The notes below the pieces were generated by a model. It made no database searches and was not told the origin of the DNA. It worked only from the letters and a program-made list of their open reading frames with translations. From positions 434,001 through 498,000 of the forward strand of contig QPGO01000042.1 in NCBI GenBank assembly GCA_008632985.1: a DNA stretch of 64,000 nucleotides, read 5' to 3'. Below are positions 1-64,000 of the stretch, piece after piece. Positions within the stretch are counted from its first letter, which is position 1. Every line of letters begins with the position of its first letter. The stretch comes from Psammoneis japonica. Taxonomy: Eukaryota. The translations under genes were made by a program, and so were the position numbers.

Positions 1-128
1 CCGTAAAATGACACAAAACATCGAAAAAATCACGTAGAAATCTACGTGCGCGACATGCGACGTGATTCAAAAAACTGTCGATGTCACAGTTCAGCAGTGC
101 GAGGTCCCACCTGGACCTGGAACACGTC
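1..128 (+). mobile_element. Right end of a TIR (MITE-like) element of the GACGGGTTCCAG family
   Basis: Ends GTCCCACCTGGACCTGGAACACGTC, homologous to the right end of the 269-665 copy. It keeps TA sites (CACGTAGAAATCTACGTG) that read CACGCAGAAATGTGCGTG in that copy. Confidence 0.6.
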
Positions 129-1533
129 CCAACCAACCAACCAACCAAGAGACGTGACTTGATGTCCAGCAATGAAGAAATGAGATGGGACACAGCAGTC
201 GCCCCATGAAGAATGTTGGTGCATGGTCAGTTGGTCGGAGGGTCGGCGGGTCGGTGGGTTCGCGGGTCGACGGGTTCCAGCCCTGGGTGGGACTCCGTGT
301 GACATTGGGCCCGTAGAATTCCACGTGCGAGCTCCGCAGTAAATTTGTGCTGCAATGAAAACATGAATGATCGCCAACAGAAAAAGAGGCAATTTTGCGA
401 ACACATCTCCTCCTTCACACTTGGAGCACATCATTGATGGTTTGCCCGGGTGTGTTCTTCAGACATCAAAGAATGCACCCAGTGCATTTTCATTCTCACA
501 AATGTTGAAAATAGAAAGCCTTTGGCTTCACAAAACAGGGAGCATGAAACAATTTCGCACAATTTTACACGCAGAAATGTGCGTGCGCAACATGCGACGC
601 GATCCAAAAAACTGTTGATGTCACAGTGCAGTGGTGCAAGGTCCCACCTAGAGCTGGAATGCGTGGGTCGGCGGGTCGGTGGGTCGGCGGGTCAGTGGGT
701 CGGCAGGTCGGCGGGTCGGNNNNNNNNNNNNNNNNNNNNNNNNNNNNNNNNNNNNNNNNNNNNNNNNNNNNNNNNNNNNNNNNNNNNNNNNNNNNNNNNN
801 NNNNNNNNNNNNNNNNNNNNNNNNNNNNNNNNNNNNNNNNNNNNNNNNNNNNNNNNNNNNNNNNNNNNNNNNNNNNNNNNNNNNNNNNNNNNNNNNNNNN
901 NNNNNNNNNNNNNNNNNNNNNNNNNNNNNNNNNNNNNNNNNNNNNNNNNNNNNNNNNNNNNNNNNNNNNNNNNNNNNNNNNNNNNNNNNNNNNNNNNNNN
1001 NNNNNNNNNNNNNNNNNNGCAGAATTCTGTGCAACTTCATTTTTAAGACTTCAATCTTTCGCAATTGGAAAAATTTCTTTCAAATGGATGTTGCAAAAGC
1101 CTGTGATGGGAGAAGGTTCTCGCACATTGTAGATTTGCGTCAGAACATTCACGGTGAGATCCACTGGTTCTTCCCACACTCATTTGTCCAAGGAACTTTT
1201 CAAAAGGATTTCAAACCTCTCAGTTGGTTGGTCAGTGGGTTGGTTGGTCAGTGAGTCGGAGGGTCAGTGGGTCGGTGGGTCGGTGGGTCGGCGGGTCGGN
1301 NNNNNNNNNNNNNNNNNNNNNNNNNNNNNNNNNNNNNNNNNNNNNNNNNNNNNNNNNNNNNNNNNNNNNNNNNNNNNNNNNNNNNNNNNNNNNNNNNNNN
1401 NNNNNNNNNNNNNNNNNNNNNNNNNNNNNNNNNNNNNNNNNNNNNNNNNNNNNNNNNNNNNNNNNNNNNNNNNNNNNNNNNNNNNNNNNNNNNNNCCGAC
1501 CCACCGACCAAGCAACCAACCAACCAACCAACC
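129..1533. repeat. (CCAA/CCGA)n - (GGTT/GGTC GGYR)n low-complexity arrays, interrupted by N gaps and a MITE
   Basis: Tetramer arrays at about 129-147, 226-268, 666-719, 1222-1299 and 1496-1533. Confidence 0.8.
269..665 (+). mobile_element. ~397-bp MITE with ~25-bp imperfect TIRs
   Basis: Left end GACGGGTTCCAGCCCTGGGTGGGAC, right end GTCCCACCTAGAGCTGGAATGCGTG, flanked by GGTC/GGTC. A full-length reverse-complement copy lies at 60486-60884. Confidence 0.75.
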
Positions 1534-2623
1534 AAGAGACGTGACTTGATGTCCAGCAATGAAGAAACAAGATGGGGCACAGCAATTGCCCCATGAAGAA
1601 TGTTGGTGCACTCTTCGACACCAACATGTTCCAGCTGAGTGCCAATCACATTGAAAATGTGGCACTGTGAATGGAGTCAACAACAGGACCAGTGGCCCTT
1701 GGATCACATTGTTGCACCATTGACTCCAATCAAGTGACAGCCACAGCAATGCATCCAAACCAAAAGAATGCAACCCACTCAATCTTCTTCTCAAGAGGTT
1801 TGAAATCCTTTTGAAAAGTTCCTTGGACAAATGAGTGTGGGAAGAACCAGCGGATCTCACCGTGAATGCTCTGAAGCAAATCTGCAATGCGTGAGAACCT
1901 TCTCCCATCACAGGCTTTGGCCGCATCCACTTGAAAGAATTTTTTCCATTTGTTGAAGATTGAAGTCTTAAAAATGAAGTTGCACAGAATTCTGCGAGCC
2001 GAGTGTCACAAAACGTCCCACCTGGGACTGGAGCCCATCAGGNNNNNNNNNNNNNNNNNNNNNNNNNNNNNNNNNNNNNNNNNNNNNNNNNNNNNNNNNN
2101 NNNNNNNNNNNNNNNNNNNNNNNNNNNNNNNNNNNNNNNNNNNNNNNNNNNNNNNNNNNNNNNNNNNNNNNNNNNNNNNNNNNNNNNNNNNNNNNNNNNN
2201 NNNNNNNNNNNNNNNNNNNNNNNNNNNNNNNNNNNNNNNNNNNNNNNNNNNNNNNNNNNNNNNNNNNNNNNNNNNNNNNNNNNNNNNNNNNNNNNNNNNN
2301 NNNNNNNNNNNNNNNNNNNNNNNNNNNNNNNNNNNNNNNNNNNNNNNNNNNNNNNNNNNNNNNNNNNNNNNNNNNNNNNNNNNNNNNNNNNNNNNNNNNN
2401 NNNNNNNNNNNNNNNNNNNNNNNNNNNNNNNNNNNNNNNNNNNNNNNNNNNNNNNNNNNNNNNNNNNNNNNNNNNNNNNNNNNNNNNNNNNNNNNNNNNN
2501 NNNNNNNNNNNNNNNNNNNNNNNNNNNNNNNNNNNNNNNNNNNNNNNNNNNNNNNNNNNNNNNNNNNNNNNNNNNNNNNNNNNNNNNNNNNNNNNNNNNN
2601 NNNNNNNNNNNNNNNNNNNNNNN
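720..2623. other. Assembly gaps (N runs 720-1018, 1300-1495, 2043-2623)
   Basis: Runs of N; ORFs spanning them are artefacts. Confidence 0.99.
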
Positions 2624-3560
2624 AAGCATTCAGCCAACTTGCTGTGAAGAAAATTGAGCCTTTTGAAATCCTGCAACAATGACCTGCCTTTAAAACAAGA
2701 CAATGACATTTCCTCCAAATTGCCAGATGCAACACATCTTGCCAACACTTTTTGTGGAGGTGAGCAAGATCAAAAAGTGCTCATGTCACAAGGACAAAAT
2801 TGTCTTGTCTGAAGACGCTTTGAAAAAATTGGCGACAGATTGGTGCACAATGCGCGCCCACTTCACACTGGAAAAAAAGACAGTCTCGCAACACCCGCGC
2901 AGTTGCAGTGTAAAATGTGCAAGGCAAGACACAAACAAACAATGTCACTCTCAAAAGACATTTGGAAATTGGAGTGACCCTGTGTGGCCACACAAAACAA
3001 CAACAGTCATTGCCAGCGGCACAATGCAGCCAATGTGGAGACATCATTGATGCTGTCAATGTCTGTTGAACAACTCAACTTGACAAATGACTCCAATGTT
3101 CAATTGGGGAGGCAATTGACAGACAATGTTGCCATTTCATGCATCAACGCCAATGGTGTTTGTGCTGTCTGTTGTCATGATCACATTCTCCAAAAGGCCA
3201 TTTGTCTGCAGAAGCAATGCAGAAGCTTCAGGCCATTGAAGGCTCATTCCGGGAAACAAAAAATCACCGAGCAAAATTTGATCTCACATTTTCCACTTCA
3301 CACTGGAAAAAAAGACAGTCTCGCAACACCCGTGCAGGTGCAGTGTAAAATGCACAAGGCAAGACACAAACAAACAATGTCACTCTCAAAAGACATTTGG
3401 AAATTGGAGCGGCCCTGTGTGGCCCACACAAAACAACAACAGTCATTGCCAGCGGCACAATGCAGTCAACGTGGAGACAACATCAATGCTGTCAATGTCT
3501 GTTGAACAACTCAACTTGACAAATGGCTCCAATGTTTGGTCTCACATTTTCCACTTTTTG
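2624..3560 (+). repeat. Decayed repeat of the same family as 21440-21790, with an internal duplication (~2860-3100 vs ~3295-3535)
   Basis: Near-identical to 21440-21790 (GCATTCAGCCAACTTGCTGTGAAGAAAATTGAGCC...); TA-depleted. Confidence 0.75.
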
Positions 3561-4069
3561 CACTTTGTTCTGCTTTCCTTTGCACTTGTTCTTTGAGCAC
3601 AGTGCACCAGAGCAGATGTTTGAAAGGTTCCTTTGCACTGAGTGATGTTTTGATGTGTCCCAGAGAAACAGATTGATGTTGAGTTCAGGATGCCTTGCAA
3701 AGTGCAATGTGTTTTTGCCAAAAATGAGCACAGTGCATTGTGCACACACACCACAGAAGGTGAAATGGTGCTGAACTTGTTGGCGCCATTGGGTTTTGTC
3801 ATTCAGTGCACAACATGCGTGATCACAGCCACAACTTGTGGCAGCAACTGCGGTCTTCCCAGGGCCAGCTGGCGACAAATTGACTGTCGCAGCTGAGTTT
3901 GCGTCCAGTGCTGTGAAAGCTGTTGTTGGCAAGCAAGCTGAACCTCAAGAAGGCCTTGAGGGAATGGAGCAAAGAGGCAGAACACACGGTCAATTTGGGC
4001 TTGCCTTGAGAGAATGTTGCAGCTGGCAACAAAATGCAACGTCTCACATTCAGCCAGCAAGCCAGTCAT

Positions 4070-4750
4070 TCAGTCGGCGGGTTGGCTGGTCGGTTGGTCG
4101 GCTGGTCCGCTGGTCGGCTGGTTGGTTGATCGGTTGGTCAGTTGGTTGGTTGGTCGGTTGGCTGGTTGGTCTGTTGGTCGGTTGGTCGGTTGGTTGGTTG
4201 GTCGGTTGGTTGGTTGGTTGGGGTTGGTTGGTTGGTTGGTCGGTTGGTCGGTTGGTTGGTTGGTTGGTCAGTTGGTTGGTTGGTTGGCGATTGCTGGGTG
4301 ATCCATTCAACAGTTTTTGACATTTTTTTCTTCTGCATCATTTGCAAATGCATTGAGAATGGCGCAGGGCAGGCAGATTGCCAAAAACTTTGAGTGTGGA
4401 CAGGCACAAATGCACTTGAAGATGAAAATGTCCATCAATGAAATTCTTGCACTGCAGAGCTGGCTCGCACGTAGAATTCTGCAGGCCGAGTGTCACAAAA
4501 CATCCCACCCAGGACTGGAACCCGTCAGGGACAAGAACAACCAGGGCATGGAATGAAAGAGAACTTAAGCGCCGACCCACCGACCCACCAACCCGCCGTC
4601 CCGACGTCCTGCCGACCTGCTGACCTGCCGACCCACCGACCCGCCAACCTGCCAACCCGCTGACCCGCCGACCCACCGACCCACCGACCTGCCGACCCAC
4701 CGACCCACCGACCCACTGACCAAGCAACCAACCAACCAACCAACCAAGAG
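4070..4750. repeat. Converging (GGTT/GGTC)n and (CCGA/CCAA)n arrays with a MITE-family end (..GGACTGGAACCCGTC, 4526) between them
   Basis: Arrays at about 4070-4287 and 4571-4746. Confidence 0.8.
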
Positions 4751-4833
4751 ACGTGACTTGATGTCCAGCAATGAAGAAACAAGATGGGGCACAGCAATTG
4801 CCCCATGAAGAATGTTGGTGCACTCTTCGACAC

Positions 4834-6945
4834 CAACATGTTCCAGCTGAGTGCCAATCACATTGAAAATGTGGCGCTGTGAATGGAGTCAACAACAGGA
4901 CCAGTGGCCCTTGGATCACATTGTTGCACCATTGACTCCAATCAAGTGACAGCCACAGCAATGCATCAAAACCAAAAGAATGCAACCCACTCAATCTTCT
5001 TCTCAAGAGGTTTGAAATCCTTTTGAAAAGTTCCTTGGACAAATGAGTGTGGGAAGAACCAGTGGATCTCACCGTGAAAAATCTGACACAATTCTACAAT
5101 GCGTGAGAACCTTCTCCCATCACAGTCTTTGGTGGCATCCATTTGAAAGAAATTTTTCCAATTGTGAAAGATTGAAGTTTTAAAAATGAAGTTGCTCAGC
5201 ATGGGTTGCTCTGAGACTCATTGTCAAAGGAAAAAGGGTCAAGTTTGACCTTGTCCAACTCTCAGAAGCTCAGCAAAAGGTTCGCACACATGGTGAGCCC
5301 TTTGCTCAACATTCAGCATTTTGTCACCTTTGTAAAAAAAAATTGAACAGACATTCACACAACCAGAAAAGCCACTTTGAAGGCAGACAACCAAAAGTCC
5401 TTCACCGCTTGGCTTGAAACAAACCATCAAGACTTCCACACATGATGGTGTGCACCCAACTGCAAAGAAAATGGAGGCAACTCAGGTGATCACAACACTG
5501 AAAAAAAAAAAAAACAAAGAACATTGCAACATCTTGTCTCAACACACATCGCTGATGTCAAGACATGCAGCCTCAATGATCTCACACACTTCAAGCCAAA
5601 TCCACCTCAACGAAGGTCAAGTGCGGAACAAAAATCTCCAAAAACATGCAGTGCATCATGTCAAAAACTGCACCACCATCATGCCTGAAATTTGGCACTC
5701 ACATCACAACGGAAAAAGAGCTTCTGTCCATGGTGGAAACACTTGGGAAATTCCGGAATGCACTGTTTGGCCAACACTTTGACGTGTGATCTCCTGCACA
5801 CTTCAAGCCAAATCCACCTCAATGAAGGTCAAGTGCAGAACAAAAGTCTCCAAGAACATGGAGTGCATCTCAGTTTGGTTTTGCCGTGTTTTTGAACAAA
5901 AATCCAGGGGATTGCCACCTTTTACCCTGTTTTTCTGTGGAAAGGGTGAATTCCCAGGGAGTTGCCACAAGCTGCCCTTCATCACATGTGCGCTCAATGC
6001 ACGAATAAAAAACAACACATTGGCAATTCCCCGTGCTTCCCCTCTCGTGCATTTCTGCATGTTCTGCATGCCAGCACGTGCGGAGCCACACATCAGATGC
6101 ACAAATCAACAACCGAACAACGCAACAAAAATGGGCAACACGCCATGGAGCATTTGCATCCCATTTGTGACGGCTTTTGTCAAACAATGATGACACTGGT
6201 CAATCCAGTGAACAACATTGTGATCGACAGCACAAAATGTAAAATGAGCAGAAGCTTGACCGATTGCGCTCAGAAAACTGGTGTGTTGATGGATCGTTGC
6301 ACTCACTCTTTTGTTGTGAGGCCACAAATGTGAGCCACGCGGCATCCATGGTGAAGTCCAAGGCAAAAGCAGAACCATGCATGGCTGATAAAAACATGAT
6401 GGATTGAATGGTCTTGCTCAATTTTCCAATTGACACATCTTGTGCGCAGAATGAAGCAAATCATTTAGAGTCACTTTGACGTTGTGCAGCTGCAAATGCA
6501 AACCATGAGGCACCTGGAGTGAAGGCTGAGGAAAAAGCAGAGCCTCACAAGGCTGCTAAAAAAATGGTGGATTGAGTGGTCATGCTCATTCTTTCCTTTG
6601 ACCTGTCTTGTGTGCAGAACACAGTGTGCCATGTGTTCCTTCTTGACAGAATTCTAAGAAGAATTAAAGGTGCATGTCACTCTCTGGCTGAAACATGTGT
6701 GACCATGTACAAAAAGCCTGTCAGTTTGAAGAAAGCGGTAAATGGTTTAGTCGGTAACCGGTTATAAGAGGACCTAGGTTCGATTCCTGGGTATCGCAAT
6801 TTTTCAGGTTGATGGGTCGGATTTAATCGAGTTGGTCAATCTTGTTTAAATCCTGTCATGGTGCGAGGACCGTTGATGATTTGAACCTAGGTGTGTGTGC
6901 TCCTTCAAGATGACTCTAAAACTGAGGAGAGGCTGCGGTGAGACA
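4834..6945 (+). repeat. 2.1-kb direct repeat, copy 1 (copy 2 at 11234-13345)
   Basis: Colinear at an exact offset of 6400 with about 8 substitutions. Includes a gypsy RNase H remnant, a TRIM LTR and the TRIM PBS. Confidence 0.95.
6644..6945 (+). mobile_element. Truncated TRIM copy (5' LTR 6644-6858, PBS, start of internal region)
   Basis: Identical to 13044-13345, including the two TA>CA changes; breaks off at 6945. Confidence 0.9.
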
Positions 6946-8108
6946 AAGAATTCCGCAACGCTTTTCATCGAAAGCGGGACGTAAATCTGTACATTCAGGG
7001 AGGCAAAGTCGTTTGGGAATTTGCATACAGTGCTCTCGTGATCCGTGCAATCAAAGATCATATCAAGGGAAGGGCTTGGAATCCCAGTTTGGGAAGCAAA
7101 GGATGTTGGACGAGTCCTCTGGAGAGTCTCCCCGACGCTATTGCCCTCTACGAGTTTATGGGCCGCAAAGTTGACGAAAAGATGAAGAAGCGAGCAGAAG
7201 AAATTGAACGTACTTTTGGTGGTACACGCGCTTCTGATGGAATCAAGCTCACCCTTCGACTTGCTCTGAAGCAAGAAGTCGATGAAAACCAGGTGAATTC
7301 ATTGGGCTCCATTGATGTCACATTTCTCTACGACGCGCAAGTCGTTTCTGCTATCAAGATGTTGTCACCATTGCAGCGCTCATTCGATCCTCCAACAAAG
7401 ACGTGGAAGGTGGATGTGCTAGCGCTTCCTGACTTCCTCGACCAGATGGAACCGCTTGGGTACAAAAGATCTACTCATCTTGCAGCGGTAGCACAAGCCT
7501 GCTCGGACCTGCAAAAGCTCATGAGTGACTCGCTTAAGTATTCGATGTTGGTCGAACCCGGTCTTGAGGACTACGAGCTAGTTGAGGACGAACCATTAGA
7601 ACCTGTCGCTGTTGAGGACCTTGAGGCGGCGCTCAAAAAGCTGCTTGTGCTGGTAGGCGACAAGTCTCACTCCGCTGGAAAGCTTGATCGGTCCGATTGT
7701 GGGGAAGCGAAAAGACGTCGCCTGTCATCCAATAGCTTTGTCGGTGGTTATTTCGGTGATTTTGACTCCTTTTCTTCGTTTGCCAGGAATCACGTTCGAC
7801 GGTCAAAGGGGAAAAGGTCGAGGGACTCAACCCCAGCCAATTGCGACTGCGGTCAGCCGTGGAAACAAGTTGGTGGGAGGCACGTGTGTCGTTACTTTGG
7901 AACGTTCCATTGTCCTTGTGGCAATCAGTGGACTAGTGCCTATTGTTGGAAGGGCGAAAAACAAGCTTGCAGGAACTGCGACACGGAGAGTCTTCCAGCC
8001 AAAATCGACCCGTTGGACGGACGCCCCCCGATGAACACAGCCGGCGGTCACCACGATTCGGCCAGATGCGCCATGTGCAAGAGACTCGGCTATGATTGCA
8101 GCCTTTAA
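6945..8108 (+). CDS. 5'-truncated protein with two HARP-like repeats and a C-terminal 3CxxC (ZAR1-like) zinc finger
   Basis: Frame is open from the repeat junction (KEFRNAFHRKRDVNLYIQGGKVVWEFAYSALVIRAIKDHIKGRAWNP) with no ATG. Second repeat TFLYDAQVVSAIKMLSPLQRSFDPPTKTWKV. C-terminus YFGTFHCPCGNQWTSAYCW..QACRNC..HHDSARCAMCKRLGYDC. Confidence 0.7.
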   Translation, partial: KEFRNAFHRKRDVNLYIQGGKVVWEFAYSALVIRAIKDHIKGRAWNPSLGSKGCWTSPLESLPDAIALYEFMGRKVDEKMKKRAEEIERTFGGTRASDGIKLTLRLALKQEVDENQVNSLGSIDVTFLYDAQVVSAIKMLSPLQRSFDPPTKTWKVDVLALPDFLDQMEPLGYKRSTHLAAVAQACSDLQKLMSDSLKYSMLVEPGLEDYELVEDEPLEPVAVEDLEAALKKLLVLVGDKSHSAGKLDRSDCGEAKRRRLSSNSFVGGYFGDFDSFSSFARNHVRRSKGKRSRDSTPANCDCGQPWKQVGGRHVCRYFGTFHCPCGNQWTSAYCWKGEKQACRNCDTESLPAKIDPLDGRPPMNTAGGHHDSARCAMCKRLGYDCSL

Positions 8109-8223
8109 ATCATTGTTCATGTGTTTTGCATATTATTTACTCGTAGTTTTGTCCATAGTTTTCAGAGTACTCATTGTTTTGTTGGACTGGTAGCACTAAG
8201 GAATAATATACTATCAAGGTAAA

Positions 8224-11208
8224 CTACATTGAGCTCAGCGCTTCCTTTGTCTTTGTAAGGAGAGCCTCGAGCTGACGAACCTCGTCTGGAAGACTTGAGT
8301 CGTCGACATACGCTGCGCGAATCTTTTTCAGGACTCCGCTTATGAGAAACTTACTCTTTGTTAGGCCCTCTTTGCTTGATTTCGATTCGTGGTAATGTGC
8401 GATTTGTGAAACTACTGCGAAAATTTTGTGAACAAGATCCTCTTCCTTCTCCCAACCACCAATAGCCTGAAGTGCACGGTATTCCTTCATGAGGTTTTGA
8501 TACACTTCGTCGTCACGTCCAATCCTGTCATTGAAATACGCAAGTGCTTCCCAGATCCATGGTTCCGTCTTCGAAGTGGAACTTAGGCGATTCAGCAGCT
8601 CGTTGACACGTGAAAGAGTCCGTGCAGATGAGTCTAATGCCGCTGCGTCGCCTTTCGAGGCTATATTTTCATCCAGAGCTCCACCAATAATTGCTCTGAC
8701 ACATCGTTCTTCCAACTGAGGGATCGCGTCGGAAGTCTTCTGGCTTGCTTTCATATCGAGCAGTACGTGACAAGCTTGGATGGCTTCGTCATATTTCTTC
8801 AGATCGATGCAGGTATACAGTTTGCTTTCCCAGACCCGCCAGTTATTTCGGTTCTGCTTCAACGACTGATACAGCAACGATAACAACACCAGCAGAACAG
8901 CAAAGATTAGTCATGCAGATCGTCATGCAGGGAAAAAACAAGACCTGCGCCCGAGTCTTACCTCCACTAACGCAGGGTACGCTTCAGATGGATTCTTGTT
9001 GTGAAGGTGGATAGCTGCCACATTTGCCCAGGCATCAGCCTCTTCGGGTTCTTGCAAGACAACTTCCGAGAAAGCCTTCAGGGCTGTTTCCCATTCCTCG
9101 AGCTGCATGCTAACGGTTCCCAAACGAAACCATACTGCGGGCATCAACGGCTTCACCTTTAGCGCTTTCTTGAAATTATCGGAAGCAGCTCTTAATTCCC
9201 CACGATCAAAATAATACTTTCCTAGCGCAACATACGCACTGGAGAATCTTCCGTTGGACAGCTCCAGAGACTTCTCGTAGTGAGACGGGTCATTCGTTAG
9301 ATCGCCAAGAGCAGCCCACATGCGAGGGGTTTCTGATATGGCCAATCTATCCCTCACTATTTGCTCTGCCTTGCTTTCCTTCCCTGCATGTCGGTAACAT
9401 TCCACAACTTCATCCCATAGCTCAAGTTCTTCAAAAATTTCTGCTGCGCTCGTGACCACTCCAATCTTTGCGCAACGCTCGGCCAAATCACGAAGCATGG
9501 CCCAGCGAGGAGGATAGACTATTGTATGGAGGTTTTGAAGACGCTCTTGAGGGGGCGCCGAATCCTCAACACTTTTAAACGTCGATTGAGTTATGGTCAA
9601 TCGATTCGAGTGCTGATCCGTTAAAGCTTGTATTTGAAGGATCGCTCGTTCACGACCATGTGTCCTTTCGCACTCCAACCACGCTCGTTCCAGCAGAGCC
9701 GTCGAGTATACCATCCAGTCGTCGTGATGTTGCAACACACGCGCCAGATAAGCCGCCATCTGTTCCCCAGTTAGACCATCTTTGGGGTTATTATTCTTTA
9801 CGTCCAAACAAAGTGCCAGAATGATTGCTTGGTCGAGAATGTTCAAATCTTCAATCTGGTTCTCCTTTTCATCGTTGTATTCTATGTTTTCGAGCAGAAT
9901 TTCGTCCTCTCCATGCTCAACCATCTGTTGCTTGATTTGGCTTCTCCTTTCGTCACTACTGGGGGACATATCGTTGGTCTTGGAAGCCTCAGGAGGAGTC
10001 ACAGATTTCGCCCGTACAAGCATCTGCGCCGTAGCTTCTTGTTGAAACTTTGTGCGTTTCCCTTCAGCACCCGTTACTTCGACCACAAGACCAGAGAACT
10101 CCATTGATTTCAAAAACATTGCTTTGCCTTTCCCTTCTCGGTCAAAATGGTGGTTTGCAAGGCCCCACTCAAGCATAATTGCGGCCGCCAGATTCCTCTC
10201 CTGGTAGTGCTTTGTCAGATCCAGTTTTGCCGATTCTACCTCGTCACAGAATGACGCTACACAATTTTGGAACATTGCGTCGACTTCATTCCATAAAGTT
10301 ACCGAGGGATAGCGAGATTGAAGAAGTCTTTGATGGGCGACCGCAGCACGTGCGCTCCACAAATGAGCAACAGCGAGGTGAGCGGAAGCTCTGACAAAGT
10401 CACTTGGTGGCTTCGCTAATGCTTCAGGTTGTTCGGACCCAGAAGAGCTCGTCCAAACTGGGCGATTTGGATCTGCTAATGTCAAAAGTATCGAACGCGC
10501 CAGAAGAAGGAAATATGGAACAAGACATACTTGGCATGGCCACTCTCCATCCACTGTGAGTTCGGACAAGACAGCATTTTGGTATTTTGTATTCATCGTT
10601 GGTCGAGTTGACGTCGCAGCGTTTTCTTCCTTAGAGTCATTTTTCTCTTCTGGCACACACGAATCACATACTGATACTGCAAGCTTATTTTGAAAGCAAT
10701 TGTGCGGGTTGATATCCTTGATTGGGTCCTCGCGGACTTGCGCCGGTGTCATTCCCCAATCGAGCGACGGACCGGTGTAATTTAGCTGAAGAAACAAGTT
10801 CAGCGCTGCCACGCCCAGGAGTTCTACTTCCACACAAGAAGCTACCGAAGAGCAGTACGCGTAGACCGCTTTACGAAGTAGCTGTGGGACACTCTTGTTT
10901 GCATCTTTGTCGATTGCGTCTAGGATTCTTTGCGCGGTTTCTCCCTTGAGAACCTGGGCGTACTGACCAGATGAGATAGACTCACACAATCCTCGAATCC
11001 TTGAAAGACATTCATCCTCATCAACAAGAGACGCTATTTCACACGATGTACTAGCGGTTTGTAAAAGAACAGACCGCTCGAACTCAAGTGCTTTCTTGTC
11101 GATATCACTCAATTCCACGTCGTCGTCGACTGCGGGAGCAGCCTCGTCGAAATTCACTCCAGCAAAATCAATTGCTGCAAAAGCAACGTCGCTATCGTCA
11201 CTAGCCAT
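8224..11208 (-). CDS. TTC27: Tetratricopeptide repeat protein TTC27/Emw1 homolog (exons 11208-8962 and 8865-8224)
   Basis: Motifs LNLFLQLNYTGP, VTGAEGKRTKFQQ, DWMVYSTALLERAWLE, RAILQIQAL and TPRs (WFRLGTVSMQLEEW, AWANVAAI). A GTAAG..CAG intron at 8961-8866 joins ALVE|SLKQNRNNWRVWE in frame. Confidence 0.9.
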
Positions 11209-11233
11209 ATCTGCAATACTTTTGCAGTACACG

Positions 11234-13345
11234 CAACATGTTCCAGCTGAGTGCCAATCACATTGAAAATGTGGCGCTGTGAATGGAGTCAACAACAGGA
11301 CCAGTGGCCCTTGGATCACATTGTTGCACCATTGACTCCAATCAAGTGACAGCCACAGCAATGCATCAAAACCAAAAGAATGCAACCCACTCAATCTTCT
11401 TCTCAAGAGGTTTGAAATCCTTTTGAAAAGTTCCTTGGACAAATGAGTGTGGGAAGAACCAGTGGATCTCACCGTGAAAAATCTGACACAATTCTACAAT
11501 GCGTGAGAACCTTCTCCCACCACAGTCTTTGGTGGCATCCATTTGAAAGAAATTTTTCCAATTGTGAAAGATTGGAGTTTTAAAAATGAAGTTGCTCAGC
11601 ATGGGTTGCTCTGAGACTCATTGTCAAAGGAAAAAGGGTCAAGTTTGACCTTGTCCAACTCTCAGAAGCTCAGCAAAAGGTTCGCACACATGGTGAGCCC
11701 TTTGCTCAACATTCAGCATTTTGTCACCTTTGTAAAAAAAAATTGAACAGACATTCACACAACCAGAAAAGCCACTTTGAAGGCAGACAACCAAAAGTCC
11801 TTCACCGCTTGGCTTGAAACAAACCATCAAGACTTCCACACATGATGGTGTGCACCCAACTGCAAAGAAAATGGAGGCAACTCAGGTGATCACAACACTG
11901 AAAAAAAAAAAAAACAAAGAACATTGCAACATCTTGTCTCAACACACATCGCTGATGTCAAGACATGCAGCCTCAATGATCTCACACACTTCAAGCCAAA
12001 TCCACCTCAACGAAGGTCAAGTGCGGAACAAAAATCTCCAAAAACATGCAGTGCATCATGTCAAAAACTGCACCACCATCATGCCTGAAATTTGGCACTC
12101 ACATCACAACGGAAAAAGAGCTTCTGTCCATGGTGGAAACACTTGGGAAATTCCGGAATGCACTGTTTGGCCAACACTTTGACGTGTGATCTCCTGCACA
12201 CTTCAAGCCAAATGCACCTCAATGAAGGTCAAGTGCAGAACAAAAGTCTCCAAGAACATGGAGTGCATCTCAGTTTGGTTTTGCCGTGTTTTTGAACAAA
12301 AATCCAGGGGATTGCCACCTTTTACCCTGTTTTTCTGTGGAAAGGGTGAATTCCCAGGGAGTTGCCACAAGCTGCCCTTCATCACATGTGCGCTCAATGC
12401 ACGAATAAAAAACAACACATTGGCAATTCCCCGTGCTTCCCCTCTCATACATTTCTGCATGTTCTGCATGCCAGCACGTGCGGAGCCACACATCAGATGC
12501 ACAAATCAACAACCGAACAACGCAGCAAAAATGGGCAACACGCCATGGAGCATTTGCACCCCATTTGTGACGGCTTTTGTCAAACAATGATGACACTGGT
12601 CAATCCAGTGAACAACATTGTGATCGACAGCACAAAATGTAAAATGAGCAGAAGCTTGGCCGATTGCGCTCAGAAAACTGGTGTGTTGATGGATCGTTGC
12701 ACTCACTCTTTTGTTGTGAGGCCACAAATGTGAGCCACGCGGCATCCATGGTGAAGTCCAAGGCAAAAGCAGAACCATGCATGGCTGATAAAAACATGAT
12801 GGATTGAATGGTCTTGCTCAATTTTCCAATTGACACATCTTGTGCGCAGAATGAAGCAAATCATTTAGAGTCACTTTGACGTTGTGCAGCTGCAAATGCA
12901 AACCATGAGGCACCTGGAGTGAAGGCTGAGGAAAAAGCAGAGCCTCACAAGGCTGCTAAAAAAATGGTGGATTGAGTGGTCATGCTCATTCTTTCCTTTG
13001 ACCTGTCTTGTGTGCAGAACACAGTGTGCCATGTGTTCCTTCTTGACAGAATTCTAAGAAGAATTAAAGGTGCATGTCACTCTCTGGCTGAAACATGTGT
13101 GACCATGTACAAAAAGCCTGTCAGTTTGAAGAAAGCGGTAAATGGTTTAGTCGGTAACCGGTTATAAGAGGACCTAGGTTCGATTCCTGGGTATCGCAAT
13201 TTTTCAGGTTGATGGGTCGGATTTAATCGAGTTGGTCAATCTTGTTTAAATCCTGTCATGGTGCGAGGACCGTTGATGATTTGAACCTAGGTGTGTGTGC
13301 TCCTTCAAGATGACTCTAAAACTGAGGAGAGGCTGCGGTGAGACA
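11234..13345 (+). repeat. 2.1-kb direct repeat, copy 2
   Basis: Matches 4834-6945. Confidence 0.95.
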
Positions 13346-13759
13346 GACCGACGATGCACATAGTGCTCTTATTAGGGATGCCGAGGCCGGAATGGCCGCC
13401 CAATTATCAGTTCGCCGGGGAGGTCATGACATGTGCAGAAAAATGTGGCCCAGGTAGAAGGGGAGCTGTGAGAAGTATCATTGTCCAAAGAAAGGAACGT
13501 CAGACAGCTTCGTGACGTCAGACAGCTTCGTGACATATGGGGAGTGACAGAATTCTAAGAAGAATTAAAGGTGTATGTCACTCTCTGGCTGAAACATGTG
13601 TGACTATGTACAAAAAGCCTGTCAGTTTGAAGAAAGCGGTAAATGGTTTAGTCGGTAACCGGTTATAAGAGGACCTAGGTTCGATTCCTGGGTATCGCAA
13701 TTTTTCAGGTTGATGGGTCGGATTTAATCGAGTTGGTCAATCTTGTTTAAATCCTGTCA
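13044..13759 (+). mobile_element. TRIM (non-autonomous miniature LTR retrotransposon), 716 bp
   Basis: 215-bp LTRs at 13044-13258 and 13545-13759 (TGACAG..CTGTCA, 2 mismatches). PBS TGGTGCGAGGACCG at 13259, PPT GGGGAG at 13539-13544, 286-bp non-coding interior with an 18-bp tandem repeat at 13498-13533. Confidence 0.92.
13135..13204 (+). ncRNA. tRNA-like Pol III cassette inside the TRIM LTR (also 6735-6804 and 13636-13705)
   Basis: A-box TGGTTTAGTCGG (13143-13154), B-box GGTTCGATTCC (13177-13187) inside T-arm CTAGG-TTCGATT-CCTGG, acceptor stem GCGGTA/TATCGC plus discriminator A, then a T5 terminator. No canonical anticodon arm. Confidence 0.7.
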
Positions 13760-13761
13760 AA

Positions 13762-14037
13762 TGATAGAAATTGAAGGCAAATGGCAAGAATTCAAACAAC
13801 AACTCCTTACTGCTGTCTAAATAGCAGATGAGTCTCCGCTCAGAGACCGTCACAGGAGCCGAAGGACATGTAAGTCGGTATAATCGGGCTACTGTCATTA
13901 TTCTTGTGAGCCTTGTGGCTCGAAAGCAAACTGCATCGCGCGTGAACGCGCGGAACTGAAGCACACAAAACTGTGCACGGCAAACCAAACAGCACTCGAT
14001 GCTTCGCGCGCACCTGAATCCTGCTCAAATCCTGTCA
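13762..14037 (-). repeat. Copia 3' LTR (276 bp)
   Basis: Aligns with 20595-20853 with 17 substitutions and one 17-bp indel. Confidence 0.95.
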
Positions 14038-14059
14038 CTCCCCAGTTTGCTTGAGGAGC

Positions 14060-17000
14060 CACAGAAACAGATTTGACTTCGGATGGAATGAAGTTCCAGA
14101 ACATGAGGGGGCGGAGAAGGTCCCAGATTTGGGAGCAATTCAGTGCTTGCTGAGAATGTCAGCAGGGTTGCGGGAGCCTTCGATGAAGTGGAGCTCAAGG
14201 TGACCAGAGGCAATTGCCTCACGCACACGGTGGAACGACAGTGCGGTGTGTCGCTTGCGCAACTTGGAGTGCGGGATGGTGGCGCTGTCTGCAGCCGACT
14301 TGTTGTCACCGAACATGCAACCAACATTGCGAGCCGGGACGCCAAGGCAGTGCAGGGTGATGCGCAGGTCGACAATCTGCTCAACACAAGTCCTTGCGGC
14401 AACAAATTCAGACCCGTGGGTCACAGTCTCCACGGTGGCTTGTTTCTCAGAGAACCAATCAGCCGGGAATTTGTTGAGGAAGTGGAGCATTCCCATGACA
14501 GAGCGTCCGGTGAGCATGCAATGGCGCAAGTTTGCATCGATGCAGTGGGTGGCAGCAGCGAACTTGCCAAGGGGCGGCAGAGCGTCCTTCGGGATCATCT
14601 CTTCTGCTTCGCCGTGCACGGAACGCATCCACTCACAGGCCGGAGCAGGGAGATCCGAGTGGCCGGGCTCTTCCGTGCGAACGCGGAGAGCGCCGTGTCG
14701 CATCTTGGAGAGGTGCCCACAGACGCGCTTGGCACGATCCAAGTGGCCTTGACGGGGCGCAGCTCGGAAGCCAGAGAGTGACATGACGGCCGTGGCAATG
14801 TCAACTCGACCAAGGGACACTGCCCATTGGAGTGAACCAACAAGAGACTGGAGCTTGTGGATGCCATCGGGTCCCAGCAGTTCGGAAGTGTCCAGCTCGG
14901 GGTGGCCACCCTTCTCTAGAGGTGACAGGGCGTTGGTGGTGGGTTTCTCCCCAAACAGTCGGGCACAGCTGTCGACCATGCGCTCGATGTGCTTGCGCGG
15001 AGACAGGCACAAGGTTCCGTCGGGTTCCCGGGAAAAGTCGCAACCCAGATGGAACTCAATGGGTCCCGCACCCTTGAGCTTGAACTTGTGCTTTTCCGTG
15101 AGGGTGTCGACGAAAGATTGAGGGTCCTTCATGGCAATGGCGAGGTCACCCACACAAACGGCAATGCACTCACAGTGGTCGCCGTTCCTGCGCATCCAAA
15201 TGTCGGGTTCGGCGCGGCAGGGGAAGAAGCCTTCAGCTCGCAGGCAGTCGGCGAAGCGCTCGTGCCAGCGGAGACCGGAGCTGCGCAGTCCATGCAGTGC
15301 CTTGTGGATGACAAGGATGTGTCCTTCGAGTTTGCCGAACTTGGGTCCAGCTGCAATGTAAAGCTTCTCCTTGGTGGTGGCTTCAAGGCAGGCATTGCCA
15401 ATGTCGGTGGCCCATGTCTCCAACTCGTTGAGTTCGGCCAGGAAAATCATCAGCCGAAGGCCACGGAGGGAGACTGCTCCGGAGCAGACACTGTCGACAG
15501 GCACGTCCGTGAGGTGCCCGTCGGCTGCGAGTCATGCCTTGTGGCGACCGTCGTGTTTCATGTCGCACACCAGGTGCACTCGGATCTTCTTGTGCCCCGC
15601 AGGAGGAGTGGAAGACTTGAAGGGCCCGCAGTCATGGAAGACTTCGCACTCGTCGAGTTGGTCCATCTCGAGATCAGTTGCGTCTCCCCACTTGCGGTTG
15701 CCGTTGCGTTCGTCCAGTGACATGGCGTGTTTGCAGTTCCGGGGAACTTCGCATCCATGCTTGCAGCGAGGTGCAGTGCGGAAGGAGCGAAGCTTGGCTT
15801 GGTTGGCCATGCGAAACAGCTTCTTTTGGCGCCTCGCGATGGTGCGGAACCGCTTCCAGCCATCCGTGTCGAGGAGTCCGTTCTCTCGTGCATGGATGGC
15901 ACAGGTGACGGGGTCGTCCTTGGCGATGATGGCAAGAGGCTCGGACGTGATCTCCCCACTTTCCCGTTCAAGCATGATGTTGTAGCTGGAGCCTTTCCAG
16001 GTTGGGTCGTGAGGCTTCAGAGGTCCTTCGTGTGACACGATGCGTCGAAATTTCCAAACAGCAGTGTCTTCGTCTTCTTGCTCAATGTGATTCATGATGT
16101 CATTGTGGGCAAGGACTTCCTCGCATTCATCATTGTTGACAGAGCAGACGAACTCAGTGAGCTTGGGATTGCCGCTCACTTTCCATTCGTGGTCTTCGAC
16201 GGCCTTGACGATGCGAGCTCTGTGGCGTTGTCCGTCCTCTTGTGGCTGCATGAGGAAGGTGCGTCCAATGATGTCTTGCGGATCGAAAACTGGCATCTTG
16301 GGTGTCCTGATCTCCCCATCAGGAGAGTCGACGGGGTTGTCGTCATGGCGAGATTTGATGATGGGTTCAGGTGGCTCCCCATCAGGAGGATCAAGACGCA
16401 GGTTTCGGACGGCAGGATCGGGGGCAGCGGAGCGGACGTTGGACCGGCAGAGGATCTTCTGATTCTGGTCAGATAGAATCTTGAAGGTCATCTGGTGGCC
16501 GACGTGCTCAGCAATGCCAACGAAGCGTCCACGCAACTCACGGGATTCGGACGGCCAATCGGAGTCATCGAGGTGGAAGCACACGGGTTCCCACCAGTGA
16601 AAGCGAAGCAATGGGCTGATGTCCGGGGTGGAGCCAGTGAGAGTCTCAAGGGGCGTGCGCCAGTGGAGACGTGGGGACGCTGCATGGTTGAGTGTGAAGC
16701 ACACGTGCATGAGCGCCAGCAGCCATGCATGGGCGGGCGAACCAAAACGATCCATGACAGTGTTCGCCATGTGCTTCACGGTCTGGTGTCGACGCTCGGC
16801 AAAGTTTTGGTGTTGCTGGTGAGGCTCACTTTGCCAGCTAGAGATGAAGAGGGCGCGTGGGATCCCGAGCACTTTGTTGCTGATCTCAACTTGAGCACGG
16901 TCGCTAATGAGTTTGGATGGGGCACCACGTTCACGGATCTGATCCTCGAGTGTGTTGACAAACTCTTTGTCCGTCTTGGTGCCGTAGACGTCAGTGACGG

Positions 17001-19653
17001 TAGACTCGGTGCCAACAAACAGCTGGGGACTGGTGCAACCAGAGTCGACGGCCGGGGTGTCGGCACAAACGGTGTCAGTGGCGATGGGCTCGTTGCGGCG
17101 GTGCACATCAAGGGCGGGGTTGGGTGATTTGCAGGCCTTGCGAAGGTGTGCACCGGCGGGCATGCGGGCGCACTGCATGGTGCAGTCAAAAGTACGACGG
17201 ACCGTGTCGGCAGGTGGGAAGCCAAAGCAAGGCCGAAGAGACTCGAAGGGGGGGTCCTTGGGCTGCACAGTGCGCGCCGGAGGTGGAACATCATCGCCCT
17301 GGGGGCCAATCGCATGCAGATGACACTCGTGGAACACGTCGTCGTTCGGAATGAGGTGATCATCGAGGGCGGACGCGTGATCGGCAGACAAGGAAGCGGA
17401 CATGATGGTCTCGTTGACAACGACACGATGACGGCAGTTGCCGCATTCGTCAAACAGGTTGGCAGTGGGATCGTCCTGCAGGTCAGAGATCGCGTCGCAC
17501 CACTGGTCGTCGTCAGTGACAGAGTGATCAAGGACGGAAGGGTCCCATGTGTCATCACCGGTGAGGATGACATGGGGCAGGGTGTCCCATTCGGCGTCAG
17601 TGCAAGGTCGCATGGCAACACAAGGCAGGCCAGCCTTGATGTCAATGGGGATGACATAGCCATCAGGAGTGGCAACATGTTGCAAGCCGTTGGGCACCTT
17701 GACAGAGCGATCGTTGACATCCTGTTTGCACCATTCGAGCTGGCCGCAGGAATGGATGGTCTTGCCCTTGCCCGTGCATGCGCGCTGATGGAGCATGGCG
17801 ATGACGGGACCACGCTGGGTCTCAATGACGGCACCAGCGGTGACAATGGGGATGTCCACCAATTGATGATCGTCAATGCCCTGAACGTCGACTTGGCGAG
17901 AGGTGCGTGCAATGACGCGAACGTCGTCGCCAGCAATGCCGCCGTTGGCCCCACGATCGACTAGAGCGCCAGTGCGTGTGGAGCGATGAGCAGAAGCAGA
18001 GCAAATGACATTGTGGTTGTCAACGCGGCGGTGAGTGCGACCGTCAAGTTCTGTGTCATCTGCAGAAGCTGGCGGGGTAGAGGAAGCGGCGGATGGCCCC
18101 GGTCGACTGGCATTGGGGGCTTGGTTAGGAGACAACAGACGTTGCAGATCACCGGGTGGCAGTGGCTTGCGCTTGGTGAGGTGCGCCAGGATGGGATCAT
18201 CTGAAGTGGCGTCCACATGTGGAGCGGAGTCACCAGAGTCAGCAGGAGTCGTGTTGGACAAGTTGACATCACCGTCACTCCCAAGGCGTTGGTCGTGAAG
18301 GTTGGCCGCAACAGACTCATGGCAGTTGCTGGCTCGCGGGTTGCGGGGAGGTGGACGAGAATGCTCAAGGATGATCGCCTTGGAGGAATCGGGCAACGAA
18401 TCCCAGAGCCGTTGGTGGTCGGGAGGGAGACGTCTCCATTGGACACCGGTGAGGCTGGGACCACGGGTGCAGGCAGCATTGGCTTGAAGGACGTCAACGT
18501 CGCTGTCAATGTCGCAGAACACATCGTCGGACGGTTCCTCGGAGCAGACGTCGTGTGCACATGTGGCGCGTCGGGGAGCTCGAGGTGTCGTCTTGGGTTG
18601 AAACGTGCTGTCGTGCTGAGCTGCGGCGGAGAGGAGCAAGCCACAGCATTGATCGCATGTGAGGCTCTTGCCACTCTGCGCACGATGCTGATCAGCTTGG
18701 TTCTTGACAGCACGGAGTTCCTCGACAGGGTGCACGGCATTCTCGAGCATGACGCGCTTCTGTCCTTCAGAGAAGTGGTCACTGGCCGGGATGAGTGCCT
18801 CGTGCTTGCGCAACTGATCTTGCCAATGAAGGATGAACCCGTGGGTCGGACCTTTCCAAGTGCCATCACCAAGACGCGCGGTGGTGAGGTGCGTGAGCAG
18901 GGTGGAGGACTCGACAGATGCGCGGGTGGAGGCAAGCGCGTGCTCAGACAAGGAGCGGCAGACGGTCTGTGCGTCAGAAGACCCCACATTTTCGCGAATG
19001 AGAGCCTTGCCCTTGTCGGTGAGAAGGATGCGTTCGAAGACGGCGAACATGTGCTTTTGCTGTTCAGCAAAGAGCAGTTTGTCTTCGGGGCTGGTCGGTT
19101 CATACGACGAGTCTAGAATGCACTCGATGTCTTGGGCACGGGCTTGTGCCACAAGTGAGGTGTGCCAAGTGTGCCACTGCTTGTCGGATTTGAGAGCCGT
19201 GAAAGCGGTGGGATCACGCTTGATGCCTCGCTTGAAGTCCCACACCGGGTCGCGTGCCTTGGTCGGGTTGGTGACATGTGGAGGTGCAAGGGGTGAGCTG
19301 CCGATGGACACAGAAGACATGCAGTCGGGGCTGAGGCGGTGGGCAAGGAACTCGTCATGCGTGAACAAAGAGGAGTCATTGGCAACGTCAAGACCTTTGT
19401 GTGCTTTGACAATGTACAGACTGACTGATGCTGCTAACATGTTCTTGTAACCACGGGGCAAAGGGATTGCATTGGTGCCGTTGTCGCACTCAAGCGAGTC
19501 TGTTTGGGACGGCATGAACGTGAACAGTTCCTGACATGAGTCCATGCCGTCTTGGGCCAAAGCCAAATGAAGAGGACTCCCAGCACCTTGGGCAAGCACG
19601 GTTCCAACCACGTGCTCGAAACCATCGGTTTGTTGCTGACGAGTGAGAACCAT
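14060..19653 (-). pseudogene. Copia gag-pol polyprotein pseudogene
   Basis: PR LVDRGANGG; IN ..ISDRAQVE..QNFAERR; RT HLVCDMKHDGRHKA*, KALHGLRSSG, CVGD (for YVDD); RNase H DANL..TGRS..GSEFVAAR..FGDN..NPADILSKH. TGA (from CGA) at ~15532 and a frameshift at ~14140. Confidence 0.93.
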
Positions 19654-20576
19654 GGCAGACAAAGGTGGTGTCAGGACAATCAATTCTGGTTGGGAAGCGA
19701 AGGTAGACTCGAAACTTGGGTGAGAATAGACTTGACTTGAAATGGACTTGACTTGAAATCTTGAACCATCTTAAAATCAGAAGTCGCCGGGCTTTGTCAC
19801 CCCGTTCGTTGTCAAGTGCTAAACTTCCTGTCCGGTCCGCAGAGTTGTGCCGGCACGTCCGAACCCGCAGCTGGTGGCGCTTTGGGTTGCTTGCGAGCGG
19901 AGCAGCGGGTTGCAAACCCCTGCAGGTAAGCTGACCAGAGGTGGACAAGACCCCCGAACCGTTCTCATTTTATGTCGGTTGGATTTCCCGATCAGGCTGG
20001 CCAGTTGACGCAGGCATCAGGCGCTGTGGACGAACGAACAAACGCGGGAAAGCACCCTCGCCCCAACGTAGGCTGCAATCACGGCTGCCTGCTCTCACAG
20101 TCATCCTCGTGGACCTAGCAGAACTGTGGAGCACCAGCAGTCCGGGGTAGATCAGGTGCAATGGACTCGGTGTGCTTGTAGAGTGGTGGCAAAACCGCAG
20201 TCCGAAGAGTGGATAAAGGTTCTTGGCCGTGAAGATATGTATATATATATATATGTCTTCAGCGACTAAGATCCTTGAATATGTAGGGTTCTTGACCGTT
20301 AACCGAGGAATAGGTATATCAAGGGATGTTGATCAAGGATAGACTTGGATATGACCGTTGAACATAAGTCTTCAGCGATCAAAGGTAGCACAATCAATCC
20401 AGATATCCAGCGGTAAGGAGACTTGACGGTGACGTTAACTTCCTGCCGATGCCCTGGTATTGAATGCGCGTAGACTTGCCGATGTATGTAGAATATATAC
20501 GGAGGTCCACGTAGAATTGAAATAGCGTCGTTGGTAAATCAACGACGACGATGGCGGTTGCTCAATGGGTTGACAA

Positions 20577-20594
20577 TGAGCAAGACTGTTAATC
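20577..20594 (-). promoter_or_regulatory. Putative primer-binding site complementary to an internal tRNA-Asn anticodon arm
   Basis: Element strand reads GATTAACAGTCTTGCTCA directly after the 5' LTR, with no TGG. Its complement contains GACTGTTAATC, a tRNA-Asn(GUU) anticodon arm sequence. Confidence 0.5.
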
Positions 20595-20853
20595 TGATAG
20601 AAATTGAAGGCAAATGGCAAGAATTCAAACAACAACTCCTTGCTGCTGTCTAAATGGCAGATGAGTCTCCACTCAGAGACCGTCACAGGAGCCGAAGGAC
20701 GTGCAAGTCGGTGTGATCGGGCTGCTGTCATTGTTCTTGTGAGCCTTGTGGCTCGAAAGCAAACTACATCACTAAAGCACACAAAACTGTGCACGGTAAA
20801 CTAAACAGCGCGCGATGCTTCGCGCGCACCTAAATCCTGTTCAAATCCTGTCA
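20595..20853 (-). repeat. Copia 5' LTR (259 bp)
   Basis: TGATAG..TGTCA on the + strand, followed by the TSD CTTCT. Confidence 0.95.
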
Positions 20854-21254
20854 CTTCTTGTGTGGTGTGGACACAAATGCAAACCACAATGGCGCTGGAG
20901 CAAAGGACAAGGCAAAAATAGAGCCTCACACAAGCAACATTGACGTGGCTGATTTAAAGGCAATGTTTCTTCTTTCCTTGCTCTGCCACAAGGGGGCAAT
21001 TCATGGCTTGGGATAAAAGCACACCCGCCTGACTGCAATTGCCACAGATTGCCGCACTCCATTTGCTTTTTGTTCCCCTCCCCTGAGCCCTTTCAGGCTT
21101 TCCTTCCTGAAACATTACCCTCATTTCCTGGGATTCCATCAAAAGGGCAAGGTGACTCCCCCTCACCCTGGCCATTTTGGGGAATCCCCAAATGGGCAAA
21201 ACCAAGCTGAGGAGTGCATCGTGTCAAAAACTGCACCACCATCATGCCTGAAAT

Positions 21255-21460
21255 TTGGCGTTCACGTCACAACGGAAAAAGAGCTGCTGTCCATGGTGGA
21301 AACACTTGGGAAATTCCGGAATGCACTGTTTGGCCAACACATTGACATGTGCATGGTTCACAAGACACAACAAACACAGAGTCGTGGGTGGGCAAATTGA
21401 TGCAGCACACAACGAGGGCATGGTGAACATTGTCGCAGAAGCATTCAGCCAACTTGCTGT
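21255..21460 (+). pseudogene. Decayed Ty3/gypsy RNase H fragment (further copies near 5700, 12100 and inverted near 22080-22160 and 23430-23510)
   Basis: HVTTEKELLSMVETLGKFRNALFGQ resembles gypsy YTTTEKELLSIVETLKEFRNILFG; GMVNIVAEAFSQL resembles GxxNxVADALSRL. Confidence 0.75.
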
Positions 21461-21787
21461 GAAGAAAATTGAGCCTTTTGAAATCCTGCAACAATGACCT
21501 GCCTTTAAAACAAGACAATGACATTTCCTCCAAATTGCCAGATGCAACACATCTTGCCAACACTTTTCGTGGAGGTGAGCAAGATCAAAAAGTGCTCATG
21601 TCACAAGGACAAAATTGTCTTGTCTGAAGATGCTTTGAAAAAATTGGTGACAGATTGGCACAAAATGCGTGCCCACTTCACACTGGAAAAAAAGACAGTC
21701 TCGCAACACCCGCGCAGTTGCAGTGTAAAATGTGCAAGGCAAGACACAAACAAACAATGTTGCTCTCAAAAGACACTTGGAAATTGG

Positions 21788-23764
21788 AGCATCTTCAGAC
21801 AAGACAATTTTGTCCTTGTGACATGAGCACTTTTTGATCTTGCTCGCCTCCACGAAAAGTGTTGGCAAGATGTGTTGCATCTGGCAATTTGGAGAAAATG
21901 TCATTGTCTTGTTTTAAAGGCAGGTCATTGTTGCAGGATTTCAAAAGGCTCAATTTTCTTCACAGCAAGTTGGCTGAATGCTTCTGCGACAATGTTCGCC
22001 ATGCCCCAGTTGTGTGCTGCATCAATTTGCCCACCCATGACTCTGTTTGTTGTGTCTTGTGAACCACGCACATGTCAATGTGTTGGCCAAACAGTGCGTT
22101 CCAGAATTTCCCAAGTGTTTCCACCATGGACAGCAGCTCTTTTTCCATTGTGACGTGAACGCCAAATTTCAGGCATGATGGTGGTGCAGTTTTTGACACG
22201 ATGCACTCCTCAGTTTGGTTTTGCCCATTTGGGGATTCCCCAAAATGGCCAGGGTGAGGGGGAGTTGCCTTCCCCTTTTGATGGAGTCCCAGGAAATGAG
22301 GGCAATGTTTCAGGAAGGAAAGCCTGAAAGGGCTCAGGGGAGGGGAACAAAAAGCAAATGGAGTGCGGCAATCTGTGGCAATTGCAGTTGGGCGGGTGTG
22401 CTTTTATCCCAAGCCATGAATTGCCCCCTTGTGGCAGAGCAAGGAAAGAAGAAACATTGCCTTTAAATCAGCCACGTTGATGTTGCTTGTGCGAGGCTCC
22501 ATTTTTGCCTTGTCCTTTGCTCCAGTGCCATTGTGATTTGCATTTGTGTCCACGCCACACAAGAAGGAACACATGGCACACTGTGTTCTGCACACAAGAC
22601 AGGTCAAAGGAAAGAAGGAGCATGACCACTCAATCCGCCATTTTTTTAGCAGCCTTGTGAGGTTCCACTTTTTCCTTGGCCTTCATTCTAGATGCCTCAT
22701 GGTTTGCATTTGCTGCTGCACGACATCAAAGTGATTCCAAATGACTTGCTTCATTCTGCACACAAGATGTGTCAATTGGAAAAATGAGCAAGACCATTCA
22801 ATCCATCATGTTTTTATCAGCCATGCACGGTTCTGCTTTTGCCTTGGACTTTACCATGGACGCCGCATGGCTCACATTCGTGACGGCACGAAAAAAAAGA
22901 GTGAGTGCAACGATCCATCAACACACCAGTTTTCTGAACGCAATCTGTCAAGCTTCTGCTCATTTTACATTTTGTGCTGTTGATCACAATGTTGTTCACT
23001 GGATTGACCAGTGTCATCATTGTTTGACAAAAGCCATCACAAATGAGACACGAGCGCTCCATGGCGTGTTGCCCATTTTTGTTGAGTTGTTCGGTTGTTG
23101 ATTTGCGCATCTGATGTGTGGTTCCGTGCGTGCTGGCATGCAGAACACGTAGAAATGTGTGAGAGGGGAAGCACGGGGAATTGCCAATGCATTGTTTTTA
23201 TTCGTGTGTTGAGCACACATGTGACGAAGGGCAGTTTGTGGCAACTCCCTGGGAATTCACCCTTTCCACAGACAAACAGGGTAAAACGTGGCAATCCCGT
23301 GGATTTTTGTTCAAAAACATGGCAAAACCAAACTGAGATGCACTCCATGTTCTTGGAGACTTTTGTTCTGCACTTGACCTTCATTGAGGTGGATTTGGCT
23401 TGAAGTGTGCAGGAGATCACATGTCAATGTGTTGGCCAAACAGTGCATTCCGGAATTTCCCAAGTGTTTCCACCATGGACAGAAGCTCTTTTTCCGTTGT
23501 GACGTGAATGCCAAATTTCAGGCATGATGGTGGTGCAGTTTTTGACATGATGCACTCCATGTTTTTGGAGATTTTTGTTCTGCACTTGACCTTCATTGAG
23601 GTGGATTTGGCTTGAAGTGTGCAGGAGATCATTGAGACTGCATGTCTTGACATCAGCGATGTGTGTTGAGACAAGATGTTGCAATGTTCTTTGTTTTTTT
23701 TTTTTTTTCAGCGTTGTGATCACCTGAGTTGCCTCCATTTTCTTTGCAGTTGGGTGCACACCAT
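21788..23764 (-). repeat. Right arm of a ~2-kb inverted duplication (left arm = 11845-13043 plus 20854-21634)
   Basis: Reverse-complement match with a ~153-bp spacer (21635-21787). Carries the empty LTR insertion site (single AGAAG at 22562-22566). Confidence 0.9.
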
Positions 23765-25776
23765 GGACCACCAGAACGTCTGCACTGCAGTCTTTGCTCC
23801 TGTTGAGTGCGCCTGTGTTGGCCTCTCTGAAAATGATGCAATGGAACAGCGCAGCGTGGAGAACATTGAAGTGCATCATTCATCCTTTGCACTTTCAAGA
23901 AGCAAACAGTGATGACCTGCGGCAGCATCTTTCACTGAGATACAAGCCGCATCAACAGACTGAAGTGATTCGACACGAAACAGATCTCTTTTGATGGAAT
24001 CACATCCGAAGGACTCATTTCCAACAATCTGTGTGTCCATTGTCTTCCAAACTCCCTTGTTGCACTGCCGATCATCCTCAGCACAATCTGAGACTTGAGT
24101 GGAGCATGTCGCATGGCCGTTCAAACCCAAATGCCTTTGCGAAAGTGATTGTGGACAAGATGCCAGAACAGAACATAAGATTTTGTCCTTGTTGGGTGTG
24201 GAATGAGGGTTGCAGCTAACTCAGGTGTTGTGCTGCTGTGTCGCACGCAGGTTCTCGGAATGCACTTTGTTGGTCCCAACACCGTGGGCAGCACATGTGC
24301 ATTTGAGTCTTTTGAGACATTGTTGTGTGCACACATTTGAGCCTTTTGGGGTGTGGCAGGGGGGGGGGCAGTGGCAAGGCTGAAGCTGCAAGCAGAGAGG
24401 GGCAAGCAGCGTGATGCAAGAAAAAGCGAGAGAGGGGGGGATGCTGAGGAGAACAAAGTGCGTGGCCCCTTCAAAAGACTTCCTCAGCCAAATCTGACTG
24501 TGCACTTCAGTGCATCTTGCTGGGTGCAAACCTTTCCTTTGCACCAAACAGGTGGTTGCTGACGTGTGCTGTTGCAACAACAACCTGCCCGGCACTGGCT
24601 GCTTCTGGCGAGCAACCCCACCACGTGTGGGCTTGCAACTTTGCTCCCAAGCATCCAGCTCAATGTTGGAGCCAACGGCACAGCACACACAAGGAAAAAG
24701 ACTTCTCACTCAAGCTCCAGCAAGTGGAGCAAGAACCGCAGCAATGGGAAACTGCCTGCTGAGATGGGGGCAGGGGGGATCCCCAGCATGACCAATCCCT
24801 CCTCTGACTTGCTCACAATTTGTGGGTTTCGCCAATCAACCAAAAATGACAAGACCAGAGAATGCTTTCACAGCTGGCACAAGCTCAGGGAATGACCCCC
24901 TGCACCCTCCCTTGACCAATGAGCACTGCAGTGCAAGGCAAACAAAATGAAGCGCCGCCCCTCAGTGTGCTCTGGACAGCAGCTTCTTGCCAGCTTTGGA
25001 CCTTCAACCAGCCACTTGAAAGGGTGGAGAAACAAGAGCTCTCTCTGAAGCTTGCTCAGTGGCTTGGTGAAAAATTTGGCCAGTTGGCCAGCCAAGACAA
25101 CAACAAACTTTGCTGGAGGGCAGGCCAAGAAGAGCAGGTCTTGGCCTTGCTTGTGTTGATGCTCAGCTCAAATTTGTTTGGAAGAAGAGTTGGAAAGACT
25201 TTGACCCCCCACTGGAGCCACAAAATGCACAAGGTGTGAGCATTGTTGGTCTCCCACTCTTCGTGCCGATGTTTTGTGAGATGGAAGAGATTGGGTGCAT
25301 TGTTCGTAGTGTCAGGTGTGTGAAAATGGAGCCAACTTTTCACAAAGCACCTTTGTCACACACACACACCCCAAAAAACGTGCAAGGGTTCGGTGACAGC
25401 TCCCCAACTAACGCCACTCTCTGTTTGCGACCCAAAAGTTGTCGGGAACTTCGGACTGGCATGGCATTCATTGGTCTGTGAAAATGCATTGTGAAGGGGG
25501 GGTGTTCGACATTCGACACGTGAAACCATGTTGAAGATCGTTAAAAGAACGTTATTCGATGCGTGCTCACGAACAACTACAGTACTGTACTGAAGATACA
25601 CAACAAAACAACACATGTAAATTGAGAAAAGTAACATCGTCTGTACAGAAGCGGCATCATCAAACGATCACAGCATACGGTAGGAACGTCAAGAGCCACA
25701 CTCAATACAGCATTAATCTGTCTGAAGAGATAATCTCCACTGCGTATCTACAATAGTTTCACTCAAAACCAGTCGC

Positions 25777-26937
25777 ATGGAAATGAGGATTCAGAGACGA
25801 CGGGACATGTCTTCGCCAAGTTCGTCTTCGGTTCGTGCGACGCCTCCAACAAGCAACATTTCACGAACAGCTTCTGCAGTCGAAGATAGGAGTGCTTATG
25901 ATAGCGACAGTAACGGCAGCTCTATTGGGAGCCTTGAAGAGGAGTGGGATCTTGGTTCAGAAGAAAAAATACCGATTCCGTACACCGCACCCGCAGCGAA
26001 TCGCCACAGCGGAGAATTAATCCTAAGTGGAGACGAAGACTCCTCGTACGGAGGAAATGTCCATGACGGCAAAACCAGGAATCATATGTTTCTAACAGCA
26101 GTTGACTTGTCCCTACCCGGAACTGATTCCCTGCCAACAGACCTTGATAGTCTAGATGTTGTGAGCTACATTCCAAGCAGCGCGGCAGGGACGTCATTGC
26201 GATCGAGGCCCTTGTCGACGGGCACGCTTGGTGACAGCGATGTGGATTCACCCCGTGATGCCCGGCGACGTGGGCGTGCTTTACGATCTTCGAGTCTTCT
26301 CGTACCATTTCTGTTGGCGACAACTTTCGCCACAACGACTCTATCGGCCTACCTTGCTTGGGACAGAAACGCGTGGCGCGCAGCAGCACTTCGTCTGGAG
26401 GACGACCTTCAAAGGCTGCAGTCGGATGCGAAGACAAATTATCCGAAATGCAAACGTGAAAAGAGTGAAGTACGCGGTTGCTCGTCGAATTCATCGGACT
26501 TTGATTGGGCGAACGAATGTCATCCGCAGGAGAAGAAGATTGTTCTCGCTGACAACTGTTGGTTGCATGCTGAGGCTGCGCTGTCGTTTGGTGACTGCGC
26601 TGAAAACGTTCGATCCGCTGTCAAAAAGTTTTTTGACCACGTCGGCTCTGAAATGGCAAATGCCATGTCGGTTGAACCCACCGAAGAGTCTCCTGGAATA
26701 GAGGAACTTGAGCACTTTGGTTTAAGCGACGTGCGCCCACAGACAGCTGGATTCACGTTACAGAATATCATGCAAGCTACATCATCAATTGCTTCGACGA
26801 CCACCTTGGTAGGTGATGCTATAGTTGCGGCAGTGTCTGAAGCTAGCGGTTTCTTCGATGACTATGTTTCGACAGTGGTCAGTGCAACGCGAGACGCAAT
26901 TGAGGAAAATTCCCTTCAGTCTCACATTGATCACTAG
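25777..26937 (+). CDS. Hypothetical protein, 386 aa, one transmembrane segment followed by a coiled coil
   Basis: Long ORF with normal codon and TA content; hydrophobic LLVPFLLATTFATTTLSAYLAW, then ALRLEDDLQRLQSD. Confidence 0.7.
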   Translation: MEMRIQRRRDMSSPSSSSVRATPPTSNISRTASAVEDRSAYDSDSNGSSIGSLEEEWDLGSEEKIPIPYTAPAANRHSGELILSGDEDSSYGGNVHDGKTRNHMFLTAVDLSLPGTDSLPTDLDSLDVVSYIPSSAAGTSLRSRPLSTGTLGDSDVDSPRDARRRGRALRSSSLLVPFLLATTFATTTLSAYLAWDRNAWRAAALRLEDDLQRLQSDAKTNYPKCKREKSEVRGCSSNSSDFDWANECHPQEKKIVLADNCWLHAEAALSFGDCAENVRSAVKKFFDHVGSEMANAMSVEPTEESPGIEELEHFGLSDVRPQTAGFTLQNIMQATSSIASTTTLVGDAIVAAVSEASGFFDDYVSTVVSATRDAIEENSLQSHIDH

Positions 26938-27548
26938 TAGCAAGCGGAAAATGACACGTTGTGGGTAAGCCGGGCTAGAGGCCTACAATGCAAGTAACCC
27001 TAGGATATATGTGTTTGATAGGAGTAGGTAGTACGTACATGCTGTAAAAGTCCTCTGCAAAATAGCATATTTTCTCTCTCTTTTCATACAACCTAGACCC
27101 ACATGCAAAGTAGCAGTCCGATTTTCTCATTCCGACGCTACACACGACACGTGCGGTGCAATAAAACAGCAATGTAGCGCCTCTACTCTAGTCTAGAGTA
27201 GTAGCTAGCCCTCTACATACTCTAGGACGCTACTCTAGATAGTAGACCCTCTAGCTAGCTAGCTCTAGAGGGCCCCTACCGATAGTCTACACTCGATCAG
27301 GCGATGATAAAGGAAGGTCGCGTCGATCGACTGTCGACGACGACTCCTCCTCTCGGATGAAGGAGGGACGAGATTCTTCTGTGGCCGCACGTACGCGCGT
27401 AGGTACTGTACGTACTGTGCAACATATGAATATATACATAATATTAGGAGAGCATTCAGAATATTACGTATGTGAATACAGTATATATTCCGCCCAAGCA
27501 CTCGCAACCTGGCATTCAACGCACTGAGCACCGTGCGTTGCGTTGACC

Positions 27549-30239
27549 ATGGCCATGGCGTCTCCAAGCAGGAGCTCCACCAACACCCTGAGGGATGAGA
27601 AGGTGATCTTTGGTCTTTCTACCTCTGATATTGATCGGTTCATCCCGAAAATCGCGGTGACAAATAAGTCCGATGGCTCGCAGGTTGAGCGTCCGTTCCT
27701 TTCGGATGATATGAGCCGTGTGCTAGACTACGATGGCATGCCAGATCCGCCGTCCGACGGCCCCATGTTGTACTGCGAAAGCGTAGGCAGCGAACTCAAG
27801 TTCCCAGTGCGGTACTTCTGTTTGCGTGGTGGTTTTCTTTTTTATTTCAACGCCGAGGACGTGGACGATGAGACAAACGTTGTTTCATACGATGCGCCGC
27901 CTCTGGGGGTTGTTCCTCTGGATCAGATATCGGTTGAGTTTCCTCCCGGTGGACGTCGCGTCTTTCGAGCTCACGCGCACACCGACGCCAGAAATGGATA
28001 CGAGCTTGCGATTATGCACGTTCCTGACGAAGCCAACACCACCCGGCCGCATCAGTTTCTCGTCGCAGAGAGTATGGGTCAGCGAGAACGCTGGGCCCAA
28101 GCACTTCGGATGAGGTCTGAAGTTGCGAGAGACACGTTGCTAAGGCCAGATGTCATGGCCACCAGTCGACTTTCTGACATCATCAACTCACACACCAACA
28201 GTTCAGACCAAGGAGACGGAGATCCTTCATCAGCTACAAAGCGGCGAAGAGGAAAGCGCCACGATGAAACGAACGAGACGAAATTGAGTATGTTCGACAA
28301 CGACGAGAACGACATCCAGGCGGCAGTGAGAGAGTTTGACGTGGAGAACTTCTCATCGGAGGAATGGATCGACGAATTCTTCAGTGAGCATAACGATTTT
28401 GATGCTCCGGCCAAGTGTCGTCAAATGGAGCAGTGGCAATCCAGTATTAAGAAGGGCTTAAAGGGCGCAGTTCTCGAACAGTACGAATACTTTGTCCAGG
28501 CATCTGGTGAAATGACAACCATGGGGCGGGAGGTTGCAGTACTTAGATCTCTTGTCGATGCTCAAGTTGAAACTATCAAGGAGATGAAAGACATTGACTT
28601 CAATGCAGCGTTCGTTGACCAACAAGACGAATTGGAGGTCATGAGTAGTGATGATGAGGGAGGTCTAGAGCCTGCGAGGGTAGGAGGCGGCAAAATTAGG
28701 CGCCGGAGGGTCCCTCAAGCGCAAGACGATGCCAGTGATGTAAGTAGCGTCTCATCTACTGTCGGTGGATCAAAGAAGAGGCGAGGTGGGAAAGGCAAAG
28801 ACTTGGACGATGACGAAACAACGTCTATGGAAATTCCGTCTTGGTTTGACGACGTTCCTGAGGAGATATCTGCCTTTATAAAAGAGTGTCGATACACAGA
28901 CGCTGCTGATCTCTTGTTTAAAGCAAAGCTTGAGATTGGCGATATTATGTCACAGGTAAGTGTGCGCACCAACGACGTTCTTTGCAGGTGCAGAAACCGT
29001 GACTGGTGACGCGTTCTGAATCTCTTTTTTGATTCTGCCGTTGGCCTCTGCAGCACGAGAAACAAACGGAACGTCTTCTGTCGAAGAAACAACAAACCGG
29101 TTTGGAAGCTACTCTACGAAGCCTTGCATCTCTTACAGAGCGAATGAGCAATCGTCTCGTGGAGAGCCTACGTCGCAAGAACGAGGCGCTCAAGCAAGCC
29201 GCGAAGCGCGAAAGGGCAGAGACACTCTCACTCATGGCCCCTATGGTGTCGCCAGTGTGCCTCAACGATGACTTCAATTCGCTGCAGTTGCTCGTGAAGT
29301 TGGGCAAGACACAGGAGGCTGCTACAGCTTATTCTGCTAGGCGGTCGTTGTTGCTAATGGAAGCGTGAGTTCCTATTCGATCTACAGTAGTTGGAGTTGA
29401 TTGCCGTTAGGCCTAGCATTCTCACGCCTTGCTGCCGTCAATCTGTTCAGTTTGCATGAACGTCCCATCTCGGGAACTAGTACCCTCGATCTTGTCATTT
29501 ACTCAGCTCAGCTGAGTCAGAGTTTCTTCTCTTGTCTAGCCAACTCCGTAGAAGGTTTTCTTGATTTGTTTCTTTCCGTGGACATCAAAAACAGGGACGA
29601 AAGCGGTAGCTTGGATGAAAGCTCGCTTCAATCTATGACGAGCAAGAACGTACCATCGGCCGCACTGGCGGCAATAGTCTTGTGGTGTGATGCCGAGCTC
29701 TCCAAGTTCTCTTCAGCCTTTGGGGGGACCCGCATCCTTGGAAACTTGTCACTCTCTCCGCCACCGCGTGATACCCAAGGCCGTTCCCGGTTCAATGACA
29801 GCGACAACGAAACCGAAAAGGAACGGCAGGTAAGTTTGTTGTGAAACTAGCCTTTATTCGTTTATACTTTGCCTGATATTGGTCTCGCTTCATCGTTCAA
29901 TAGAATGCCATTGAGATTGCTGCGCAGTGTGTGGATCAGGCGTTTCAGTACGCATCGCAGAATTTGGACTCTATCGGGTTGCCTCTGACACCTCGACTCG
30001 CTGAATACCTTCGGTAAGTGAGAGTACCATATGTTTGAGATTAATAGTGCTCGCAACTCATACCCTGGATATTGTCACACATAATTAGATCCCGCATGAA
30101 GGGTTGCGAAGCGGAAGTTGCACAGCTGTTGAACGATCGGTGGAAGCACCTCGCGTCGGATTGGAGGTTTGAAATGGAGTACGATGACCAACCCATGGAC
30201 GAAAGACGTGGAATGGGTGGACTTCTACCTCCAATGTAA
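27549..30239 (+). CDS. EXO84: Exocyst subunit Exo84/EXOC8-like protein with an N-terminal PH domain (5 exons)
   Basis: PH-like RYFCLRGGFLFYF..PLGVVPL..RERWAQAL; Vps51/Exo84 N region FDVENF..AVLEQYEYFVQASGEM; LLVKLGKTQEAATAYSARR. Introns ~28956-29053, 29365-29450, 29830-29903 and ~30014-30089. Confidence 0.78.
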
Positions 30240-30461
30240 TGCACAGCAAACTGTATGTACAAGTATCACGAGATTGAAAATTAGTGATGTGTTGCTCCGT
30301 AAAATGGTTAAAAGACTTTCATCTCGGTTTGATTATTACAGACAGTATTGAAAGACGATTCTCTTCTCAGCCTTTTAGGAAGTACATTCCGAGATATAGC
30401 GCAGCGGCGTCAAAGGAAACAAAGGATTGATTGTGAGTCGTATTAGGACGTACAAGGGTGT

Positions 30462-30806
30462 TCAAATCAGCTCGTTTTCGTCGTCATCGTCACTCTCAGA
30501 GTCACCCTGAGCTACCATAACCATATCACCGAGCACGTTGTCTGCCTGAGCACTTTGTATCATAAGTTCTCTCCGCTCTCTCAATCTTCGACAGCAAACA
30601 CAAACTCTGTAAAACACGCAAAGACCACAAAGGATGACGACTCCTAATATCACGTAGCCGAATGTTTTTGATGCTTGATTTCCGTCCCCGTCTCCACTTG
30701 GTCCATCGTCTGTATATTCCCCTGTACTGTTGGTAGTCTCATTCAGCATTCGCCTCGCAATCAGCCCCCAGGCATCCACGCTTTCAAGTCGCGATGTAGA
30801 CAACAT
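30462..30806 (-). CDS. Small single-pass membrane protein, 114 aa
   Basis: RRML motif, TM helix FGYVILGVVILCGLCVFY, Cys/Arg patch, acidic tail. Confidence 0.6.
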   Translation of the reverse strand: MLSTSRLESVDAWGLIARRMLNETTNSTGEYTDDGPSGDGDGNQASKTFGYVILGVVILCGLCVFYRVCVCCRRLRERRELMIQSAQADNVLGDMVMVAQGDSESDDDDENELI

Positions 30807-31489
30807 TGATATTTCTCTGCGTAAGTTCTACCGCCTGCCGAATTGCCGAATAAATTTGTTCTTTCTCCGCCAAGAATCAAGGACGAGACACAGATCAGGT
30901 TCCGAGAGAGTACCAAAACCAAGTGGACACCAAGGATTGATCGATTGCGTATTTCCCCTTCGCTGCAGGTAAGCTTGTGCCTTTGGTGCCGCAGTTGTGC
31001 CTTGTGCCTGCCTTGTGCCGTTGTGCCGGCCTTCAAATACGGTATGCCGAAAAGCAGCCGAAATGCACAGTTCTCATCACTGGGTCGCGCGCACGCGCAG
31101 AGCGGACGTGGAACCGCTCGATCATCTTCGTTATCTGTCTCTCTTCCTATCTCTGCTCTCTACCTCTACACTCTAGTAGAGAGAGAGAGTAGGTAGTGAA
31201 GCTCCGGTGCATTTGTACTATTGGTTAGCATTCCATCCATAGGCAGGCCAGCCATCCGTCCGGGAGGTTGCGATGTACCTCTCTCTACTCTACCTAGCTA
31301 CTCTAGCTAGCTAGAGCAGCTCTACTCTCTAGTAGCTACTACTACTACTCTACAGTAGGGAATAGATGCTCACTATCACGTTCCTTTGCGTAGCCTGCTT
31401 TTTTATCAGCTTCAATCACATACTACAGACAGGTAATTAGCTACGTACACTAAGAATTGTCATGACAGCTAAACCTCTTACAATCGCTC

Positions 31490-33746
31490 CTAGCTCGGAG
31501 TGTTCCATTCTTCCACCACTTCATAAAGAGCGGGTCTGATACTGAGAGTCCTCCATCCCGTTTTATCGGTTTTCCTCTCTTGCAACACGAGAACTTTTCT
31601 CATGGGATAAATTTCGCTATCATCAGAGCCAGAATCAAGGTTAGAGGGGCTGCCCTCCCCAGACGTGTCCCCCGCCCGCACCTCTTGAAGGTAGATGGTT
31701 TCAGACGTCGTCGTGTGAACCTGAATAAGCGGTTCTTGAAAGCTTTCAACGGGTTTGGGATATACATCGAAACTACCATGGCACTTAATCGTAACGCTCG
31801 TGAGCCGGACCATAATCTCGATTGTGCCACCTCGGGCTACTCTACCGTACGATGGTATGGATTTAGACGGAACCACTTCGACATCCTCGTCACCGAACAA
31901 GTCCCTTACAATGAAAAATGCATCGCCTCCCATTCCTGTCCGACTGGCAGCAATAAGGAGACGACGAGTCATCATGTCAACGGTTTTAAGTTGGAAGTTG
32001 CGTCGCTTTGGTTTCTTCTTTGCGCTGTGTGTCCCTTCGTCCCTCCTTTTAGGTAAACTGCCGTCCGTGTCACCTTCATTCCCCGACGAGATGAAGTCGG
32101 ATTCCTGATCGTTGCTACTGGATTTCATCTCCGACATAGAAGCGGGACAGCTTTCAGATCTAGAAACTTTTCTCGCTTTCCCCTTGGGAGTTCTGCGTTT
32201 TTCGTGCATCAAGGTTCGAGAATTCAATGTCTCTGAGAGCAACGTAACCAACTCTTTCCTGTTCCTGACCGGGGGTAAGATGTGCCCATTGACAGTAATA
32301 GTTTCTCGTTGTAGGTCGCGCACTGCCTGGCGTATGGCTTCCGGATCCATACAACGGGTTGTAACATCGTTACACTCCATTCCACCAACGTTTGGAGGCA
32401 ACTCGATGCGTTGCAATTCATTCCGAAAGTCTTGGCATACTTCTAGCAAGTGGCCAATGGATCGGAACTCGATCGTCTTGAATAGGTTCCGCATCCGAAC
32501 ATCTAAGACTGTGCTCAACATCCGTTCCAGATCAGACTCAGCGACTAGATTCTCCCAATTTAGCTGCAAATATTCAACGAAAGTCATGACTAAAGGCGCC
32601 AGTGTCTTCTCAGCGGACTCTTCAGGTGAAGAAAGAAACGCAAGAGATGCAAAGGACGTTTGCTTCTCATACTCAGATACGACCTCTACGCAACACAGGG
32701 ACAAAGCAACATAAGGGTTAGAGATCTGGAGAATCTCTTTTAGGAGTCCCGAAGCAGTAACAACGAAACTTTCACAACTCACGTCGTACAACGTTTGAAA
32801 TATCATCTCCAAGTGTATCGACTGCCAGTAGTTCTTTTGCCAAAGACTTGAGCAACTTTGTCAGTACGGGGCTCATGCTGCGAACACACCCGACTGTGTT
32901 GACAAAAGCCAACACTAGAGCATTAACTCGGGCCTTCACCGCACGCGGCGGTTCCATTGCCGCAACACATTCTTTCTTTGTGACACGAACACGGGTAAGA
33001 CATCGTAGATACAACTCCAACCGAGTAGTCAAATCAGCTGCACGAAACTGCGCGTACGCCATCACTTGCCCACTTGAAGAATTCGACAGTTGACGTAACA
33101 TTTCCGTTGCCGGCTGGATAGCGGCAAGCGTCGGTGAAGCCGTTCCACTTGTGCTCTTCTTCTTGCGCGGCACACTGTATCCGGATAGCGCCTCAGTCAA
33201 CGAAAGTTCACGCCCAGACGCGCTAGTTGGTCGTGTAGGGAGCCTCAGCTTCGATCCTGCCGACCGACTCTTGGATGGGCTGCGCTTTTGCGTTGAGTTA
33301 AGAGGATCGCAGTGCACAGCCAAAGCACAGGCTTCGATGAACGCGTCCATCCGTGCTCTTGTCCTTCTTTCGAGAGACTTGTAGAGTTCCTCGTCTTTTT
33401 TATTCCATGATTCGGTCTCTTCGTCTAACGTTGAAGATCGACGAAGATGCTCTCTCCAGTCTCCAAATCCACGACTACCTGTACCGTCCGCAACAGCACT
33501 AACACCGTTCTGCTCACTCCTGTCCCTCGTGTTGGAGGCGGCCGCAGCCGGAGAAGCCTCCTCGATCTCCAAGCCATTGAAGGATTTTTCCAATCCTATT
33601 GCTTCGTCAGACAGAAGTATCTTCAGAGTCAGCGCGAGTACTGGTCGTCGTAAGTAGTTCTGAACATTCTCTGCGTTTGAAGACGAGGGATCCAAGTGTG
33701 CAAGATACCAACTCACTACCTCTTGCGCCAATGATCGAGCACTCAT
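31490..33746 (-). CDS. Hypothetical protein, ~720 aa (2 exons, intron 32782-32686)
   Basis: Two long ORFs joined in frame by a GTGAGT..TAG intron (NVVRQVVSEYEK). Confidence 0.75.
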
Positions 33747-34179
33747 TATTTGATAGCACGACAGCTAGTGGAAATTTGTTGCCTCTGTCGCGCCAACGAC
33801 CATCAAGCCTTGCACCAATCTTGTCTCTCAGATCACAGTGTCGTGTAATAAAAAGGAATGTTAGTGGTGTTCTTGCTGTGATCTGTGATGATGTCTCATG
33901 TCTCATGTCTCGCAAGTCTCGCTGAAAAAATGCGGAGAACAAAACTTCGCCATTTTTGTCTTTTCTCCGGGCTGGCGGACGGACGAAGCAAATTGATCGC
34001 TTGCGTGCGTGCGTGCGTGCATTGCTTTCGAGCGATTTCGAGCGACTTGCTTTCGAGTTACAGCTACATAGCGCCAGCGCAGTGTGATGATGTTGGGTGT
34101 GTGTTTGTATCCGATCCCCGGCGCTCTTCCCACGAACGGTGCTTTCTTTACCACAAACGTGATCCTGTTGAAAACGTTA

Positions 34180-37100
34180 GCGGGAACTGTGCCACGCAAG
34201 CCAGCATGATTGTTTCTTTCTCTTTTTCTCCAGCAGGCATTTTCAACAAGAAGCATCTGTGTGCTCTGGTGTGGCGAGAAGAAGCAATTTCTTGAGACCA
34301 CAGTCGACACCAGCTGCACGTGGAACACAAGGGGTGTGCCCCCCAAGGCCTGCCAACCAGCAGCTCTTGAGTCTGTCCCCCTCTGCACGCAAGTGCCCAA
34401 AACACTCGCCTTTTTGCTTGGCCATCACAGCACTCCTCTCAGCCAGTCTTTTTGTTTGCAGCCAAGCCACAACAATGCAGTTCTTCATCATTCTTGTTGT
34501 GTCCACACAACCGTGCTGTGGCACCAATTGAGAAGGAGTGGCTCTGGCCAAAAGCAGGCCTCTGCCACCAACCAACTGCACTCAGCACTGTGGAGCCAGC
34601 TGTGTGCTGTTCAAAGCAGTGGCAGCTCTCTTGCAGAGTGGGGGGGAGATGATGCAAGGCCTGGCCTGTTGATCAGCTCTCAAGTCTGTCCACCTCCTGC
34701 AGACAGATCATGCCCAATGCTTGCTCTCTTCCTTGACCATCTCAGTGCTGCTTGAAGCAGCCATGACCCTTGTGGTTCTTGCAGCCAACGCAGTTGCTCC
34801 TTCTTGTTTTGTTGCACCAGCAACAATGACAAACAGGTGGCTGAAAGGACCCCAGCTGGTCCTCTGCTGACCAGCTCAATGGCTGGCAAACAAAGTCCAG
34901 ACTGCCTCAAGCCATGCTGGCAGGAAGTCTCTGCTGTGCACTTCATGCAACGCTTTTCCCCAAGCCCTGCCTGGCACTGGGTTGTGGCCAAAAAACATTT
35001 TTTGATCATGTGCTGCACAACAGCAACTTGCACTTCTGTGTGCCCTCTTGGACAACATTGCCTCACATGCTCTGTTTTCTGAGAAGGTGTCAAGCTCTCT
35101 GCACTGGCCATTCTCAGTGCTCAGTGACAGCTTCTGAGTTGGTTGTGTCTTGCAATGTCCAAGGAATTGTCAAGCATGGGTGCTCAAAAACAGCTGCATC
35201 AGATGCTTCACAGTTGGCTTTTCAGGCTGTGACAGGCCATGCTGTCCACAAGCTTGTGTCAAGAGGCAGCAGGAGCAAATCTTGCCACACTCAGCTGGCG
35301 CCAGATTGGCAAGTGCTGTTCAGCCTTGGATGCTTGGGATGATGCAGTTGAGTGATGAGGTTGTGCGCTGCAAGTCACACACAAATGATGCCATGAGGAG
35401 AGAGCACATTGAGAGGTTGCAGTCCATGGGGTGGTGTTTGTGTGAGTGGATTGCTTGAAACTGGTTGGACGTTGTGTCATTGCAGCTGCCACATGTTGCT
35501 GCTTAGTCTGCAGCAAAAGCACTGTGTCACACTGGTTGAGTTTGGGCACCTTGCTTGTGATTTGGTCATTTGCTGAAACACAAGAGAGTTTGTCATTGGA
35601 CAGGGAGAGAAAGAGAGAGAGAGAGTTGTTTGTTTGAGAGAGAGCTCATTCAAGAGAGTGCACTCTCAAGAGGAACAAAACTCTGCCCAGATGTGTTGCA
35701 CTTGTCAATTTTTGACATGTGCCAGTCAACATGCAGAGCTGGAATGGCAATGGCATTGGGTCTGTGTCACATTGAAGTTAGTCTGTGACATTCCTGTTGC
35801 ATCACAACTCTTTGTGTTAGATGCCCTGTGCTCTGCATTTTGCCAACCTGCCATGGCAGCCAAACTTTTCATGCAGCTGACCACACTGTTGTCACTTTTT
35901 ACTTCACAATCATCACTTTTGCTGTGCCCTTTTCAGAGGTGCATCACAAACAAATGTGCAGCTTGTCAAGCCTCATGTTTGGCATGCAAACACAAACCCA
36001 TGTGCAGGATTGTGTGCATGTGCCAACTCTGGTGTGTTGCACCACAAGGCAATCTCAAAGACCTGTCAAAACAGTGTGTGGCAACATGAGAAATGATGGT
36101 GACACAACAGCAGGCCATGATTTGAGACATGATCTTCCAGCTTGATGTTGGCTGCAGCATCATTTCTCCCATGTGCATCAGTGCCCCAAGATTGTTGCTT
36201 GTGTGTAAAACCAGCTTGTTCAGCTTTGGTCTTTGTTGTTTTGCTGTGGTTGCTGTTTGACCAGCTGGTTCAAGAGAAGTGTTGCTGCCACCAATGGTGC
36301 AGCCATGGTGTGGATTTCTTGCCAAGAGACCACTCAAAAGAGATCACTTTGATGAGCTGGCACAGCTCTCTCAGACAAAATGGTGTGAGCTTCTCTTTTT
36401 CATTTGCAGCTGACACATCCTCTGTTTTTGGCATGGTTTTGCACTCCTCAGCCCAGCAGCAAGTCAAGACTTGCAAGGCTCCAACTGCTTCACCAGCTCC
36501 AGCAGCGCAAATGCTTCAAAGCCACCACCAACTCCAGTGGCACATGGGCTCTGTTGGCCACTGCCAGCACTGGCAGAAAAGGCTCCAACTGCTGCCTCTT
36601 GCACCAGCAGCAAAGCTCTGACCACCACTGCTCTGCCAGCACAAAGGCACTCACTGCCACCTGCACCAGCAGCACAAAAGCTCTGGCTGATGCCAGCCAA
36701 CACCAGCAGCACACAAATGTTCCAAGTGCTGCCAGTGTGCTGGCAGCAAAAAAGCTCTCTCCAACTGCTGTGAGTGCCAGTGGCACAAAACCTCCAACTG
36801 CTGCCAGCACCATCAACAAAAGGGTTCTCCAACCACCACCAGCACCTGCAGCACAAAGGCTCCAATCACCACCAGCGCCAGTGGCACAAATCCTCCAACA
36901 AGCAAAAATGCCAGAGGGGACAAGAACTCTTGGGGGGAAACTGTGTGGCAGGGTCTGTCTGCACAATGGCTTCTGCTGGTGTGCTGGCAGCAGTGTGGTG
37001 ACAGATGAGTGCACAAAATGTGTGCAGGAACCATTGCCCTTGCAGGCATGCTCTTCCTCTGTGATTCTCTTCATGCGGCAGGGCCTGTGGTGCATGCCAG

Positions 37101-40100
37101 GGGTGACAACCAACTTGATTGACCCGCCCATGCTGCATGTCTGCTGCTGCCAAAAAATCACCAACTCTGGGGAGGAACCTGGAAAAGCAACCCTGGCACT
37201 CTCATCTGAACCTGGCACCACAGGTGCCCCATGTGTCACTGACTTGGCTCAAGTTCAAAATTTCCAACAACTTTGCCTGGTGGTTTTTGTCAACTTAAAA
37301 ATTTTGAGCAGAATTTTTTCAGAATTTTTTCAGAATTCCTCACTGCAAACTGCACATCATGGCAAATCATCTGATGGAGCGTGCAGAAGTTTGTTGCACA
37401 ATCTTGAGAACAGCCCTTGCAAAGTCAAATGTCCAAGTTTTTTGCAGTGCTTGCATTTTCACTTTGACCCAATGAATGAAATGACATGTTGGTGTTTGTT
37501 TGTGAAGGTCACAAAAATTGACCTCTGACTTTGTTCTCAATTTGTTTGGCCCATTGCCTGGGTGCCCATGATGACAAGACCACCACTTTGTGTCAATCAG
37601 CTGTCATTTGGTGAACATGGCAGTGATGAAAAAACAGAAGCTGAAGACACCATGCATTTGACAAAACAGAAAATGTTTTGTGTGCAACAACAAACAATTG
37701 AGAAAGATTTTGTCATGGTGAGACATGTTTGACACAATGCAGCAATGTCAACTTGTTGCTGGTGGCTGGCACAGGAGGATGGCCAAGGGGCAATGAGGCC
37801 TTGGAGACTGAACCACCAGCGCATGCCCAGAGTTGTCAGCAACATTTGACAAAGTTCATTGCACACTCTGTTGACATGCAGTGGCAACAAAGGTGCATGC
37901 TCCAAGAAAGAGATTTGGCACAAGCTGACTCAACAGTCTGCTGTTGTGTTTTTCCTGAAAGTGACAACAGTCTTTTGTTTGCATTGTTGTGTGCTTTGCC
38001 CCCACGACACCTGTGATCTGACATTCACCATCTGTGTGCGTCAAGTGACCTTGTGATGGTGCAAGCAGTTTTGACAGGAGGGTTGAGCTCCTGCATTTGA
38101 CAGATGTCCTTTGAGAGATTGACAAATGAGCTTCACATTCATTGCTTTTGGACTTGAAAAAAGGCCTGCCACACTGTTCCATGGGTTCAGACGCAATTTG
38201 AGCTGCAGGTTGGAGAGAAGCCAGCTCCCTGTTGTTGCCCTCAGCAATGCACACGGGTGTGCCATTCACAGCCTTCTCATGGAAACATCAACAAAAAGAA
38301 AGCTCCTGCCTTTGTCTTTGCTCAAGCATGCAGCAGCACAGCATGAGCAAGCTGAGCAGCACTGCCACAGCACTGTTTTGACAGCATTGCTCCTTGGGAG
38401 AAGATTGCTCATTTTCATTTGTCATTCTCAGGTCTTCAGCCACAAGCACATCTCTCACTCTTGAGAAGAAAAAACTGGGCTCTTGCAGCAGCTGCTGGCT
38501 GCCATGCACCTGCTCTTGCAGTGCAAAGGATTCCCAAGTCATGTTTGCAATGGATTAGATCATGGTGCAGTGTGGTGCACAATTGGTGGAACAGCTCACA
38601 ATGGGCAAAGTGCAGTGAGGAACAGAGTTTGGCACACATGCATGCCAGAACAATGTCGTGCACCCCCATTGCTTTCAAGCCAGCTCACACTGGTCAGCAT
38701 CACACACAATGACCCATCTTTCCTGCCACAGTCATTTCCAACAGAGCAAAATCAAGAGGTGTGGGGCTTGCTCCACTCTTCTCCATTTTGTGGCACCTCT
38801 TGCATCTCTTCCATTTTCAACCACCTGACTGCAATGCAATCCAGTCATCATTGGGGCCAAGAACCGCTGCTTTCCTCCAATCCATTTTCTTGATTTTAAG
38901 GAGGAAAAACAGTGGGAGAGCACAATTGGGGATGTGGCACTTTGGGCTGGAGCTCCTTCAAGCATTCCTGCAGCTGGTGCACAAACCCAATGGTTGAAAG
39001 CTGTGGTGCTGGTCACAACTGGCTCTTGACTCAAGCTGGCAGGCAGCAGGCAAAAGTGTGGAAGATGTTGGTGATGAAAGAAGTGGCTGAAAAACTGTGT
39101 TCTGCAGAGAGTGTGGCACGAGCAGAAGTTGGGAATGGCACCTTTTCAGCAAAGGTTTTACAGAGAATGGCAGATGTTTTGCAACTGCGCATGCAAGACA
39201 TGGTGGCAAAACATGCCACCATTGATGGTGGTGCTGTGGAAGAGGAGACAAGCACACATCCAGTTTGATGAAAGGTTGGCAGTTGGAGGGTGATGCTCAC
39301 AACTGGAGCAATGTGGTGCATGTTTGCAATGTCAAGCTGCAGGCACATTGATTGAATGGCTGCAAGAAAAGTGTCTGGGATGTTTGTCCAGCAGACAAGG
39401 AAGAATCTTGCTGCAGCTGTGGCAACCACATGCAACTGCTTGTTTTGTCACAGTGCAAAGCTGCTTGTTGTTGTCTCAAGGAAGGCTGCAGCAGTTGCAC
39501 TGAGAGCAAACACCTCCAGTCTGACTGTGGCATTGGGAGTGTGCAAAGTCTGCCAGAGAGCTGCTGTGGATTCCCAAGTTGTGCAATGCAGATGTGCCAC
39601 ATCATGTGTGCAGGATGGATGCAAGCCTTCTGCTGCTGCAGGGTCAAGAAGGAAATTTTCAACTGCAGCAGCCTGGCCAGAAAATTTCAGAGATGGTGAC
39701 AACAGAGCCAATGATGGCCACCAGCATGGCAAAAACTGTGGCACAAACTGGCAATGCTGCCATGACAAGAATGATCTGCTTGAAAATGAAAAAAAAAATG
39801 GAGAGCAGTTTCTTGGCTGTTGGGAGTGGCTTTCAGCTCATCAAACAAGGCTGTCATGACAAAGCAGAGCTTGGTGACCTTTGCAGCCAAGTTGGCCACT
39901 CTGCATCATCAAGTCAAGCAACAGCCCCTTGTGCAGAACAAATGTTGTTTTTGATTGTGCTTTTCTGTCAACACAGGTGCTGGTCCCAACCCCAAAGCAA
40001 TTGCTGTGGACAACAACAGCTTGTGTGTGGCTTTCCAAAAAAAGCACCAAGAGACAAAAGCAGCTGAAAGAAAGCAAAGTGACTGACAATGTTGTTTTTG

Positions 40101-42940
40101 AACTCATGGACAAACACTGTCATTGAGCAGAGAGGAAACAAACCACAAATGCAGGGTGGATGAAGGCTCAGAACTGCAGCTCATTGAGTGCAAGATTCAC
40201 TGGTTTCCTGGTCATCTTCAACGAGTGCAGCAGGTGTCTGGCTTTGCAAAGATTCAAGTTGCTTGGAGTGAGGATGCAAAGAATTTTTTGCTGAGAGTCA
40301 TGGCAACCAACTGCCATCTTCTTGCTGTCCATGATTGTCAAGCAGCCAATGCTTTCAAAAACATTTGGGGCTGCCTGTCAGCTCCTGCCACCTCAAATGA
40401 CATTGTGTGTCAATGGGATGAAGCAGCTCAACATTTCTTTTGTGCAGCACCAGCCAAATTGTGCCAAACACATGAATGCCATCATTGCATGTTTTGTTTG
40501 ACAACAGCTCCTGAAACTGCTTGCAAATCTTCTTGAGGAGCAGACACACTTGTTGCTCTCCATTCCTTGCTCTTTCTTCAACATCAACTTGGGAAACAAG
40601 AAGTGGTGCTCTGCAAAGCTCGCCCATTGTTTTCTTCTCAAGGAGAGCAAGAGAGAGCAAGAGAGAGCTGCAGCAAGAGCCAAGAGAAAAGCAGCATGTT
40701 GTGCCATCCCTCTTGACTTTGGAAAAGCCAGAAAGTTGCCCACCTTTTACTCTGTCAGTGAAATCATGCCATTTGACTGTGCCCAAAACAACCACAAAAA
40801 TTGCACCAACACAGAAACCAACCTGACATGGCCAAACACTTTTCAAGCCACCTTTGCTCAACATTGCAAAATGATGCTGCTGGGTCATGTGCACAGAAGC
40901 AACCAAAGTTGACTCAGCTGCTGCCACAAAGAAAAACAAAAGTGCAACAGCTTGCTCATCTGCCCCAAGTGCTTCTCTTGCAGCTCTTCTTGTTTTTGGC
41001 ACATGGTCTTTGCCGTGACCAAGCCACTCCAAGCTGCTTTGCAAACAGCGCACCTCAGAAACTGTGCCACACAAACAAGCTTTGGAGTGGTGTGGAGTCC
41101 CCCCTGGGTGCCTGCTCAAAAGTCTTCTTTGAACCTGTGTCTCTGGAACTTCAGAAGGCCATGTGCCAAAGAAAGATGCTTCAGCAACAACAAAGGCTTG
41201 CAACTGCAAAATTAAAGTGCAAAATCTAGCTCTCAGATGACAACTCCATTCCCTGTGGAACAAGGAAAGGATTCAAAGCTCTGGCCCATTGTGAGCCTTT
41301 TGCCTTGCCCCCCTTTCCCCCAACCTGCCAAAAATGGGTTGAAGCACTCAAGTCTTCCTGTTGCCAGGGAGCAGAGCAACAATCAAGTCCCTTGGCTCCA
41401 CCCAGCTGCTGCTTGCAAACATCAAAAAAAGCCTTCTGTGCTCAGATGGCTTGTCAAACAAAACTTGGCACATGCTCCTCATCTGTCTGACACTGGAGAT
41501 GCAACATGACTGCACACCTTCCTGCCCCTGCTCTTGTCACAACAACATTTTTTCCACCAGAGCACTCAGCAGATGCAGCCTCACAACATTGCAGAGCCTG
41601 ACAATTCTGCCATTCTCAGAAGCCGAGGCTGGATGTTCTCTGCCATGTTCTGTTCTTGTTGTTGACCCTTTTGCTCTTGCTGATGACAAGCAGTGCTTTT
41701 GTCAATGACCCACCTGTGTGTTGCACATTTGCAAACAAGACAGCAAGGCCAGCTCCCCACCTTGATGTCTTTAAAGGCTGCAATGATGTCCACTCAGATG
41801 TCTGAGCCTGTTTTTTCTTCTTGTCTTTGTCCTTCCCCCCACATCTGCTTGCATTGCATGGTGCTTGCTGCACTGCACACACCACATGCTCTTTTGCATT
41901 TTCCACACTGCAAAATGGCCAGATGTTGTCTGCACATTCCAGCATTGCTCGGTGTTTGAGGCATCCAGCTTTTCAATTTTATCCTCTTGCGCCAGATGGC
42001 CAGCCTTCTTGGCCCCTTCAGCTTGACTCCACCTGCATTTCTTCTTCAGTGCCACTGCCTCAGCAACTTTGCACTTTCCTCAACATTTCTTCTCACAATG
42101 GCAGCTCTGGCATCACACCACCCGCCAAAAGAGCTGGCACAAATGCACCATTGCACCCCAGACTTTTCCAAAGCACACACAGCTCCTGCTGTTGTTCCCC
42201 AAGACCATGCAAAACCACCTGCCAATGTCTCACCTGAATTGTTGCCAAAGAAAAGAAAGGAAATGTGGGTTGCACACTCCTTGTCATGCTTGAGTTCACC
42301 AAGAAATGCAAAACAATGGAGCTGGGCCACCGTCGTCACCGCCGTTTCCATTTCACTGCCACTGCTGCTGCCATCATGGCTCATGATGACAGCCATGTGC
42401 ACATGAAACAACTGCAAAGAAAACCTCAGTCTTCCTGGCAATGGCATGCTGTTTGTCAATCTGGAGCAACATCAGCCACTGGGTTTGAACCCAGCAGAAG
42501 AGCTTCTCTCTTTTTCCTGTCGAGAGAAAACAACAAAAATGGCAAGTTTTGTTCTGGCAGCCACAACCACCAGCCTCACAGTTGCATCATTTGCAAGTGA
42601 GCTTCTATCCACCAGCCAATGTCACTGGACATTTCAATCAAACACTTTTTCCCACCTCCACAGCACATGTGAGGCGGGCCAGCTGATGATGTCCTCAAGG
42701 ACACCGGCGAGCACCGATGTGGTGCCCCCCCCCCCCCAATGTCATGCACGGCACATGGAATTCAGTTGAAGATGATCTGTGTGCACCAATGAGTGGCACT
42801 GCAGCAATTTTTGACACATTCGAAAAAATCATGCTGTGTGTCACATGTTGCGCCGCATGGTTGGGGAGAAGTGAGAAGTGGTTTGATGCAATGCAGCCAA
42901 GCACAGTGCAACAAGACTGTGGCACAGAAAGTGGCACCGT
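34180..42940. other. 8.7-kb degenerate block almost devoid of TA and strongly depleted of CG
   Basis: Only about 15 TA seen by eye; saturated with TG/CA; no recognisable intact gene. Confidence 0.85.
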
Positions 42941-43365
42941 AGCTGCAAGAGTGCGCTGATTTTGCAGCTTATCGCCATTCTTCAAATGTGGGGTTGCCGC
43001 TTTGGTTGCCGGTGGGGTGTCGAATAAGAAGGAACTGTACATGTGGCCAGGCATTCGCAAAGGGAAATAGAGGAGGAACATCGTCGTCGCACACGCGCCC
43101 GACAGACGCACTGACAAAGGTGATTAGATTTTGCGCGCGACTTTTTTCGGAATTTCAACCATAAACTATATCAATGTATAATATAGTGGAATATTCATGG
43201 ATTCATTCAACGCGAATCTGATGAAATCGTGACTCGGACGGAACCTACACCATGGCCTCGATCACGCCGTTCGAACCAGAACCAGGTACGAACGCATCGA
43301 CAATGGAGCAGGTTTGTGTCCTTATTGCTACTGTTTCGATTCCAAGACAATAGCGTTTCGAGTCT

Positions 43366-46153
43366 TTGGTAGACGAAACAATCATGTCGGAGAGTCCGAC
43401 TGCCAGCACGGTGAAACCTGCTGCCGTGTCGGTTTCGTCGCCGCCCTTGGTTCTAATTGAAGTTACTCCTCTATCCATGCAATCTGAAACCGCTTTCAAC
43501 ACGAACTATAATGACGAGGAACCACCGAGTTTATCAGCGCCATTCGTCAAGTTGCGATTGCTGCAACGGAGCCTAAACTCGGTGTTTCAAACGTCAGACG
43601 ACGAACAAATGAGAATAGAGTGGTTACCAACCCGTGACGAAGGGGGGGAGTCCAAACTTTTCCGTGGTGACATTTATTGTTCTGATATTGCTTCGGAGTG
43701 CCGCCGACGATGGGCGTTGCTTGAAGGGTCTCGTCGTTTGGTGCCTTTGTTCTACCTGGAAAGTGACGATCCTACGCAACTCAGATGTCCGTGCTGGGTC
43801 GTTGGATATAGGGGTTCGACGGATACCGGCGATTTCTGTATTACGGAAAGCACTCTTGTGCGCATATCTACACCCGTGGGTGCTGTTGCTTTGGAGCGCC
43901 CTGCTTTAAGCGTTTCCTCAACGACTAGAGGTCTGCGGACACTCTTGCCCATGACAGATTTGTTATCAGGAACAGTCAATGTTGCTGATTCGGCATCTGA
44001 TTGTAACAGCGATGCCGAAAAAGAAGTAATTCAAAACCATGATTCTGAAACAGTAGAAGCACTGAAATTGCGAATGGGCTTGTTATTGTCCCAGAAAGTC
44101 ACCGTTGGAACGACAGCCGACGCGATTCCTCGAGCTGAGCGCAAGATGCGGCAGAGGGGACAGATGCTGCGATTTCTTCAGTCCCACAAGCCGAGACACC
44201 CCGCAGAACCTGCCAATGTGCTTCCGCCCAATGATGCAATTAAATATCGAAACAGAAGACGTCAATCTTTGGCATGGGAAGGCGCATTGACAGTGCATAA
44301 TCCCGCACCGGGCTCAGGGAAAACCTTGTTGGTAAAGACCATTGCTCGTCGATACCTGCAGTGTACTGCGATTCATCTGATTCAACCGGGATCGCTGTTA
44401 GCCAAATATGGTATTCACGCTGACGCTGGCCTGGAATCATTAATTCATGAAATTGCAGTCAATGCCTCCATCAAGGACGGAGAGAAGGCCTCGGTATGTG
44501 TGATTCTTGATCAGCTCGACGCTCTATTGCCACCGGCAGTTTCAGCTGCAAGTAACCGCGGAGACGCTGCTGTTCCTGTACTGAATGCAATTGGTGAGAG
44601 ATGATGTAATGGATTTGTGTTGTTTTGACTGTGATTAAGTAATCGTCGTGACGCGATGCGGAGGATCCCTTCTACTAACCTAACCTACCCGAACGTTTTC
44701 AGCTTCTTACCTAAAGCGCCTTTCACTGTCACTAAAATCCAAGAAAGAGATTCCATTCCCGACCAAGAACCGCAACTACAATGTTTGTAGTGTGCAGGGA
44801 GCAGCATTGAAGCTGAGGCTGTGTATCGTTGGTGTCGTCACATGCCCCGATGATGGCTCTTCCAGACGGGAATCCGATAGTCCTAGAAACGTAAAGACCA
44901 CGGTACTCGATGCGTTAGTTGGTGGGCAGTATCGTCTTCCACACCCCTCGTCAAGGACACGGGTCCTGGCATTCGGACGAGCCTTCGAGAATGCCGGGGT
45001 CCAGCTAAGTCTAGAAGCGAGAAATCGTCTCCCAGTGATTGCTGCTTCCGCAGTGTCAGCAAGAGGCAACGCATTTCAAAAGTCTGCTCAGTTGCTAAGA
45101 TTCACAGTCAAAAAGCGACTCGAGAGTGAAGGGGGGTCACAACAAGGCATTGCTTCTCTCCGGGAGCTCGAATTCGCTATTTCTGCGACGCAGAACAGTC
45201 CGTCGTTGTGGGCAAGCTCTGCGAGTGTCTCTTTCCTGTCCAGTTCTCCATCGGAACCTCGTACTGCGGCTGGAAGGGTGGAGACGGACCTGTTCTCGAT
45301 GGTAGGTGGGAACGTTAAGGCAAAGGAGGCCCTCGAAGATTCTCTGGCGTTAGACCCAGTTAGACGACGGCAGCTGTCGAGTCTTGGCTTCTCGGCTCCT
45401 ACTGGGGTTCTGCTCTATGGCCCGCCAGGGACAGGCAAGACACTCCTGGCAAAAGCAGTTGCCAACTTGCTCAAGTCTCATGGTGGCTCCGATCAAACTA
45501 TAGGCGGCGCCTTTGTTTCCTTGCGCGCGAGCGACATCGTTCGTGCAGAAGTCGGAAATAGCGAGAAGCTGATCGTGTCTGCATTCAGGATAGCCCGGAG
45601 TAACGCCTCGTCTGTCATATTCATCGATGAGTTCCAGGCTTTATTTTCAGAGCGTGGAGGGTGCGGTAGTGGAAGATTGACCAGTACACTACTTCAATGC
45701 ATGGACGACGTGACACATTGGAGAGATGCCGACACACAGGCGGATGAATTTGGAACGATTCAGATTGTAGTCCTAGGAGCAACAAACACACCTTGGATGA
45801 TCGACAAGGCCTTTTTACGGCCCGGACGATTCGACTCGGTTGTGCATGTTGGACTGCCAAATTTTTCAGAACGAGTATCGATTCTCTTGCTTCTTGTAAA
45901 AAGGATGCGGGTTTTGAAAGTCGACAACGATTCGCATGTCGAAGCCCTTTGCAAAAACGTCGCTAACATCACTGATGGGTTTAGTGGAGCAGATCTTGTG
46001 GCTTTGTGCCGAGCTGCGGTGGTTCGTTGCCTTGACGAACAGGGCGAGGGAGGTTTTGTTGCCGAGAAGCATTTTCTTGAGGCGAGAAATTCCGACGTTT
46101 CATGCAGTAGTAGCAATGAGCTGGTGCAGCGAATATCAAACTGGCAGCCTTGA
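43366..46153 (+). CDS. Two-domain AAA+ ATPase (CDC48/AFG2/PEX1-PEX6 type); 5' end uncertain (possibly ATG 43252)
   Basis: D1 PGSGKTLLVK..VILDQLD; D2 GVLLYGPPGTGKTLLAKA, IFIDEFQ, LGATNTPWMIDKAFLRPGRFD, GFSGADL; intron ~44594-44703. Confidence 0.85.
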
Positions 46154-46216
46154 TAAGTTTGGCGCAAGTGAGAGCTTTATCGATTACCTAAATATTTCTT
46201 TAATCCTTGCAGATCG

Positions 46217-49200
46217 CTACATCTTCAAGATGCACCAGGAATTACTTACATCGACAGCTGCCTGCCGCAAAAGAGCAGACGACCGGTCTAACCCTTCCGA
46301 CAAAAAAGATATCACCATTGGCTTGAACGCCATCAAACTTCTTCTTGCAAGTTGCAATGTTGTCAAATTTAATAGGCATTGTAATACCAATAACTTAAGC
46401 GGGACATCCTCGTCGTCATTTTCATCATAAAGAACCAACAAGCTTGCAATTATGTCAGAGACGCGCTTGGATACCTGTAGTCACGATGGCAAGGACACGT
46501 TAGGAAAGCTCGGCACCAAAGATAATACAGAAGAAAGACAAAGAGTTTACCATTTCCGGTGCCACGGATACCAACTTAATCGTAGTCGCTAGCGTCAGCA
46601 TCATAATCGATTGCACCTCTCCCTTTGTTGTGTTCGACTTCTTATCTGTTGGCCTACGTGTCTTCTGATTACCACATTCGGCTAAACCCGACACAACAAT
46701 ATCGACCAGTTCGCCCATATTAGTCTTTCCGATTGTTGATCTCTCACTTGAACAAATGATGTGGCAGGCAATGACCAGTGGTCCAAGAGGCACCTGTTCC
46801 GATGACGACTTAGTCTCATCGCAGGCTTTCACAACAGATTTGATGGCTAGATACGACAAACGCTGCCTCCAGAAAGGACCCCCGTTTTCCACCGAAAGCA
46901 TCGATCCGAAAGCCGATGCTGAAGCAAGATAAAGTGGCGCTGGCCACTCCCCCCACCCCTGATTCTCACCGCCGACCATGGACGGAATGTCCATATTCAC
47001 CGGAGCGTTGGCTTTCCCTGTACAGGACAGCTGTATCAAGAACTGAGCAATCTCATCAGCAACTTTCGAGGAAGATGTTCCACCACTGCATGCAGCAGCG
47101 GATCCCTGTCGAGCAAACATAGTGTGAGTCGCGGGAGACCGACGCGTTACCGGTGCATTCGTTTTCTCCGATGACATTCTTACCAGAAGAGCTGACAAAT
47201 TCAAAGCATCCTTGAACAAGACAAGACTTGCCCGCTGCAGCGATGAGTTTGGACTGCGCATTTCATCCGCTACGGTGACGATTGCTGGTAGAACAACTTC
47301 TTTCATTCCAACGTATGAGAGCGAAGCTGAGTGAAGTTCAGTGATAATTGAGTGCAGACAAGAACCCGCCGCAGACCGAGCACGTCCATCATAAGCGGAG
47401 CTCAGAGCGTACTCAGTGAGAGGTGGCACCATGGACTTCAAGACGCGGCCCAAGTCAGACTCTACATCTGAAGCACCACATGACACATGTGTTCCAGAAC
47501 GTAGCGCAGCCGCCAACATCGGAAGACCAATGAATACCTTTAGGTTCTCTCCTTCAGAAATCGGAGGCAGCACCTTGGAGACTTCATTGGCTAACTTTTT
47601 CATCTGCATTTCAGGTATCGGCTTTTCGTAGGCTGGCAAAATGCATGAGACAATATCGAAAGCCTGGTGAAACTATGGGTAGAGTCAGCATTTTCCATGA
47701 GTTGTATCAGCAAATAAAACAAAGAGGCCAAAACAACATTGATCATCGCAAAAGTACACCTACCGCGCTTTCGATCGCTTCTTGTTTCTCAGATGCCACT
47801 GGTAGCTCGAGCATACTCACTCTTACACTGGATAGAAGTGTATCTCTTAGATTTTCTCCTCCTTTCTTTTCAGGCCCCGCATCGTTCTCCAGTTGTAGGC
47901 AAAAAGCATTTATGATATCGATTTGGGTGACATCAGGTGGCGACAGCTCATGAAACGCAGTAATCGTAGAGGGACCGCCTTTTCGCATAACACAGGATAA
48001 AGCAAATGCAGAAACCTCCGGGTCAATATGGCTTGTATGCACGAGTGAGTCACGAAGAGCCTTTGTCAATTTACTGATCACTGTCTTGGATACGTCACTG
48101 TTCATCCTACATGCAAACGCGAGAGCAATCCATTGCAGGTTTTCATCTGCCGATTTTGAATTAGAAGTCGTCAACGACATCAATTTCGGGAAAACTTGAT
48201 CTTGGACGAAACGTCTTATCGAGTCTTTGTTTAGAACATTTCTGGTCTGCGGGTCAGAGACAACGTTAGTTGTACGCATTGATACGCCGACAACAGAGCC
48301 AAGGGTTCTAGCACAAGCAGTGCTATAGCCACTTTTTGAATCGGTTGTTGGAACGTCACTGGCAACGATACAACTACTGTCTTGGCCCGCCATTAATTTT
48401 TCAGTCATAGCTTCAATTAAGCTACAGATCCGCCCACTATCTTCTTCTTCGACAACATCGGCAGGGACTGCCAGTAGGAAAGACTCTAGCGCACACACTG
48501 CCGATACCCGTGCCTCTTCACCCACAACGACGATATCCGGGTTGTCATAATCTACCTCCTCGTCCGCAACTCCAAGAATGTCACTAAGTGCATAGAGTGT
48601 TTTTGAAGCGTAATTGTCAAGCGGATGTGGGTGCATAAAGATTCCATCAGCATTTCTTTCTTGTGAAACTCTGTAGGCACTAAACAGGGCCCCAATTCCG
48701 TAGGCGGCAGCGGCGATTTTTTCGTCGTCATACACGTCGCCTGAGAGTGCCTCTAGGAGTGGACCAAGACTGGAGTTCAAGCAAAGGGCCAACGATCTCT
48801 TGCCTCCACTAGCAGCTATACATGCCAGGTACGCGACAGCGGTGCGCCCTTCAATACTTTGGGGAGACGTCGAAAGAATTGGAGACAGTTTCTGGACAGT
48901 ATCTTTAACGAAAGTGTCCCACAGCGTCTTTTGTCTTTCGCTCGCCACGTCCAACTGATAAGCCACCTTCGAAACCAAGTTTCGACACTCATCTGCAAGT
49001 GCCTTGTTTCGCTTTCCCTCTTCTCCGCTGGATGATGCACCCGACGACGCGTTGGCATGCACAACAACTAGAGCTGTGGAAAGCTCTCTCATTATGTCTT
49101 GGTGCAGAGCGCCACAGTTACTTGGACTGCCTGCAGGGAACAATAGACACGACAAGTCTTCAATGGCTTCTTTGTTGTCAACCGCAGAACTTGACATACC

Positions 49201-50367
49201 TCCGTTCTCGGTTTCGTCGGGAATCAACCGTTCCAGAAAGAGACCCGCGCTTAGGTTTAACATATTTTCACGTCCTTCACTAGCGCTCTCGGGTTGTCGC
49301 TCTTTGTCGTCATCGACATTGCAAAGGATAGACATGAGCGCCCTGTGCAATCCTTGCCTGGTAATACCATGAACGTCGTTCGGCGGGGGCGTGAACTGGA
49401 TGGGATAGTAGGGAGCTACAGCGTCGAACACATCCATTGACGGAAACACAGAAATGACCCCATTATCACCGGATGTCCCGAAGAAAGGCAAAAACGTACA
49501 TTGCAACGCTGATAGCAAATGTAGCAGCTGAAACAGACAGCGAGGGTCTGATTCGCCATGAAGACACGAGGCAGCAAATGACGTGAAACAAGCCATTTCT
49601 TTCTGAAGCCGTCGCGGATCAAGAGCATCTGTCAAGTCATCAGCGAAACCAAAACAAAGGGCAGCGCCATCGACACCCGCTTGAACCAGATCGAAGCAGG
49701 TGGATCGTCTCGATCGAGGCAGGGTCGAAAGCCCCCCACGTATGTCATTTACAGAACCAGAATCACCATATCCGTGGTCATATCCAATATTATCGACGTC
49801 TGGAGCTGCACAGCGTCTCTCTACTCCTGTCTGTGCAAGATTCAGCCGCAGTCTGACAGATTCTAGGAGTCGTTCATCTTTCTCTTCGGTGAGCGTTGCC
49901 CTCACCAGTGCGCTCAAGCAAAGAACCGCTGCGTCGCGTACCTGCTCATCAGTATCTTCATCAGGATCATCGTTGTCGGCTTCAAGTGGTCCGCAGTGAC
50001 CCAGAAGAAACTTCCCAAGTAGGGAGATTATTTTCAGCGATACTCCAACGCTACAACCCTCGATCGCGCCACAGACAGCGTAGAGAGCACATACACGGCC
50101 AACATGATGGGTCGATAATGCAGGCCCTAGATCAGCAATCATTTGAGCAAGTGCCTCATTATGCGACGACTTACTTGCAAGGACTTCGTCATCCAGCGTA
50201 ACCTGTGTCGATTGAACAAGCGTGCGAAAGTATTTGCGTGCTTCATCGCGAACGTTTTGTTTCTTGGAGGCATCCCGCTCTTCCAAGCAACTTGAATTCC
50301 ATTTTCTAAATGTCAGCGACAAAGCTGGAGCCCGATGCTGCAGCACAGATTCATCTACCTCGCTCAT
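46217..50367 (-). CDS. MMS19: MMS19/MET18 cytosolic Fe-S assembly HEAT-repeat protein (multi-exon)
   Basis: GESDPRCL..DVFDAVAPYYPIQFTPPPNDVHGITRQGL (MMS19 N domain) and C-terminal LDRSSALLRQAAVDVSNSW. Introns inferred near 47760-47670, 47180-47110 and 46550-46475. Confidence 0.85.
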
Positions 50368-51111
50368 TTCCAATCTCTCACCGACATAAAATCTCCTTGC
50401 ATCAACACCAAAAAACAACTGAACGACAACAACACGATATATAACGAAGCGTATGTTGTCGTCGTCTGTCGTCGTTGCTTGTTTGTTGCTCTCTTGTCCG
50501 TTTGTTGTCTGTGTCGGTGCAACGTGCGGCATACTCAATGCTGCGCGCGGTGCAGTTTTATTTCCAAGTTCCAAACTACTATTCCAAATGTCATTTGGCG
50601 CTCGCTTCGGCACTTCTGGTGCAATACCTACACTCTAGAGTAGAGTAGGCTCTACTATGAGAGATTACCAGGAGTAGATAAACAGTAGACACAAGCAGTG
50701 AATATCTTGTTTGTGGCTCAGTCGTCCGATTTTTTGAAAATGATTGAGTTCTTGAAACAAGGGCAAAGCACTTCACGTTCTGTTGCTCTCATAGTACTCA
50801 TCCGTTTCCGCCTCTACACGATTGTTTCAGGGTAGGGTGGGTCTGTACAATAGACGAACAGGGCCTGCGGGTTCGTACCTATCATGGCGTCGTTGGATTT
50901 ATTGTCACGAAATCTCCTTTCACCCTATTATTCTGACAAAGCTTCGTGATTCACTCTAGCTCTAGAAAGAAGATAAAATCGGGAGTGTATTACATTTTAT
51001 ACGGAAACTTCTTCAGAACCTACAAAGCAACGCTCCTCTCGATAAATCATGCGGCATCCCGACACATCCAATCCCCAACCTCGACCAAGGCCTTCTTGTC
51101 TTTCACGCAAG

Positions 51112-52398
51112 CTACGAGGCTAGTTCAGCAGGGTGTTCTTTCTTCCCTGTTTCCTCTTGTGTCAATCTACGATCGGGGTCGTTATTATCGTCCTCTCCGG
51201 GTTGCGCCTCGTCCACTTCCATCAAAGTACTACGTGGGTTGACCTGTGATTCGACCTGCCCGGTCTGAATCTGCGTTCCCGGCACCGGCTCGACTTGCTT
51301 TAGAATTTCGAGCAGCTGAATCTTTGTACGGTCAAGGTACTCAAAGGAGTTAAGATTCTCCATGTTGCTGGCGGGTAGGTGAAGACGATAGTCCGGACCG
51401 AAGTATTCAAAGTAGTCATTGAATGGGAGTTCGTCCTTGACATCGTCCCCAGTCAACACCGACGTTTCGTACGTCCAACATCGGGGGACGTTTCGAAGTG
51501 TGTACCCACCACCACCGAGGACAAGCATCGGAATGTTGAAGCTGCGCACAAACTCAACGCAATCGGCGTGGCCTTGGATGGAAAGGTTGAAGCAACCCAG
51601 GCGATCCCCGGACAAACTATCGGCCCCACACTGGAGGACGACAGCCCCGGGAGAGAACATCTCCATCACCTTACCAATGACTGGACGGAAGATGCTCCTG
51701 TAGGAAGCGTCGTCCATTCCGTCGTTGAGAGGAAAGTTGATGGCGTAGTTCTTGCCATCGGCATATCCGCAATCCTGGACGTCTCCGGTACCTGGGAAGT
51801 ACTCTCCAAACTTGTGGAAGGACACAGTCATGACACGGTTGGTGGCATAAAAGGCCTCCTCCACACCATCGCCATGGTGGATATCGATATCGATGTAAAG
51901 GACGCGCTCGTGTTTCTTTAGCAATTCAAGGATTGCAAGCACACAATCATTGACGTAGCAAAAGCCAGACGCCTCTGCTTTCTTGGCGTGGTGAAGACCT
52001 CCAGCCCAGTTGATAACAATGTCAACGCGGTTCTCGTTGAGGCGCGCCGCTCCTCCAATCGATCCCGAGGTATAGAGTTGACAGAACTCAAAGAGCCCGT
52101 CAAAAACGGGGCAGTCCTCTCCCACGTTGAAGCGCTGAAGCTGCCGGACGTAGTCTGACATGTTGTCGGGAGTGATAACCTTGAGGAAATTGATGTAATC
52201 GTCGCTATGAAACCGAGTCATGGCAGTCGGCGATATGAGGCGAGGACGAAACACCTCCATCCGACGGTACAGCCCATAGTTGACAACCAAGTTGTGTGTC
52301 ATTCTCACGCGGTGCGGCTTCATGGGATGCCCCTGGCCGTAGTGGTAGTTACCGACTTCGGCATCGTAAAAGTAGGACACGCGCCGTCCGTCAGACAT
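51112..52398 (-). CDS. HDAC1: Class I histone deacetylase (RPD3/HDAC1-2 family)
   Basis: [77 protein letters not shown]. Confidence 0.97.
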
Positions 52399-53097
52399 GA
52401 TTCACAGCTACGACGTATCAAACAGAGAGGGATTGTGCAAGGCACTGAGAGTCCTACACGAAATAATATACCGGTAGCAGTGTAAGTCTCTAGATATAAA
52501 ACACACGGTGCTGCCAGTTGCCGATTGCACCCGTGATGAGCGTTGTGCAGTGCATGGCACGCATTTGCGGAGTTTCTACGCATTTCTCTACACAGATCAA
52601 TACCAAAGCGCAATGGAAGCAAATCAAAATGACAGCGCGCTACAAAGAAACCCGGATTTGGATGGATGGACAGACAGACACTTCAAAATTTGAGAAGATA
52701 GAGTTGGGGGGCGTCTTTGGAAGTGAGATCGACGAAGGCGGTCTGATCGCCAGTGCGTTTGGGGGTTTTCCCAGTACAATTTGTACGCACAAAAAAACAC
52801 GTAGGATCTGTCCAGCGATCCCAAATACCCCAATCGCACTGATTGACAGACTGTTTTAGTACAAATTCTACGTAACTTTCTTCGACAGTCTCACTTCCGA
52901 AGACGTCCCCCAGAGTTAGTTTTAAAGTTTGAGGATGGATAGACTTGTTGGATCGAATTAGGCTACGCAGTTACGCAGATATTATATGAAGCAAGCATGA
53001 TGTAAAGCTTCGCCTAGTAAAGAGAGGACAGAAAGGGCGCAGCGCATTGAAACCGGTGCCTGCTCCAATCCAAATCTAAAAGTCACGAACATTCTGG

Positions 53098-54759
53098 TTA
53101 CGCGGATATTCCTGTCAGCTCTTTCTGAGCTCTACGCTCTGCTCTACGTGCGAGCTTCCTTGCTCTCTTGAGCTGTGCCTGCGTCATTTGAGATTCATCC
53201 AAAGGTAGATCTGAAGTCTCGACAACTGCCGCTGAATTGACTTCATTGTTTGTGTAGTCAAACCCTCGGTTTTGCGATAACGAACCTTCATCCTTGCAAC
53301 GATTTTTGCTTCTCAATTCTTGTTCACTTTTCTTCTCTTTCCTTTTCTCTGCCCGTAGCTTCTTCGCTTCGCTGGACACATGCTCATCAGCTATGCGTGC
53401 GTCCGATTGTAAACTCACTGTCAATCGTTTCTGCGATCGATCGATTTCTACAACTCTTGCGCTCACCTTCTCTCCTACTCTCAACACAGATTGAGGAGAT
53501 TCCACATAATCATCTTGTATCCTCGAAACGTGACAGAACGCATCTGAATGACAACCAATGTCAATAAACACACCAAAGGGTTTCAAAATGTAAACGACTG
53601 TACCATCATAGCGATCGCCAATGTGATAGTCGGTGACAGGCTTTCTTCCGAGACAGCGCCGTCCATCGCTTTTCATCTTCTTGGTGGGATGAAGCTGTTG
53701 TTGATTTTCCTCTGCCTTTTCTTCTTCCAAGCTCTCGTTGGATACCGTTTCTGAGGGTTGAGCAATCGCCTCTTTATGTTCGTCGCCGCTGTGTTCTTTA
53801 GTATCGCCGGTTGGGGCAGAAGCTGCACCTCTTCGTCCACGTCTCTTTCTGCCTCTCTGGCGTTTCACCTTTGCCACTCCCACACTTGTGTCACTGTCTG
53901 AGTCTGAATCACTTTTCGTGACGTCTGTTTTATCGCTGCCTAGCTTGTCGCTCACAATTGATGGTGTAGGAGCAGGAGCCTCGTTGGGGTCGACTGAGCT
54001 GGCTTCTGCATTCTGATTAAAAGACCTGATAGTTGATTCACTTTTCGGTCGGTCAAGATTCGAGGTTCCCAGATTGATACTGCTGGATGGCTGCACCGTG
54101 GAAGTAGAGACGGCATTCGGTGCCTCGCGTACCGTGTCCGAAGTCTTTTGTCGTTTTGGAGCCTGTCGCGCCTTCTTTGTACTATACGCTTGCTTTCTAT
54201 CTTCAAATGCTTGAATTTCCTTTTGTAGCTGCGTGCGAGTTTCGTCATTATCTGCTTGCTCTAGTTTCCTTTTCAAGTGCTTTGGCTTTGCAACTTTCGT
54301 TTTCTTCTTTGTAGTCTCCGAAACACCGCATCTCCGGCTTGTAAGATGCTTCCCATTTTCAAAAGGCCGACGATTAGGGTCATTCCGATGGTTGAACGAT
54401 CGAGGAGGATTGAGCGTGCCGGAAGGTCCACCCCTGGACGACACTGGATGATACCTTGCGGGTGGTGCGCCTCTCGCGCCACGTCGTTGTTTGCTCCTTG
54501 TGTTGTCGCCGTTTCTCGGAAAGCTTCCGCCTCCCGTCTTGGCCATAATTCTAGTGACTGCATTACGACGATTCGAAGAGGCCACAGTTCTACCAGGCCG
54601 CGGAGTATGCATTGCTTCGTTGGTTTCCATCTTGCCGTTATCTGCGTGGTGAGTCTCACTTTTTCGTGTGTTCTTGGGGGCATTGGATTCTTCTTTTGCA
54701 GTAGACTCCATTCCAAGACGTTTCAACCTCCTTCGTTCCTTTGCCGCCTTTCCACCCAT
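53098..54759 (-). CDS. Basic low-complexity protein with an S1 RNA-binding domain
   Basis: GDRYDGTVVYILKPFGVFIDIGCHSDAFCHVSRIQDDYVESPQSVLRVGEKVSARVVEIDRSQKRLTVSL. Confidence 0.85.
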   Translation of the reverse strand: MGGKAAKERRRLKRLGMESTAKEESNAPKNTRKSETHHADNGKMETNEAMHTPRPGRTVASSNRRNAVTRIMAKTGGGSFPRNGDNTRSKQRRGARGAPPARYHPVSSRGGPSGTLNPPRSFNHRNDPNRRPFENGKHLTSRRCGVSETTKKKTKVAKPKHLKRKLEQADNDETRTQLQKEIQAFEDRKQAYSTKKARQAPKRQKTSDTVREAPNAVSTSTVQPSSSINLGTSNLDRPKSESTIRSFNQNAEASSVDPNEAPAPTPSIVSDKLGSDKTDVTKSDSDSDSDTSVGVAKVKRQRGRKRRGRRGAASAPTGDTKEHSGDEHKEAIAQPSETVSNESLEEEKAEENQQQLHPTKKMKSDGRRCLGRKPVTDYHIGDRYDGTVVYILKPFGVFIDIGCHSDAFCHVSRIQDDYVESPQSVLRVGEKVSARVVEIDRSQKRLTVSLQSDARIADEHVSSEAKKLRAEKRKEKKSEQELRSKNRCKDEGSLSQNRGFDYTNNEVNSAAVVETSDLPLDESQMTQAQLKRARKLARRAERRAQKELTGISA

Positions 54760-55087
54760 TTTCAAATCTCTTCTTCTTTCGCAAAGGTGCCTACCGTATT
54801 CGGTGTGTTTTTCTTGTTCTTTGTTCTTGCCTCTGTCTCTTGTTTCTTGTTTGTTTTTGGATGGATGGAAGTTTCACAAGTTTCAAATAATGCTCTCTCT
54901 TTTCGTGGCCGCGCGAGCGTTTCGTAGCCGTCCGTAACATTTCTACACAGATGACGTCTGCACGTACGTACGCCGTACGTACACCTTATCTTCGCGCGAA
55001 CGCAAGATTTCAGCATGCTCACGTCCCCGCTCCCCGCTCCCCGCCCCCGACAATGATAGCAAAAATCAACCCCGCATCGTTGTGACA

Positions 55088-57766
55088 ATGCCGCGGTTCG
55101 GGCCACCGTTAGACTTCTCTCCTCCAGAAACAACTCCTCCGATAAGGACACCACTGCAAGCTCGGTCACACCTAGAGCGAGTTGATGAAAGTGTGTGCTT
55201 GTCGTGCCTATCTCCTGATGGCAGGTCAGTGCACTCGCTGTCATTCCAGCGAGGTTCTGACGCAGTCATTGAATCCCATAGTCTTCCCCTTCTTGGGACG
55301 ACTGCTGATCAGCAGCGTACTGAGAGAGAAGTTCCTGTCGTCGTAAGAACTACGCTACCCCAGGTGGTGCAGTCGACATTGGCCCTGGAACCACCTTTGG
55401 AACTAATTTGCGTCGATGGCGATTCTCCCAGTCCCAGTCCGCATCGCGACCCATACGATCTATCTGACAGCGCGTCATTGCAACCAACGGCAAGCAGGAG
55501 ACATCTACCCCTTCTATGCTTGTACACACGCAAGTCTGTCTATCTATTGCAATTCGCGTTTGCAGAGAAGTCCTCATACGATCCAAGCTCGCCTGTGCAG
55601 GGTGAAGTGATTTCTGTGACTGAACCCTTTGAATCTTACTTGTTGGACGCATCATCTTCGACGGATATCATTCGTATCCGTCCCGCACCGCAAAGGCGAA
55701 TGGGATTCGCAACTATGTGTCCACCTGGGTCGATGGCAATGTTGACTTCTGAGCATGCCTTGGTGCTATACCATGGACCACGAGGAAAGAGGCGAGACGA
55801 GGCTCGTGTGACGAAGCCGCTTACCTTTGGGTTGGAAGAACTTGCAGACGGGGAAAACTTGATTACCGACTTTGTGTTTTGTCAGTCAACAGAACTGCCT
55901 CTGCTGTCTTCTATTTCGGTGCTGCTCTTGAAGGCATCAGGAGCTGTTCTTGGAGCAAGCGGCGTTTTGTTTCATGGGGCCGTTGTTCCCCGTACACTTG
56001 TGCAGGAGAGTGTCCACTTTCTGGAAAGTGAAGTAGAGCGTCTTGAAGACCCAGCTCTCGCAAAATGGCGACAGTGCAAAGCGGCTCTGCGGCTCCTGGA
56101 GAATGCCTTTGGCCAACCAGACACTCCGGCAACACGAAAAGGTCATTTTGTGGAAGCTCATGTGCAATCGCGTGGGAGTGTTGAAGACGCAACCACGTGG
56201 CCGATTCAGCTTCAAGGCCCCCTTTTGACTCCATCCGATCCAAACTCAGACGACTCTTTTAATGATGCCATGATCATTGAAAACATATTCTCCAAGGGAC
56301 TGGTGGGAATAGTCATTGGCAGAGCTAACGGTGCTGTCGACTTTGCCGTTATATCTCCGACTTCCCTTTTACCACGCTTCGAATTCGAGGACGAAGAAGA
56401 TCAAGTTGCCCTTGATGATTCCCTCTTTGACTCTGGAGTTGTTCTGGAGAGAGTGAGTGTGCAGCCTGACGACAACGAGACGAGTGGATCTCTTGGCAAG
56501 CCTGGTCTAATACAGGACCTGGTAGTGGATTCCATGGTGCATTTCGTGTCAAGGAACGGCGTGGCTACCATATCAACCAACGCCATGTACGTCGCGAGTA
56601 ACAAAGTGCGACTCCATGCCGAGGGGACCGAAGCAGGGGATAGTCGCGGCTTTCTGTCGCCACCAACCTCAGGATCAAAGCCGGTGGAGGAGCAGGTGAA
56701 AACTTCCGCATGGTGGAGCGCACAAGTTTCTCCTACAGGCGTATCAGGACGAGCTCGTTTGGTAGGAGCAGTTGTGAGTGGGGATGTTCAGTTTGGACAC
56801 GTCCTTTTGGTGAGGCTTTCAAATGGTAAGGATTAATTCACGTCGATAGTAATGTTTTGTCGCTGCTTGGTTCTCATCTTTCTCGCCTTGTTGCTGTTAG
56901 GATCGATGGATGCAATAAGTTTAACTGAATCAAGACTTCTTCATGAATCATCAACTTCCATTTTCCATGAAGAATCGGTACCGCAAACGGCAAGCCGCGA
57001 AGTCGCAGCCGCCGAGGAGGCTCTAGATGCTGTGAACGCGACACGTCCGCTTGTCGACCTCATCGATCCGTTGGTCAAACAAGTTGTTGACGGCGTTTCT
57101 GGCATGGGAAAGATTGTTGGTGGGGAAACAGCTCCTCATGACATCACCCCCGTCGAACTAGCAATGGCCATCTCTGTGATAGAGAGTTGTGAGAACAATA
57201 TCGTGCTCCCGATGAACGAGTTGAACCAAATCACTGCTCGACGCATGGAGGCTCTTCGCGAGATTCACGAGAATCAGGTGGTACAGATTGAGCATTTGAA
57301 GGACATGGTTCGAATACTCAAGGAGAGAATGGCTTCGACAGAGGAGAAGCTGAGGAAGGCCAAATCAACAGCCGCTAATTTATCTGAAAGGAGTAGTGGG
57401 GTCTTGGAAGCGAGCCATGCCATGCAACCCACCGTAACGGACGCCGAGCTCGACTACTTCGCTTACATCAAGCGACTCGATGGCAAATGCGCCGAGTGGG
57501 AGAAAAAGAGCAAGGCACTGGAAGACTCCTGTGCTAACTTTTGCGACTCGTTAGACCCGGGTAAATCAAAGTTTCTTGTTGAGCTACCCAATGACCAAAT
57601 TACCAACTGTCACGCTTTGTTGAATGGTCAAGCCATCCTGCTCGAGAGAGAAGGAACTGCGCTCAAGGAGACCAAGGCGAATCTACAGGAATTTGCCGCA
57701 ACGGCCGGTCTCGGCATTCTTGAGGAAGCCACTTCAGATGAACAGTTGTATGGTAGTGTGCAGTGA
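55088..57766 (+). CDS. Probable nucleoporin Nup88/Nup82-like protein (2 exons, intron 56826-56900)
   Basis: Beta-rich N-terminal region plus C-terminal coiled coil; GTAAG..TAG intron joins the ORFs in frame. Family assignment rests on architecture only. Confidence 0.55.
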
Positions 57767-57801
57767 TCGACCACGACGAACACTAATCTTAGTTGACGTT
57801 T

Positions 57802-58470
57802 CTATAACAATGTATCAAGGGGTAATAAATACTGTCGGAACTCGCCATCCGCCAATTCGACCTGAAAATACACCCCGCGATAGTTTCCATCATATGGCTC
57901 TAAAAGTGCATCACCCGGCTTCCAAAGAGCATCAAAACCCAATCCACTTTTTCGTATCTCTGCAAAAGTCAAGGATCCTCCCGTATTGTACTTAATATAC
58001 ACACCGCCGTCAATTTCAATAGGAATACCGTCCTTGTCTAAGCCATGAAGTAGTCCACGGGGGAGTTGCAGTTCTGTCACCCAAGATTTTAGCGTATTCA
58101 CTCCTTCTTCTGCACTGGAAGCGCATATACCTAGCATACATCTTCCTTTTGTTGAATCGGCAAGGCGTTCGTTCTCGGCAGCCCTACACAGCTGTCGCAC
58201 AGCATCCGGTATCCTTGAGCGGTCTTTATCTAACTTCTGTTTCTCCGTATCCCTTGACGCAACATCAGAATTGTACTTCTGGTCCCAATCTAGAAGTAAT
58301 CGCGAGGCTTCCTTCACGCCAACGACGCCTGGCACTTCGGGTTCCCCCGCCCGAGACGCAGACCGAAAACTTTCACGACGATGTACAATCTTACACCAAA
58401 TCGAAACAGAAAAGGCGTCTGAGACACCAAATAATATACACAAAACAGTAAAGTACTCACTGAAGCGCAT
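57802..58470 (-). CDS. Hypothetical protein, likely plastid-targeted
   Basis: Signal peptide ending VSDA|FSV (ASAFAP-like), then an Arg/Ser-rich transit-like stretch. Confidence 0.7.
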   Translation of the reverse strand: MRFSEYFTVLCILFGVSDAFSVSIWCKIVHRRESFRSASRAGEPEVPGVVGVKEASRLLLDWDQKYNSDVASRDTEKQKLDKDRSRIPDAVRQLCRAAENERLADSTKGRCMLGICASSAEEGVNTLKSWVTELQLPRGLLHGLDKDGIPIEIDGGVYIKYNTGGSLTFAEIRKSGLGFDALWKPGDALLEPYDGNYRGVYFQVELADGEFRQYLLPLDTLL

Positions 58471-58857
58471 CGTTGAAAGTAGTTGCGTGGAGACGACTAT
58501 CTTGAGTCTACCCGCCGTCTTGGGTGGTGATGTCGTACTAACTACGTGTGTCGTGTCCCGAAATCAGCGGTCCGGGCGCAGCGGGGTACCGTAACTTACA
58601 TGCCGGTACTGCAGGGTCCGGGCGGTCGGTAGCTGCAGTAACCTTACATGAAAAAAGTTTGATTTTTCTCATAAAATGACAAAAATCTACTTTACCCACC
58701 GCAGACAGATGTGACTTTTGTCAGTTTGGAGTTTTTCGGTGGCAATGCAGCACCGTGCCGGCACGAAATCGAGCTTCTTTCTCACCAAAACTTTTGCCGT
58801 TCAGTTTGCTGTCATTTTTCATGTTTGCAGCAAGAAGCAAGTGATCCCGATTCAACC

Positions 58858-59430
58858 ATGTTGGTCCATCAGCAAGAAGAGATGCCGAGTTCAAGCTCAT
58901 CTTCGTTGGCATTGTGACGCTGGTGAGAAGACCCTCTTGAGCCATTGCTCTCATTGCTGAGACGGAGAAGGAGAAGAAGTGTGTCACGAGTTTGGGTGCG
59001 GAAGTCCTTCCGCTTGCTTTCAACACAAACCACAGTCCAATCAAGTTCAATGTTTGGATGACAAATGGCCAGGAGAAGTTCGGAGGCCTCTGCGCTGACC
59101 GCATCTGCTTGCAGGGCCAGAGTGCGCGCCGCCATGATGTTTGACGTGACGTCCCCTGTGAAACGTCCAAGAATGTGCCCAACTGGTGCCAGGATCTCAT
59201 GCGCATCTGCAAGAACATCCTGATCATTCTCATTGGAAACAAGGTTGAGATCAAGGATTGCAAGGTCAAGGCCAAGCAGATCACCCGCTGCACTGTGACA
59301 TCTCTTCCGAGACAGGCTTTGACTGTGAGAAGCCCTTCCTCTGTCTTGCTTGCAAGCTTCGTGGTGATGCACAGCTTCAGTTCATCAACAAGCTTGCTCT
59401 TCAACACCTCCAAAGCCTGGCAATCCTGGC
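58858..59430 (+). pseudogene. RAN: Ran GTPase pseudogene, copy 1
   Basis: [83 protein letters not shown]; frameshifted. Confidence 0.9.
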
Positions 59431-59438
59431 TCAACTGC

Positions 59439-59996
59439 GTGTTGGTCCACCAGCAAGAGATGCCCGAGTTCAAGCTCATTTTCATCTGGGCTGTGACCAC
59501 GACATCGGCAGAACACCCCCTTGAACCATCACTTGACAGATGAGTCCATGAAGGAGAAGAATTTTGTCATGAGTTTGGGTGTGGAAGTTCTTCTGCTTGC
59601 TTTCTGTGTGAGCTGCAGCCCAGTCAATCAAGTTCAATGTTTCGGAGGCCTCCGTGATGGCATCTGCATGCAGGGCCAGTGAGCCATCATGATGTTTGAT
59701 GTGACATCCTGTGAAATGTCCAAGAACATGCCCAACTGGTGCTGGGATCTCACGCACGTCTGCAAGAATGTGCCGATCGTTCTCATCAGAAACAAGGTCA
59801 AGATCAAAGATCACAAGGTCAAGGCCAAGCAGATCACCTGCCACTGCAAGAAGAGCCTCCAGCACCATGACATCTCTGCTGAGATGGGCTCCAACTGTGA
59901 GAAGCCCTTCCTCTGTCTTGCTTGCAAGCTTCACGGTGTGACACACAGCTTCAGTTCATCAACAAGCTCACTCTTCAGCCTCCGAAGCCTCCAACT
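59439..59996 (+). pseudogene. RAN: Ran GTPase pseudogene, copy 2 (tandem)
   Basis: [77 protein letters not shown]. Confidence 0.9.
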
Positions 59997-60485
59997 GGAG
60001 AAAACAATCACAGTGAGCTTCAGACGCTCAGCGGGGATCTCGCAGCAAGTGTCGCCGGCAATGCAGGGAAGAAGCTCAGATGGTTTTCATTGTGTTGACC
60101 CTGGAGTCAGTCACAGATCAACGGAAAACGACAAAGACAAAATGGAAAATCTGTTTGGTCAAACCAGCTTGTGCGCACATTTTGGTCTGTTGTGTCACAT
60201 GCCTTGACTGCGCTGGACATGCAATGCATGTGGTGTTTTGTTTGCAAAGTGGTGCCGGCATGTGCTGTTGCTGAGTTTGCACAAGGCTGGGCAGGCTTCA
60301 TTGTGTGCCAAGCAATGCACAAGAAGTTCGTGCAAGCAATGGTTTTCCATGGCATTTGACAATGTCACCCTCCTCCTCGTTGTTGACATTTGTGGACCAG
60401 ACTTGCTTGTTCTTGTTGCTGTGGATCACAAGCCACCTGTGCTGTGCATGACGCATGACATCACTTCATCCAACATGCTGCTGTT

Positions 60486-60884
60486 GACACGTTCCAGCTC
60501 TAGGTGGGACCTCGTGCTGCTGAACTGTGACATCAACAGTTTTTTGGATCGCGTCGCATGTCGCGCGCGCACATTTCTGCGTGTGACATTCTACAAAATT
60601 GTTTCTGTGCTCCCTGTTTTGCGAAGCCAAAGGCTTTCTATTTTCAACATTTGTGAGAATGAAAATGTGCTGGGTGTGTTCTTTAATGTCTGAAGAACAC
60701 ACCCGGGCAAACTGTCAATGATGGTGCTGCAAGCACGAAGGAGGAGATGCGTTCATGAAATTGCCTCTTTTTCTGTTGGCAATCATCCACATTTTCATTG
60801 CAGCACAAATTTACTGCGGAGCTCGCATGTAGAATTCTACGGGCCCAATGTCACATGGAGTCCCACCCAGGACTGGAACCCGTC
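60486..60884 (-). mobile_element. ~399-bp MITE, same family as 269-665, with 4-bp TSD TGTT
   Basis: TGTT|GACACGTTCCAGCTCTAGGTGGGAC ... GTCCCACCCAGGACTGGAACCCGTC|TGTT. Confidence 0.85.
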
Positions 60885-61876
60885 TGTTGCAGCATTCGAG
60901 TCAACTCCGAAGCCATCCCTTGTCGAGTGCATTTCAACATCGTCCCACTTCACTCTGTGGAAACTTGTGTGTGTCAAAGATGTTGATGCATCATTTGCAG
61001 TGGGAACAGCAAGAGGAACATTGTTGCTCTTTCTCTTGCTTGGAGATGAATTCTCGTCCTTCTTGTTCTCTTGCACACCACGACAGACGCTGCAGTCGCT
61101 GCCAAGCAACATGAGCGAGCTGCAGCAGCACCAGCACCAAAACACAAGTCCATCAATTGCATCATTGCTTTAACATCAACACCGATGCAATGGTCTTCTT
61201 CATCGGCAACCGTTGTAGAAAATTCGACACACCCAGATCATCGTCGGCATCGGACATCGGAAACTTTGAGAAATGAGTCGCCCCGAGCTTTTCTCGTGGT
61301 TTTCATCACCAGATGAGTTCATCAGGTCAAAATGACAATGACCCTTTTCTGATCAGCCAGAACAATCCACCAGCTCAATGCTGGATGGAGACGATGGACG
61401 TTGGCAATCTCCACAGAGTTGTGCTGTTGCATCAGGAAGGGATGAGATGATTGAGGATCTATCTGCGACGGACGGACGTGGACGACCGACCGTGGGCGGG
61501 CGGGCGGGCACGCAACGCACGTGGCTGCGGGAGCGAGCGAGCATTTTGCTCGAGTGAGTAAATGATGCGAAGCATCAAGGTGGCTGGTTCGTTTTTCGTT
61601 CTACACACTCTTGACACACTCTACTGTATGCTATTCGACACCACATACCACCGCTCATCGCATACAAACCAGTTCTGCCGTAATATCCCTCTTTGCCGAA
61701 CCTCTCTTCTTTTCCCTTTGATATTGGATGGCACGTGTACCTATCAGAATTTCGTATGTAGTTCCCGACCGTGACCGCCTCGATCTCAACTCAAATTACA
61801 AGCAAGAGCTGCTGACTGCTGACTGCTGACCGCAGCCTCACTCTTTCCAATCCTTGATACGAATCGTTACCCCATA

Positions 61877-63538
61877 ATGGATCGTAAACACAAAGATGAT
61901 ACAGGAAATGACGTGTGCGAGAGTGGCAACTTCGAATTTTCCGACCAAGACGTTCAAGATTCATGCAGGGACGACGAGGAAGAAGCGCCGGAATCAAAGG
62001 AGAAAAGCAACGGATGCTGCAAGGGAACCTTTGCTTACGAGGGAAACAAAGACGCATTAGGATTGGCTATCGACGCCGTTCCCGACGGTGTCGTCAACGT
62101 CGGAGCTGCGGTCTTTTTGAGCAGCGCTCTTTTACATCTTGCCCGTGAAGCGGCAGGTTGTACAAACGAAATTCCAGAAGGCCAAGACGATGTGCCCGAA
62201 TGCAATGGAAGGGTTTACGGCATTCGTCCTTCTTCCTTACTTACCATCTATGTTACTGTCATTGGATTCATTGCGTCTTTCTTGATGCCCTTGATAGGTT
62301 CTGTCATGGATCACACGAATCGTCGTAGGCTCGTTGGAAGAGTTTCCGTGGGCTTTATGACTTTGATAACTCTATTTCAGTGTTTTGTGGGAGAAAAGAC
62401 GTGGTTCCCGATCGCAATTCTTCAGGTTGTCTTTGCCTTCTTTACGTTTGTTCACATGTGTGTGACTTACGCTTACCTTCCAGAAATCACAGACGACAAA
62501 GACAAGCTCATGAACTACACTTCAGGATTTAATATCATTAACAATGCAGCCATGGTTCTTTTCATCCTTGGGATTATTGCTGTTGCAACTTCTACTGGAA
62601 TTTCCAATGACCCAGTCAAGACAGCTAGGGTTTCTCAATCTACAGCCTTTTTTCTTTGCCTGGTATGCTGGGGCTATTCATGGAGTCGCCTCATTTCCGC
62701 AAGGCGAGCCTCACAGGAACTCGAACCAGGAGAATCTGCTTTATTCAAGGGCTTCAAACATGTTGTTCAGACTTCTAAGCTTATTGCAAGAAGCAAGGAC
62801 ATGGTTGCAATAAAATGGTTCTTAGTTTCACACTCCTTCTCGAATGCCGCGGCACTAGCTTTGGCTGCCACGTCCATTACATACCTTACCGAGGAGATGC
62901 AGTTTGAGTCGACCGAGGTTGGAATCGCTGTATTGATCATGTTCACGTCGGCAATCCCTGGTAGCAAGCTGGCGGTAGTGCTCTCCCGAAAACTGAATCC
63001 CGTTAGAAGCCTTCTCGCTTGTTTGAGTGTTTGGGTCGCAAACACTTGCATCATGGCTGGGGTACTATCAGGTCCTGGACAGCAGGTCCCTGCGTACGTT
63101 TTCTCTTCCATCTGGGGGGTTGCAGCAGGCTGGAAATTTCCAACCGAGAAAGTACTTTACTGCGCAATTATTCCAAATGGCCAGGACGCCGAGCTTATGG
63201 GAATTCATGTGTTTGCAGCTCAGGCACTTACCTGGCTTCCTCCGTTGATTGTCACGGCAATGAATGAAGCAGGAGTCAGTCTTAGGATTGGCTTGTTTTC
63301 TTTGTCGGCGTACTTCTTGTTGAGCATTGGCTTTGTGTTGCTAATGGGCAACTACAAAGCCGCTGTTGCTGCCGGTAAGGAACAGAGAGCTCATCGTTCT
63401 CGCGCTGAAACTGCCATATCTCAAGAGAGCAAGTTAGACTCAGATCATTACATACGAGGCAGTGTCTACATTGAGTCTTCTCCAGAGGAGAATGACGATG
63501 ATTCAGTTGCAGAATTGTCGAGTGATGAAAACGCTTAG
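61877..63538 (+). CDS. MFS transporter, ATG22/UMF1-like
   Basis: About 12 hydrophobic segments; FLMPLIGSVMDHTNRRR, YAYLPEI, IIPNGQDAELMG. Confidence 0.85.
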   Translation: MDRKHKDDTGNDVCESGNFEFSDQDVQDSCRDDEEEAPESKEKSNGCCKGTFAYEGNKDALGLAIDAVPDGVVNVGAAVFLSSALLHLAREAAGCTNEIPEGQDDVPECNGRVYGIRPSSLLTIYVTVIGFIASFLMPLIGSVMDHTNRRRLVGRVSVGFMTLITLFQCFVGEKTWFPIAILQVVFAFFTFVHMCVTYAYLPEITDDKDKLMNYTSGFNIINNAAMVLFILGIIAVATSTGISNDPVKTARVSQSTAFFLCLVCWGYSWSRLISARRASQELEPGESALFKGFKHVVQTSKLIARSKDMVAIKWFLVSHSFSNAAALALAATSITYLTEEMQFESTEVGIAVLIMFTSAIPGSKLAVVLSRKLNPVRSLLACLSVWVANTCIMAGVLSGPGQQVPAYVFSSIWGVAAGWKFPTEKVLYCAIIPNGQDAELMGIHVFAAQALTWLPPLIVTAMNEAGVSLRIGLFSLSAYFLLSIGFVLLMGNYKAAVAAGKEQRAHRSRAETAISQESKLDSDHYIRGSVYIESSPEENDDDSVAELSSDENA

Positions 63539-64000
63539 AGTGTGTTTGCCACTTCTCGACGTATCACGGGTCACATGCTCCCGAGCGTTGCACACTCAAG
63601 TTCGTTTATTAAGAAATAACTAAGTGCGGTTTAACTCATGCACTTTTCCATCTGACGCGTCTTGGAATGAATCTCTTTCATTCCTTCCATCTGAAATGGA
63701 TTGTGGGCGCAACTTTGTGTCGACTTTCTCTGACCAGAGAGCCTAAAAACGCGTATGTACACATTACATACTAGTAGTCTTCCCACAGACTGTTTCCACA
63801 TGCCATATCCATTTTGACGAAATGGTCTATTTGAATTGCTCGACAAGAAACTTATCGCTAAGAAGCTTATCGTATGGCCGCAACTTTCCCCGACAACTTT
63901 CTGCTTATCCCCATGATGACAGAACTTCAAACTGCTTCAATAGTCCACCAAAGAATTTTCCTATGCTGCAACACCACCTCCTGACTGATCAGTGACTGTT

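Follow-up and report, generated by a model that had tools for sequence, protein, structure and literature searches.

The 716-bp element at positions 13044 to 13759 of the window, by which we mean the whole 64,000-nucleotide stretch of DNA analysed here, is in our judgement probably a Helenus-type TRIM (class TRIMp3), non-autonomous, resident in a diatom-like genome and carrying a tRNA-derived module in each of its LTRs. The kind as such has been described: Kojima (2024, PMC10886601) gave TRIMs with tRNA-derived LTR sequences the name "Helenus" and placed them in class "TRIMp3" together with Cassandra. As far as we found, however, it is apparently new in the stramenopile branch. The Helenus hosts in Table 1 of that paper are only fungi, animals and Selaginella, six stramenopile terms have no match in its main text or one supplementary file (PMC10886601), and our literature search, judged by titles and abstracts, found no earlier report of a TRIM with tRNA-like LTRs in diatoms. 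A preliminary description of this DNA had seen in the element a tRNA-based analogue of Cassandra. In structure (a TRIM with A/B-box-like motifs and a T5 run in its LTRs) this was right, but the idea is not new, Helenus having been named in 2024, and the background then taken as established, namely 5S promoters in Cassandra and SINEs without LTRs, was out of date with Helenus already in print (PMC10886601). The stramenopile host proposed at the same time holds, as the host ORFs in the window are closest to diatom proteins.

Layout and copies of the element

Direct repeats at 13044-13258 and 13545-13759 bear out the claimed TRIM with 215-bp LTRs. Its features, and a further LTR copy, are as follows (positions in the window).

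13044..13759, + strand: whole TRIM, 716 bp, with 215-bp LTRs and a 286-bp internal region
13044..13258, + strand: 5' LTR, 215 bp, ends TGACAG...CTGTCA
13135..13198, + strand: tRNA-like unit of the 5' LTR, with stems of 4 bp (D) and 5 bp (T) and 6/7 acceptor pairs
13143..13154, + strand: A-box-like TGGTTTAGTCGG, fourth base T where C is expected
13177..13187, + strand: B box GGTTCGATTCC, which fits GGTTCGANNCC at every base
13200..13204, + strand: T5 run of the 5' LTR, two bases past the discriminator with one A between; candidate terminator for Pol III, where the R/U5 border is also predicted
13259..13272, + strand: primer binding site (PBS) TGGTGCGAGGACCG, beginning at the first base past the 5' LTR
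13273..13538, + strand: remainder of the internal region, non-coding, containing an 18-bp tandem duplication (13498-13533)
13539..13544, + strand: short polypurine tract (PPT) GGGGAG, ending at the base that abuts the 3' LTR
13545..13759, + strand: 3' LTR, 215 bp, with its own tRNA-like unit (13636-13699), B box (13678-13688) and T5 run (13701-13705)
6644..6945, + strand: third LTR copy, which continues into the PBS and internal region (87 bp); no difference from 13044-13345 (100% identity)

Among the marks of a TRIM, the element has direct LTRs with TG...CA ends, a short non-coding interior, a total length below about 1 kb and a PBS and PPT that adjoin the LTRs; the ORF list gives no frame of 90 aa or more inside 13044-13736. 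Its two LTRs agree at 213 of 215 positions (99%), and both differences, each C/T (LTR positions 30 and 61), fall upstream of the 64-nt tRNA-like unit that 5' and 3' LTR both hold in the element's own orientation, with six of the seven acceptor pairs. The third LTR copy sits in a 2117-bp duplication (4830-6945 = 11229-13345) and does not count as a separate insertion; the LTR copies of the window, three in all, go back to a single insertion and represent one lineage. The truncated copy was also considered as the start of a longer coding relative, a candidate we rejected because the adjoining ORF (6942-8108) is not gag-like and gives only weak HARP and zinc-ribbon matches.

Reads from a single sample suggest that there is more than one copy of the TRIM. 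Unitigs internal to it have k-mer depths of 385 and 424 versus 33-44 for the lowest-depth repeat variants, a comparison that takes the lowest-depth contigs as single copy. A variant at position 13406 is carried by eight read contigs, one LTR read contig shows 10 differences in 106 bases, and another read contig is identical over 13194-13375 and then diverges. These data bear on the option that no mobile family exists and that the element is a local deletion or rearrangement product of a longer LTR element, in a repeat region that is badly rearranged and possibly misassembled. Such an origin would fit a TRIM that has no TSD of its own, a second copy that breaks off past 87 bp of internal region inside the 2117-bp duplication, a read contig that runs on into different sequence after 13375 and the N runs that lie nearby in the scaffold. 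We nonetheless regard it as improbable, since the LTR-PBS...PPT-LTR layout is complete with LTRs 99% identical, the depth of the internal-region unitigs is about tenfold that of the lowest-depth variants, the reads include a diverged LTR variant, and blastn (word size 7, E<=10) aligns no part of the internal region with the neighbouring copia element E1. The one short match in E1, a 17-mer in its coding part, stems from the TRIM LTR.

The tRNA-like unit and its promoter motifs

The 64-nt tRNA-shaped unit with collapsed anticodon arm and T5 run, as quoted in the preliminary description, is found letter for letter at 13135-13204 and again at 13636-13705. Just 14 nt stand in place of anticodon arm and variable loop, where a full tRNA would need about 22-23, and having lost the anticodon arm the unit cannot be a decoding tRNA. 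An Infernal-type check of the LTR, which had been proposed for it, gave a divided answer. On the one hand, all of the Rfam tRNA model (positions 1-71) can be aligned on the + strand with 13135-13198 and 13636-13699, with four letters for the anticodon arm against 13 in the model; on the other, the score is 17.5 bits versus a gathering score of 29 (E=1.3 in a 1-kb scan), a scan of the full 64 kb does not list the match at E<=10, and no tRNA gene in the 64-kb window, the unit included, is called by ARAGORN. With an incomplete cloverleaf, no ARAGORN call and an Rfam score below the gathering score, the unit does not qualify as a functional tRNA gene. The same Rfam scans (1 kb and 64 kb) gave no match to 5S rRNA at E<=10 and none to ribozyme families.

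Is the likeness to a tRNA then fortuitous? A model score below threshold and the lack of a significant fold would allow for this, folding of the unit being no better than that of shuffles (z = -0.9). In favour of a tRNA-derived module, the minimum free energy fold of the unit (-18.1 kcal/mol) keeps the D and T hairpins and three acceptor pairs; full cloverleaf-like pairing comes to -14.3. Our scan required GGTTCGANNCC without mismatch, T and D stems of 5 and 4 bp, six or more of the seven acceptor pairs and, within 12 nt, TTTT; this full set occurs in the window in exactly three places, which are the three LTR copies. The same combination turned up in one of 300 random 64-kb sequences (first-order Markov; mean 0.003 per sequence), a control figure that is generous because the criteria were chosen after the unit had been seen. 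Chance resemblance is hence unlikely, and as a full account of the unit we grant it next to no probability. Two weak matches to the tRNA shape, at 273 (+) and 4522 (-), lie beside GGGTCGGC-type simple repeats and were discarded as they fail the D-stem test.

Nor is the unit a separate SINE, an outcome that would have told against the original proposal: within the window it is seen only inside the three LTR copies, no SINE-type body or tail is visible around it, and the 64-kb window does not show the free-standing head with body, tail and TSD of its own that defines a tRNA-derived SINE.

Beyond the window, patterns taken from the element were searched in three further collections. The D-loop plus B-box pattern gave no match in metagenomes (variable gap allowed) and none in viral contigs, and the 21-mer of T arm plus acceptor gave none in prokaryote genome contigs. 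The pattern of LTR end plus PBS has a single metagenome match, in a GC-rich coding-like stretch without direct repeats, which we put down to chance, and two matches in viral contigs, neither of them LTR-like. Viral contigs also hold two matches to the 21-mer (L004, L005), in which no tRNA was called; the one in L004 is not LTR-like.

As for the promoter motifs, the A-box-like TGGTTTAGTCGG agrees, save for its fourth base, with the A-box consensus. The gap between A and B box is about 22 nt in the unit and about 32 nt in a normal tRNA. Owing to the mismatch at a conserved base and to this shortened gap, the strength of the promoter is uncertain. Judging from the motifs, the A-like and B boxes may recruit TFIIIC and Pol III, with a predicted start at or just 5' of 13135 in the 5' LTR. 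The majority of transcripts would end at the T5 run and yield a tRNA-like RNA of about 65-70 nt, and a read-through fraction of about 570 nt would reach the T5 run of the 3' LTR. With such read-through, the tRNA-like unit would serve as terminal redundancy, R being at about 13135-13203, U3 at 13044-13134 and U5 at about 13204-13258. Speaking against a Pol III reading, the T5 run directly past the unit would stop most Pol III transcripts before the PBS.

That last point may also be taken as a sign that the element is an ordinary TRIM driven by Pol II, in which the tRNA-like stretch is a passenger, i.e. a remnant of a tRNA-derived SINE or of a tRNA that landed in an ancestral LTR, came to be copied into both LTRs and has no promoter role today. 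A terminator two bases past the unit that would abort a Pol III genomic RNA is what one might see in a passenger, as is the degenerate state of the unit (17.5 versus 29 bits, no ARAGORN call, collapsed anticodon arm, one A-box mismatch), and insertion of a SINE into a TRIM LTR is the very origin that Kojima proposes for such elements (PMC10886601). What makes us doubt it is the pattern of what was kept: the B box has no mismatch, pairing persists in the T, D and acceptor stems despite loss of the tRNA middle, and the T5 run is placed where the terminator of a tRNA gene sits. Moreover, the two T5 runs (13200-13204, 13701-13705) are the only runs of four or more T on the + strand of the TRIM, albeit this is weak evidence given that 16% of random sequences of equal length have none. 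With a single lineage in the window, a recent capture looks the same as selection for the unit. All in all, we consider a mere passenger a serious possibility, yet a rather unlikely one.

Insertion site, candidate helper and reverse transcription

The TRIM abuts a copia element, and the two share one insertion site.

13039..13043, no strand: left copy of the TSD CTTCT, bounding the composite of TRIM and copia element, not the TRIM alone
13760..13761, no strand: AA spacer that separates the TRIM from the copia element
13762..20853, - strand: Ty1/copia element E1, opposite in orientation to the TRIM, with LTRs at 13762-14037 and 20595-20853
20854..20858, no strand: right copy of the TSD CTTCT, closing the composite of TRIM and E1
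22562..22566, - strand: single CTTCT of a paralogous empty site, in an inverted duplicate of the flanks

Proof of the insertion comes from the paralogous empty site, where CTTCT stands only once. A TSD of 4-6 bp for the TRIM alone is absent at the locus, where CTTCT on its left faces AATGA on its right. E1 has a pol frame (14140-19770) with one in-frame stop and an RVT_2 match, its polyprotein being about 1876 aa long, and the reads are very rich in its LTR family. The 12-mer GGGGAGTGACAG (GGGGAG|TGACAG), which joins PPT and LTR start, is identical in TRIM and E1 and has only these two matches in the window at up to one mismatch, and the last 21 bases at the 3' end of the TRIM LTR match the corresponding E1 LTR end at 86%. 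The PBS regions of E1 and TRIM differ, however, so E1 itself need not be the helper. A relative of E1 is the best candidate for the autonomous partner of the TRIM; fungal Helenus, too, are tied to Copia elements with 5-bp TSDs (PMC10886601). The insertion common to TRIM and copia element hints at the machinery that moves the TRIM. Relatives of the E1 reverse transcriptase were not confirmed among viral contigs.

Ty1/copia proteins would then reverse-transcribe the RNA of the TRIM, with a cellular tRNA on the PBS as primer, and insert the copy with a 5-bp duplication. Alternatively, the unit may act in reverse transcription or RNA processing, instead of or besides transcription. RNase P and RNase Z recognise the acceptor and T-arm half of tRNA, and it is this half that the unit has kept; in addition, with CCA added to them, the five final bases of the unit would form perfect pairs with PBS bases 1 to 8, TGGTGCGA. 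In one variant, a trimmed and CCA-tailed minihelix from the LTR would prime on the element's own PBS; in another, RNase P and RNase Z would cut at the unit and define the RNA ends. We think either role very improbable. The PBS runs for at least 14 bases and pairs poorly with the unit past base 8, a separate cellular tRNA being the better fit, and with GC-rich acceptor ends common to many tRNAs, a match of five bases counts for little. In none of the Helenus elements did Kojima find this complementarity (PMC10886601). The prospect of a minihelix that is promoter and primer in one, made by Pol III, trimmed, CCA-tailed and annealed to the first eight PBS bases, strikes us as similarly faint. If true, the TRIM would carry both promoter and primer, which the described Helenus families do not show.

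Significance and comparison with known systems

The element opens no new category. If a census and expression tests succeed, the range of Helenus/TRIMp3 would widen from fungi, animals and one lycophyte to diatoms, a different eukaryotic supergroup, which would lend support to repeated independent births of TRIMs with Pol III promoters. The stripped-down unit, with boxes, acceptor, D and T arms and terminator yet no anticodon arm, offers a compact test case for the minimal needs of such a module. For annotation it carries a warning that tRNA-like matches in diatom genomes can be LTR-borne.

With tRNA-derived SINEs (SINE2) the element shares a tRNA-derived head with internal A and B boxes, a non-coding nature and the borrowing of another element's reverse transcriptase; unlike it, SINEs are without LTRs, PBS and PPT and are copied by non-LTR (LINE) machinery. 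Retrozymes are likewise small non-coding LTR elements with a functional small-RNA motif in the LTRs instead of a normal promoter, but their motif is a self-cleaving hammerhead ribozyme, from which circular RNA results. Diatom Ty1/copia elements (CoDi groups; Maumus 2009, PMC2806351) resemble E1 in that it is copia-type with RVT_2; E1 is compared here as a possible helper, not as the finding itself.

Closer is Cassandra, the plant TRIM. Each Cassandra LTR borrows its Pol III promoter and terminator from the gene of a small RNA, and transcription presumably runs from the unit of the 5' LTR to that of the 3' LTR; here, both promoter and such transcription are predicted. Cassandra is found in land plants and differs in its 5S promoter (type 1, as opposed to tRNA, type 2), in a stated terminal redundancy of 18 bp versus the roughly 65-70 nt predicted here, and in transcripts shown by experiment, those of our element being predictions.

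Closest are the Helenus elements, for which Pol III transcription is stated as unproven and multiple origins are argued (PMC10886601). Unlike in these, the host here is a diatom-like stramenopile (kinship by descent with described Helenus is not implied), the anticodon arm has collapsed and the boxes are closer together than in tRNA. In most fungal Helenus the PBS pairs with the anticodon loop; that of our element would pair with the 3' end of a tRNA, and eight of its bases could pair with the unit plus CCA, a pairing the paper does not report (PMC10886601). Against the Helenus box A, TRGCY...YGG, we find TGGTT, with T for C as the one mismatch, and YGG as CGG; box B, GGTTC, is present together with the entire B box (PMC10886601). 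In other respects the two are alike (PMC10886601): both are short (716 bp here, 311-1263 bp in Helenus) with two LTRs, PBS and PPT, both bear in each LTR a tRNA-derived stretch that has box A/B motifs and is not a working tRNA, and help is likely to come from a Copia element with 5-bp TSDs, in fungal Helenus as here.

TRIM anatomy and its tRNA-like unit

Judged by its repeats and signals, the 716-bp non-coding LTR retrotransposon at 13044-13759 shows the anatomy of a TRIM in plus orientation. A primer binding site (PBS) of the tRNA-3'-end type, TGGTGCGAGGACCG, begins at the first base past the 5' LTR, the six bases directly before the 3' LTR are GGGGAG, and ORFs of 90 aa or longer are absent from the 286-bp internal region. 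The LTR pair has two differences, both C/T and both upstream of the tRNA-like unit (LTR positions 30 and 61). Just upstream of the polypurine tract (PPT), an 18-bp unit (ACGTCAGACAGCTTCGTG) stands in two tandem copies (13498-13533), and a TGACGTCA palindrome is formed where they meet.

LTRs of the TRIM
13044-13258, plus strand: 5' LTR, 215 bp, direct repeat, ends TGACAG...CTGTCA
13545-13759, plus strand: 3' LTR, 215 bp, direct repeat, ends TGACAG...CTGTCA

Inside each LTR lies a 64-nt tRNA-shaped stretch (13135-13198 and 13636-13699) followed by a run of five T (T5). The string quoted for it in the preliminary description recurs exactly at 13135-13204 and 13636-13705, and the unit described there - acceptor stem, T5 and collapsed anticodon arm - is plainly seen in the sequence.

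Parts of the tRNA-like unit
Acceptor stem: GCGGTAA/GTATCGC, 6 of 7 pairs
D arm: stem GGTT/AACC, loop TAGTCGGT
Middle: 14 nt, versus ~22-23 for position 26, anticodon arm and variable loop
T arm: CTAGG-TTCGATT-CCTGG
3' end: discriminator A, one A, then T5

Checking the LTR against a tRNA model, as had been proposed, gave a divided answer: the Rfam tRNA model aligned at full length (positions 1-71, with four letters in the anticodon arm versus 13 in the model), but at 17.5 bits (E=1.3 in a 1-kb scan) the score stayed below the gathering score of 29. In scans of the whole window, the unit was not among Rfam matches at E<=10 and ARAGORN called no tRNA. By standard tools, the unit is a sub-threshold tRNA relic. 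Folded as RNA it does no better than shuffles (z = -0.9); the 64-mer has an MFE of -18.1 kcal/mol, retaining the D hairpin, the T hairpin and three acceptor pairs, while cloverleaf-like full pairing evaluates to -14.3 kcal/mol.

Could the resemblance be due to chance? A tRNA-shape scan for a perfect GGTTCGANNCC combined with a T stem of 5 bp, a D stem of 4 bp, 6/7 or more acceptor pairs and TTTT no more than 12 nt away matched only the three LTR copies in the window, and a full match arose in 1/300 first-order Markov random sequences of window length, although the true odds are less extreme because the scan was designed after the unit had been seen. Chance seems an unlikely explanation, and at the level of sequence a tRNA-derived module is shown in both LTRs, in sense orientation. 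Two weak matches of the scan were rejected as false, being B-box-like strings beside a GGGTCGGC-like simple repeat; runs of such repeats adjoin B-box-like strings at 210-270, 640-719 and 4560-4740.

A composite insertion with a copia element

On its own the TRIM has no target-site duplication, with CTTCT at its left and AATGA at its right. Two bases (AA) past its end begins an LTR of E1, a neighbouring Ty1/copia element (13762-20853) in opposite orientation.

Features of E1
13762-14037 and 20595-20853, minus strand: LTRs
14140-19770, minus strand: polyprotein frame, 1876 codons, one in-frame stop, RVT_2 match

RVT_2 is the only Pfam match of the polyprotein, with nothing else even at E<=10; the upstream 1412 aa, where integrase is expected, likewise matched no family at that cutoff.

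Directly after the right end of E1, CTTCT appears again. Both flanks recur in inverted orientation (23764-22560, 22566-21788), where GTTC-CTTCT-TGTGTGG runs uninterrupted, an empty paralogous site with a single CTTCT (22562-22566, minus strand). CTTCT on both sides together with this uninterrupted site indicates a 7810-bp composite bounded by one perfect 5-bp duplication. It comprises (13039-20858 including the CTTCT pair) the TRIM on the plus strand, AA and the inverted E1 on the minus strand, neither of them flanked by a separate duplication; on the outside the composite begins and finishes with an LTR start (TGACAG...), and at the inner joint LTR end meets LTR end. As for the surroundings, the inverted duplication spans 20854-23764, with 20854-21634 matching 22566-21788 at 96.5% and followed by the inverted copy of the TRIM left flank (23764-22560, ~94%). 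The flanks themselves consist of a degenerate repeat whose period is ~168 bp (12703-12851 versus 12871-13019, 72%), which is abundant in reads.

The 12-mer at the PPT/LTR start, GGGGAGTGACAG, is identical in TRIM and E1 and, with up to one mismatch allowed, occurs nowhere else in the window. Over its last 21 bases, the TRIM LTR agrees at 86% with the same end of the E1 LTR. As far as sequence alone can tell, a PPT/LTR-start signal and an insertion common to the TRIM and a copia element are shown. On account of these common cis signals, a copia family resembling E1 is the foremost helper candidate, with or without co-integration, although the PBS region of E1 itself differs from that of the TRIM. 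Co-integration would have the U3 ends of two cDNAs from the same machinery integrate together and their free ends joined later. Against one such event speaks the very unequal LTR divergence, 0.9% in the TRIM (2/215) versus 6.5% in E1 (17/261 aligned bases plus a 17-bp gap); to our minds co-integration is rather improbable. Among the 17 E1 differences, 16 are transitions and only 4 fall at CpG, with numerous CA/TA or TG/TA changes. In the TRIM LTRs, too, both differences are C-to-T with A as the next base. Candidate causes may be non-CpG methylation, editing, or exchange between copies.

Further copies and the host

At 6644-6945 there is a third LTR, followed by the PBS and 87 bp of internal sequence, all at 100% identity with the main copy. 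This copy sits within a 2117-bp duplication (4830-6945 = 11229-13345, 99.6% identity) together with 1.8 kb of left flank and, on this alignment, did not arise by a separate insertion. Beyond 6945 it continues straight into a host-like ORF (6942-8108), and the duplication is either a genuine segmental one or an assembly join. Weak HARP and 3CxxC zinc-ribbon matches were seen in this ORF, and N runs occur in the window at 720-2623.

Read contigs from the only sample found to contain the sequence (3 runs, 1 study, no RNA run among those listed), possibly the assembly's own source, were compared over 12800-14100; they allow no proof of absence. Unitigs of the TRIM internal region have k-mer depths of 385 and 424, the lowest-depth repeat variants 33-44, and the E1 LTR family sums to >100,000. 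Eight read contigs carry a variant at 13406, one LTR contig differs at 10/106 bases, and another of 1183 nt is identical across 13194-13375 before its sequence diverges; the unit is removed at none of the 4 joints listed. The TRIM is perhaps a small multi-copy family of ~ten near-identical copies plus older ones, an estimate that takes the lowest read depths as single copy. No relative turned up when metagenome, viral and prokaryote collections were scanned for patterns. In one run's contig, aligned at 13762, a copia-type LTR start directly follows the reverse complement of ~7187-7216, inside ORF 6942-8108, which suggests a further insertion or a haplotype absent from the window.

Long uninterrupted ORFs in the window encode a histone deacetylase, an MMS19-like protein, an AAA ATPase and an Atg22-like transporter. 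For the deacetylase, identity is 88% with a Minutocellus polymorphus transcript and 83-85% with Chaetoceros and Pseudo-nitzschia-type entries, and similarity is lower to Parmales, pelagophyte, Nannochloropsis and brown-algal proteins. Since its identities are highest to diatoms, the host is a diatom or very close relative, and the assignment to stramenopiles made in the preliminary description holds.

Candidate Pol III signals and relation to Helenus and Cassandra

The B box of the unit is a perfect match, and its A-box region (TGGTTTAGTCGG) departs once, T for C, from the consensus TRGCNNAGTGG, which often has an extra base; the gap between the boxes is ~10 nt shorter than that of a tRNA gene. 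On the TRIM plus strand, the two T5 runs are the only T4+ runs, as compared with four A4+ runs, a distribution weakly compatible with a Pol III-read strand given that TTTT is also absent from 16% of random sequences of equal length. With motifs published for related elements (TRGCY...YGG and GGTTC; PMC10886601), the unit agrees at YGG and GGTTC and deviates by one base at TRGCY.

As the most likely scheme we envisage that TFIIIC and Pol III may use these boxes, with a predicted start at ~13135. The majority of transcripts would stop at T5 to give a tRNA-like RNA of ~65-70 nt, while read-through RNAs of ~570 nt would end at T5 of the 3' LTR, so that strand transfer would rely on the unit itself as terminal redundancy; proteins supplied in trans by a copia element might then copy and integrate the TRIM RNA. 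The weak point of this scheme is the terminator immediately after the unit, and its main rival is a TRIM driven by Pol II whose LTRs carry a dead tRNA or SINE relic. A long shot would be self-priming, with the unit plus CCA as primer on the TRIM's own PBS: PBS bases 1-8 could form a perfect duplex with the unit's five 3'-terminal bases followed by CCA, but complementarity is poor further along.

TRIMs carrying tRNA-derived sequence in their LTRs have been defined as Helenus (Kojima 2024, PMC10886601) which, with Cassandra (5S, plants) and Ajax (5S, nemerteans), makes up TRIMp3; by that paper's own statement, it infers and does not demonstrate that Helenus is active with Pol III. The earlier idea of a tRNA-based Cassandra analogue was right in outline, but such elements are already published as a class. 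Table 1 of PMC10886601 lists fungi, six animal phyla and Selaginella as hosts; its main text holds no stramenopil-, oomycet-, diatom, brown alga or protist, one supplementary file has none of six stramenopile names, and a literature search of titles and abstracts found no report of a Helenus-like element in diatoms. Within these sources, the host lineage is new, as are the collapse of the anticodon arm and the insertion as a composite with E1. Fungal Helenus, too, have been tied to Copia elements with 5-bp target-site duplications (PMC10886601). Cassandra transcription is described as running from the unit of the 5' LTR to that of the 3' LTR (introduction of PMC10886601), and the read-through RNA predicted for the TRIM would likewise span the two.

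Follow-up and report, generated by a model that had tools for sequence, protein, structure and literature searches.

The Copia-type retrotransposon described here, from the diatom Psammoneis japonica, has lost TA dinucleotides to TG and CA on both strands, to near-saturation in pol. TA is the ancestral state, the loss is distributed in blocks within the element, and in the window (the whole 64-kb stretch of DNA analysed) it is restricted to repeats. The two LTRs of the element carry this loss in opposite halves. Tentatively, and at slightly less than an even chance, we read the block-wise loss as made in place on the integrated copy by a transposon-restricted process converting TpA to TpG or CpA. 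The features on which the analysis rests are given in Table 1.

Structure of the insertion

The Copia element and a TRIM-like element stand tail to tail inside one target-site duplication (13044-20853). Taken alone, the Copia element has differing 5-bp flanks (TCAAA versus CTTCT), and the duplication is perfect only around the composite. In the TRIM-like element the first LTR is followed by a PBS-like start (TGG...) and the second is preceded by a GGGGAG purine run; ARAGORN detected no tRNA in its LTR, although a B-box-like motif is present. The terminus TGACAG is common to both elements. The Copia LTRs are direct repeats with TG..CA ends and a purine run before the 3' LTR, and no PBS matching a tRNA was identified in the Copia element.

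The in-frame TGA of the gag-pol frame stands where three relatives have Arg. The 454-aa frame matched Pfam PF07727 (RVT_2, E=7e-16), as a Copia-type reverse transcriptase does, and had 2749 relatives at E<=0.001, the best 120 of which all carried PF07727; the best identity among the relatives listed was 67%, and the one named source was a diatom. No Pfam family was matched by the 1383-aa frame, as expected since most of its Tyr residues are lost. The gag-pol frame aligned end to end with an 1862-aa relative (1791 columns, 58% identity). We assign the element, which lies on the minus strand, to the CoDi-like Ty1/copia retrotransposons of diatoms.

Table 1. Positions in the window of the composite insertion, its parts and the related tracts
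Feature	Position	Strand	Basis or remark
Old repeat receiving the composite insertion	11229..13043		TA-free; last TA at 11228
Left target-site duplication copy, 5 bp CTTCT, of the composite insertion	13039..13043		sequence; empty-site paralogue
TRIM-like non-autonomous LTR element	13044..13759	+	LTRs 13044-13258 and 13545-13759; TA O/E about 0.6
Filler AA (2 bp) separating the U5 ends of TRIM-like element and Copia	13760..13761		sequence
Copia 3' LTR (LTR-A)	13762..14037	-	MAFFT alignment; strand from ORFs and minus-strand purine run ahead of LTR
TA-free tract: LTR-A U3 side, PPT, pol, most of gag	13900..19100		sharp edge 13899|13933
gag-pol reading frame	14140..19653	-	in-frame TGA at 15534; RVT_2 in last 454 aa
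Graded zone, TA O/E from about 0.2 to about 0.5	19100..20200		200-bp bins
Leader adjoining the 5' LTR, TA-normal	20200..20594	-	TG+CA not raised
Copia 5' LTR (LTR-B)	20595..20853	-	MAFFT alignment; TG..CA termini
Right target-site duplication copy CTTCT	20854..20858		sequence
Inverted paralogue of the insertion site, uninterrupted (empty site)	22490..22640	-	sequence comparison
Largest repeat tract in the window free of TA and CpG	34179..42939		same process, end state, as context

The LTR pair

MAFFT alignment of LTR-A and LTR-B gave 17 substitutions over 259 aligned columns: 9 TA/TG, 3 TA/CA, 3 CA/CG, 1 other transition and 1 transversion. This recount agrees with the first-pass annotation (12 TA versus TG/CA, three of CpG type, two others) and adds a 17-bp indel absent from it, present at 13939-13955 in LTR-A and missing from LTR-B. 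Twelve of the 16 transitions fell on the 28 TA positions of the 259 columns (binomial p=3e-9), or p=4e-6 when set against the 53 columns able to interconvert TA and TG/CA.

LTR-A has TA at the first 7 of the differing TA sites (13809-13900) and LTR-B at the last 5 (13933-14016 of LTR-A), so the reciprocal pattern described earlier is exact (p=2/792=0.0025). On its U5 side (13762-13899) LTR-A kept 9/9 TA, and on its U3 side, adjoining the PPT, it lost 5/5 (9 kept and 0 lost versus 0 and 5, Fisher p=0.0005). LTR-B lost 7 TA on its U5 side (20642-20733), keeping those at 20598 and 20651, and kept 5/5 on its U3 side at 20765-20831 (2 kept and 7 lost versus 5 and 0, Fisher p=0.021). Six of the 7 LTR-B losses went to TG on the plus strand; strand coordination of the losses was not significant in this one LTR pair (plus strand 6:1 and 3:2).

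Divergence of the pair was 17/259 (6.6%) overall, 5/259 (1.9%) without the TA sites and 0.8% on another site choice, which bears out the earlier statement that LTR dating overestimates age. Both LTRs share a rare G at 13864; A makes up 99.9% of the depth that the family contributes at this site of LTR-A. The shared G is a weak sign of a common origin of both LTRs, given that rare variants are lost from contigs.

Apart from the Copia pair, the window has a single LTR pair, that of the TRIM-like element, which showed 2 differences in 215 columns, both TA versus CA. It had lost 2/28 TA site-copies versus 12/28 in the Copia LTRs (p=0.004), and its non-TA differences were 0/215 columns versus 5/259 plus the indel (p=0.067). 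Older non-LTR repeat pairs in the window had an ordinary spectrum, but almost no TA remained in them to lose.

TA loss along the element and the window

Between 14000 and 19000 we counted 13 TA against 210 expected from base composition, and none from 13900 to 14916. TA O/E was 0.00-0.13 and CpG O/E 0.69-1.06 across the TA-free tract, of which the lost block of LTR-A forms the last ~105 bp. The lost block of LTR-B is separate, at most 175 bp long, and adjoins the leader, which has 35 TA against 32.5 expected and a (TA)9 run at 20236-20253. The first-pass annotation had proposed clustered mutagenesis in tracts of ~100 bp; the block-wise loss stands by the Fisher tests above, but the LTR-A block turns out to be the end of a tract of about 5.2 kb. 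Both LTR switches lie in one 33-bp TA-free interval (alignment columns 161-194), a candidate R, and a third block edge is at the U5|PBS junction (20590|20642). The block edges probably coincide with the U3|R landmark twice and with U5|PBS once.

Among the 63 scored 1-kb windows, TA O/E was below 0.15 in 25, intermediate in 4 and at least 0.35 in 34, and TA was inversely correlated with TG+CA (r = -0.87). The TpA-depletion thresholds of the Bigelowiella natans paper discussed below were passed by 23/63. Host genes had TA O/E of 0.4-0.9, mostly 0.5-0.7, and CpG of about 1, and repeats had TA O/E of 0-0.1, TG+CA of 1.6-2.0 and sharp edges; in this one 64-kb window the TA loss is thus confined to repeats, with host genes normal. 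With the loss of TpA, GC rises from about 0.48 to 0.57-0.62. In the largest tract (bins 34501-42500) TA O/E was 0-0.11, CpG O/E 0-0.17 (0.41 in the last bin) and TG+CA 1.6-2.06, and two of its frames tested against Pfam gave no match. In the window's older hypermutated repeats TA is absent right up to the edges, and there are no sub-element blocks; in the old repeat that received the insertion, the TA-free state starts at most 6 bp from the repeat edge.

Direction of the change

Measured against the full-length relative P0259, the polyprotein has kept 3/62 Tyr, with 30 changed to Cys, 17 to His and 3 to Arg (50/62); of the control residues, Phe was kept at 35/62 and Trp at 25/29. At columns where 80% or more of 120 relatives share Tyr, 17/17 had changed (9 Cys, 7 His, 1 Leu). 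The 48 changes at columns conserved to that degree comprised 23-24 of TA>TG or TA>CA and 8 other A/T>G/C transitions, and 0/48 were G/C>A/T changes outside CpG. Inferred losses on the sense strand were 13-14 of TG type to 10 of CA type, and interleaved. In the old repeats 18/19 double-transition dinucleotides were CA versus TG; we rejected these as a mark of parallel TA loss, as CpG decay on two strands equally produces them.

Further, other copies of the family, seen in contigs of the same sample, had TA at 8/40 variant places where the window has TG or CA. These include the Tyr codon at 14991 and the LTR site 13958 (95% of depth). The family state was taken from 40 of 400 variant places, covering 13958 (1 of the 12 LTR TA sites) and the shared site 13864, and the sequencing data were 4 runs from one sample of one study, all as contigs. 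In a further copy, seen at loose ends, the same TA pair of the LTR had been lost by the alternative route. The copy number of the family is very high, with 13,638 contig pieces and a summed depth of 40,000-190,000 versus about 35-90 for single-copy sequence. The exact LTR and PPT-LTR patterns were found at 0 loci in two scans of metagenome contigs.

Origin of the blocks

In the in-place explanation, the mutator would change T>C on either strand of the palindromic TpA, leaving TpG or CpA. One tract would run from the U3 side of LTR-A through pol and gag, fading over about 1 kb, and the U5 side of LTR-B would bear the second block, no longer than 175 bp. Each LTR would then be half in and half out of a block, hence the reciprocal pattern. 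Since the edges in both LTRs lie within one 33-bp interval and the short block has about the length of a nucleosome, the edges may follow sequence-directed chromatin or an LTR landmark such as U3|R. By analogy with what has been proposed for B. natans, our leading guess for the agent would be a deaminase that acts on the adenine of TpA in DNA; no ADAT2-like deaminase gene was noticed in the Pfam scans of the window. The earlier claim that the TA changes were made after integration fits the data, and we infer that the blocks arose on the element once it had integrated, but recombination during reverse transcription fits as well, and a single LTR pair cannot prove that the changes arose at the present locus of the element.

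Several observations speak against mutation in place. The untouched leader sits between two mutated blocks, so that no transcript-limited or domain-wide in-place process fits; a mutated part equal to the sense transcript (R-U5...U3-R), whether transcription-coupled or limited by mother-daughter homology, accounts for both LTRs and fails on this TA-normal leader. We also rejected the leader as a later insertion, as its CAAGTCT motifs run on into 19700-19760. The TRIM-like element, which shares the target-site duplication, is TA-normal, the older repeats are TA-free to their edges rather than in sub-element blocks, and only 54% of the sampled words of this high-copy element were found in the best run (contigs). 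Further, the three block edges stand at strand-transfer landmarks, as would be predicted if the LTRs had never been identical and hypermutated and unmutated co-packaged RNAs had recombined during reverse transcription. Each minus-strand strong-stop DNA would jump to the other RNA, yielding a chimera with TA-poor U3 and TA-rich R/U5 and another with TA-rich U3 and TA-poor R/U5; intermolecular plus-strand transfer would join 5' and 3' LTRs from different chimeras, and a copy-choice switch near the start of gag would leave the TA-normal leader. The TA losses would still be chromosomal hypermutation, but at the donor locus. Such recombination accounts together for all the sharp edges (the candidate R twice, U5|PBS once), for the untouched leader and TRIM-like element, and for the 5 non-TA differences and the indel where the TRIM-like pair has none. 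The insertion is itself multi-template (two tail-to-tail elements, a 2-bp filler, one target-site duplication and an empty-site paralogue), and in the very high-copy family, variants that keep TA coexist with variants that have lost it. In one contig, whose depth is that of single-copy sequence, LTR-B-like sequence runs up to 20744 and continues as LTR-A-like sequence from 13912; a donor would have such an all-poor LTR, but equally so would a daughter. On the other side, the scheme requires intermolecular plus-strand transfer, which is uncommon in retroviruses, and the rare G at 13864 shared by both LTRs lies in a block attributed to two donors. Precedents are found in the available passages on ONSEN (PMC5668417) and rice RIREX (bioRxiv 10.1101/452573), though the rice figure given there implies about 1% of elements. 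Overall we consider this origin possible, if on the unlikely side.

Ectopic gene conversion after integration, by which other chromosomal copies or cDNA pasted TA-poor or TA-rich segments into a uniform element, would suit the very high copy number, the coexisting TA states of the family and a mosaic of at least 5 alternating rich and poor segments. We find it distinctly unlikely: at least 2 separate tracts are required, the meeting of tract ends with LTR landmarks would be down to chance (estimated at roughly 0.13 x 0.1), and the shared rare G lies 5-8 bp from the differing sites 13868 and 13871. That the mosaic is an assembly chimera, the assembler having switched copies in shared stretches such as the 32-bp variant-free LTR core, is suggested by both LTR switch points falling in the longest variant-free stretch of the LTR, by the 54% of sampled 31-mers of 13000-21000 found in the best run and by the window's letter having no contig depth at many listed places. 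Since contigs lose rare variants, however, a unique hypermutated copy should show missing words; the outer junctions fit together (matching 5-bp duplication, empty-site paralogue), and at least 4 copy switches would be needed, with the frame restored, so we hold a chimera to be very unlikely. Editing before integration, ADAR-like A-to-I on genomic RNA or APOBEC-like deamination of single-stranded cDNA, is disfavoured as highly improbable. HIV shows gradients of APOBEC3 editing, which the course from unedited leader to saturated 3' part resembles, but cDNA-editing timing models of the APOBEC/HIV type predict one-strand changes and the wrong half of the 3' LTR. The 5' U/T preference matches ADAR as characterised in the available text of bioRxiv 10.64898/2026.01.13.699255. 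ADAR-type editing would yield sense-strand A>G only and identical LTRs, whereas here TA>TG and TA>CA are about equal and interleaved and 12 LTR TA sites differ, and repeats other than retroelements in the window bear the same signature. The exclusion of RNA editing in the first-pass annotation thus survives for the sense strand, which has both T>C and A>G, and through the difference between the LTRs; exceptions to its premise of LTR identity on insertion are on record. A reverse polarity, in which a RIP-like process made TA from CA or TG in the TA-holding halves, has RIP as the classic repeat-targeted, TpA-making mutator in its favour, and is refuted: conserved Tyr codons were lost rather than gained, the repeats are TA-free (TA O/E 0-0.1) rather than TA-rich, and family copies have TA at LTR site 13958.

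Comparison with known systems

The sequence signature matches the TpA hypermutation of B. natans. According to the available text of a 2026 mutation-accumulation study (bioRxiv 10.64898/2026.01.13.699255), TpA-only hypermutation strikes integrated viral DNA there, a precedent for a process acting on chromosomal DNA: of 231 mutations that arose de novo in two integrated viral regions, 230 were A>G or T>C; every one of these GC-biased mutations lay on TpA, and they appeared in some lines only. The same text reports reverse-transcriptase and DDE domains as enriched in TpA-depleted genes, and proposes, without showing it, an ADAT2-like DNA adenine deaminase as the agent (bioRxiv 10.64898/2026.01.13.699255). 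Both systems have A/T>G/C transitions at TpA giving TpG or CpA by strand, affect foreign or selfish DNA with host genes normal, and show low TpA with high CpA+TpG in clustered windows. They differ in host (a chlorarachniophyte of the Rhizaria there, a diatom of the Stramenopila here), in targets, which here are LTR retrotransposons and unclassified repeats, and in degree, with TA O/E of 0-0.1, near saturation, here versus 0.45 given for the NCLDV region of B. natans. Unlike in B. natans, the older tracts here lose CpG too, and there are sub-element blocks with sharp edges; de novo mutations were observed there, while here we infer chromosomal action from sequence.

The repeat restriction, near-saturating transitions, sharp edges and killed transposon genes are as in RIP of ascomycete fungi. 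RIP, however, changes C>T at CpA and makes TpA, whereas here TpA is destroyed and GC raised, so that the RIP signature is not what we find. For this comparison it is of note that the B. natans target is single-copy in the text available. Deaminase-type hypermutation of retroelements with a dinucleotide preference (5' U for ADAR) is shared with ADAR and APOBEC3 of animals, but these act on RNA or single-stranded cDNA, on one strand and before integration, and here both strands are affected equally and non-retroelement repeats too. To our knowledge ADAR proteins are confined to animals.

Under the recombination explanation the parallels would be ONSEN, for which the passages available report 21/75 new insertions with hybrid U3 and R/U5 LTRs, mostly joined in R (PMC5668417), and rice RIREX, with 3/249 TSD-flanked elements having LTRs of different ancestry (bioRxiv 10.1101/452573); complex insertions through template switching are also reported, in the part available (PMC1950507). 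Common to these and our element would be U3 of one member with R/U5 of another, two LTRs of differing ancestry in an element flanked by a TSD, and a complex insertion under one TSD. Unlike in those passages, the parents here would differ in hypermutation state and not by ordinary divergence, and the chimeras would be reciprocal; a reciprocal-chimera LTR pair is not described in the passages on either (PMC5668417; bioRxiv 10.1101/452573).

Significance

Our literature search, thin on subscription journals and with bioRxiv supplements outside it, found no report of TpA hypermutation in diatoms. If the signature is what it seems, elements that have died would retain long open frames, since neither T>C nor A>G can create a stop codon, and gene callers would therefore predict Cys- and His-rich pseudo-proteins from them. 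LTR-divergence dating would be unreliable in such genomes, the estimate here moving from 6.6% to 1.9% or 0.8% by site choice. TA O/E near 0 with TG+CA near 2 would offer a simple sequence marker of foreign DNA.

Returning to mutation in place, the block structure, if so made, would be a first clue to how the mutator is aimed. Further, we speculate that diatoms have a RIP-like defence of opposite polarity, by which integrated transposons would lose TpA to saturation on both strands, in discrete blocks edged at U3|R and U5|PBS. If block edges at these landmarks hold, they would point to a mutator guided in cis, either by genomic RNA or strong-stop DNA as intermediates of the element itself or by nucleosomes positioned on the LTRs, and together with Bigelowiella this would make an ancient SAR defence; we think it unlikely that this proposal holds. 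If the signature is real, TpA hypermutation would occur also in diatoms, major marine primary producers, with retrotransposons hit to saturation, and a recently found kind of genome defence would reach a second eukaryotic lineage.

The Copia element and its host

The element, a minus-strand LTR retrotransposon of the Ty1/copia type, has a purine run ahead of its 3' LTR and Pfam RVT_2 in the final 454 residues of its gag-pol. There is 1 stop in the 1837 codons of gag-pol, and this stop is a CpG-type change. The nearest proteins in a collection of 5.8 billion share at most 67% identity with it, one named source being a diatom. Compact single-frame host genes were found at 25-64 kb (histone deacetylase, AAA ATPase, MMS19 and ATG22), and the deacetylase shares 88% identity with a cluster that contains Minutocellus and Chaetoceros sequences. 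These genes, the deacetylase match and the diatom-named Copia relative together place the genome in a diatom.

Positions of the main features in the window
Feature	Position	Strand	Remarks
LTR-A	13762-14037	minus	3' LTR of Copia; TG..CA ends
LTR-B	20595-20853	minus	5' LTR of Copia; TG..CA ends
Long reading frames of Copia	15532-19683 and 14140-15504	minus	together one gag-pol
In-frame TGA in gag-pol	15534	minus	sole interruption; Arg in three relatives
TRIM-like element	LTRs 13044-13258 and 13545-13759		716 bp
TA-depleted repeat tracts	1-6500, 11229-13043, 20854-25500, 34179-42939, 58694-61460		by dinucleotide O/E

Differences between the Copia LTRs

The two LTRs differ by 17 substitutions over 259 aligned columns (9 TA/TG, 3 TA/CA and 3 CA/CG, with one further transition and a single transversion), in accordance with the 12 TA-type, 3 CG/CA and 2 other differences of the first-pass annotation, from which a 17-bp indel was absent. 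The reciprocal pattern described there was also confirmed, with TA in LTR-A at the first 7 differing sites and in LTR-B at the last 5. Twelve of the 16 transitions fall on the 28 TA positions of the 259 (p=3e-9), the clean 7|5 division between the LTRs has p=0.0025, and kept and lost TA are unequally divided between the two blocks inside each LTR (p=0.0005 and p=0.021). Strand coordination of the LTR losses (6:1 and 3:2) was without significance. The 17 bp found only in LTR-A (13939-13955) form a hairpin-like CGCGCG..CGCGCG repeat; as other family copies carry this stretch in loose ends of contigs, it was probably lost by LTR-B.

Patches of about 100 bp had been proposed for the TA losses. This is borne out only in part. 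In LTR-B 7 of 9 TA are lost within 20642-20733 and all 5 are kept from 20765 on; the proposal fails for LTR-A, which keeps 9 of 9 TA up to 13899 and has the next TA at 14917. Only 13 TA were observed against 210 expected in 14000-19000, so the lost block of LTR-A is the end of a ~5.2-kb TA-poor tract, which fades over 19100-20200. The leader adjoining the 5' LTR (20200-20594) is spared, with 35 TA against 32.5 expected, and a third sharp block edge lies at the LTR/leader junction. Read in the orientation of the element, TA has gone from the 5' LTR on its U5 side and from the 3' LTR on its U3 side, and both LTRs switch between kept and lost within one 33-bp interval (columns 161-194 of their alignment).

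TA depletion across the window

The window is bimodal in TA content: of the 63 scored 1-kb windows, 25 have a TA O/E below 0.15 and 34 one of at least 0.35, with 4 in between, and TA O/E is negatively correlated with TG+CA (r=-0.87). Genes show a TA O/E of 0.4-0.9, mostly 0.5-0.7, with CpG around 1, and repeat tracts show a TA O/E of 0-0.1 with TG+CA of 1.6-2.06, CpG being 0-0.4 in the older ones. The edges of depletion are sharp and coincide with repeat edges where a comparison is possible, as with the repeat that starts at 11229, the last TA being at 11228. Copia has lost its TA but retains a CpG of 0.7-1.06, hence TA loss has been faster than CpG loss. Older repeat pairs differ mostly by CpG and other changes, with 16 of 314 TA-type, but almost no TA remains in them.

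Both palindromic Y-R dinucleotides are nearly missing from the ~9-kb tract at 34179-42939 (TA O/E 0-0.11 throughout; CpG O/E 0-0.17, but 0.41 in the last 500-bp bin; TG+CA up to 2.06), and no Pfam match was found for two frames tested there, 36389-37528 and 34845-35342. Two 500-bp bins between gene-sized open frames, 27001-27500 and 31001-31500, have a TA O/E of 1.54 and 1.41 and might represent intergenic or promoter DNA rich in TA. A satellite of 8-bp period (606-1500) is broken by N runs at 720-1018, 1300-1495 and 2043-2623, and a large imperfect palindrome (20849-22571, arms ~790 bp, 32 mismatches) is composed of the old TA-free repeat immediately right of Copia.

Direction of change

TA is the ancestral state, and the reverse polarity is disfavoured. 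Across 120 relatives, 17 Tyr columns reach a conservation of at least 80%, and all of them are changed in Copia (9 Cys, 7 His, 1 Leu). Among the 48 changes at columns conserved to this degree, 23-24 are TA>TG or TA>CA and 8 are other A/T>G/C transitions, with no G/C>A/T outside CpG. Against an 1862-aa relative, 3 of 62 Tyr are kept (30 became Cys, 17 His and 3 Arg), and in the controls 35 of 62 Phe and 25 of 29 Trp are retained. Along pol the TG-type losses lie interspersed with the CA-type ones, thus both strands were affected. At minus-strand codons 14526, 17784 and 18030 the Tyr position is now CGC (Arg) with both TA bases altered; the second change would have had no TpA context.

The family is very abundant, comprising 13,638 contig pieces with a summed depth of 40,000-190,000 against ~35-90 for single-copy pieces, as measured in contigs of four sequencing runs from one sample. 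Other copies have TA at 8 of 40 listed places (of 400 variant places) where the window has TG/CA, including Tyr codon 14991 and LTR site 13958, and loose ends of contigs show one LTR TA pair that a different copy lost by the other of the two routes.

A composite insertion

The 5-bp flanks of Copia alone do not match each other. A perfect CTTCT duplication (13039-13043 and 20854-20858) surrounds 13044-20853, and the empty site is carried by the inverted paralogue at 22490-22640; the insert is a composite of Copia and a small non-autonomous TRIM-like LTR element. The two are placed tail to tail, their U5 ends facing each other across a 2-bp filler, and each outer end is a U3 end that begins with TGACAG, which looks like two cDNAs joined ahead of one integration. 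TA content is normal in the TRIM-like element, whose LTRs show only 2 differences, both TA vs CA, and thus no non-TA difference, against 5 and an indel for the Copia LTRs.

The TRIM-like LTRs contain a tRNA-like stretch (13130-13200 and 13631-13701) with a B-box-like GGTTCGATTCC motif, in which ARAGORN called no tRNA. Further, a 2.1-kb duplication (4834-6945 and 11234-13345, spacing exactly 6400 bp, 99.6% identity, 8 mismatches) extends over the old repeat and the first LTR of the TRIM-like element and on into 87 bp of its interior, and flanks a TA-normal segment with host-like frames (TPR protein, 8923-11493).

Possible explanations of the TA losses

A precedent is found in Bigelowiella natans, as described in a 2026 preprint (bioRxiv 10.64898/2026.01.13.699255). 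Among the 231 new mutations that two integrated viral regions acquired in mutation-accumulation lines, 230 were A>G or T>C, every GC-biased one on TpA, at ~1000x the background rate and in some lines only; the genome has clusters where TpA is low and CpA+TpG high, and an ADAT2-like DNA deaminase was proposed as the agent. Of our 63 1-kb windows, 23 fall within the cut-offs of that preprint. We found no report of TpA hypermutation in diatoms in the literature searched. It is very probable that a repeat-restricted process erases TpA from chromosomal copies: the losses are copy-specific and on both strands, non-retroelement repeats carry the same signature, and the B. natans experiments give a precedent; editing of RNA or cDNA is disfavoured.

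For the LTR pair, mutation in place, at the present locus, has somewhat less than an even chance. It is supported by the general rule that LTRs are identical and by a rare G at 13864 common to both, and the shared switch point and the roughly nucleosome-sized short block fit edges set by chromatin, but it leaves the spared leader and the spared TRIM-like neighbour unexplained. Recombination before integration between hypermutated and unmutated family members, by three intermolecular jumps, two of the minus strand and one of the plus strand, would account for these two, for every sharp edge, for the extra non-TA LTR differences and for the composite insert. In ONSEN, LTRs that are hybrids of U3 + R/U5 occur often (in 21 of 75 new insertions; PMC5668417), and 3 of 249 TSD-flanked rice elements have LTRs of different ancestry (bioRxiv 10.1101/452573). 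The recombination requires one uncommon step, however, and has a lower chance than mutation in place. Ectopic gene conversion seems improbable, and an assembly chimera slightly more so.

Consequences for dating and coding capacity

The first-pass annotation expected LTR dating to be inflated, and the divergence is indeed 6.6% overall, 1.9% without TA sites and 0.8% without TA and CpG sites. In the genetic code T>C and A>G never convert a sense codon to a stop, and long frames are for this reason kept in hypermutated elements. The inflated dating and the retention of long frames apply under any reading of how the TA sites were lost.

Follow-up and report, generated by a model that had tools for sequence, protein, structure and literature searches.

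Within the window (the whole 64-kb stretch of DNA analysed here), a Ty1/copia-type retrotransposon has lost nearly all of its TA dinucleotides, and this loss is real and far beyond chance. We consider it probable that the loss reflects TpA-specific A:T>G:C hypermutation in a subset of silenced or selfish regions of resident nuclear DNA, a process of the type measured directly in Bigelowiella natans. The TpA pattern is rare; a recent account of it in another alga raised a possible role in defence against invading DNA. Sequence comparison makes evident the direction of change, its TpA specificity, its strand symmetry, its tract-wise bimodality and its effects on both a retrotransposon and a pseudogene array. 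The start ATG of the polyprotein is likely at 19653, and the element is laid out as follows.

13762-14039, minus strand: 3' LTR, a direct repeat with 20595-20855 (87.8% identity), with TG..CA ends
13899-19704, strand-neutral: TA-poor tract, successive TAs 256-1018 bp apart
14140-19683, minus strand: copia polyprotein ORF, Ty1/copia-type, 1846 codons (RVT_2 match, E = 7e-16)
15532-15534, minus strand: in-frame TGA, Arg in relatives
19654-20594, minus strand: 5' leader with graded TA loss, member of a high-depth repeat family
20595-20853, minus strand: 5' LTR, from the LTR alignment, with TG..CA ends

The TA-poor tract is a little wider than the interval 14060-19653 (5594 bp), which an earlier note on this DNA had described as almost free of TA while CG stays abundant. 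The counts agree with that description: the interval contains 18 TA (o/e 0.07) and 414 CG (o/e 0.89), with TG and CA at o/e 1.34 and 1.58, and its GC content is 58% compared with 44-49% in the flanks. Over its 5541 nt, the copia coding sequence contains 18 TA where the closest relative has 255, corresponding to 3.2 TA per kb versus 53 ± 12 (minimum 30) in 28 relatives; among 80 metagenomic relatives, TA o/e is 0.73 ± 0.15 (minimum 0.33).

The consequences for the protein are equally pronounced. Only 7 of the 1846 residues are Tyr (0.38%), the same count that the earlier note had given, versus 3.81 ± 0.31% (minimum 2.86%) in 72 relatives longer than 1800 aa; in the same comparison Cys stands at 3.14% versus 0.90% and His at 5.20% versus 3.55%. 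All of the recoded motifs previously quoted are present in the translation (KALHGL, CECIAVCVGD, THGSEF, CMFGDN, AHAWLL, SEKQ and KGAGP). If Tyr columns are called conserved when 80% or more of 24 relatives have Tyr (n = 41), 37 are altered in the window copy, to Cys (TGY) in 18 cases, His (CAY) in 15, Phe in two, Leu in one and Arg in one, the last being a CGC codon and thus a double hit; relatives scored in the same way have 0-8 altered of 42-44 Tyr columns. Among 120 environmental copia relatives, the Cys/His signature recurs in three, P0297 (11 of 19 Tyr columns), P0256 (7) and P0302 (6), with the remaining 117 at 2 or fewer.

The polarity of the change, TA to TG or CA as first proposed, follows from the relatives, which retain Tyr and TA. 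With the consensus of 28 relatives' coding sequences taken as the ancestral state, TA>TG is found at 16 of 33 sites and TA>CA at 14 of 33, whereas controls show 0-3 changes at 21-36 TA sites. Elsewhere, AA>AG (2/48), CA>CG (1/37) and GA>GG (5/112) sum to 8/197 A>G changes outside TpA, inside the control range of 1-11 of about 200, and TC, TG and TT >C pooled give 2/75; the mutation is therefore TpA-specific, and the few A>G changes in other contexts that the earlier note had counted as part of the process are not confirmed as belonging to it. This spectrum, with TA far above AA, CA and GA, favours a deaminase requiring a 5' T over Pol eta, in line with the contrast that the earlier note had drawn. 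Likewise, a T precedes the site in 11 of the 13 amino-acid changes for which a first-position A>G is required. At 95 ancestral TA sites we find 34 TG, 35 CA, 3 CG (both positions hit) and 5 retained TA; the other 18 read TT, TC, CC, GA, GT or CT, and the ancestor is less sure there. Both DNA strands are thus hit, as had been claimed, and TG and CA follow one another along the gene without clustering (33 runs versus 35.5 expected) or trend. Surviving TAs have C before the T, on either strand, in 17 of 36 flanks versus 22% in relatives (p ~9e-4), which shows that a wider motif is read and leaves the target base unspecified.

Because these TpA-specific changes, equal on both strands, are incapable of creating stop codons, the dead gene remains open. 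Judged from its residues, the window copy is a dead element with an open frame, its RT motif YVDD having become CVGD along with the loss of the 37 conserved Tyr. The TGA at 15532-15534 is a CpG-type C>T change (CGA>TGA) that lies outside the TpA process.

The LTRs and leader carry the mutated state unevenly. In the 3' LTR, the outer half (13762-13899) has 8 TA (o/e 0.77) and the inner, U3-side half (13900-14039) has none versus 7.3 expected; in the 5' LTR, the inner, U5-side half (20595-20740) has 2 TA (o/e 0.20) and the outer half 5 (o/e 0.69). Twelve of the 17 sites that differ between the LTRs are TA versus TG/CA, and they split reciprocally, with TA kept in the 3' LTR at the first 7 and in the 5' LTR at the last 5. 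This pattern could alternatively have arisen when mutated and unmutated copies recombined or underwent gene conversion with each other. No target-site duplication was found; accordingly, the two LTRs might not have started out as a pair. Across the leader, TA o/e falls from 1.10 (20230-20594, which holds an intact TA microsatellite at 20236-20252) through 0.48 (19951-20229) to 0.31 (19654-19950), and further in it reaches 0.18 in the N-terminal part and 0.04-0.08 in the body. The mutated state is discontinuous: the TA-normal leader segment separates the TA-poor body from the inner half of the 5' LTR, which is TA-poor as well.

Other genomic copies were assessed in contigs of public runs, which possibly derive from the window's own source sample. 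At 15089-90, where the window encodes His, about 45% of contig depth encodes Cys and about 0.2% Tyr; Cys is found across all contig depth at 18803-4, and Tyr is retained in 97% at 14991. The near-shared single product at some sites would imply copying after mutation or shared descent, beyond independent hits.

The pattern extends well beyond the copia element. Over 61 one-kb bins Rho(TA) is bimodal, with 26 bins below 0.25 (mean 0.06) and 35 averaging 0.58, and it correlates with CA+TG at r = -0.88. Host-gene bins are normal for TA (average o/e 0.58), so that host-gene DNA lacks the depletion, as the earlier note's proposal requires of single-copy DNA. The further affected features are listed below.

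1-6240, strand-neutral: TA-poor, partly CG-poor repeat block with three N runs, part of it duplicated at 11229-12640
21116-25307, strand-neutral: TA-poor, CG-poor block carrying inverted repeats
34178-42940, strand-neutral: 8.8-kb block, TA o/e 0.01-0.11, CG o/e 0.03-0.40, TG and CA each ~1.6-2.2
58693-61460, strand-neutral: TA-poor, CG-poor block with zero TA from 58693 to 60501
58844-60012, plus strand: two tandem broken Ran GTPase pseudogene copies (Ras family match, E = 1.6e-8; 72.6% mutual identity)

Blocks of 4-9 kb comprising several unrelated repeats are TA-free throughout, and even repeat copies old enough to have diverged by 27% have zero TA over 1.8 kb. A domain search recognised no coding domain in 34178-42940, and faint RT_RNaseH traces at 21017-21397 (plus) and 23420-23707 (minus) have E-values of 0.002-0.009, below Pfam cut-offs. 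The Ran array sits among low-TA one-kb bins, and its Tyr positions have become Cys or His: YY reads HC in one tandem copy and HH in the other, and one Tyr codon is Cys (TGT) in copy A and His (CAT) in copy B. One clear and two probable differences between the copies are TA-derived, and five others (CA/TG double differences) are CpG-derived. On this sequence evidence, the TpA process affects a non-transposon pseudogene array besides the retrotransposon.

The reciprocal LTR differences, the differing Ran copies and the alternative products or intact TA in other genomic copies point to mutation of resident DNA, and so agree with the DNA-level action that had been suggested. In affected tracts, nearly every TA is converted to TG or CA, the product depending on which strand's adenine is hit. 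As TA>TG and TA>CA can never make stop codons and remove TAA and TAG, coding capacity is lost to wholesale Tyr>Cys/His replacement and further missense changes in a frame that remains open. Chemically, the likeliest route is that an enzyme deaminates adenine to hypoxanthine, read as G; a candidate is a TadA/ADAT2-like adenine deaminase, a fold whose members require a 5' T, as the enzyme here would have to. The label of repeat-targeted 'reverse RIP' is not supported: the outer LTR halves, the leader segment 20230-20594 and the repeat 13545-13759, all high-copy and TA-normal, escape, and so does that part of a 2.1-kb duplication (99.6% identity) which is TA-normal. The targeting rule is thus more than plain repeats; recruitment might depend on chromatin state or small RNA rather than copy number alone, and the process may serve in defence.

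Several observations run against a resident-DNA reading, namely the leader discontinuity, the 5'-to-3' gradient of TA loss, strand bias in the environmental relative L063 (7 CA, 1 TG, 7 TA kept), the sites sharing one product, the missing target-site duplication, the escape of high-copy parts and the small number of TA-derived Ran differences. Editing coupled to retrotransposition, in which an adenosine deaminase acts before integration on RNA (sense TA>TG) and single-stranded minus-strand cDNA (TA>CA), would be an adenine counterpart of APOBEC3 restriction, with repeated cycles in trans-mobilised dead copies stripping TA; we regard it as unlikely. Reverse transcription in retroviruses gives a gradient of single-strand exposure along the cDNA, and the rise in TA loss from the 5'-LTR-side leader toward the 3' end of the body resembles it. 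The L063 bias and the sites near-fixed for one product family-wide, as if mutated copies had multiplied, also fit, and TadA/ADAT-type enzymes are primarily RNA editors according to the available preprint text (bioRxiv 10.64898/2026.01.13.699255). However, the LTRs of a new insertion should match, yet the TA-type differences here split reciprocally by half; TG equals CA with no trend along the gene, one Tyr codon of the Ran array, duplicated at the DNA level, has a different product in each copy, and unrelated repeats are uniformly TA-free over 4-9 kb. The B. natans process, moreover, is described in that text as acting on resident single-copy DNA in mitotic growth (bioRxiv 10.64898/2026.01.13.699255).

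A different chemistry with the same targeting and outcome, either modification of the TpA thymine (e.g. oxidation to 5-hydroxymethyluracil by a TET/JBP-type enzyme) followed by mispairing or faulty repair to C, or an error-prone repair patch, seems to us quite unlikely. A T>C change on one strand cannot be told from A>G on the other, the 34:35 split fits either target base because TpA reads the same on both strands, and the C-rich flanks of surviving TAs indicate a wider motif without naming the base. In dinoflagellates 5-hydroxymethyluracil may favour TpA. The WA>WG spectrum of Pol eta-type repair is not seen (AA>AG 2/48 versus TA ~30/33), and the sole published case proposes adenine deamination, in its available text without a direct test (bioRxiv 10.64898/2026.01.13.699255). 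That there was no hypermutation at all, and that selection against TA (UpA) in RNA or codon usage, GC-biased gene conversion among repeats, or an assembly or base-calling artefact produced the pattern, is very improbable. A moderate TA shortage is normal, as host-gene bins and relatives show, and the GC content of the element exceeds that of its flanks; but selection fails to explain the loss of 37/41 conserved Tyr, the roughly even Cys/His split and the broken RT active site, and GC-biased conversion is not dinucleotide-specific, yet non-TpA A>G is so scarce. Against an artefact, the public-run contigs (which may be from the source sample) contain the stretch together with related copies that carry TA, TG or CA at the corresponding sites, the GC skew is a lineage trait because the closest relative, L001, shares it, and sized N gaps of 299, 196 and 581 bases point to, without proving, a scaffolded read assembly.

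Hypermutation of resident DNA at TpA, the reading we favour, has a close precedent. Mettrop et al. (April 2026) describe hypermutation restricted to TpA in NCLDV and virophage DNA integrated in B. natans; of 231 mutations that mutation-accumulation lines had acquired in two integrated viral regions, 230 were A>G or T>C, and all of these lay at TpA (bioRxiv 10.64898/2026.01.13.699255). The available text of the preprint describes the larger viral region as single-copy, transcriptionally silent and partly depleted (Rho TpA 0.45), reports TpA-poor coding sequences enriched in reverse transcriptase and DDE domains, proposes an ADAT2-like candidate and makes no mention of diatoms or stramenopiles (bioRxiv 10.64898/2026.01.13.699255). 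TpA-only hypermutation, for which the earlier note knew of no description in diatoms, is accordingly no longer undescribed in general; a literature search for it in diatoms found no report. As described there, B. natans and the window share changes that are almost exclusively A>G/T>C and confined to TpA, with TpG and CpA as products and, in the long term, TpA reduced and CpA+TpG raised. They differ in that new mutations were measured directly in B. natans, a chlorarachniophyte (Rhizaria), whereas the diatom-like (stramenopile) window offers comparative evidence; in targets, a silent single-copy viral insertion versus an LTR retrotransposon family, unclassifiable repeats and the Ran array; and in extent, partial depletion versus near saturation (o/e 0.01-0.1).

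RIP in ascomycete fungi is a duplication-dependent C>T process, mostly CpA>TpA, that generates TA as well as stop codons and reduces GC content. Like the process in the window, it consists of transition hypermutation that works tract by tract, disables repeated or selfish genomic DNA and leaves a dinucleotide signature, and relatives of fungal RID, the DNMT4 enzymes, are present in many diatoms, according to the accessible part of PMC9998398. In contrast to RIP, the window loses TA, gains no stops from the TpA process and rises in GC, and duplicated or high-copy segments escape. ADAR edits RNA and favours a 5' U with a loose neighbour preference, and APOBEC3 makes C>U. These animal systems resemble the window in a deaminase-type flood of transitions fixed in retroelement copies; however, ADAR would leave only sense-strand A>G to be inherited and matching LTRs, whereas here both strands are equal and the LTRs differ, a 5' T is all but required, and the effects extend to a non-retroelement array. 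CpG decay, the deamination of 5-methylcytosine in methylated diatom transposons, similarly turns a self-complementary dinucleotide into TG/CA on either strand of silenced repeats, and it acts in the same window blocks (CG o/e 0.03-0.6). It concerns CG and makes stops, as at 15532, whereas the TpA process targets TA; since copia retains so much CG with so little TA, the TpA process is separate from CpG decay and much faster.

The copia region is organised as follows (coordinates are window-relative throughout).

Parts of the copia element
13762-14039 and 20595-20853: LTR pair (3' and 5' LTR, respectively), a 278-bp direct repeat with TG..CA ends that flanks the polyprotein
14140-19683, minus strand: Ty1/copia-type polyprotein of 1846 codons with an RVT_2 domain (Pfam, E 7e-16)
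15532-15534, minus strand: in-frame TGA, the single one in the polyprotein frame, where relatives have Arg
13899-19704: TA-poor copia tract

Over its RT/RNase H part (454 aa) the polyprotein shares 63-71% identity with environmental-assembly polyproteins that are 1840-1940 aa long. Its collinearity with these relatives, the RVT_2 domain and the flanking LTRs identify the element as a Ty1/copia LTR retrotransposon of the diatom copia-like group; diatom copia-like elements go by the name CoDi. No Pfam hit was obtained in the N-terminal 1383 aa (15532-19683, minus strand), the expected place of Gag, protease and integrase, and this part still aligns over its length with relatives; the loss of Tyr and other changes may have taken it below profile thresholds. 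The YVDD motif of the reverse transcriptase now reads CVGD, so the element is dead. An exact-sequence cluster look-up returned no entry for the polyprotein or for four host ORFs. We looked for a target-site duplication around the element and found none. Immediately to the left of the 3' LTR, bases 13741-13761 match the LTR's own 3' end at 18 of 21 positions, and a 215-bp unit at 13545-13759 recurs at 6644-6858 and 13044-13258 (99%), suggesting either what is left of an older insertion or a junction of tandem LTRs. A candidate empty site, a contig joint skipping 13028-20899, came from a single contig with 29 letters on its shorter side and was discarded as too weak.

Across 14060-19653, the stretch flagged in the earlier note, only 18 TA dinucleotides occur in 5594 bp, an observed over expected ratio (o/e, or rho) of 0.07, with CG at 0.89, TG at 1.34, CA at 1.58 and a GC content of 58%. 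The coding sequence holds 18 TA in 5541 nt, against 255 in 5556 nt of its closest relative and 53 +/- 12 per kb in the coding sequences of 28 relatives, and its GC content is 58.5% against 53% in the closest relative. Among metagenomic loci of the family, TA o/e is 0.73 +/- 0.15 with a minimum of 0.33 (best 80 of 585, from a scan with one Tyr-containing pattern that is biased against mutated copies). The polyprotein has 7 Tyr among 1846 residues (0.38%, against 3.81 +/- 0.31% in 72 relatives), and Cys and His together are raised by roughly the amount of the missing Tyr. At 41 conserved Tyr columns (Tyr in at least 80% of 24 relatives), it reads 18 Cys (TGY), 15 His (CAY), 1 Arg (CGC), 2 Phe and 1 Leu; relatives scored alike keep Tyr, with 0-8 changes of 42-44 each. 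The earlier note had described a Tyr-poor, TA-poor and CG-rich body with conserved residues recoded as TA>TG or TA>CA predicts, and this description holds, down to every recoded motif that it listed, all of which are present in the translation. TAA and TAG are almost absent from all six frames of the coding region. Because neither TA>TG nor TA>CA can make a stop out of a sense codon, and both erase TAA and TAG, the frame stays open and long ORFs appear in all six frames.

The direction and context of these changes were read from a codon alignment of the window's frame with the frames of the 28 relatives. At 1585 conserved nucleotide columns, T>C (40/441) and A>G (36/420) make up 76 of 127 changes, all other classes contributing at most 9 each; the remaining 51 fit ordinary family divergence. 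The excess lies at TpA: 33 ancestral TA gave TG in 16 cases and CA in 14, against 0-3 in controls. Outside TpA, A>G amounts to 8/197 (AA>AG 2/48, CA>CG 1/37, GA>GG 5/112) and T>C, for TC, TG and TT jointly, to 2/75, both inside the control ranges (1-11 of about 200). The A>G changes in other contexts that had been noted earlier are thus ordinary divergence, and the proposed comparison of TA (about 30/33) with AA favours a 5'-T-dependent deaminase over Pol eta-type synthesis, which would act on WA>WG at TA and AA alike and which we reject. Thirteen amino-acid changes require A>G at the first codon position, and in 11 of them the preceding base is T, which makes up 23% of third positions. When 95 ancestral TA sites were called at 50% consensus, 34 read TG, 35 CA, 3 CG and 5 TA, the other 18 reading TT, TC, CC, GA, GT or CT at places where the ancestor is less sure. 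TG and CA products are not clustered along the gene (33 runs against 35.5 expected, not significant) and their balance has no trend. The process in copia is strictly TpA-specific and strand-symmetric. GC skew was dropped as a sign of strand bias, the closest relative having the same skew. The 18 surviving TAs have C before T, on either strand, in 17 of 36 flanks (22% in relatives; p about 9e-4); this CTA/TAG enrichment suggests a wider motif, the survivors being either a refractory context or later TAs made by ordinary C>T changes.

The LTRs add information on when and where the changes occurred. They differ at 17 sites, without any adjacent double difference, and at 12 of these one copy has TA and the other TG or CA. 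In plus-strand order, the first seven TA-type sites are intact in the 3' LTR copy and the last five in the 5' LTR copy, a reciprocal retention which means that each LTR was mutated in its element-internal half only. TA has been rewritten between the U5-side half of the 5' LTR and the U3-side half of the 3' LTR, both included, with TA o/e varying along the element as follows.

TA o/e along the copia element
5' LTR, outer half: 0.69
5' LTR, inner half: 0.20
Leader, LTR-adjoining part (20230-20594): 1.10
Leader, middle: 0.48
Leader, ORF-adjoining part: 0.31
ORF, N-terminal part: 0.18
ORF body: 0.04-0.08
3' LTR, inner half: 0.00
3' LTR, outer half: 0.77

The rewritten tract approximates the span of the element's transcript and, in the broad and tentative reading set out below, would fit guidance by the element's own RNA. 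The gradient of TA loss resembles what the exposure of single-stranded cDNA would give. RNA editing before integration is expected to leave matching LTRs, against the 12 TA-type differences between them, and editing during retrotransposition is unlikely. With no target-site duplication, the two LTRs may not be original partners, and their pattern may then have come from recombination or gene conversion in which mutated and unmutated copies exchanged sequence. The 80 metagenomic relatives (best 80 of 585) have at most 68% DNA identity, and none matches the leader or LTRs, which leaves these parts without an outgroup. The LTR-adjoining leader part contains an intact TA microsatellite, TA(TG)TATATATATATATA(TG), at 20236-20252, and also carries short degenerate repeats (GACTTG..., GTCTTCAGCGA...).

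Other genomic copies were compared over 13000-21500 in contigs from four runs of one sample, which may be the window's source sample. The copia family is very large, with 14,046 contig pieces in X1 and a summed contig depth (not a copy number) of 39,000-189,000 for 13568-20951; on the two flanks the depth is about 800-1000 and 2900-5700. Among the best 40 of 565 rows of this comparison, differences between copies are almost all transitions, and at codons where 23-27 of 28 relatives have Tyr, other copies have either the alternative product or an intact TA. By depth, again in these 40, position 15089-90 encodes His in about 55%, Cys in about 45% and Tyr in about 0.2%; 18803-4 encodes Cys in all contig depth, and 14991 Tyr in 97%.

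The copia tract is one of several TA-poor blocks in the window.

TA-poor blocks and associated features
1-6240, 11228-12640, 13899-19704, 21116-25307, 34178-42940 and 58693-61460 (about): TA-poor blocks
34178-42940: 8.8-kb block nearly free of TA and CG (TA at 1-6 per kb, CG o/e for the most part 0.03-0.10, TG and CA each about twice expectation)
58844-60012, plus strand: two tandem frameshifted Ran GTPase pseudogene copies (72.6% mutual identity) within a block free of TA and poor in CG
4830-6945 and 11229-13345: 2.1-kb direct duplication, 99.6% identical (8 differences), 6.4 kb apart

In 61 one-kb bins of this one 64-kb window rho(TA) is bimodal. The 26 bins below 0.25 have means of 0.06 for rho(TA), 0.42 for rho(CG) and 1.71 for rho(CA+TG), against 0.58, 0.98 and 1.15 in the 35 bins at or above 0.25, and rho(TA) and rho(CA+TG) are correlated at r = -0.88. 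All ORFs with host-type Pfam domains lie in TA-normal bins, among them a histone deacetylase (51112-52398) that is 83-88% identical to its best-scoring full-length relatives, the named matches being from diatoms. The DNA of the window is nuclear and comes from a diatom-like alga. Within the window, TA loss is thus confined to discrete selfish or foreign DNA, with the rest normal. The older blocks are also CG-depleted (o/e 0.03-0.6) and have mostly lost their coding signal. A Pfam scan of 116 stop-free ORFs of at least 90 aa in the TA-free blocks outside copia gave only PT repeats, Ras/Ran, sub-threshold traces of RT_RNaseH, and scattered sub-threshold Gly-zipper, A2L zinc ribbon and HTH_3 matches, and no protein domain was detectable in 34178-42940. 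A deaminase domain was found in none of the 16 host ORFs scanned in the window. N runs at 720-1018, 1300-1495 and 2043-2623 (299, 196 and 581 bases) fall inside the first TA-poor block, which is therefore incompletely assembled.

The Ran array, which adjoins intact host genes, lies in a stretch without a single TA (58693-60501). Tyr positions of Ran read Cys or His in the pseudogene copies, so non-transposon sequence is affected too. The Ran YY reads HC in one tandem copy and HH in the other, one ancestral TAT having become TGT in one and CAT in the other after duplication at the DNA level; of the further CA/TG double differences between the copies, five are CpG-derived and two probably TA-derived. 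Old repeat pairs, 6-27% diverged, are TA-free in both copies, and their adjacent double differences are CA against TG in 7/10, 3/4, 2/2, 8/10, 2/2 and 12/27 cases, with 0/5 in the old pair 1496-1990 and 4708-5202. Double differences that are mostly of this kind fit a continuing, in-place decay of self-complementary dinucleotides.

The process does not simply follow repetition. The outer LTR halves, the repeat at 13545-13759 and the leader piece 20230-20594, which is part of the high-depth family, are high-copy yet TA-normal, and the high-depth segments 13568-13851 and 20384-20594 (leader) retain TA. The 2.1-kb duplication, whose copies lie on either side of a zinc-ribbon ORF (7158-8108) and a TPR gene (8923-11208), has a TA-normal last 300 bp with 14 TA per copy, and only one of its eight differences is TA-type, although it may be too young to have been affected. 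Copy number alone is not the trigger, and a repeat-induced trigger, as in the 'reverse RIP' of the earlier note, is not supported.

The same signature occurs in copia relatives of other, environmental assemblies. Three of 120 shorter relatives have it when scored at 19 conserved Tyr columns: P0297 is changed at 11 (6 Cys, 5 His), P0256 at 7 (4 Cys, 3 His) and P0302 at 6 (all His), the other 117 having at most 2; among 120 longer relatives no Tyr-poor member was found. In L063, the DNA of P0302, TA o/e is 0.33 over 461-1975, and ancestral TA gave 7 CA and 1 TG, with 7 TA kept. Its conversion is almost only to CA on the sense strand, and its 505-codon frame is still open.

These patterns are probably the product of in situ hypermutation of the kind described in Bigelowiella natans. 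Indirect support for mutation of resident nuclear DNA comes from the reciprocal differences between the LTRs, the unlike products at one codon of the tandem Ran copies and the alternative products in other genomic copies, although recombination may have contributed. A process with the same targeting and a different chemistry is quite unlikely, and selection, conversion or artefact would account for whatever probability remains. The core of the original interpretation is supported: a TpA-specific A:T>G:C process that works at the DNA level on selfish or silenced sequence. Its repeat-induced trigger is not supported, and the process is no longer undescribed. On a broader reading, which we regard as tentative and on balance doubtful, TpA hypermutation would be a widespread and ancient genome-defence system of SAR algae, diatoms and chlorarachniophytes included. 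A guided DNA adenine deaminase would rewrite TA to TG or CA across silenced selfish DNA, outpacing 5mC decay and remaining active while the region is marked, and the environmental relatives at 30-60% conversion, one of them converted on one strand, would be snapshots of single events.

If the hypermutation reading is true, a second, distantly related algal lineage has TpA-specific A:T>G:C hypermutation, so far reported in one 2026 preprint only, and its end state is visible here in entire transposon families and arrays of pseudogenes emptied of TA. In eukaryotes generally it would stand beside RIP- and APOBEC-type defence as their counterpart of opposite chemistry, and would imply a natural enzyme turning A into G in nuclear DNA under a strict 5'-T rule, of interest for understanding (not designing) base-editing enzymes. 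As the process makes no stops and eliminates TAA and TAG, long six-frame ORFs persist in dead elements, and gene finders will call them as genes. It also raises local GC content and, combined with CpG decay, would give a simple compositional marker of silenced DNA in diatom genomes.

Several known systems differ from what is seen in the window. Fungal RIP (C>T, CpA>TpA) adds TA and stops, the opposite of the present loss of TA, gain in GC and near absence of TAA and TAG. ADAR-type RNA hyper-editing would give A>G on the transcribed strand and like LTRs, against a sense-strand TG:CA ratio of 34:35 and LTRs that differ at their TA-type sites; ADAR-type and APOBEC-type editing together fail on strand symmetry, base or LTR identity. 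Many diatoms have DNMT4 enzymes related to the RIP factor RID (PMC9998398), but an enzyme of this cytosine methyltransferase-like type leaves A:T>G:C unexplained. The earlier note had taken the process to be undescribed, a view overtaken by a preprint of April 2026 on mutation-accumulation lines of B. natans (bioRxiv 10.64898/2026.01.13.699255). In that work, two integrated viral regions had gained 231 single-nucleotide mutations, of which 230 are A>G or T>C, all 230 at TpA; the rate is about 1000 times that found elsewhere in the genome, and the effect is seen in some lines only. The larger viral region is present in one copy and is not transcribed, coding sequences poor in TpA show an enrichment of reverse transcriptase and DDE domains, and an ADAT2-like deaminase is the proposed candidate (bioRxiv 10.64898/2026.01.13.699255). 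The preprint does not mention diatoms, and we found no report of TpA hypermutation in diatoms in the openly searchable literature. The signature in the window agrees with that of B. natans, the changes being almost exclusively A>G and T>C, restricted to TpA and yielding both TpG and CpA. The two cases differ in host lineage, in targets and in how near they are to saturation.

Follow-up and report, generated by a model that had tools for sequence, protein, structure and literature searches.

Why should two neighbouring copies of a near-invariant host gene have lost every TA step, and does the cause lie in their having been duplicated or in the place where they sit? The question is raised by a window of 64,000 nucleotides, the whole stretch of DNA analysed here (positions 434001-498000 of contig C40 in genome G000; this label and others such as C2, C15 and C21 denote contigs of one 91-Mb assembly). 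A preliminary description of the window had reported tandem Ran pseudogenes with a common mutation signature, and had proposed that the process behind it also strikes duplicates that are not transposons, in the manner of RIP, and might limit gene duplication. RIP hits both partners of a duplication and blocks new paralogs; it requires a RID-type methyltransferase and acts premeiotically. Matches to the chlorophyll-binding antenna (LHC) family number at least 82 in the genome, and for one of them the best match is to chlorophyll a/c proteins; the alga is provisionally called diatom-like.

A TpA-erased block between two divergent genes

TA content takes two states across the window, with observed/expected ratios (o/e) of ~0.5-1.1 in genes and ~0 in blocks; 50 of the 128 bins of 500 bp that make up the whole window hold four TA or fewer. 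The block that contains the Ran copies (58694..61460) lies between two divergent genes and is TpA-erased, CpG-poor and rich in CA and TG. Its limits are sharp and agree with the ~58.7-61.5 kb given earlier: no TA occurs between 58694 and 60500 (~1.8 kb), where ~65 would be expected from the flank density (P ~4e-29), and the right end falls at ~61460. For 58694-60489 the dinucleotide o/e values are 0.00 for TA, 0.47 for CG, 1.73 for CA and 1.69 for TG.

Both flanking genes are TA-normal and turn their 5' ends towards the block. The left one encodes a 222-aa DUF1824 protein (57802..58470, minus strand) and the right one a 553-aa ATG22/MFS transporter (61877..63538, plus strand). TA o/e is 0.56 in the left flank (55000-58512) and 0.57 in the right flank, and the spacers adjoining these genes are TA-rich. 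Contigs of run X2 lie over the flanking genes (55034-58512 and 61638-63593), and no long X2 contig was found over the block; X2 is labelled 'DNA?' and one of its contigs skips a GT..AG stretch, and we take this coverage pattern as no evidence on expression of the block. Among TA-poor blocks of the window CG loss differs, with CG o/e of 0.03-0.1 at 35000-42000 versus 0.8-0.96 at 14000-19000; TA loss and CG loss are therefore separable.

Two Ran pseudogenes have lost TA and CG independently

The two Ran-derived copies reported earlier are present (58858-60023), head to tail and 83% alike, each with 79-80% DNA identity to the intact parent Ran on C15, an intronless gene of 216 aa (E 8e-117 to a solved Ran, PDB 1i2m). 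Psi1 (58858..~59417, plus strand) is frameshifted, and psi2 (59439..60023, plus strand) has a 25-bp deletion across the DTAGQ (G3) box and a former stop TAG that now reads CAG; between them the copies are disabled by frameshifts, stops and the G3-box deletion. Run X1 has the bases missing at three 1-bp gaps near the psi1 start, which are possible assembly errors; other indels remain. One-base gaps relative to run X1 at full depth were seen at 55043 (also in X2), 58511, 58884, 58910 and 58948; these are probably assembly errors, and some frameshifts of this assembly may be false. Downstream of psi2 lies the 3' flank of Ran (60024..60211, plus strand), which is common to the C21 and C77 copies described below; as the copies carry flanks, they arose by DNA-level duplication.

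Alignment to the functional gene, the check that had been proposed, gives a spectrum with TA and CG loss far above background. From C15 to psi1, none of 12 TA is kept, 8 having become CA or TG by transition (transition p 2e-6), and 10 of 48 CG are kept, against 172/209 control steps. From C15 to psi2 with its 3' flank, none of 17 TA is kept (12 transitions to CA or TG, p 7e-9) and 13/61 CG survive, against 208/251 control steps. Control retention is thus 82-83%. Sites near gaps were excluded from these counts; the TA counts per copy are small, and about a third of the TA losses (4/12 in psi1, 5/17 in psi2) are transversions or doubtful alignments. 5-Methylcytosine deaminates, turning CpG into TpG or CpA, and the excess of CpG losses by transition (30/48 in psi1, 36/61 in psi2) is as such deamination predicts. 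The parent itself is spared, with TA o/e of 0.50 and CG o/e of 1.17.

The direction of change is fixed at the 7 Tyr codons covered, since all 21 outgroup Ran genes used, the closest among 80 fetched, have TA there; neither psi1 nor psi2 has TA at any of them. These outgroups share only 73-82% DNA identity, and their use for polarising third positions was dropped as too distant. Codon by codon, the earlier examples fare unevenly. The motifs NWCQDL (59181-59198), NWCWDL (59734-59751) and LQHHDIS (59857-59877) were all found, as was a 13-residue motif (59893-59931), for which psi1 has D rather than N at 59321. Tyr>Cys/His by TA loss is correct for Tyr146, which went from TAT to TGT in psi1 and to CAT in psi2, but not for several other quoted residues. 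The C of NWC derives from CAC in the parent (His, also His in human Ran) through a double change, CA>TG; for NCE, the C reflects TTT (Phe) > TGT, a change seen also in the unaffected C21 copy; the C of FLC stands against TGG (Trp) in the parent and would be a TA loss only if the ancestor had TAT, as C21 does; and the first H of LQHH is also present in C21. The parent thus has no TA at three of the quoted sites (His, Phe and Trp), a finding that was to have counted against the idea, but the whole spectrum stands. The proposed Arg changes by CG loss have clean cases in Arg105 (CGC>CAG/TGG) and Arg165 (CGC>TGC). This mutation may have killed the copies or may have followed their death.

Two further Ran relatives occur in the genome: C21 carries an open frame of 175 codons, and C77 a 3' fragment. 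The C21 frame (L003:1496-2022, that is G000:C21:383390-383917, minus strand) is 70% identical to Ran and is truncated, missing the acidic tail and two residues of the G3 box; its two deletions are in frame and the original stop is re-used. Its dN/dS of 1.16, versus 0.025-0.13 for three Ran orthologues (a fourth was saturated), indicates that it is under no amino-acid constraint. Its TA o/e (0.52) and CG o/e (1.23) are nonetheless near those of the parent, its surroundings are TA-normal, and it keeps TA at 4 of the 7 Tyr codons. Judged by its sequence, it would be a young pseudogene or a fast-evolving paralog, like the Ran duplicates of Drosophila, where Ran has reportedly been duplicated recurrently and the duplicates evolve fast. 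C21 and the window copies have in common derived codons, the 3' flank and a junction to C106-like sequence, and therefore come from one ancestral duplicate. The C21 frame is the key control, the same gene of the same descent, spared at another location. Some early TA loss in C21 is possible: 5/14 TA of C15 are now CA or TG there (p 0.016; reverse 2/14), although 3 of the 5 are third-position sites variable among orthologues.

These relatives also date the erasure relative to the doubling. Six TA steps are present in C15 and C21 and aligned in both window copies; opposite resolutions account for 3 of them, the two copies never share a transition, and the other 3 are transversions or in doubtful alignment. 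Of the 35 corresponding CG steps, 8 changed in opposite directions, 7 in the same direction, 13 in one copy only and 5 otherwise, and 2 were kept. Shared sites resolved in opposite directions mean that erasure came mostly after the tandem doubling and proceeded independently in each copy.

Transposon ends and a further host fragment within the block

On the left the block is bounded by MITE-A, an inverted-repeat element of ~360 bp of which the terminal ~88 bp lie here (58659..58746, plus strand); it has 8 other copies at 76-83% and terminal inverted repeats. Its outer end faces the Ran copies, which are therefore its neighbours and not its cargo. That the Ran copies are transposon cargo was rejected on this orientation and because no matching end was found in 58500-61700; a larger decayed element around them is conceivable. 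The other MITE-A copies (L022-L029) keep TA and often lie at the edge of or inside TA-poor DNA, and two of them (L025 and L028) have a further insertion of ~500 bp.

To the right of the Ran flank lies a C106-like segment (60204..61030), which is split by a second element; C106 itself is TA-poor, and the Ran/C106 junction recurs at C21. The second element, the high-copy MITE-B (60486..60885, ~400 bp, with terminal inverted repeats), has 7 TA versus 26 in a young copy, so that it either inserted when erasure was largely complete or continues to lose TA. We discarded MITE-B as the cause of erasure: it still has those 7 TA where the Ran copies have lost all, and one (L020) of 14 MITE-B copies fetched is in TA-normal DNA with normal flanks. 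The others are in TA-poor DNA, a distribution that fits either seeding or preferred insertion.

Last in the block comes a piece of an unrelated host gene of C73, from its 5' part (61021..61400, minus strand, no Pfam match). None of its 12 TA is kept, 10 having gone by transition, and the C73 original is TA-normal. This fragment occurs only once in the block; its single partner is unlinked and spared. The earlier view that non-transposon duplicates are struck is thus borne out to the extent that host-gene DNA is hit (the two Ran copies, the C73 fragment and a Rab5-like copy described below), and is qualified by the setting of the Ran copies, in a block that begins at a MITE end and has another MITE inside.

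Specificity for TpA and the fate of other duplicates

The adenine changes concentrate at TpA. In 13 eroded MITE-B copies, which are not independent, A>G is found at 214/615 TpA sites versus 13/1505 ApA/GpA sites; the corresponding figures are 35/82 versus 11/301 for the Rab5 and C73 pairs together and 21/58 versus 20/320 for Ran. A second context, CpA/TpG, was tried and rejected, single CA>CG changes not being enriched (9/698 versus 11/1505, p 0.23; Ran p 1.0). The Rab5-like copy lies on C2 in a TA-poor domain and keeps 4/30 TA, the other 26 being now CA or TG, whereas its intact parent is normal. Strand-coordinated tracts were sought in the 27 events of this copy and none was seen (13 runs versus 14.3 expected); repeated rounds would blur them.

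It might be argued that no special TA process is needed, and that these are old pseudogenes shaped by codon bias, noise in the alignments and CpG decay of the usual kind. The Ran copies are, after all, ~20% diverged, several of the examples first quoted were not TA loss, and the coding DNA of this genome is already TA-poor (o/e ~0.5). But CpG decay makes TG and CA and cannot remove TA; the 1.8 kb without a single TA is far beyond chance; all 26 changed TA of the Rab5-like copy are transitions, against 12/307 control steps; and the sister of the Ran copies, of like age, is normal. These results refute the account, which we regard as extremely improbable.

Duplicates outside such blocks fare differently. 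A broken Rab11 copy on C11, in TA-normal DNA, keeps 27/36 TA, and a tandem on C77, 96% identical, keeps 41/56; linked pairs of 92-96% identity keep 73-87% of their TA. Intact pairs include histone H3 on C43 (98.7% identical, 18 and 17 TA) and a tandem of LHC genes on C259 (97.7% identical, 18 and 21 TA). The linked duplicates of C11 (L050:2714-3657 and 6489-7422) and C77 (L051/L052), both in TA-normal DNA, do show a mild one-sided excess of TA>CA/TG, at 11/56 steps in the C77 tandem (p 1e-6; reverse 4/50) and 8/36 in the C11 Rab11 pair (p 0.004; reverse 2/33), and from the C15 downstream region to C77, 10/33 TA went to CA or TG. This excess outside blocks means that the process is not strictly all-or-none; it could reflect activity at an early stage or at an edge, and of the remaining evidence it speaks most for a pairing effect.

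Five of the 22 histone-fold matches lie in TA-poor DNA, and 4 of those 5 have a stop. These matches in TA-erased DNA (L195-L199, on C201, C92, C177, C203 and C10) include three that are 91-97% alike with long common flanks, and perhaps are histone genes carried by a repeated element. For the best 30 of the 82 LHC matches, a best-scoring set biased to intact genes, the flanks are TA-normal.

Allele differences are concentrated in the block

Comparison of X1 contigs with the assembly, X1 being possibly the source sample of the assembly, gave at least 33 differing sites, among those listed, in 2,372 unique bases of the block (4 rows inside a MITE were left out), against 2 differences in 6,234 bp of flank. 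The block is thus ~38-fold denser (odds 38), a figure to be read as an upper guide, since the flanks are largely coding, where selection lowers diversity, and contigs collapse bubbles. Merging four adjacent pairs leaves 29 events: 16 interchanges of CG with TG or CA, 4 CA/TG double changes, 1 of TA with CA, 6 other transitions and 2 transversions. CG, TA, CA or TG steps account for 21 of the 27 transition events. Present activity in the block is thereby seen mainly at CpG steps, with TA/CA interchange in only 1/29.

Fifteen of the sites could be polarised by eye with other copies, giving ~6 CG losses and 4 gains of CG from CA or TG. The gains, in the assembly from ancestral CA/TG, are at 59131, 59439, 60032 and 60054, and the one at 59439 makes the psi2 start codon GTG; the four may reflect weak A:T>G:C activity outside TpA.

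Duplication, silence or position

Could homology itself be the trigger? Under a RIP-like pairing mechanism, homology, above all between linked duplicates, would mark DNA for mutation and limit gene duplication, and a RID/DNMT4-like enzyme could do the marking. The decay of the Ran copies after their tandem doubling and the mild TA excess of the linked duplicates on C77 and C11 speak for this, as do the intact DNMT1/DNMT4-type frames of this genome, given that diatom DNMT4 may be related to RID (PMC9998398, in the portion accessible). Against it, the C15 parent and C21 are spared though 85% alike over 550 bp, and the C73 fragment, a lone copy in its block, is fully erased while its sole partner is untouched. 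The H3 and LHC pairs and the linked pairs at 92-96% identity tell the same story, and the direction of change is opposite to that of RIP; no strand runs were seen, although repeated rounds would hide these. For unlinked copies we consider a pairing trigger largely refuted, and overall quite unlikely. The earlier comparison with RIP fails on these same grounds, that is the reversed direction at TA and the sparing of parent, C21 sister and C73 partner. Nor does the suggested constraint on gene duplication find any evidence in general, paralogs 97.7-98.7% identical on single contigs being intact with ordinary TA.

If a mutator attacked whatever DNA goes untranscribed, and genes were shielded by transcription or its repair together with selection, neither a transposon nor a repressive mark would be needed. 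Such a mutator would be in keeping with block edges ~180 bp from the ends of the X2 contigs that cover the flanking genes, and with the mild TA excess in duplicates outside blocks. However, C21 is free of amino-acid constraint and yet has normal TA and CG (transcription of C21 is the weak point of this argument), the broken Rab11 copy on C11 keeps most of its TA, the spacers beside genes are TA-rich, and TA content is sharply two-state. This we find unlikely.

Taken together, the comparisons suggest that the process strikes by chromosomal location rather than because a gene was duplicated, and the best reading, which we think probable, is a TpA mutator limited by position and accompanied by CpG decay, in a silent island next to ends of transposons. 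A duplicate of C15 Ran would have given rise to a sister group of copies, those of C21, C77 and the window locus. The window copy, in a small island between divergent genes and beside transposon ends, would then have doubled in tandem. Within the island TpA would be turned into TpG or CpA (A:T>G:C) nearly to completion, and CpG into TpG or CpA more slowly, each copy being hit independently and whatever the origin of the DNA. The island would be silent heterochromatin, probably methylated and probably seeded by the transposon ends, and its CpG loss would come from 5-methylcytosine deamination.

Candidate enzymes

The chemistry of TA loss may well be adenine deamination by a TadA/ADAT2-type enzyme, to which we give just under an even chance; thymine oxidation by a TET/JBP-type enzyme with mispairing is possible, error-prone repair coupled to methylated chromatin less probable, and some other chemistry unlikely. 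TadA/ADAT2-type tRNA editors are universal, and the genome has deaminase frames of this type (MafB19/TadA; L060 and L063). It also has several C5 methyltransferases, with three intact DNMT1/DNMT4-type frames (L068, L069 and L075). These deaminases and methyltransferases are candidates for a part in the process by their presence in the genome. The DNMT1/DNMT4-like set is expanded; L072-L074 are TA-erased, and some copies lie inside TA-erased DNA (C301 and C297). A search for PF12851 (TET/JBP) gave 0 matches in the genome, as did its control, and is hence uninformative. A frame on C79 (L062:313-1785, minus strand) combines a zinc deaminase domain with a 2OG-Fe(II) oxygenase and probably serves nucleotide metabolism.

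More tentatively, and with the balance of probability against it, we put forward a wider idea: diatom-like algae would have a heterochromatin-guided A:T>G:C editor that erases TpA from any DNA in silent islands, host genes included, so that the landing site of a duplicate sets its fate (position-dependent pseudogenisation). Once TpA is exhausted, the editor may act more weakly at CpA/TpG, for which the four CG gains among the allele differences are the only hint, and marking could be by a RID-related DNMT4, making the system linked to RIP in origin and opposite in outcome.

Comparison with known systems

The locus is a real instance of a barely described mutator, acting on host DNA and guided by position, and it is not RIP. 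Its value lies in the Ran set, in which a near-invariant gene, an intact parent, a spared sister and two independently eroded copies separate foreignness, duplication and position; the set favours position over the other two as trigger, and the targeting question becomes directly testable. It also suggests a natural, undescribed activity that edits adenine or thymine in DNA, and warns that ordinary clocks are unfit for dating pseudogenes and repeats in such genomes.

Known Ran duplicates resemble this set in that several derived copies exist; here flanks are carried along and the window copies are dead. No relevant report of a TpA process in diatoms, stramenopiles or host pseudogenes was met in the literature searched, in which subscription papers were mostly outside reach. 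Within that literature and its accessible portions, the only published case of TpA-specific A:T>G:C hypermutation concerns viral inserts in a single rhizarian alga.

RIP of Neurospora crassa, as far as the accessible part of its account goes, is a C>T process that follows duplication (65% identity, 100 bp) and leaves one-strand clusters (PMC7296669). The likeness is in dense transitions confined to repeat-rich DNA and in host duplicates that can be hit. RIP, however, raises TpA by its C>T changes, whereas TpA is removed here, and here the parent, the sister and near-identical paralogs are spared.

In diatoms, the accessible text on Phaeodactylum tricornutum describes CG methylation of transposons by DNMT5, and gives DNMT4 as possibly RID-related and of unknown role (PMC9998398). 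DNMT5-type methylation with deamination would account for CpG loss in silent repeat-linked chromatin, but not for TpA removal.

The closest parallel is in Bigelowiella natans, for which a preprint, in its accessible part, reports hypermutation restricted to TpA in integrated DNA of NCLDVs and virophages (Mettrop et al., bioRxiv 10.64898/2026.01.13.699255); it reads this as defence against foreign DNA, proposes but does not show an ADAT2-type deaminase, and gives a de novo rate raised ~1000-fold in some lines only. One target region there is single-copy and silent, so that no pairing would be needed; the supplements of the preprint may list host-derived targets. As far as that part of the preprint goes, both systems have TpA>TpG/CpA transitions confined to regions, with clusters poor in TpA and rich in CpA and TpG. 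Ours differs in its host, a chlorophyll a/c alga that is probably diatom-like, in targets that include MITE-flanked copies of host genes and not only foreign DNA, and in erasure that is complete in 3-kb islands between genes with strong CpG loss alongside. For the Bigelowiella rate the only proxy here is the 38-fold excess of allele differences in the block, mostly of the CpG class.
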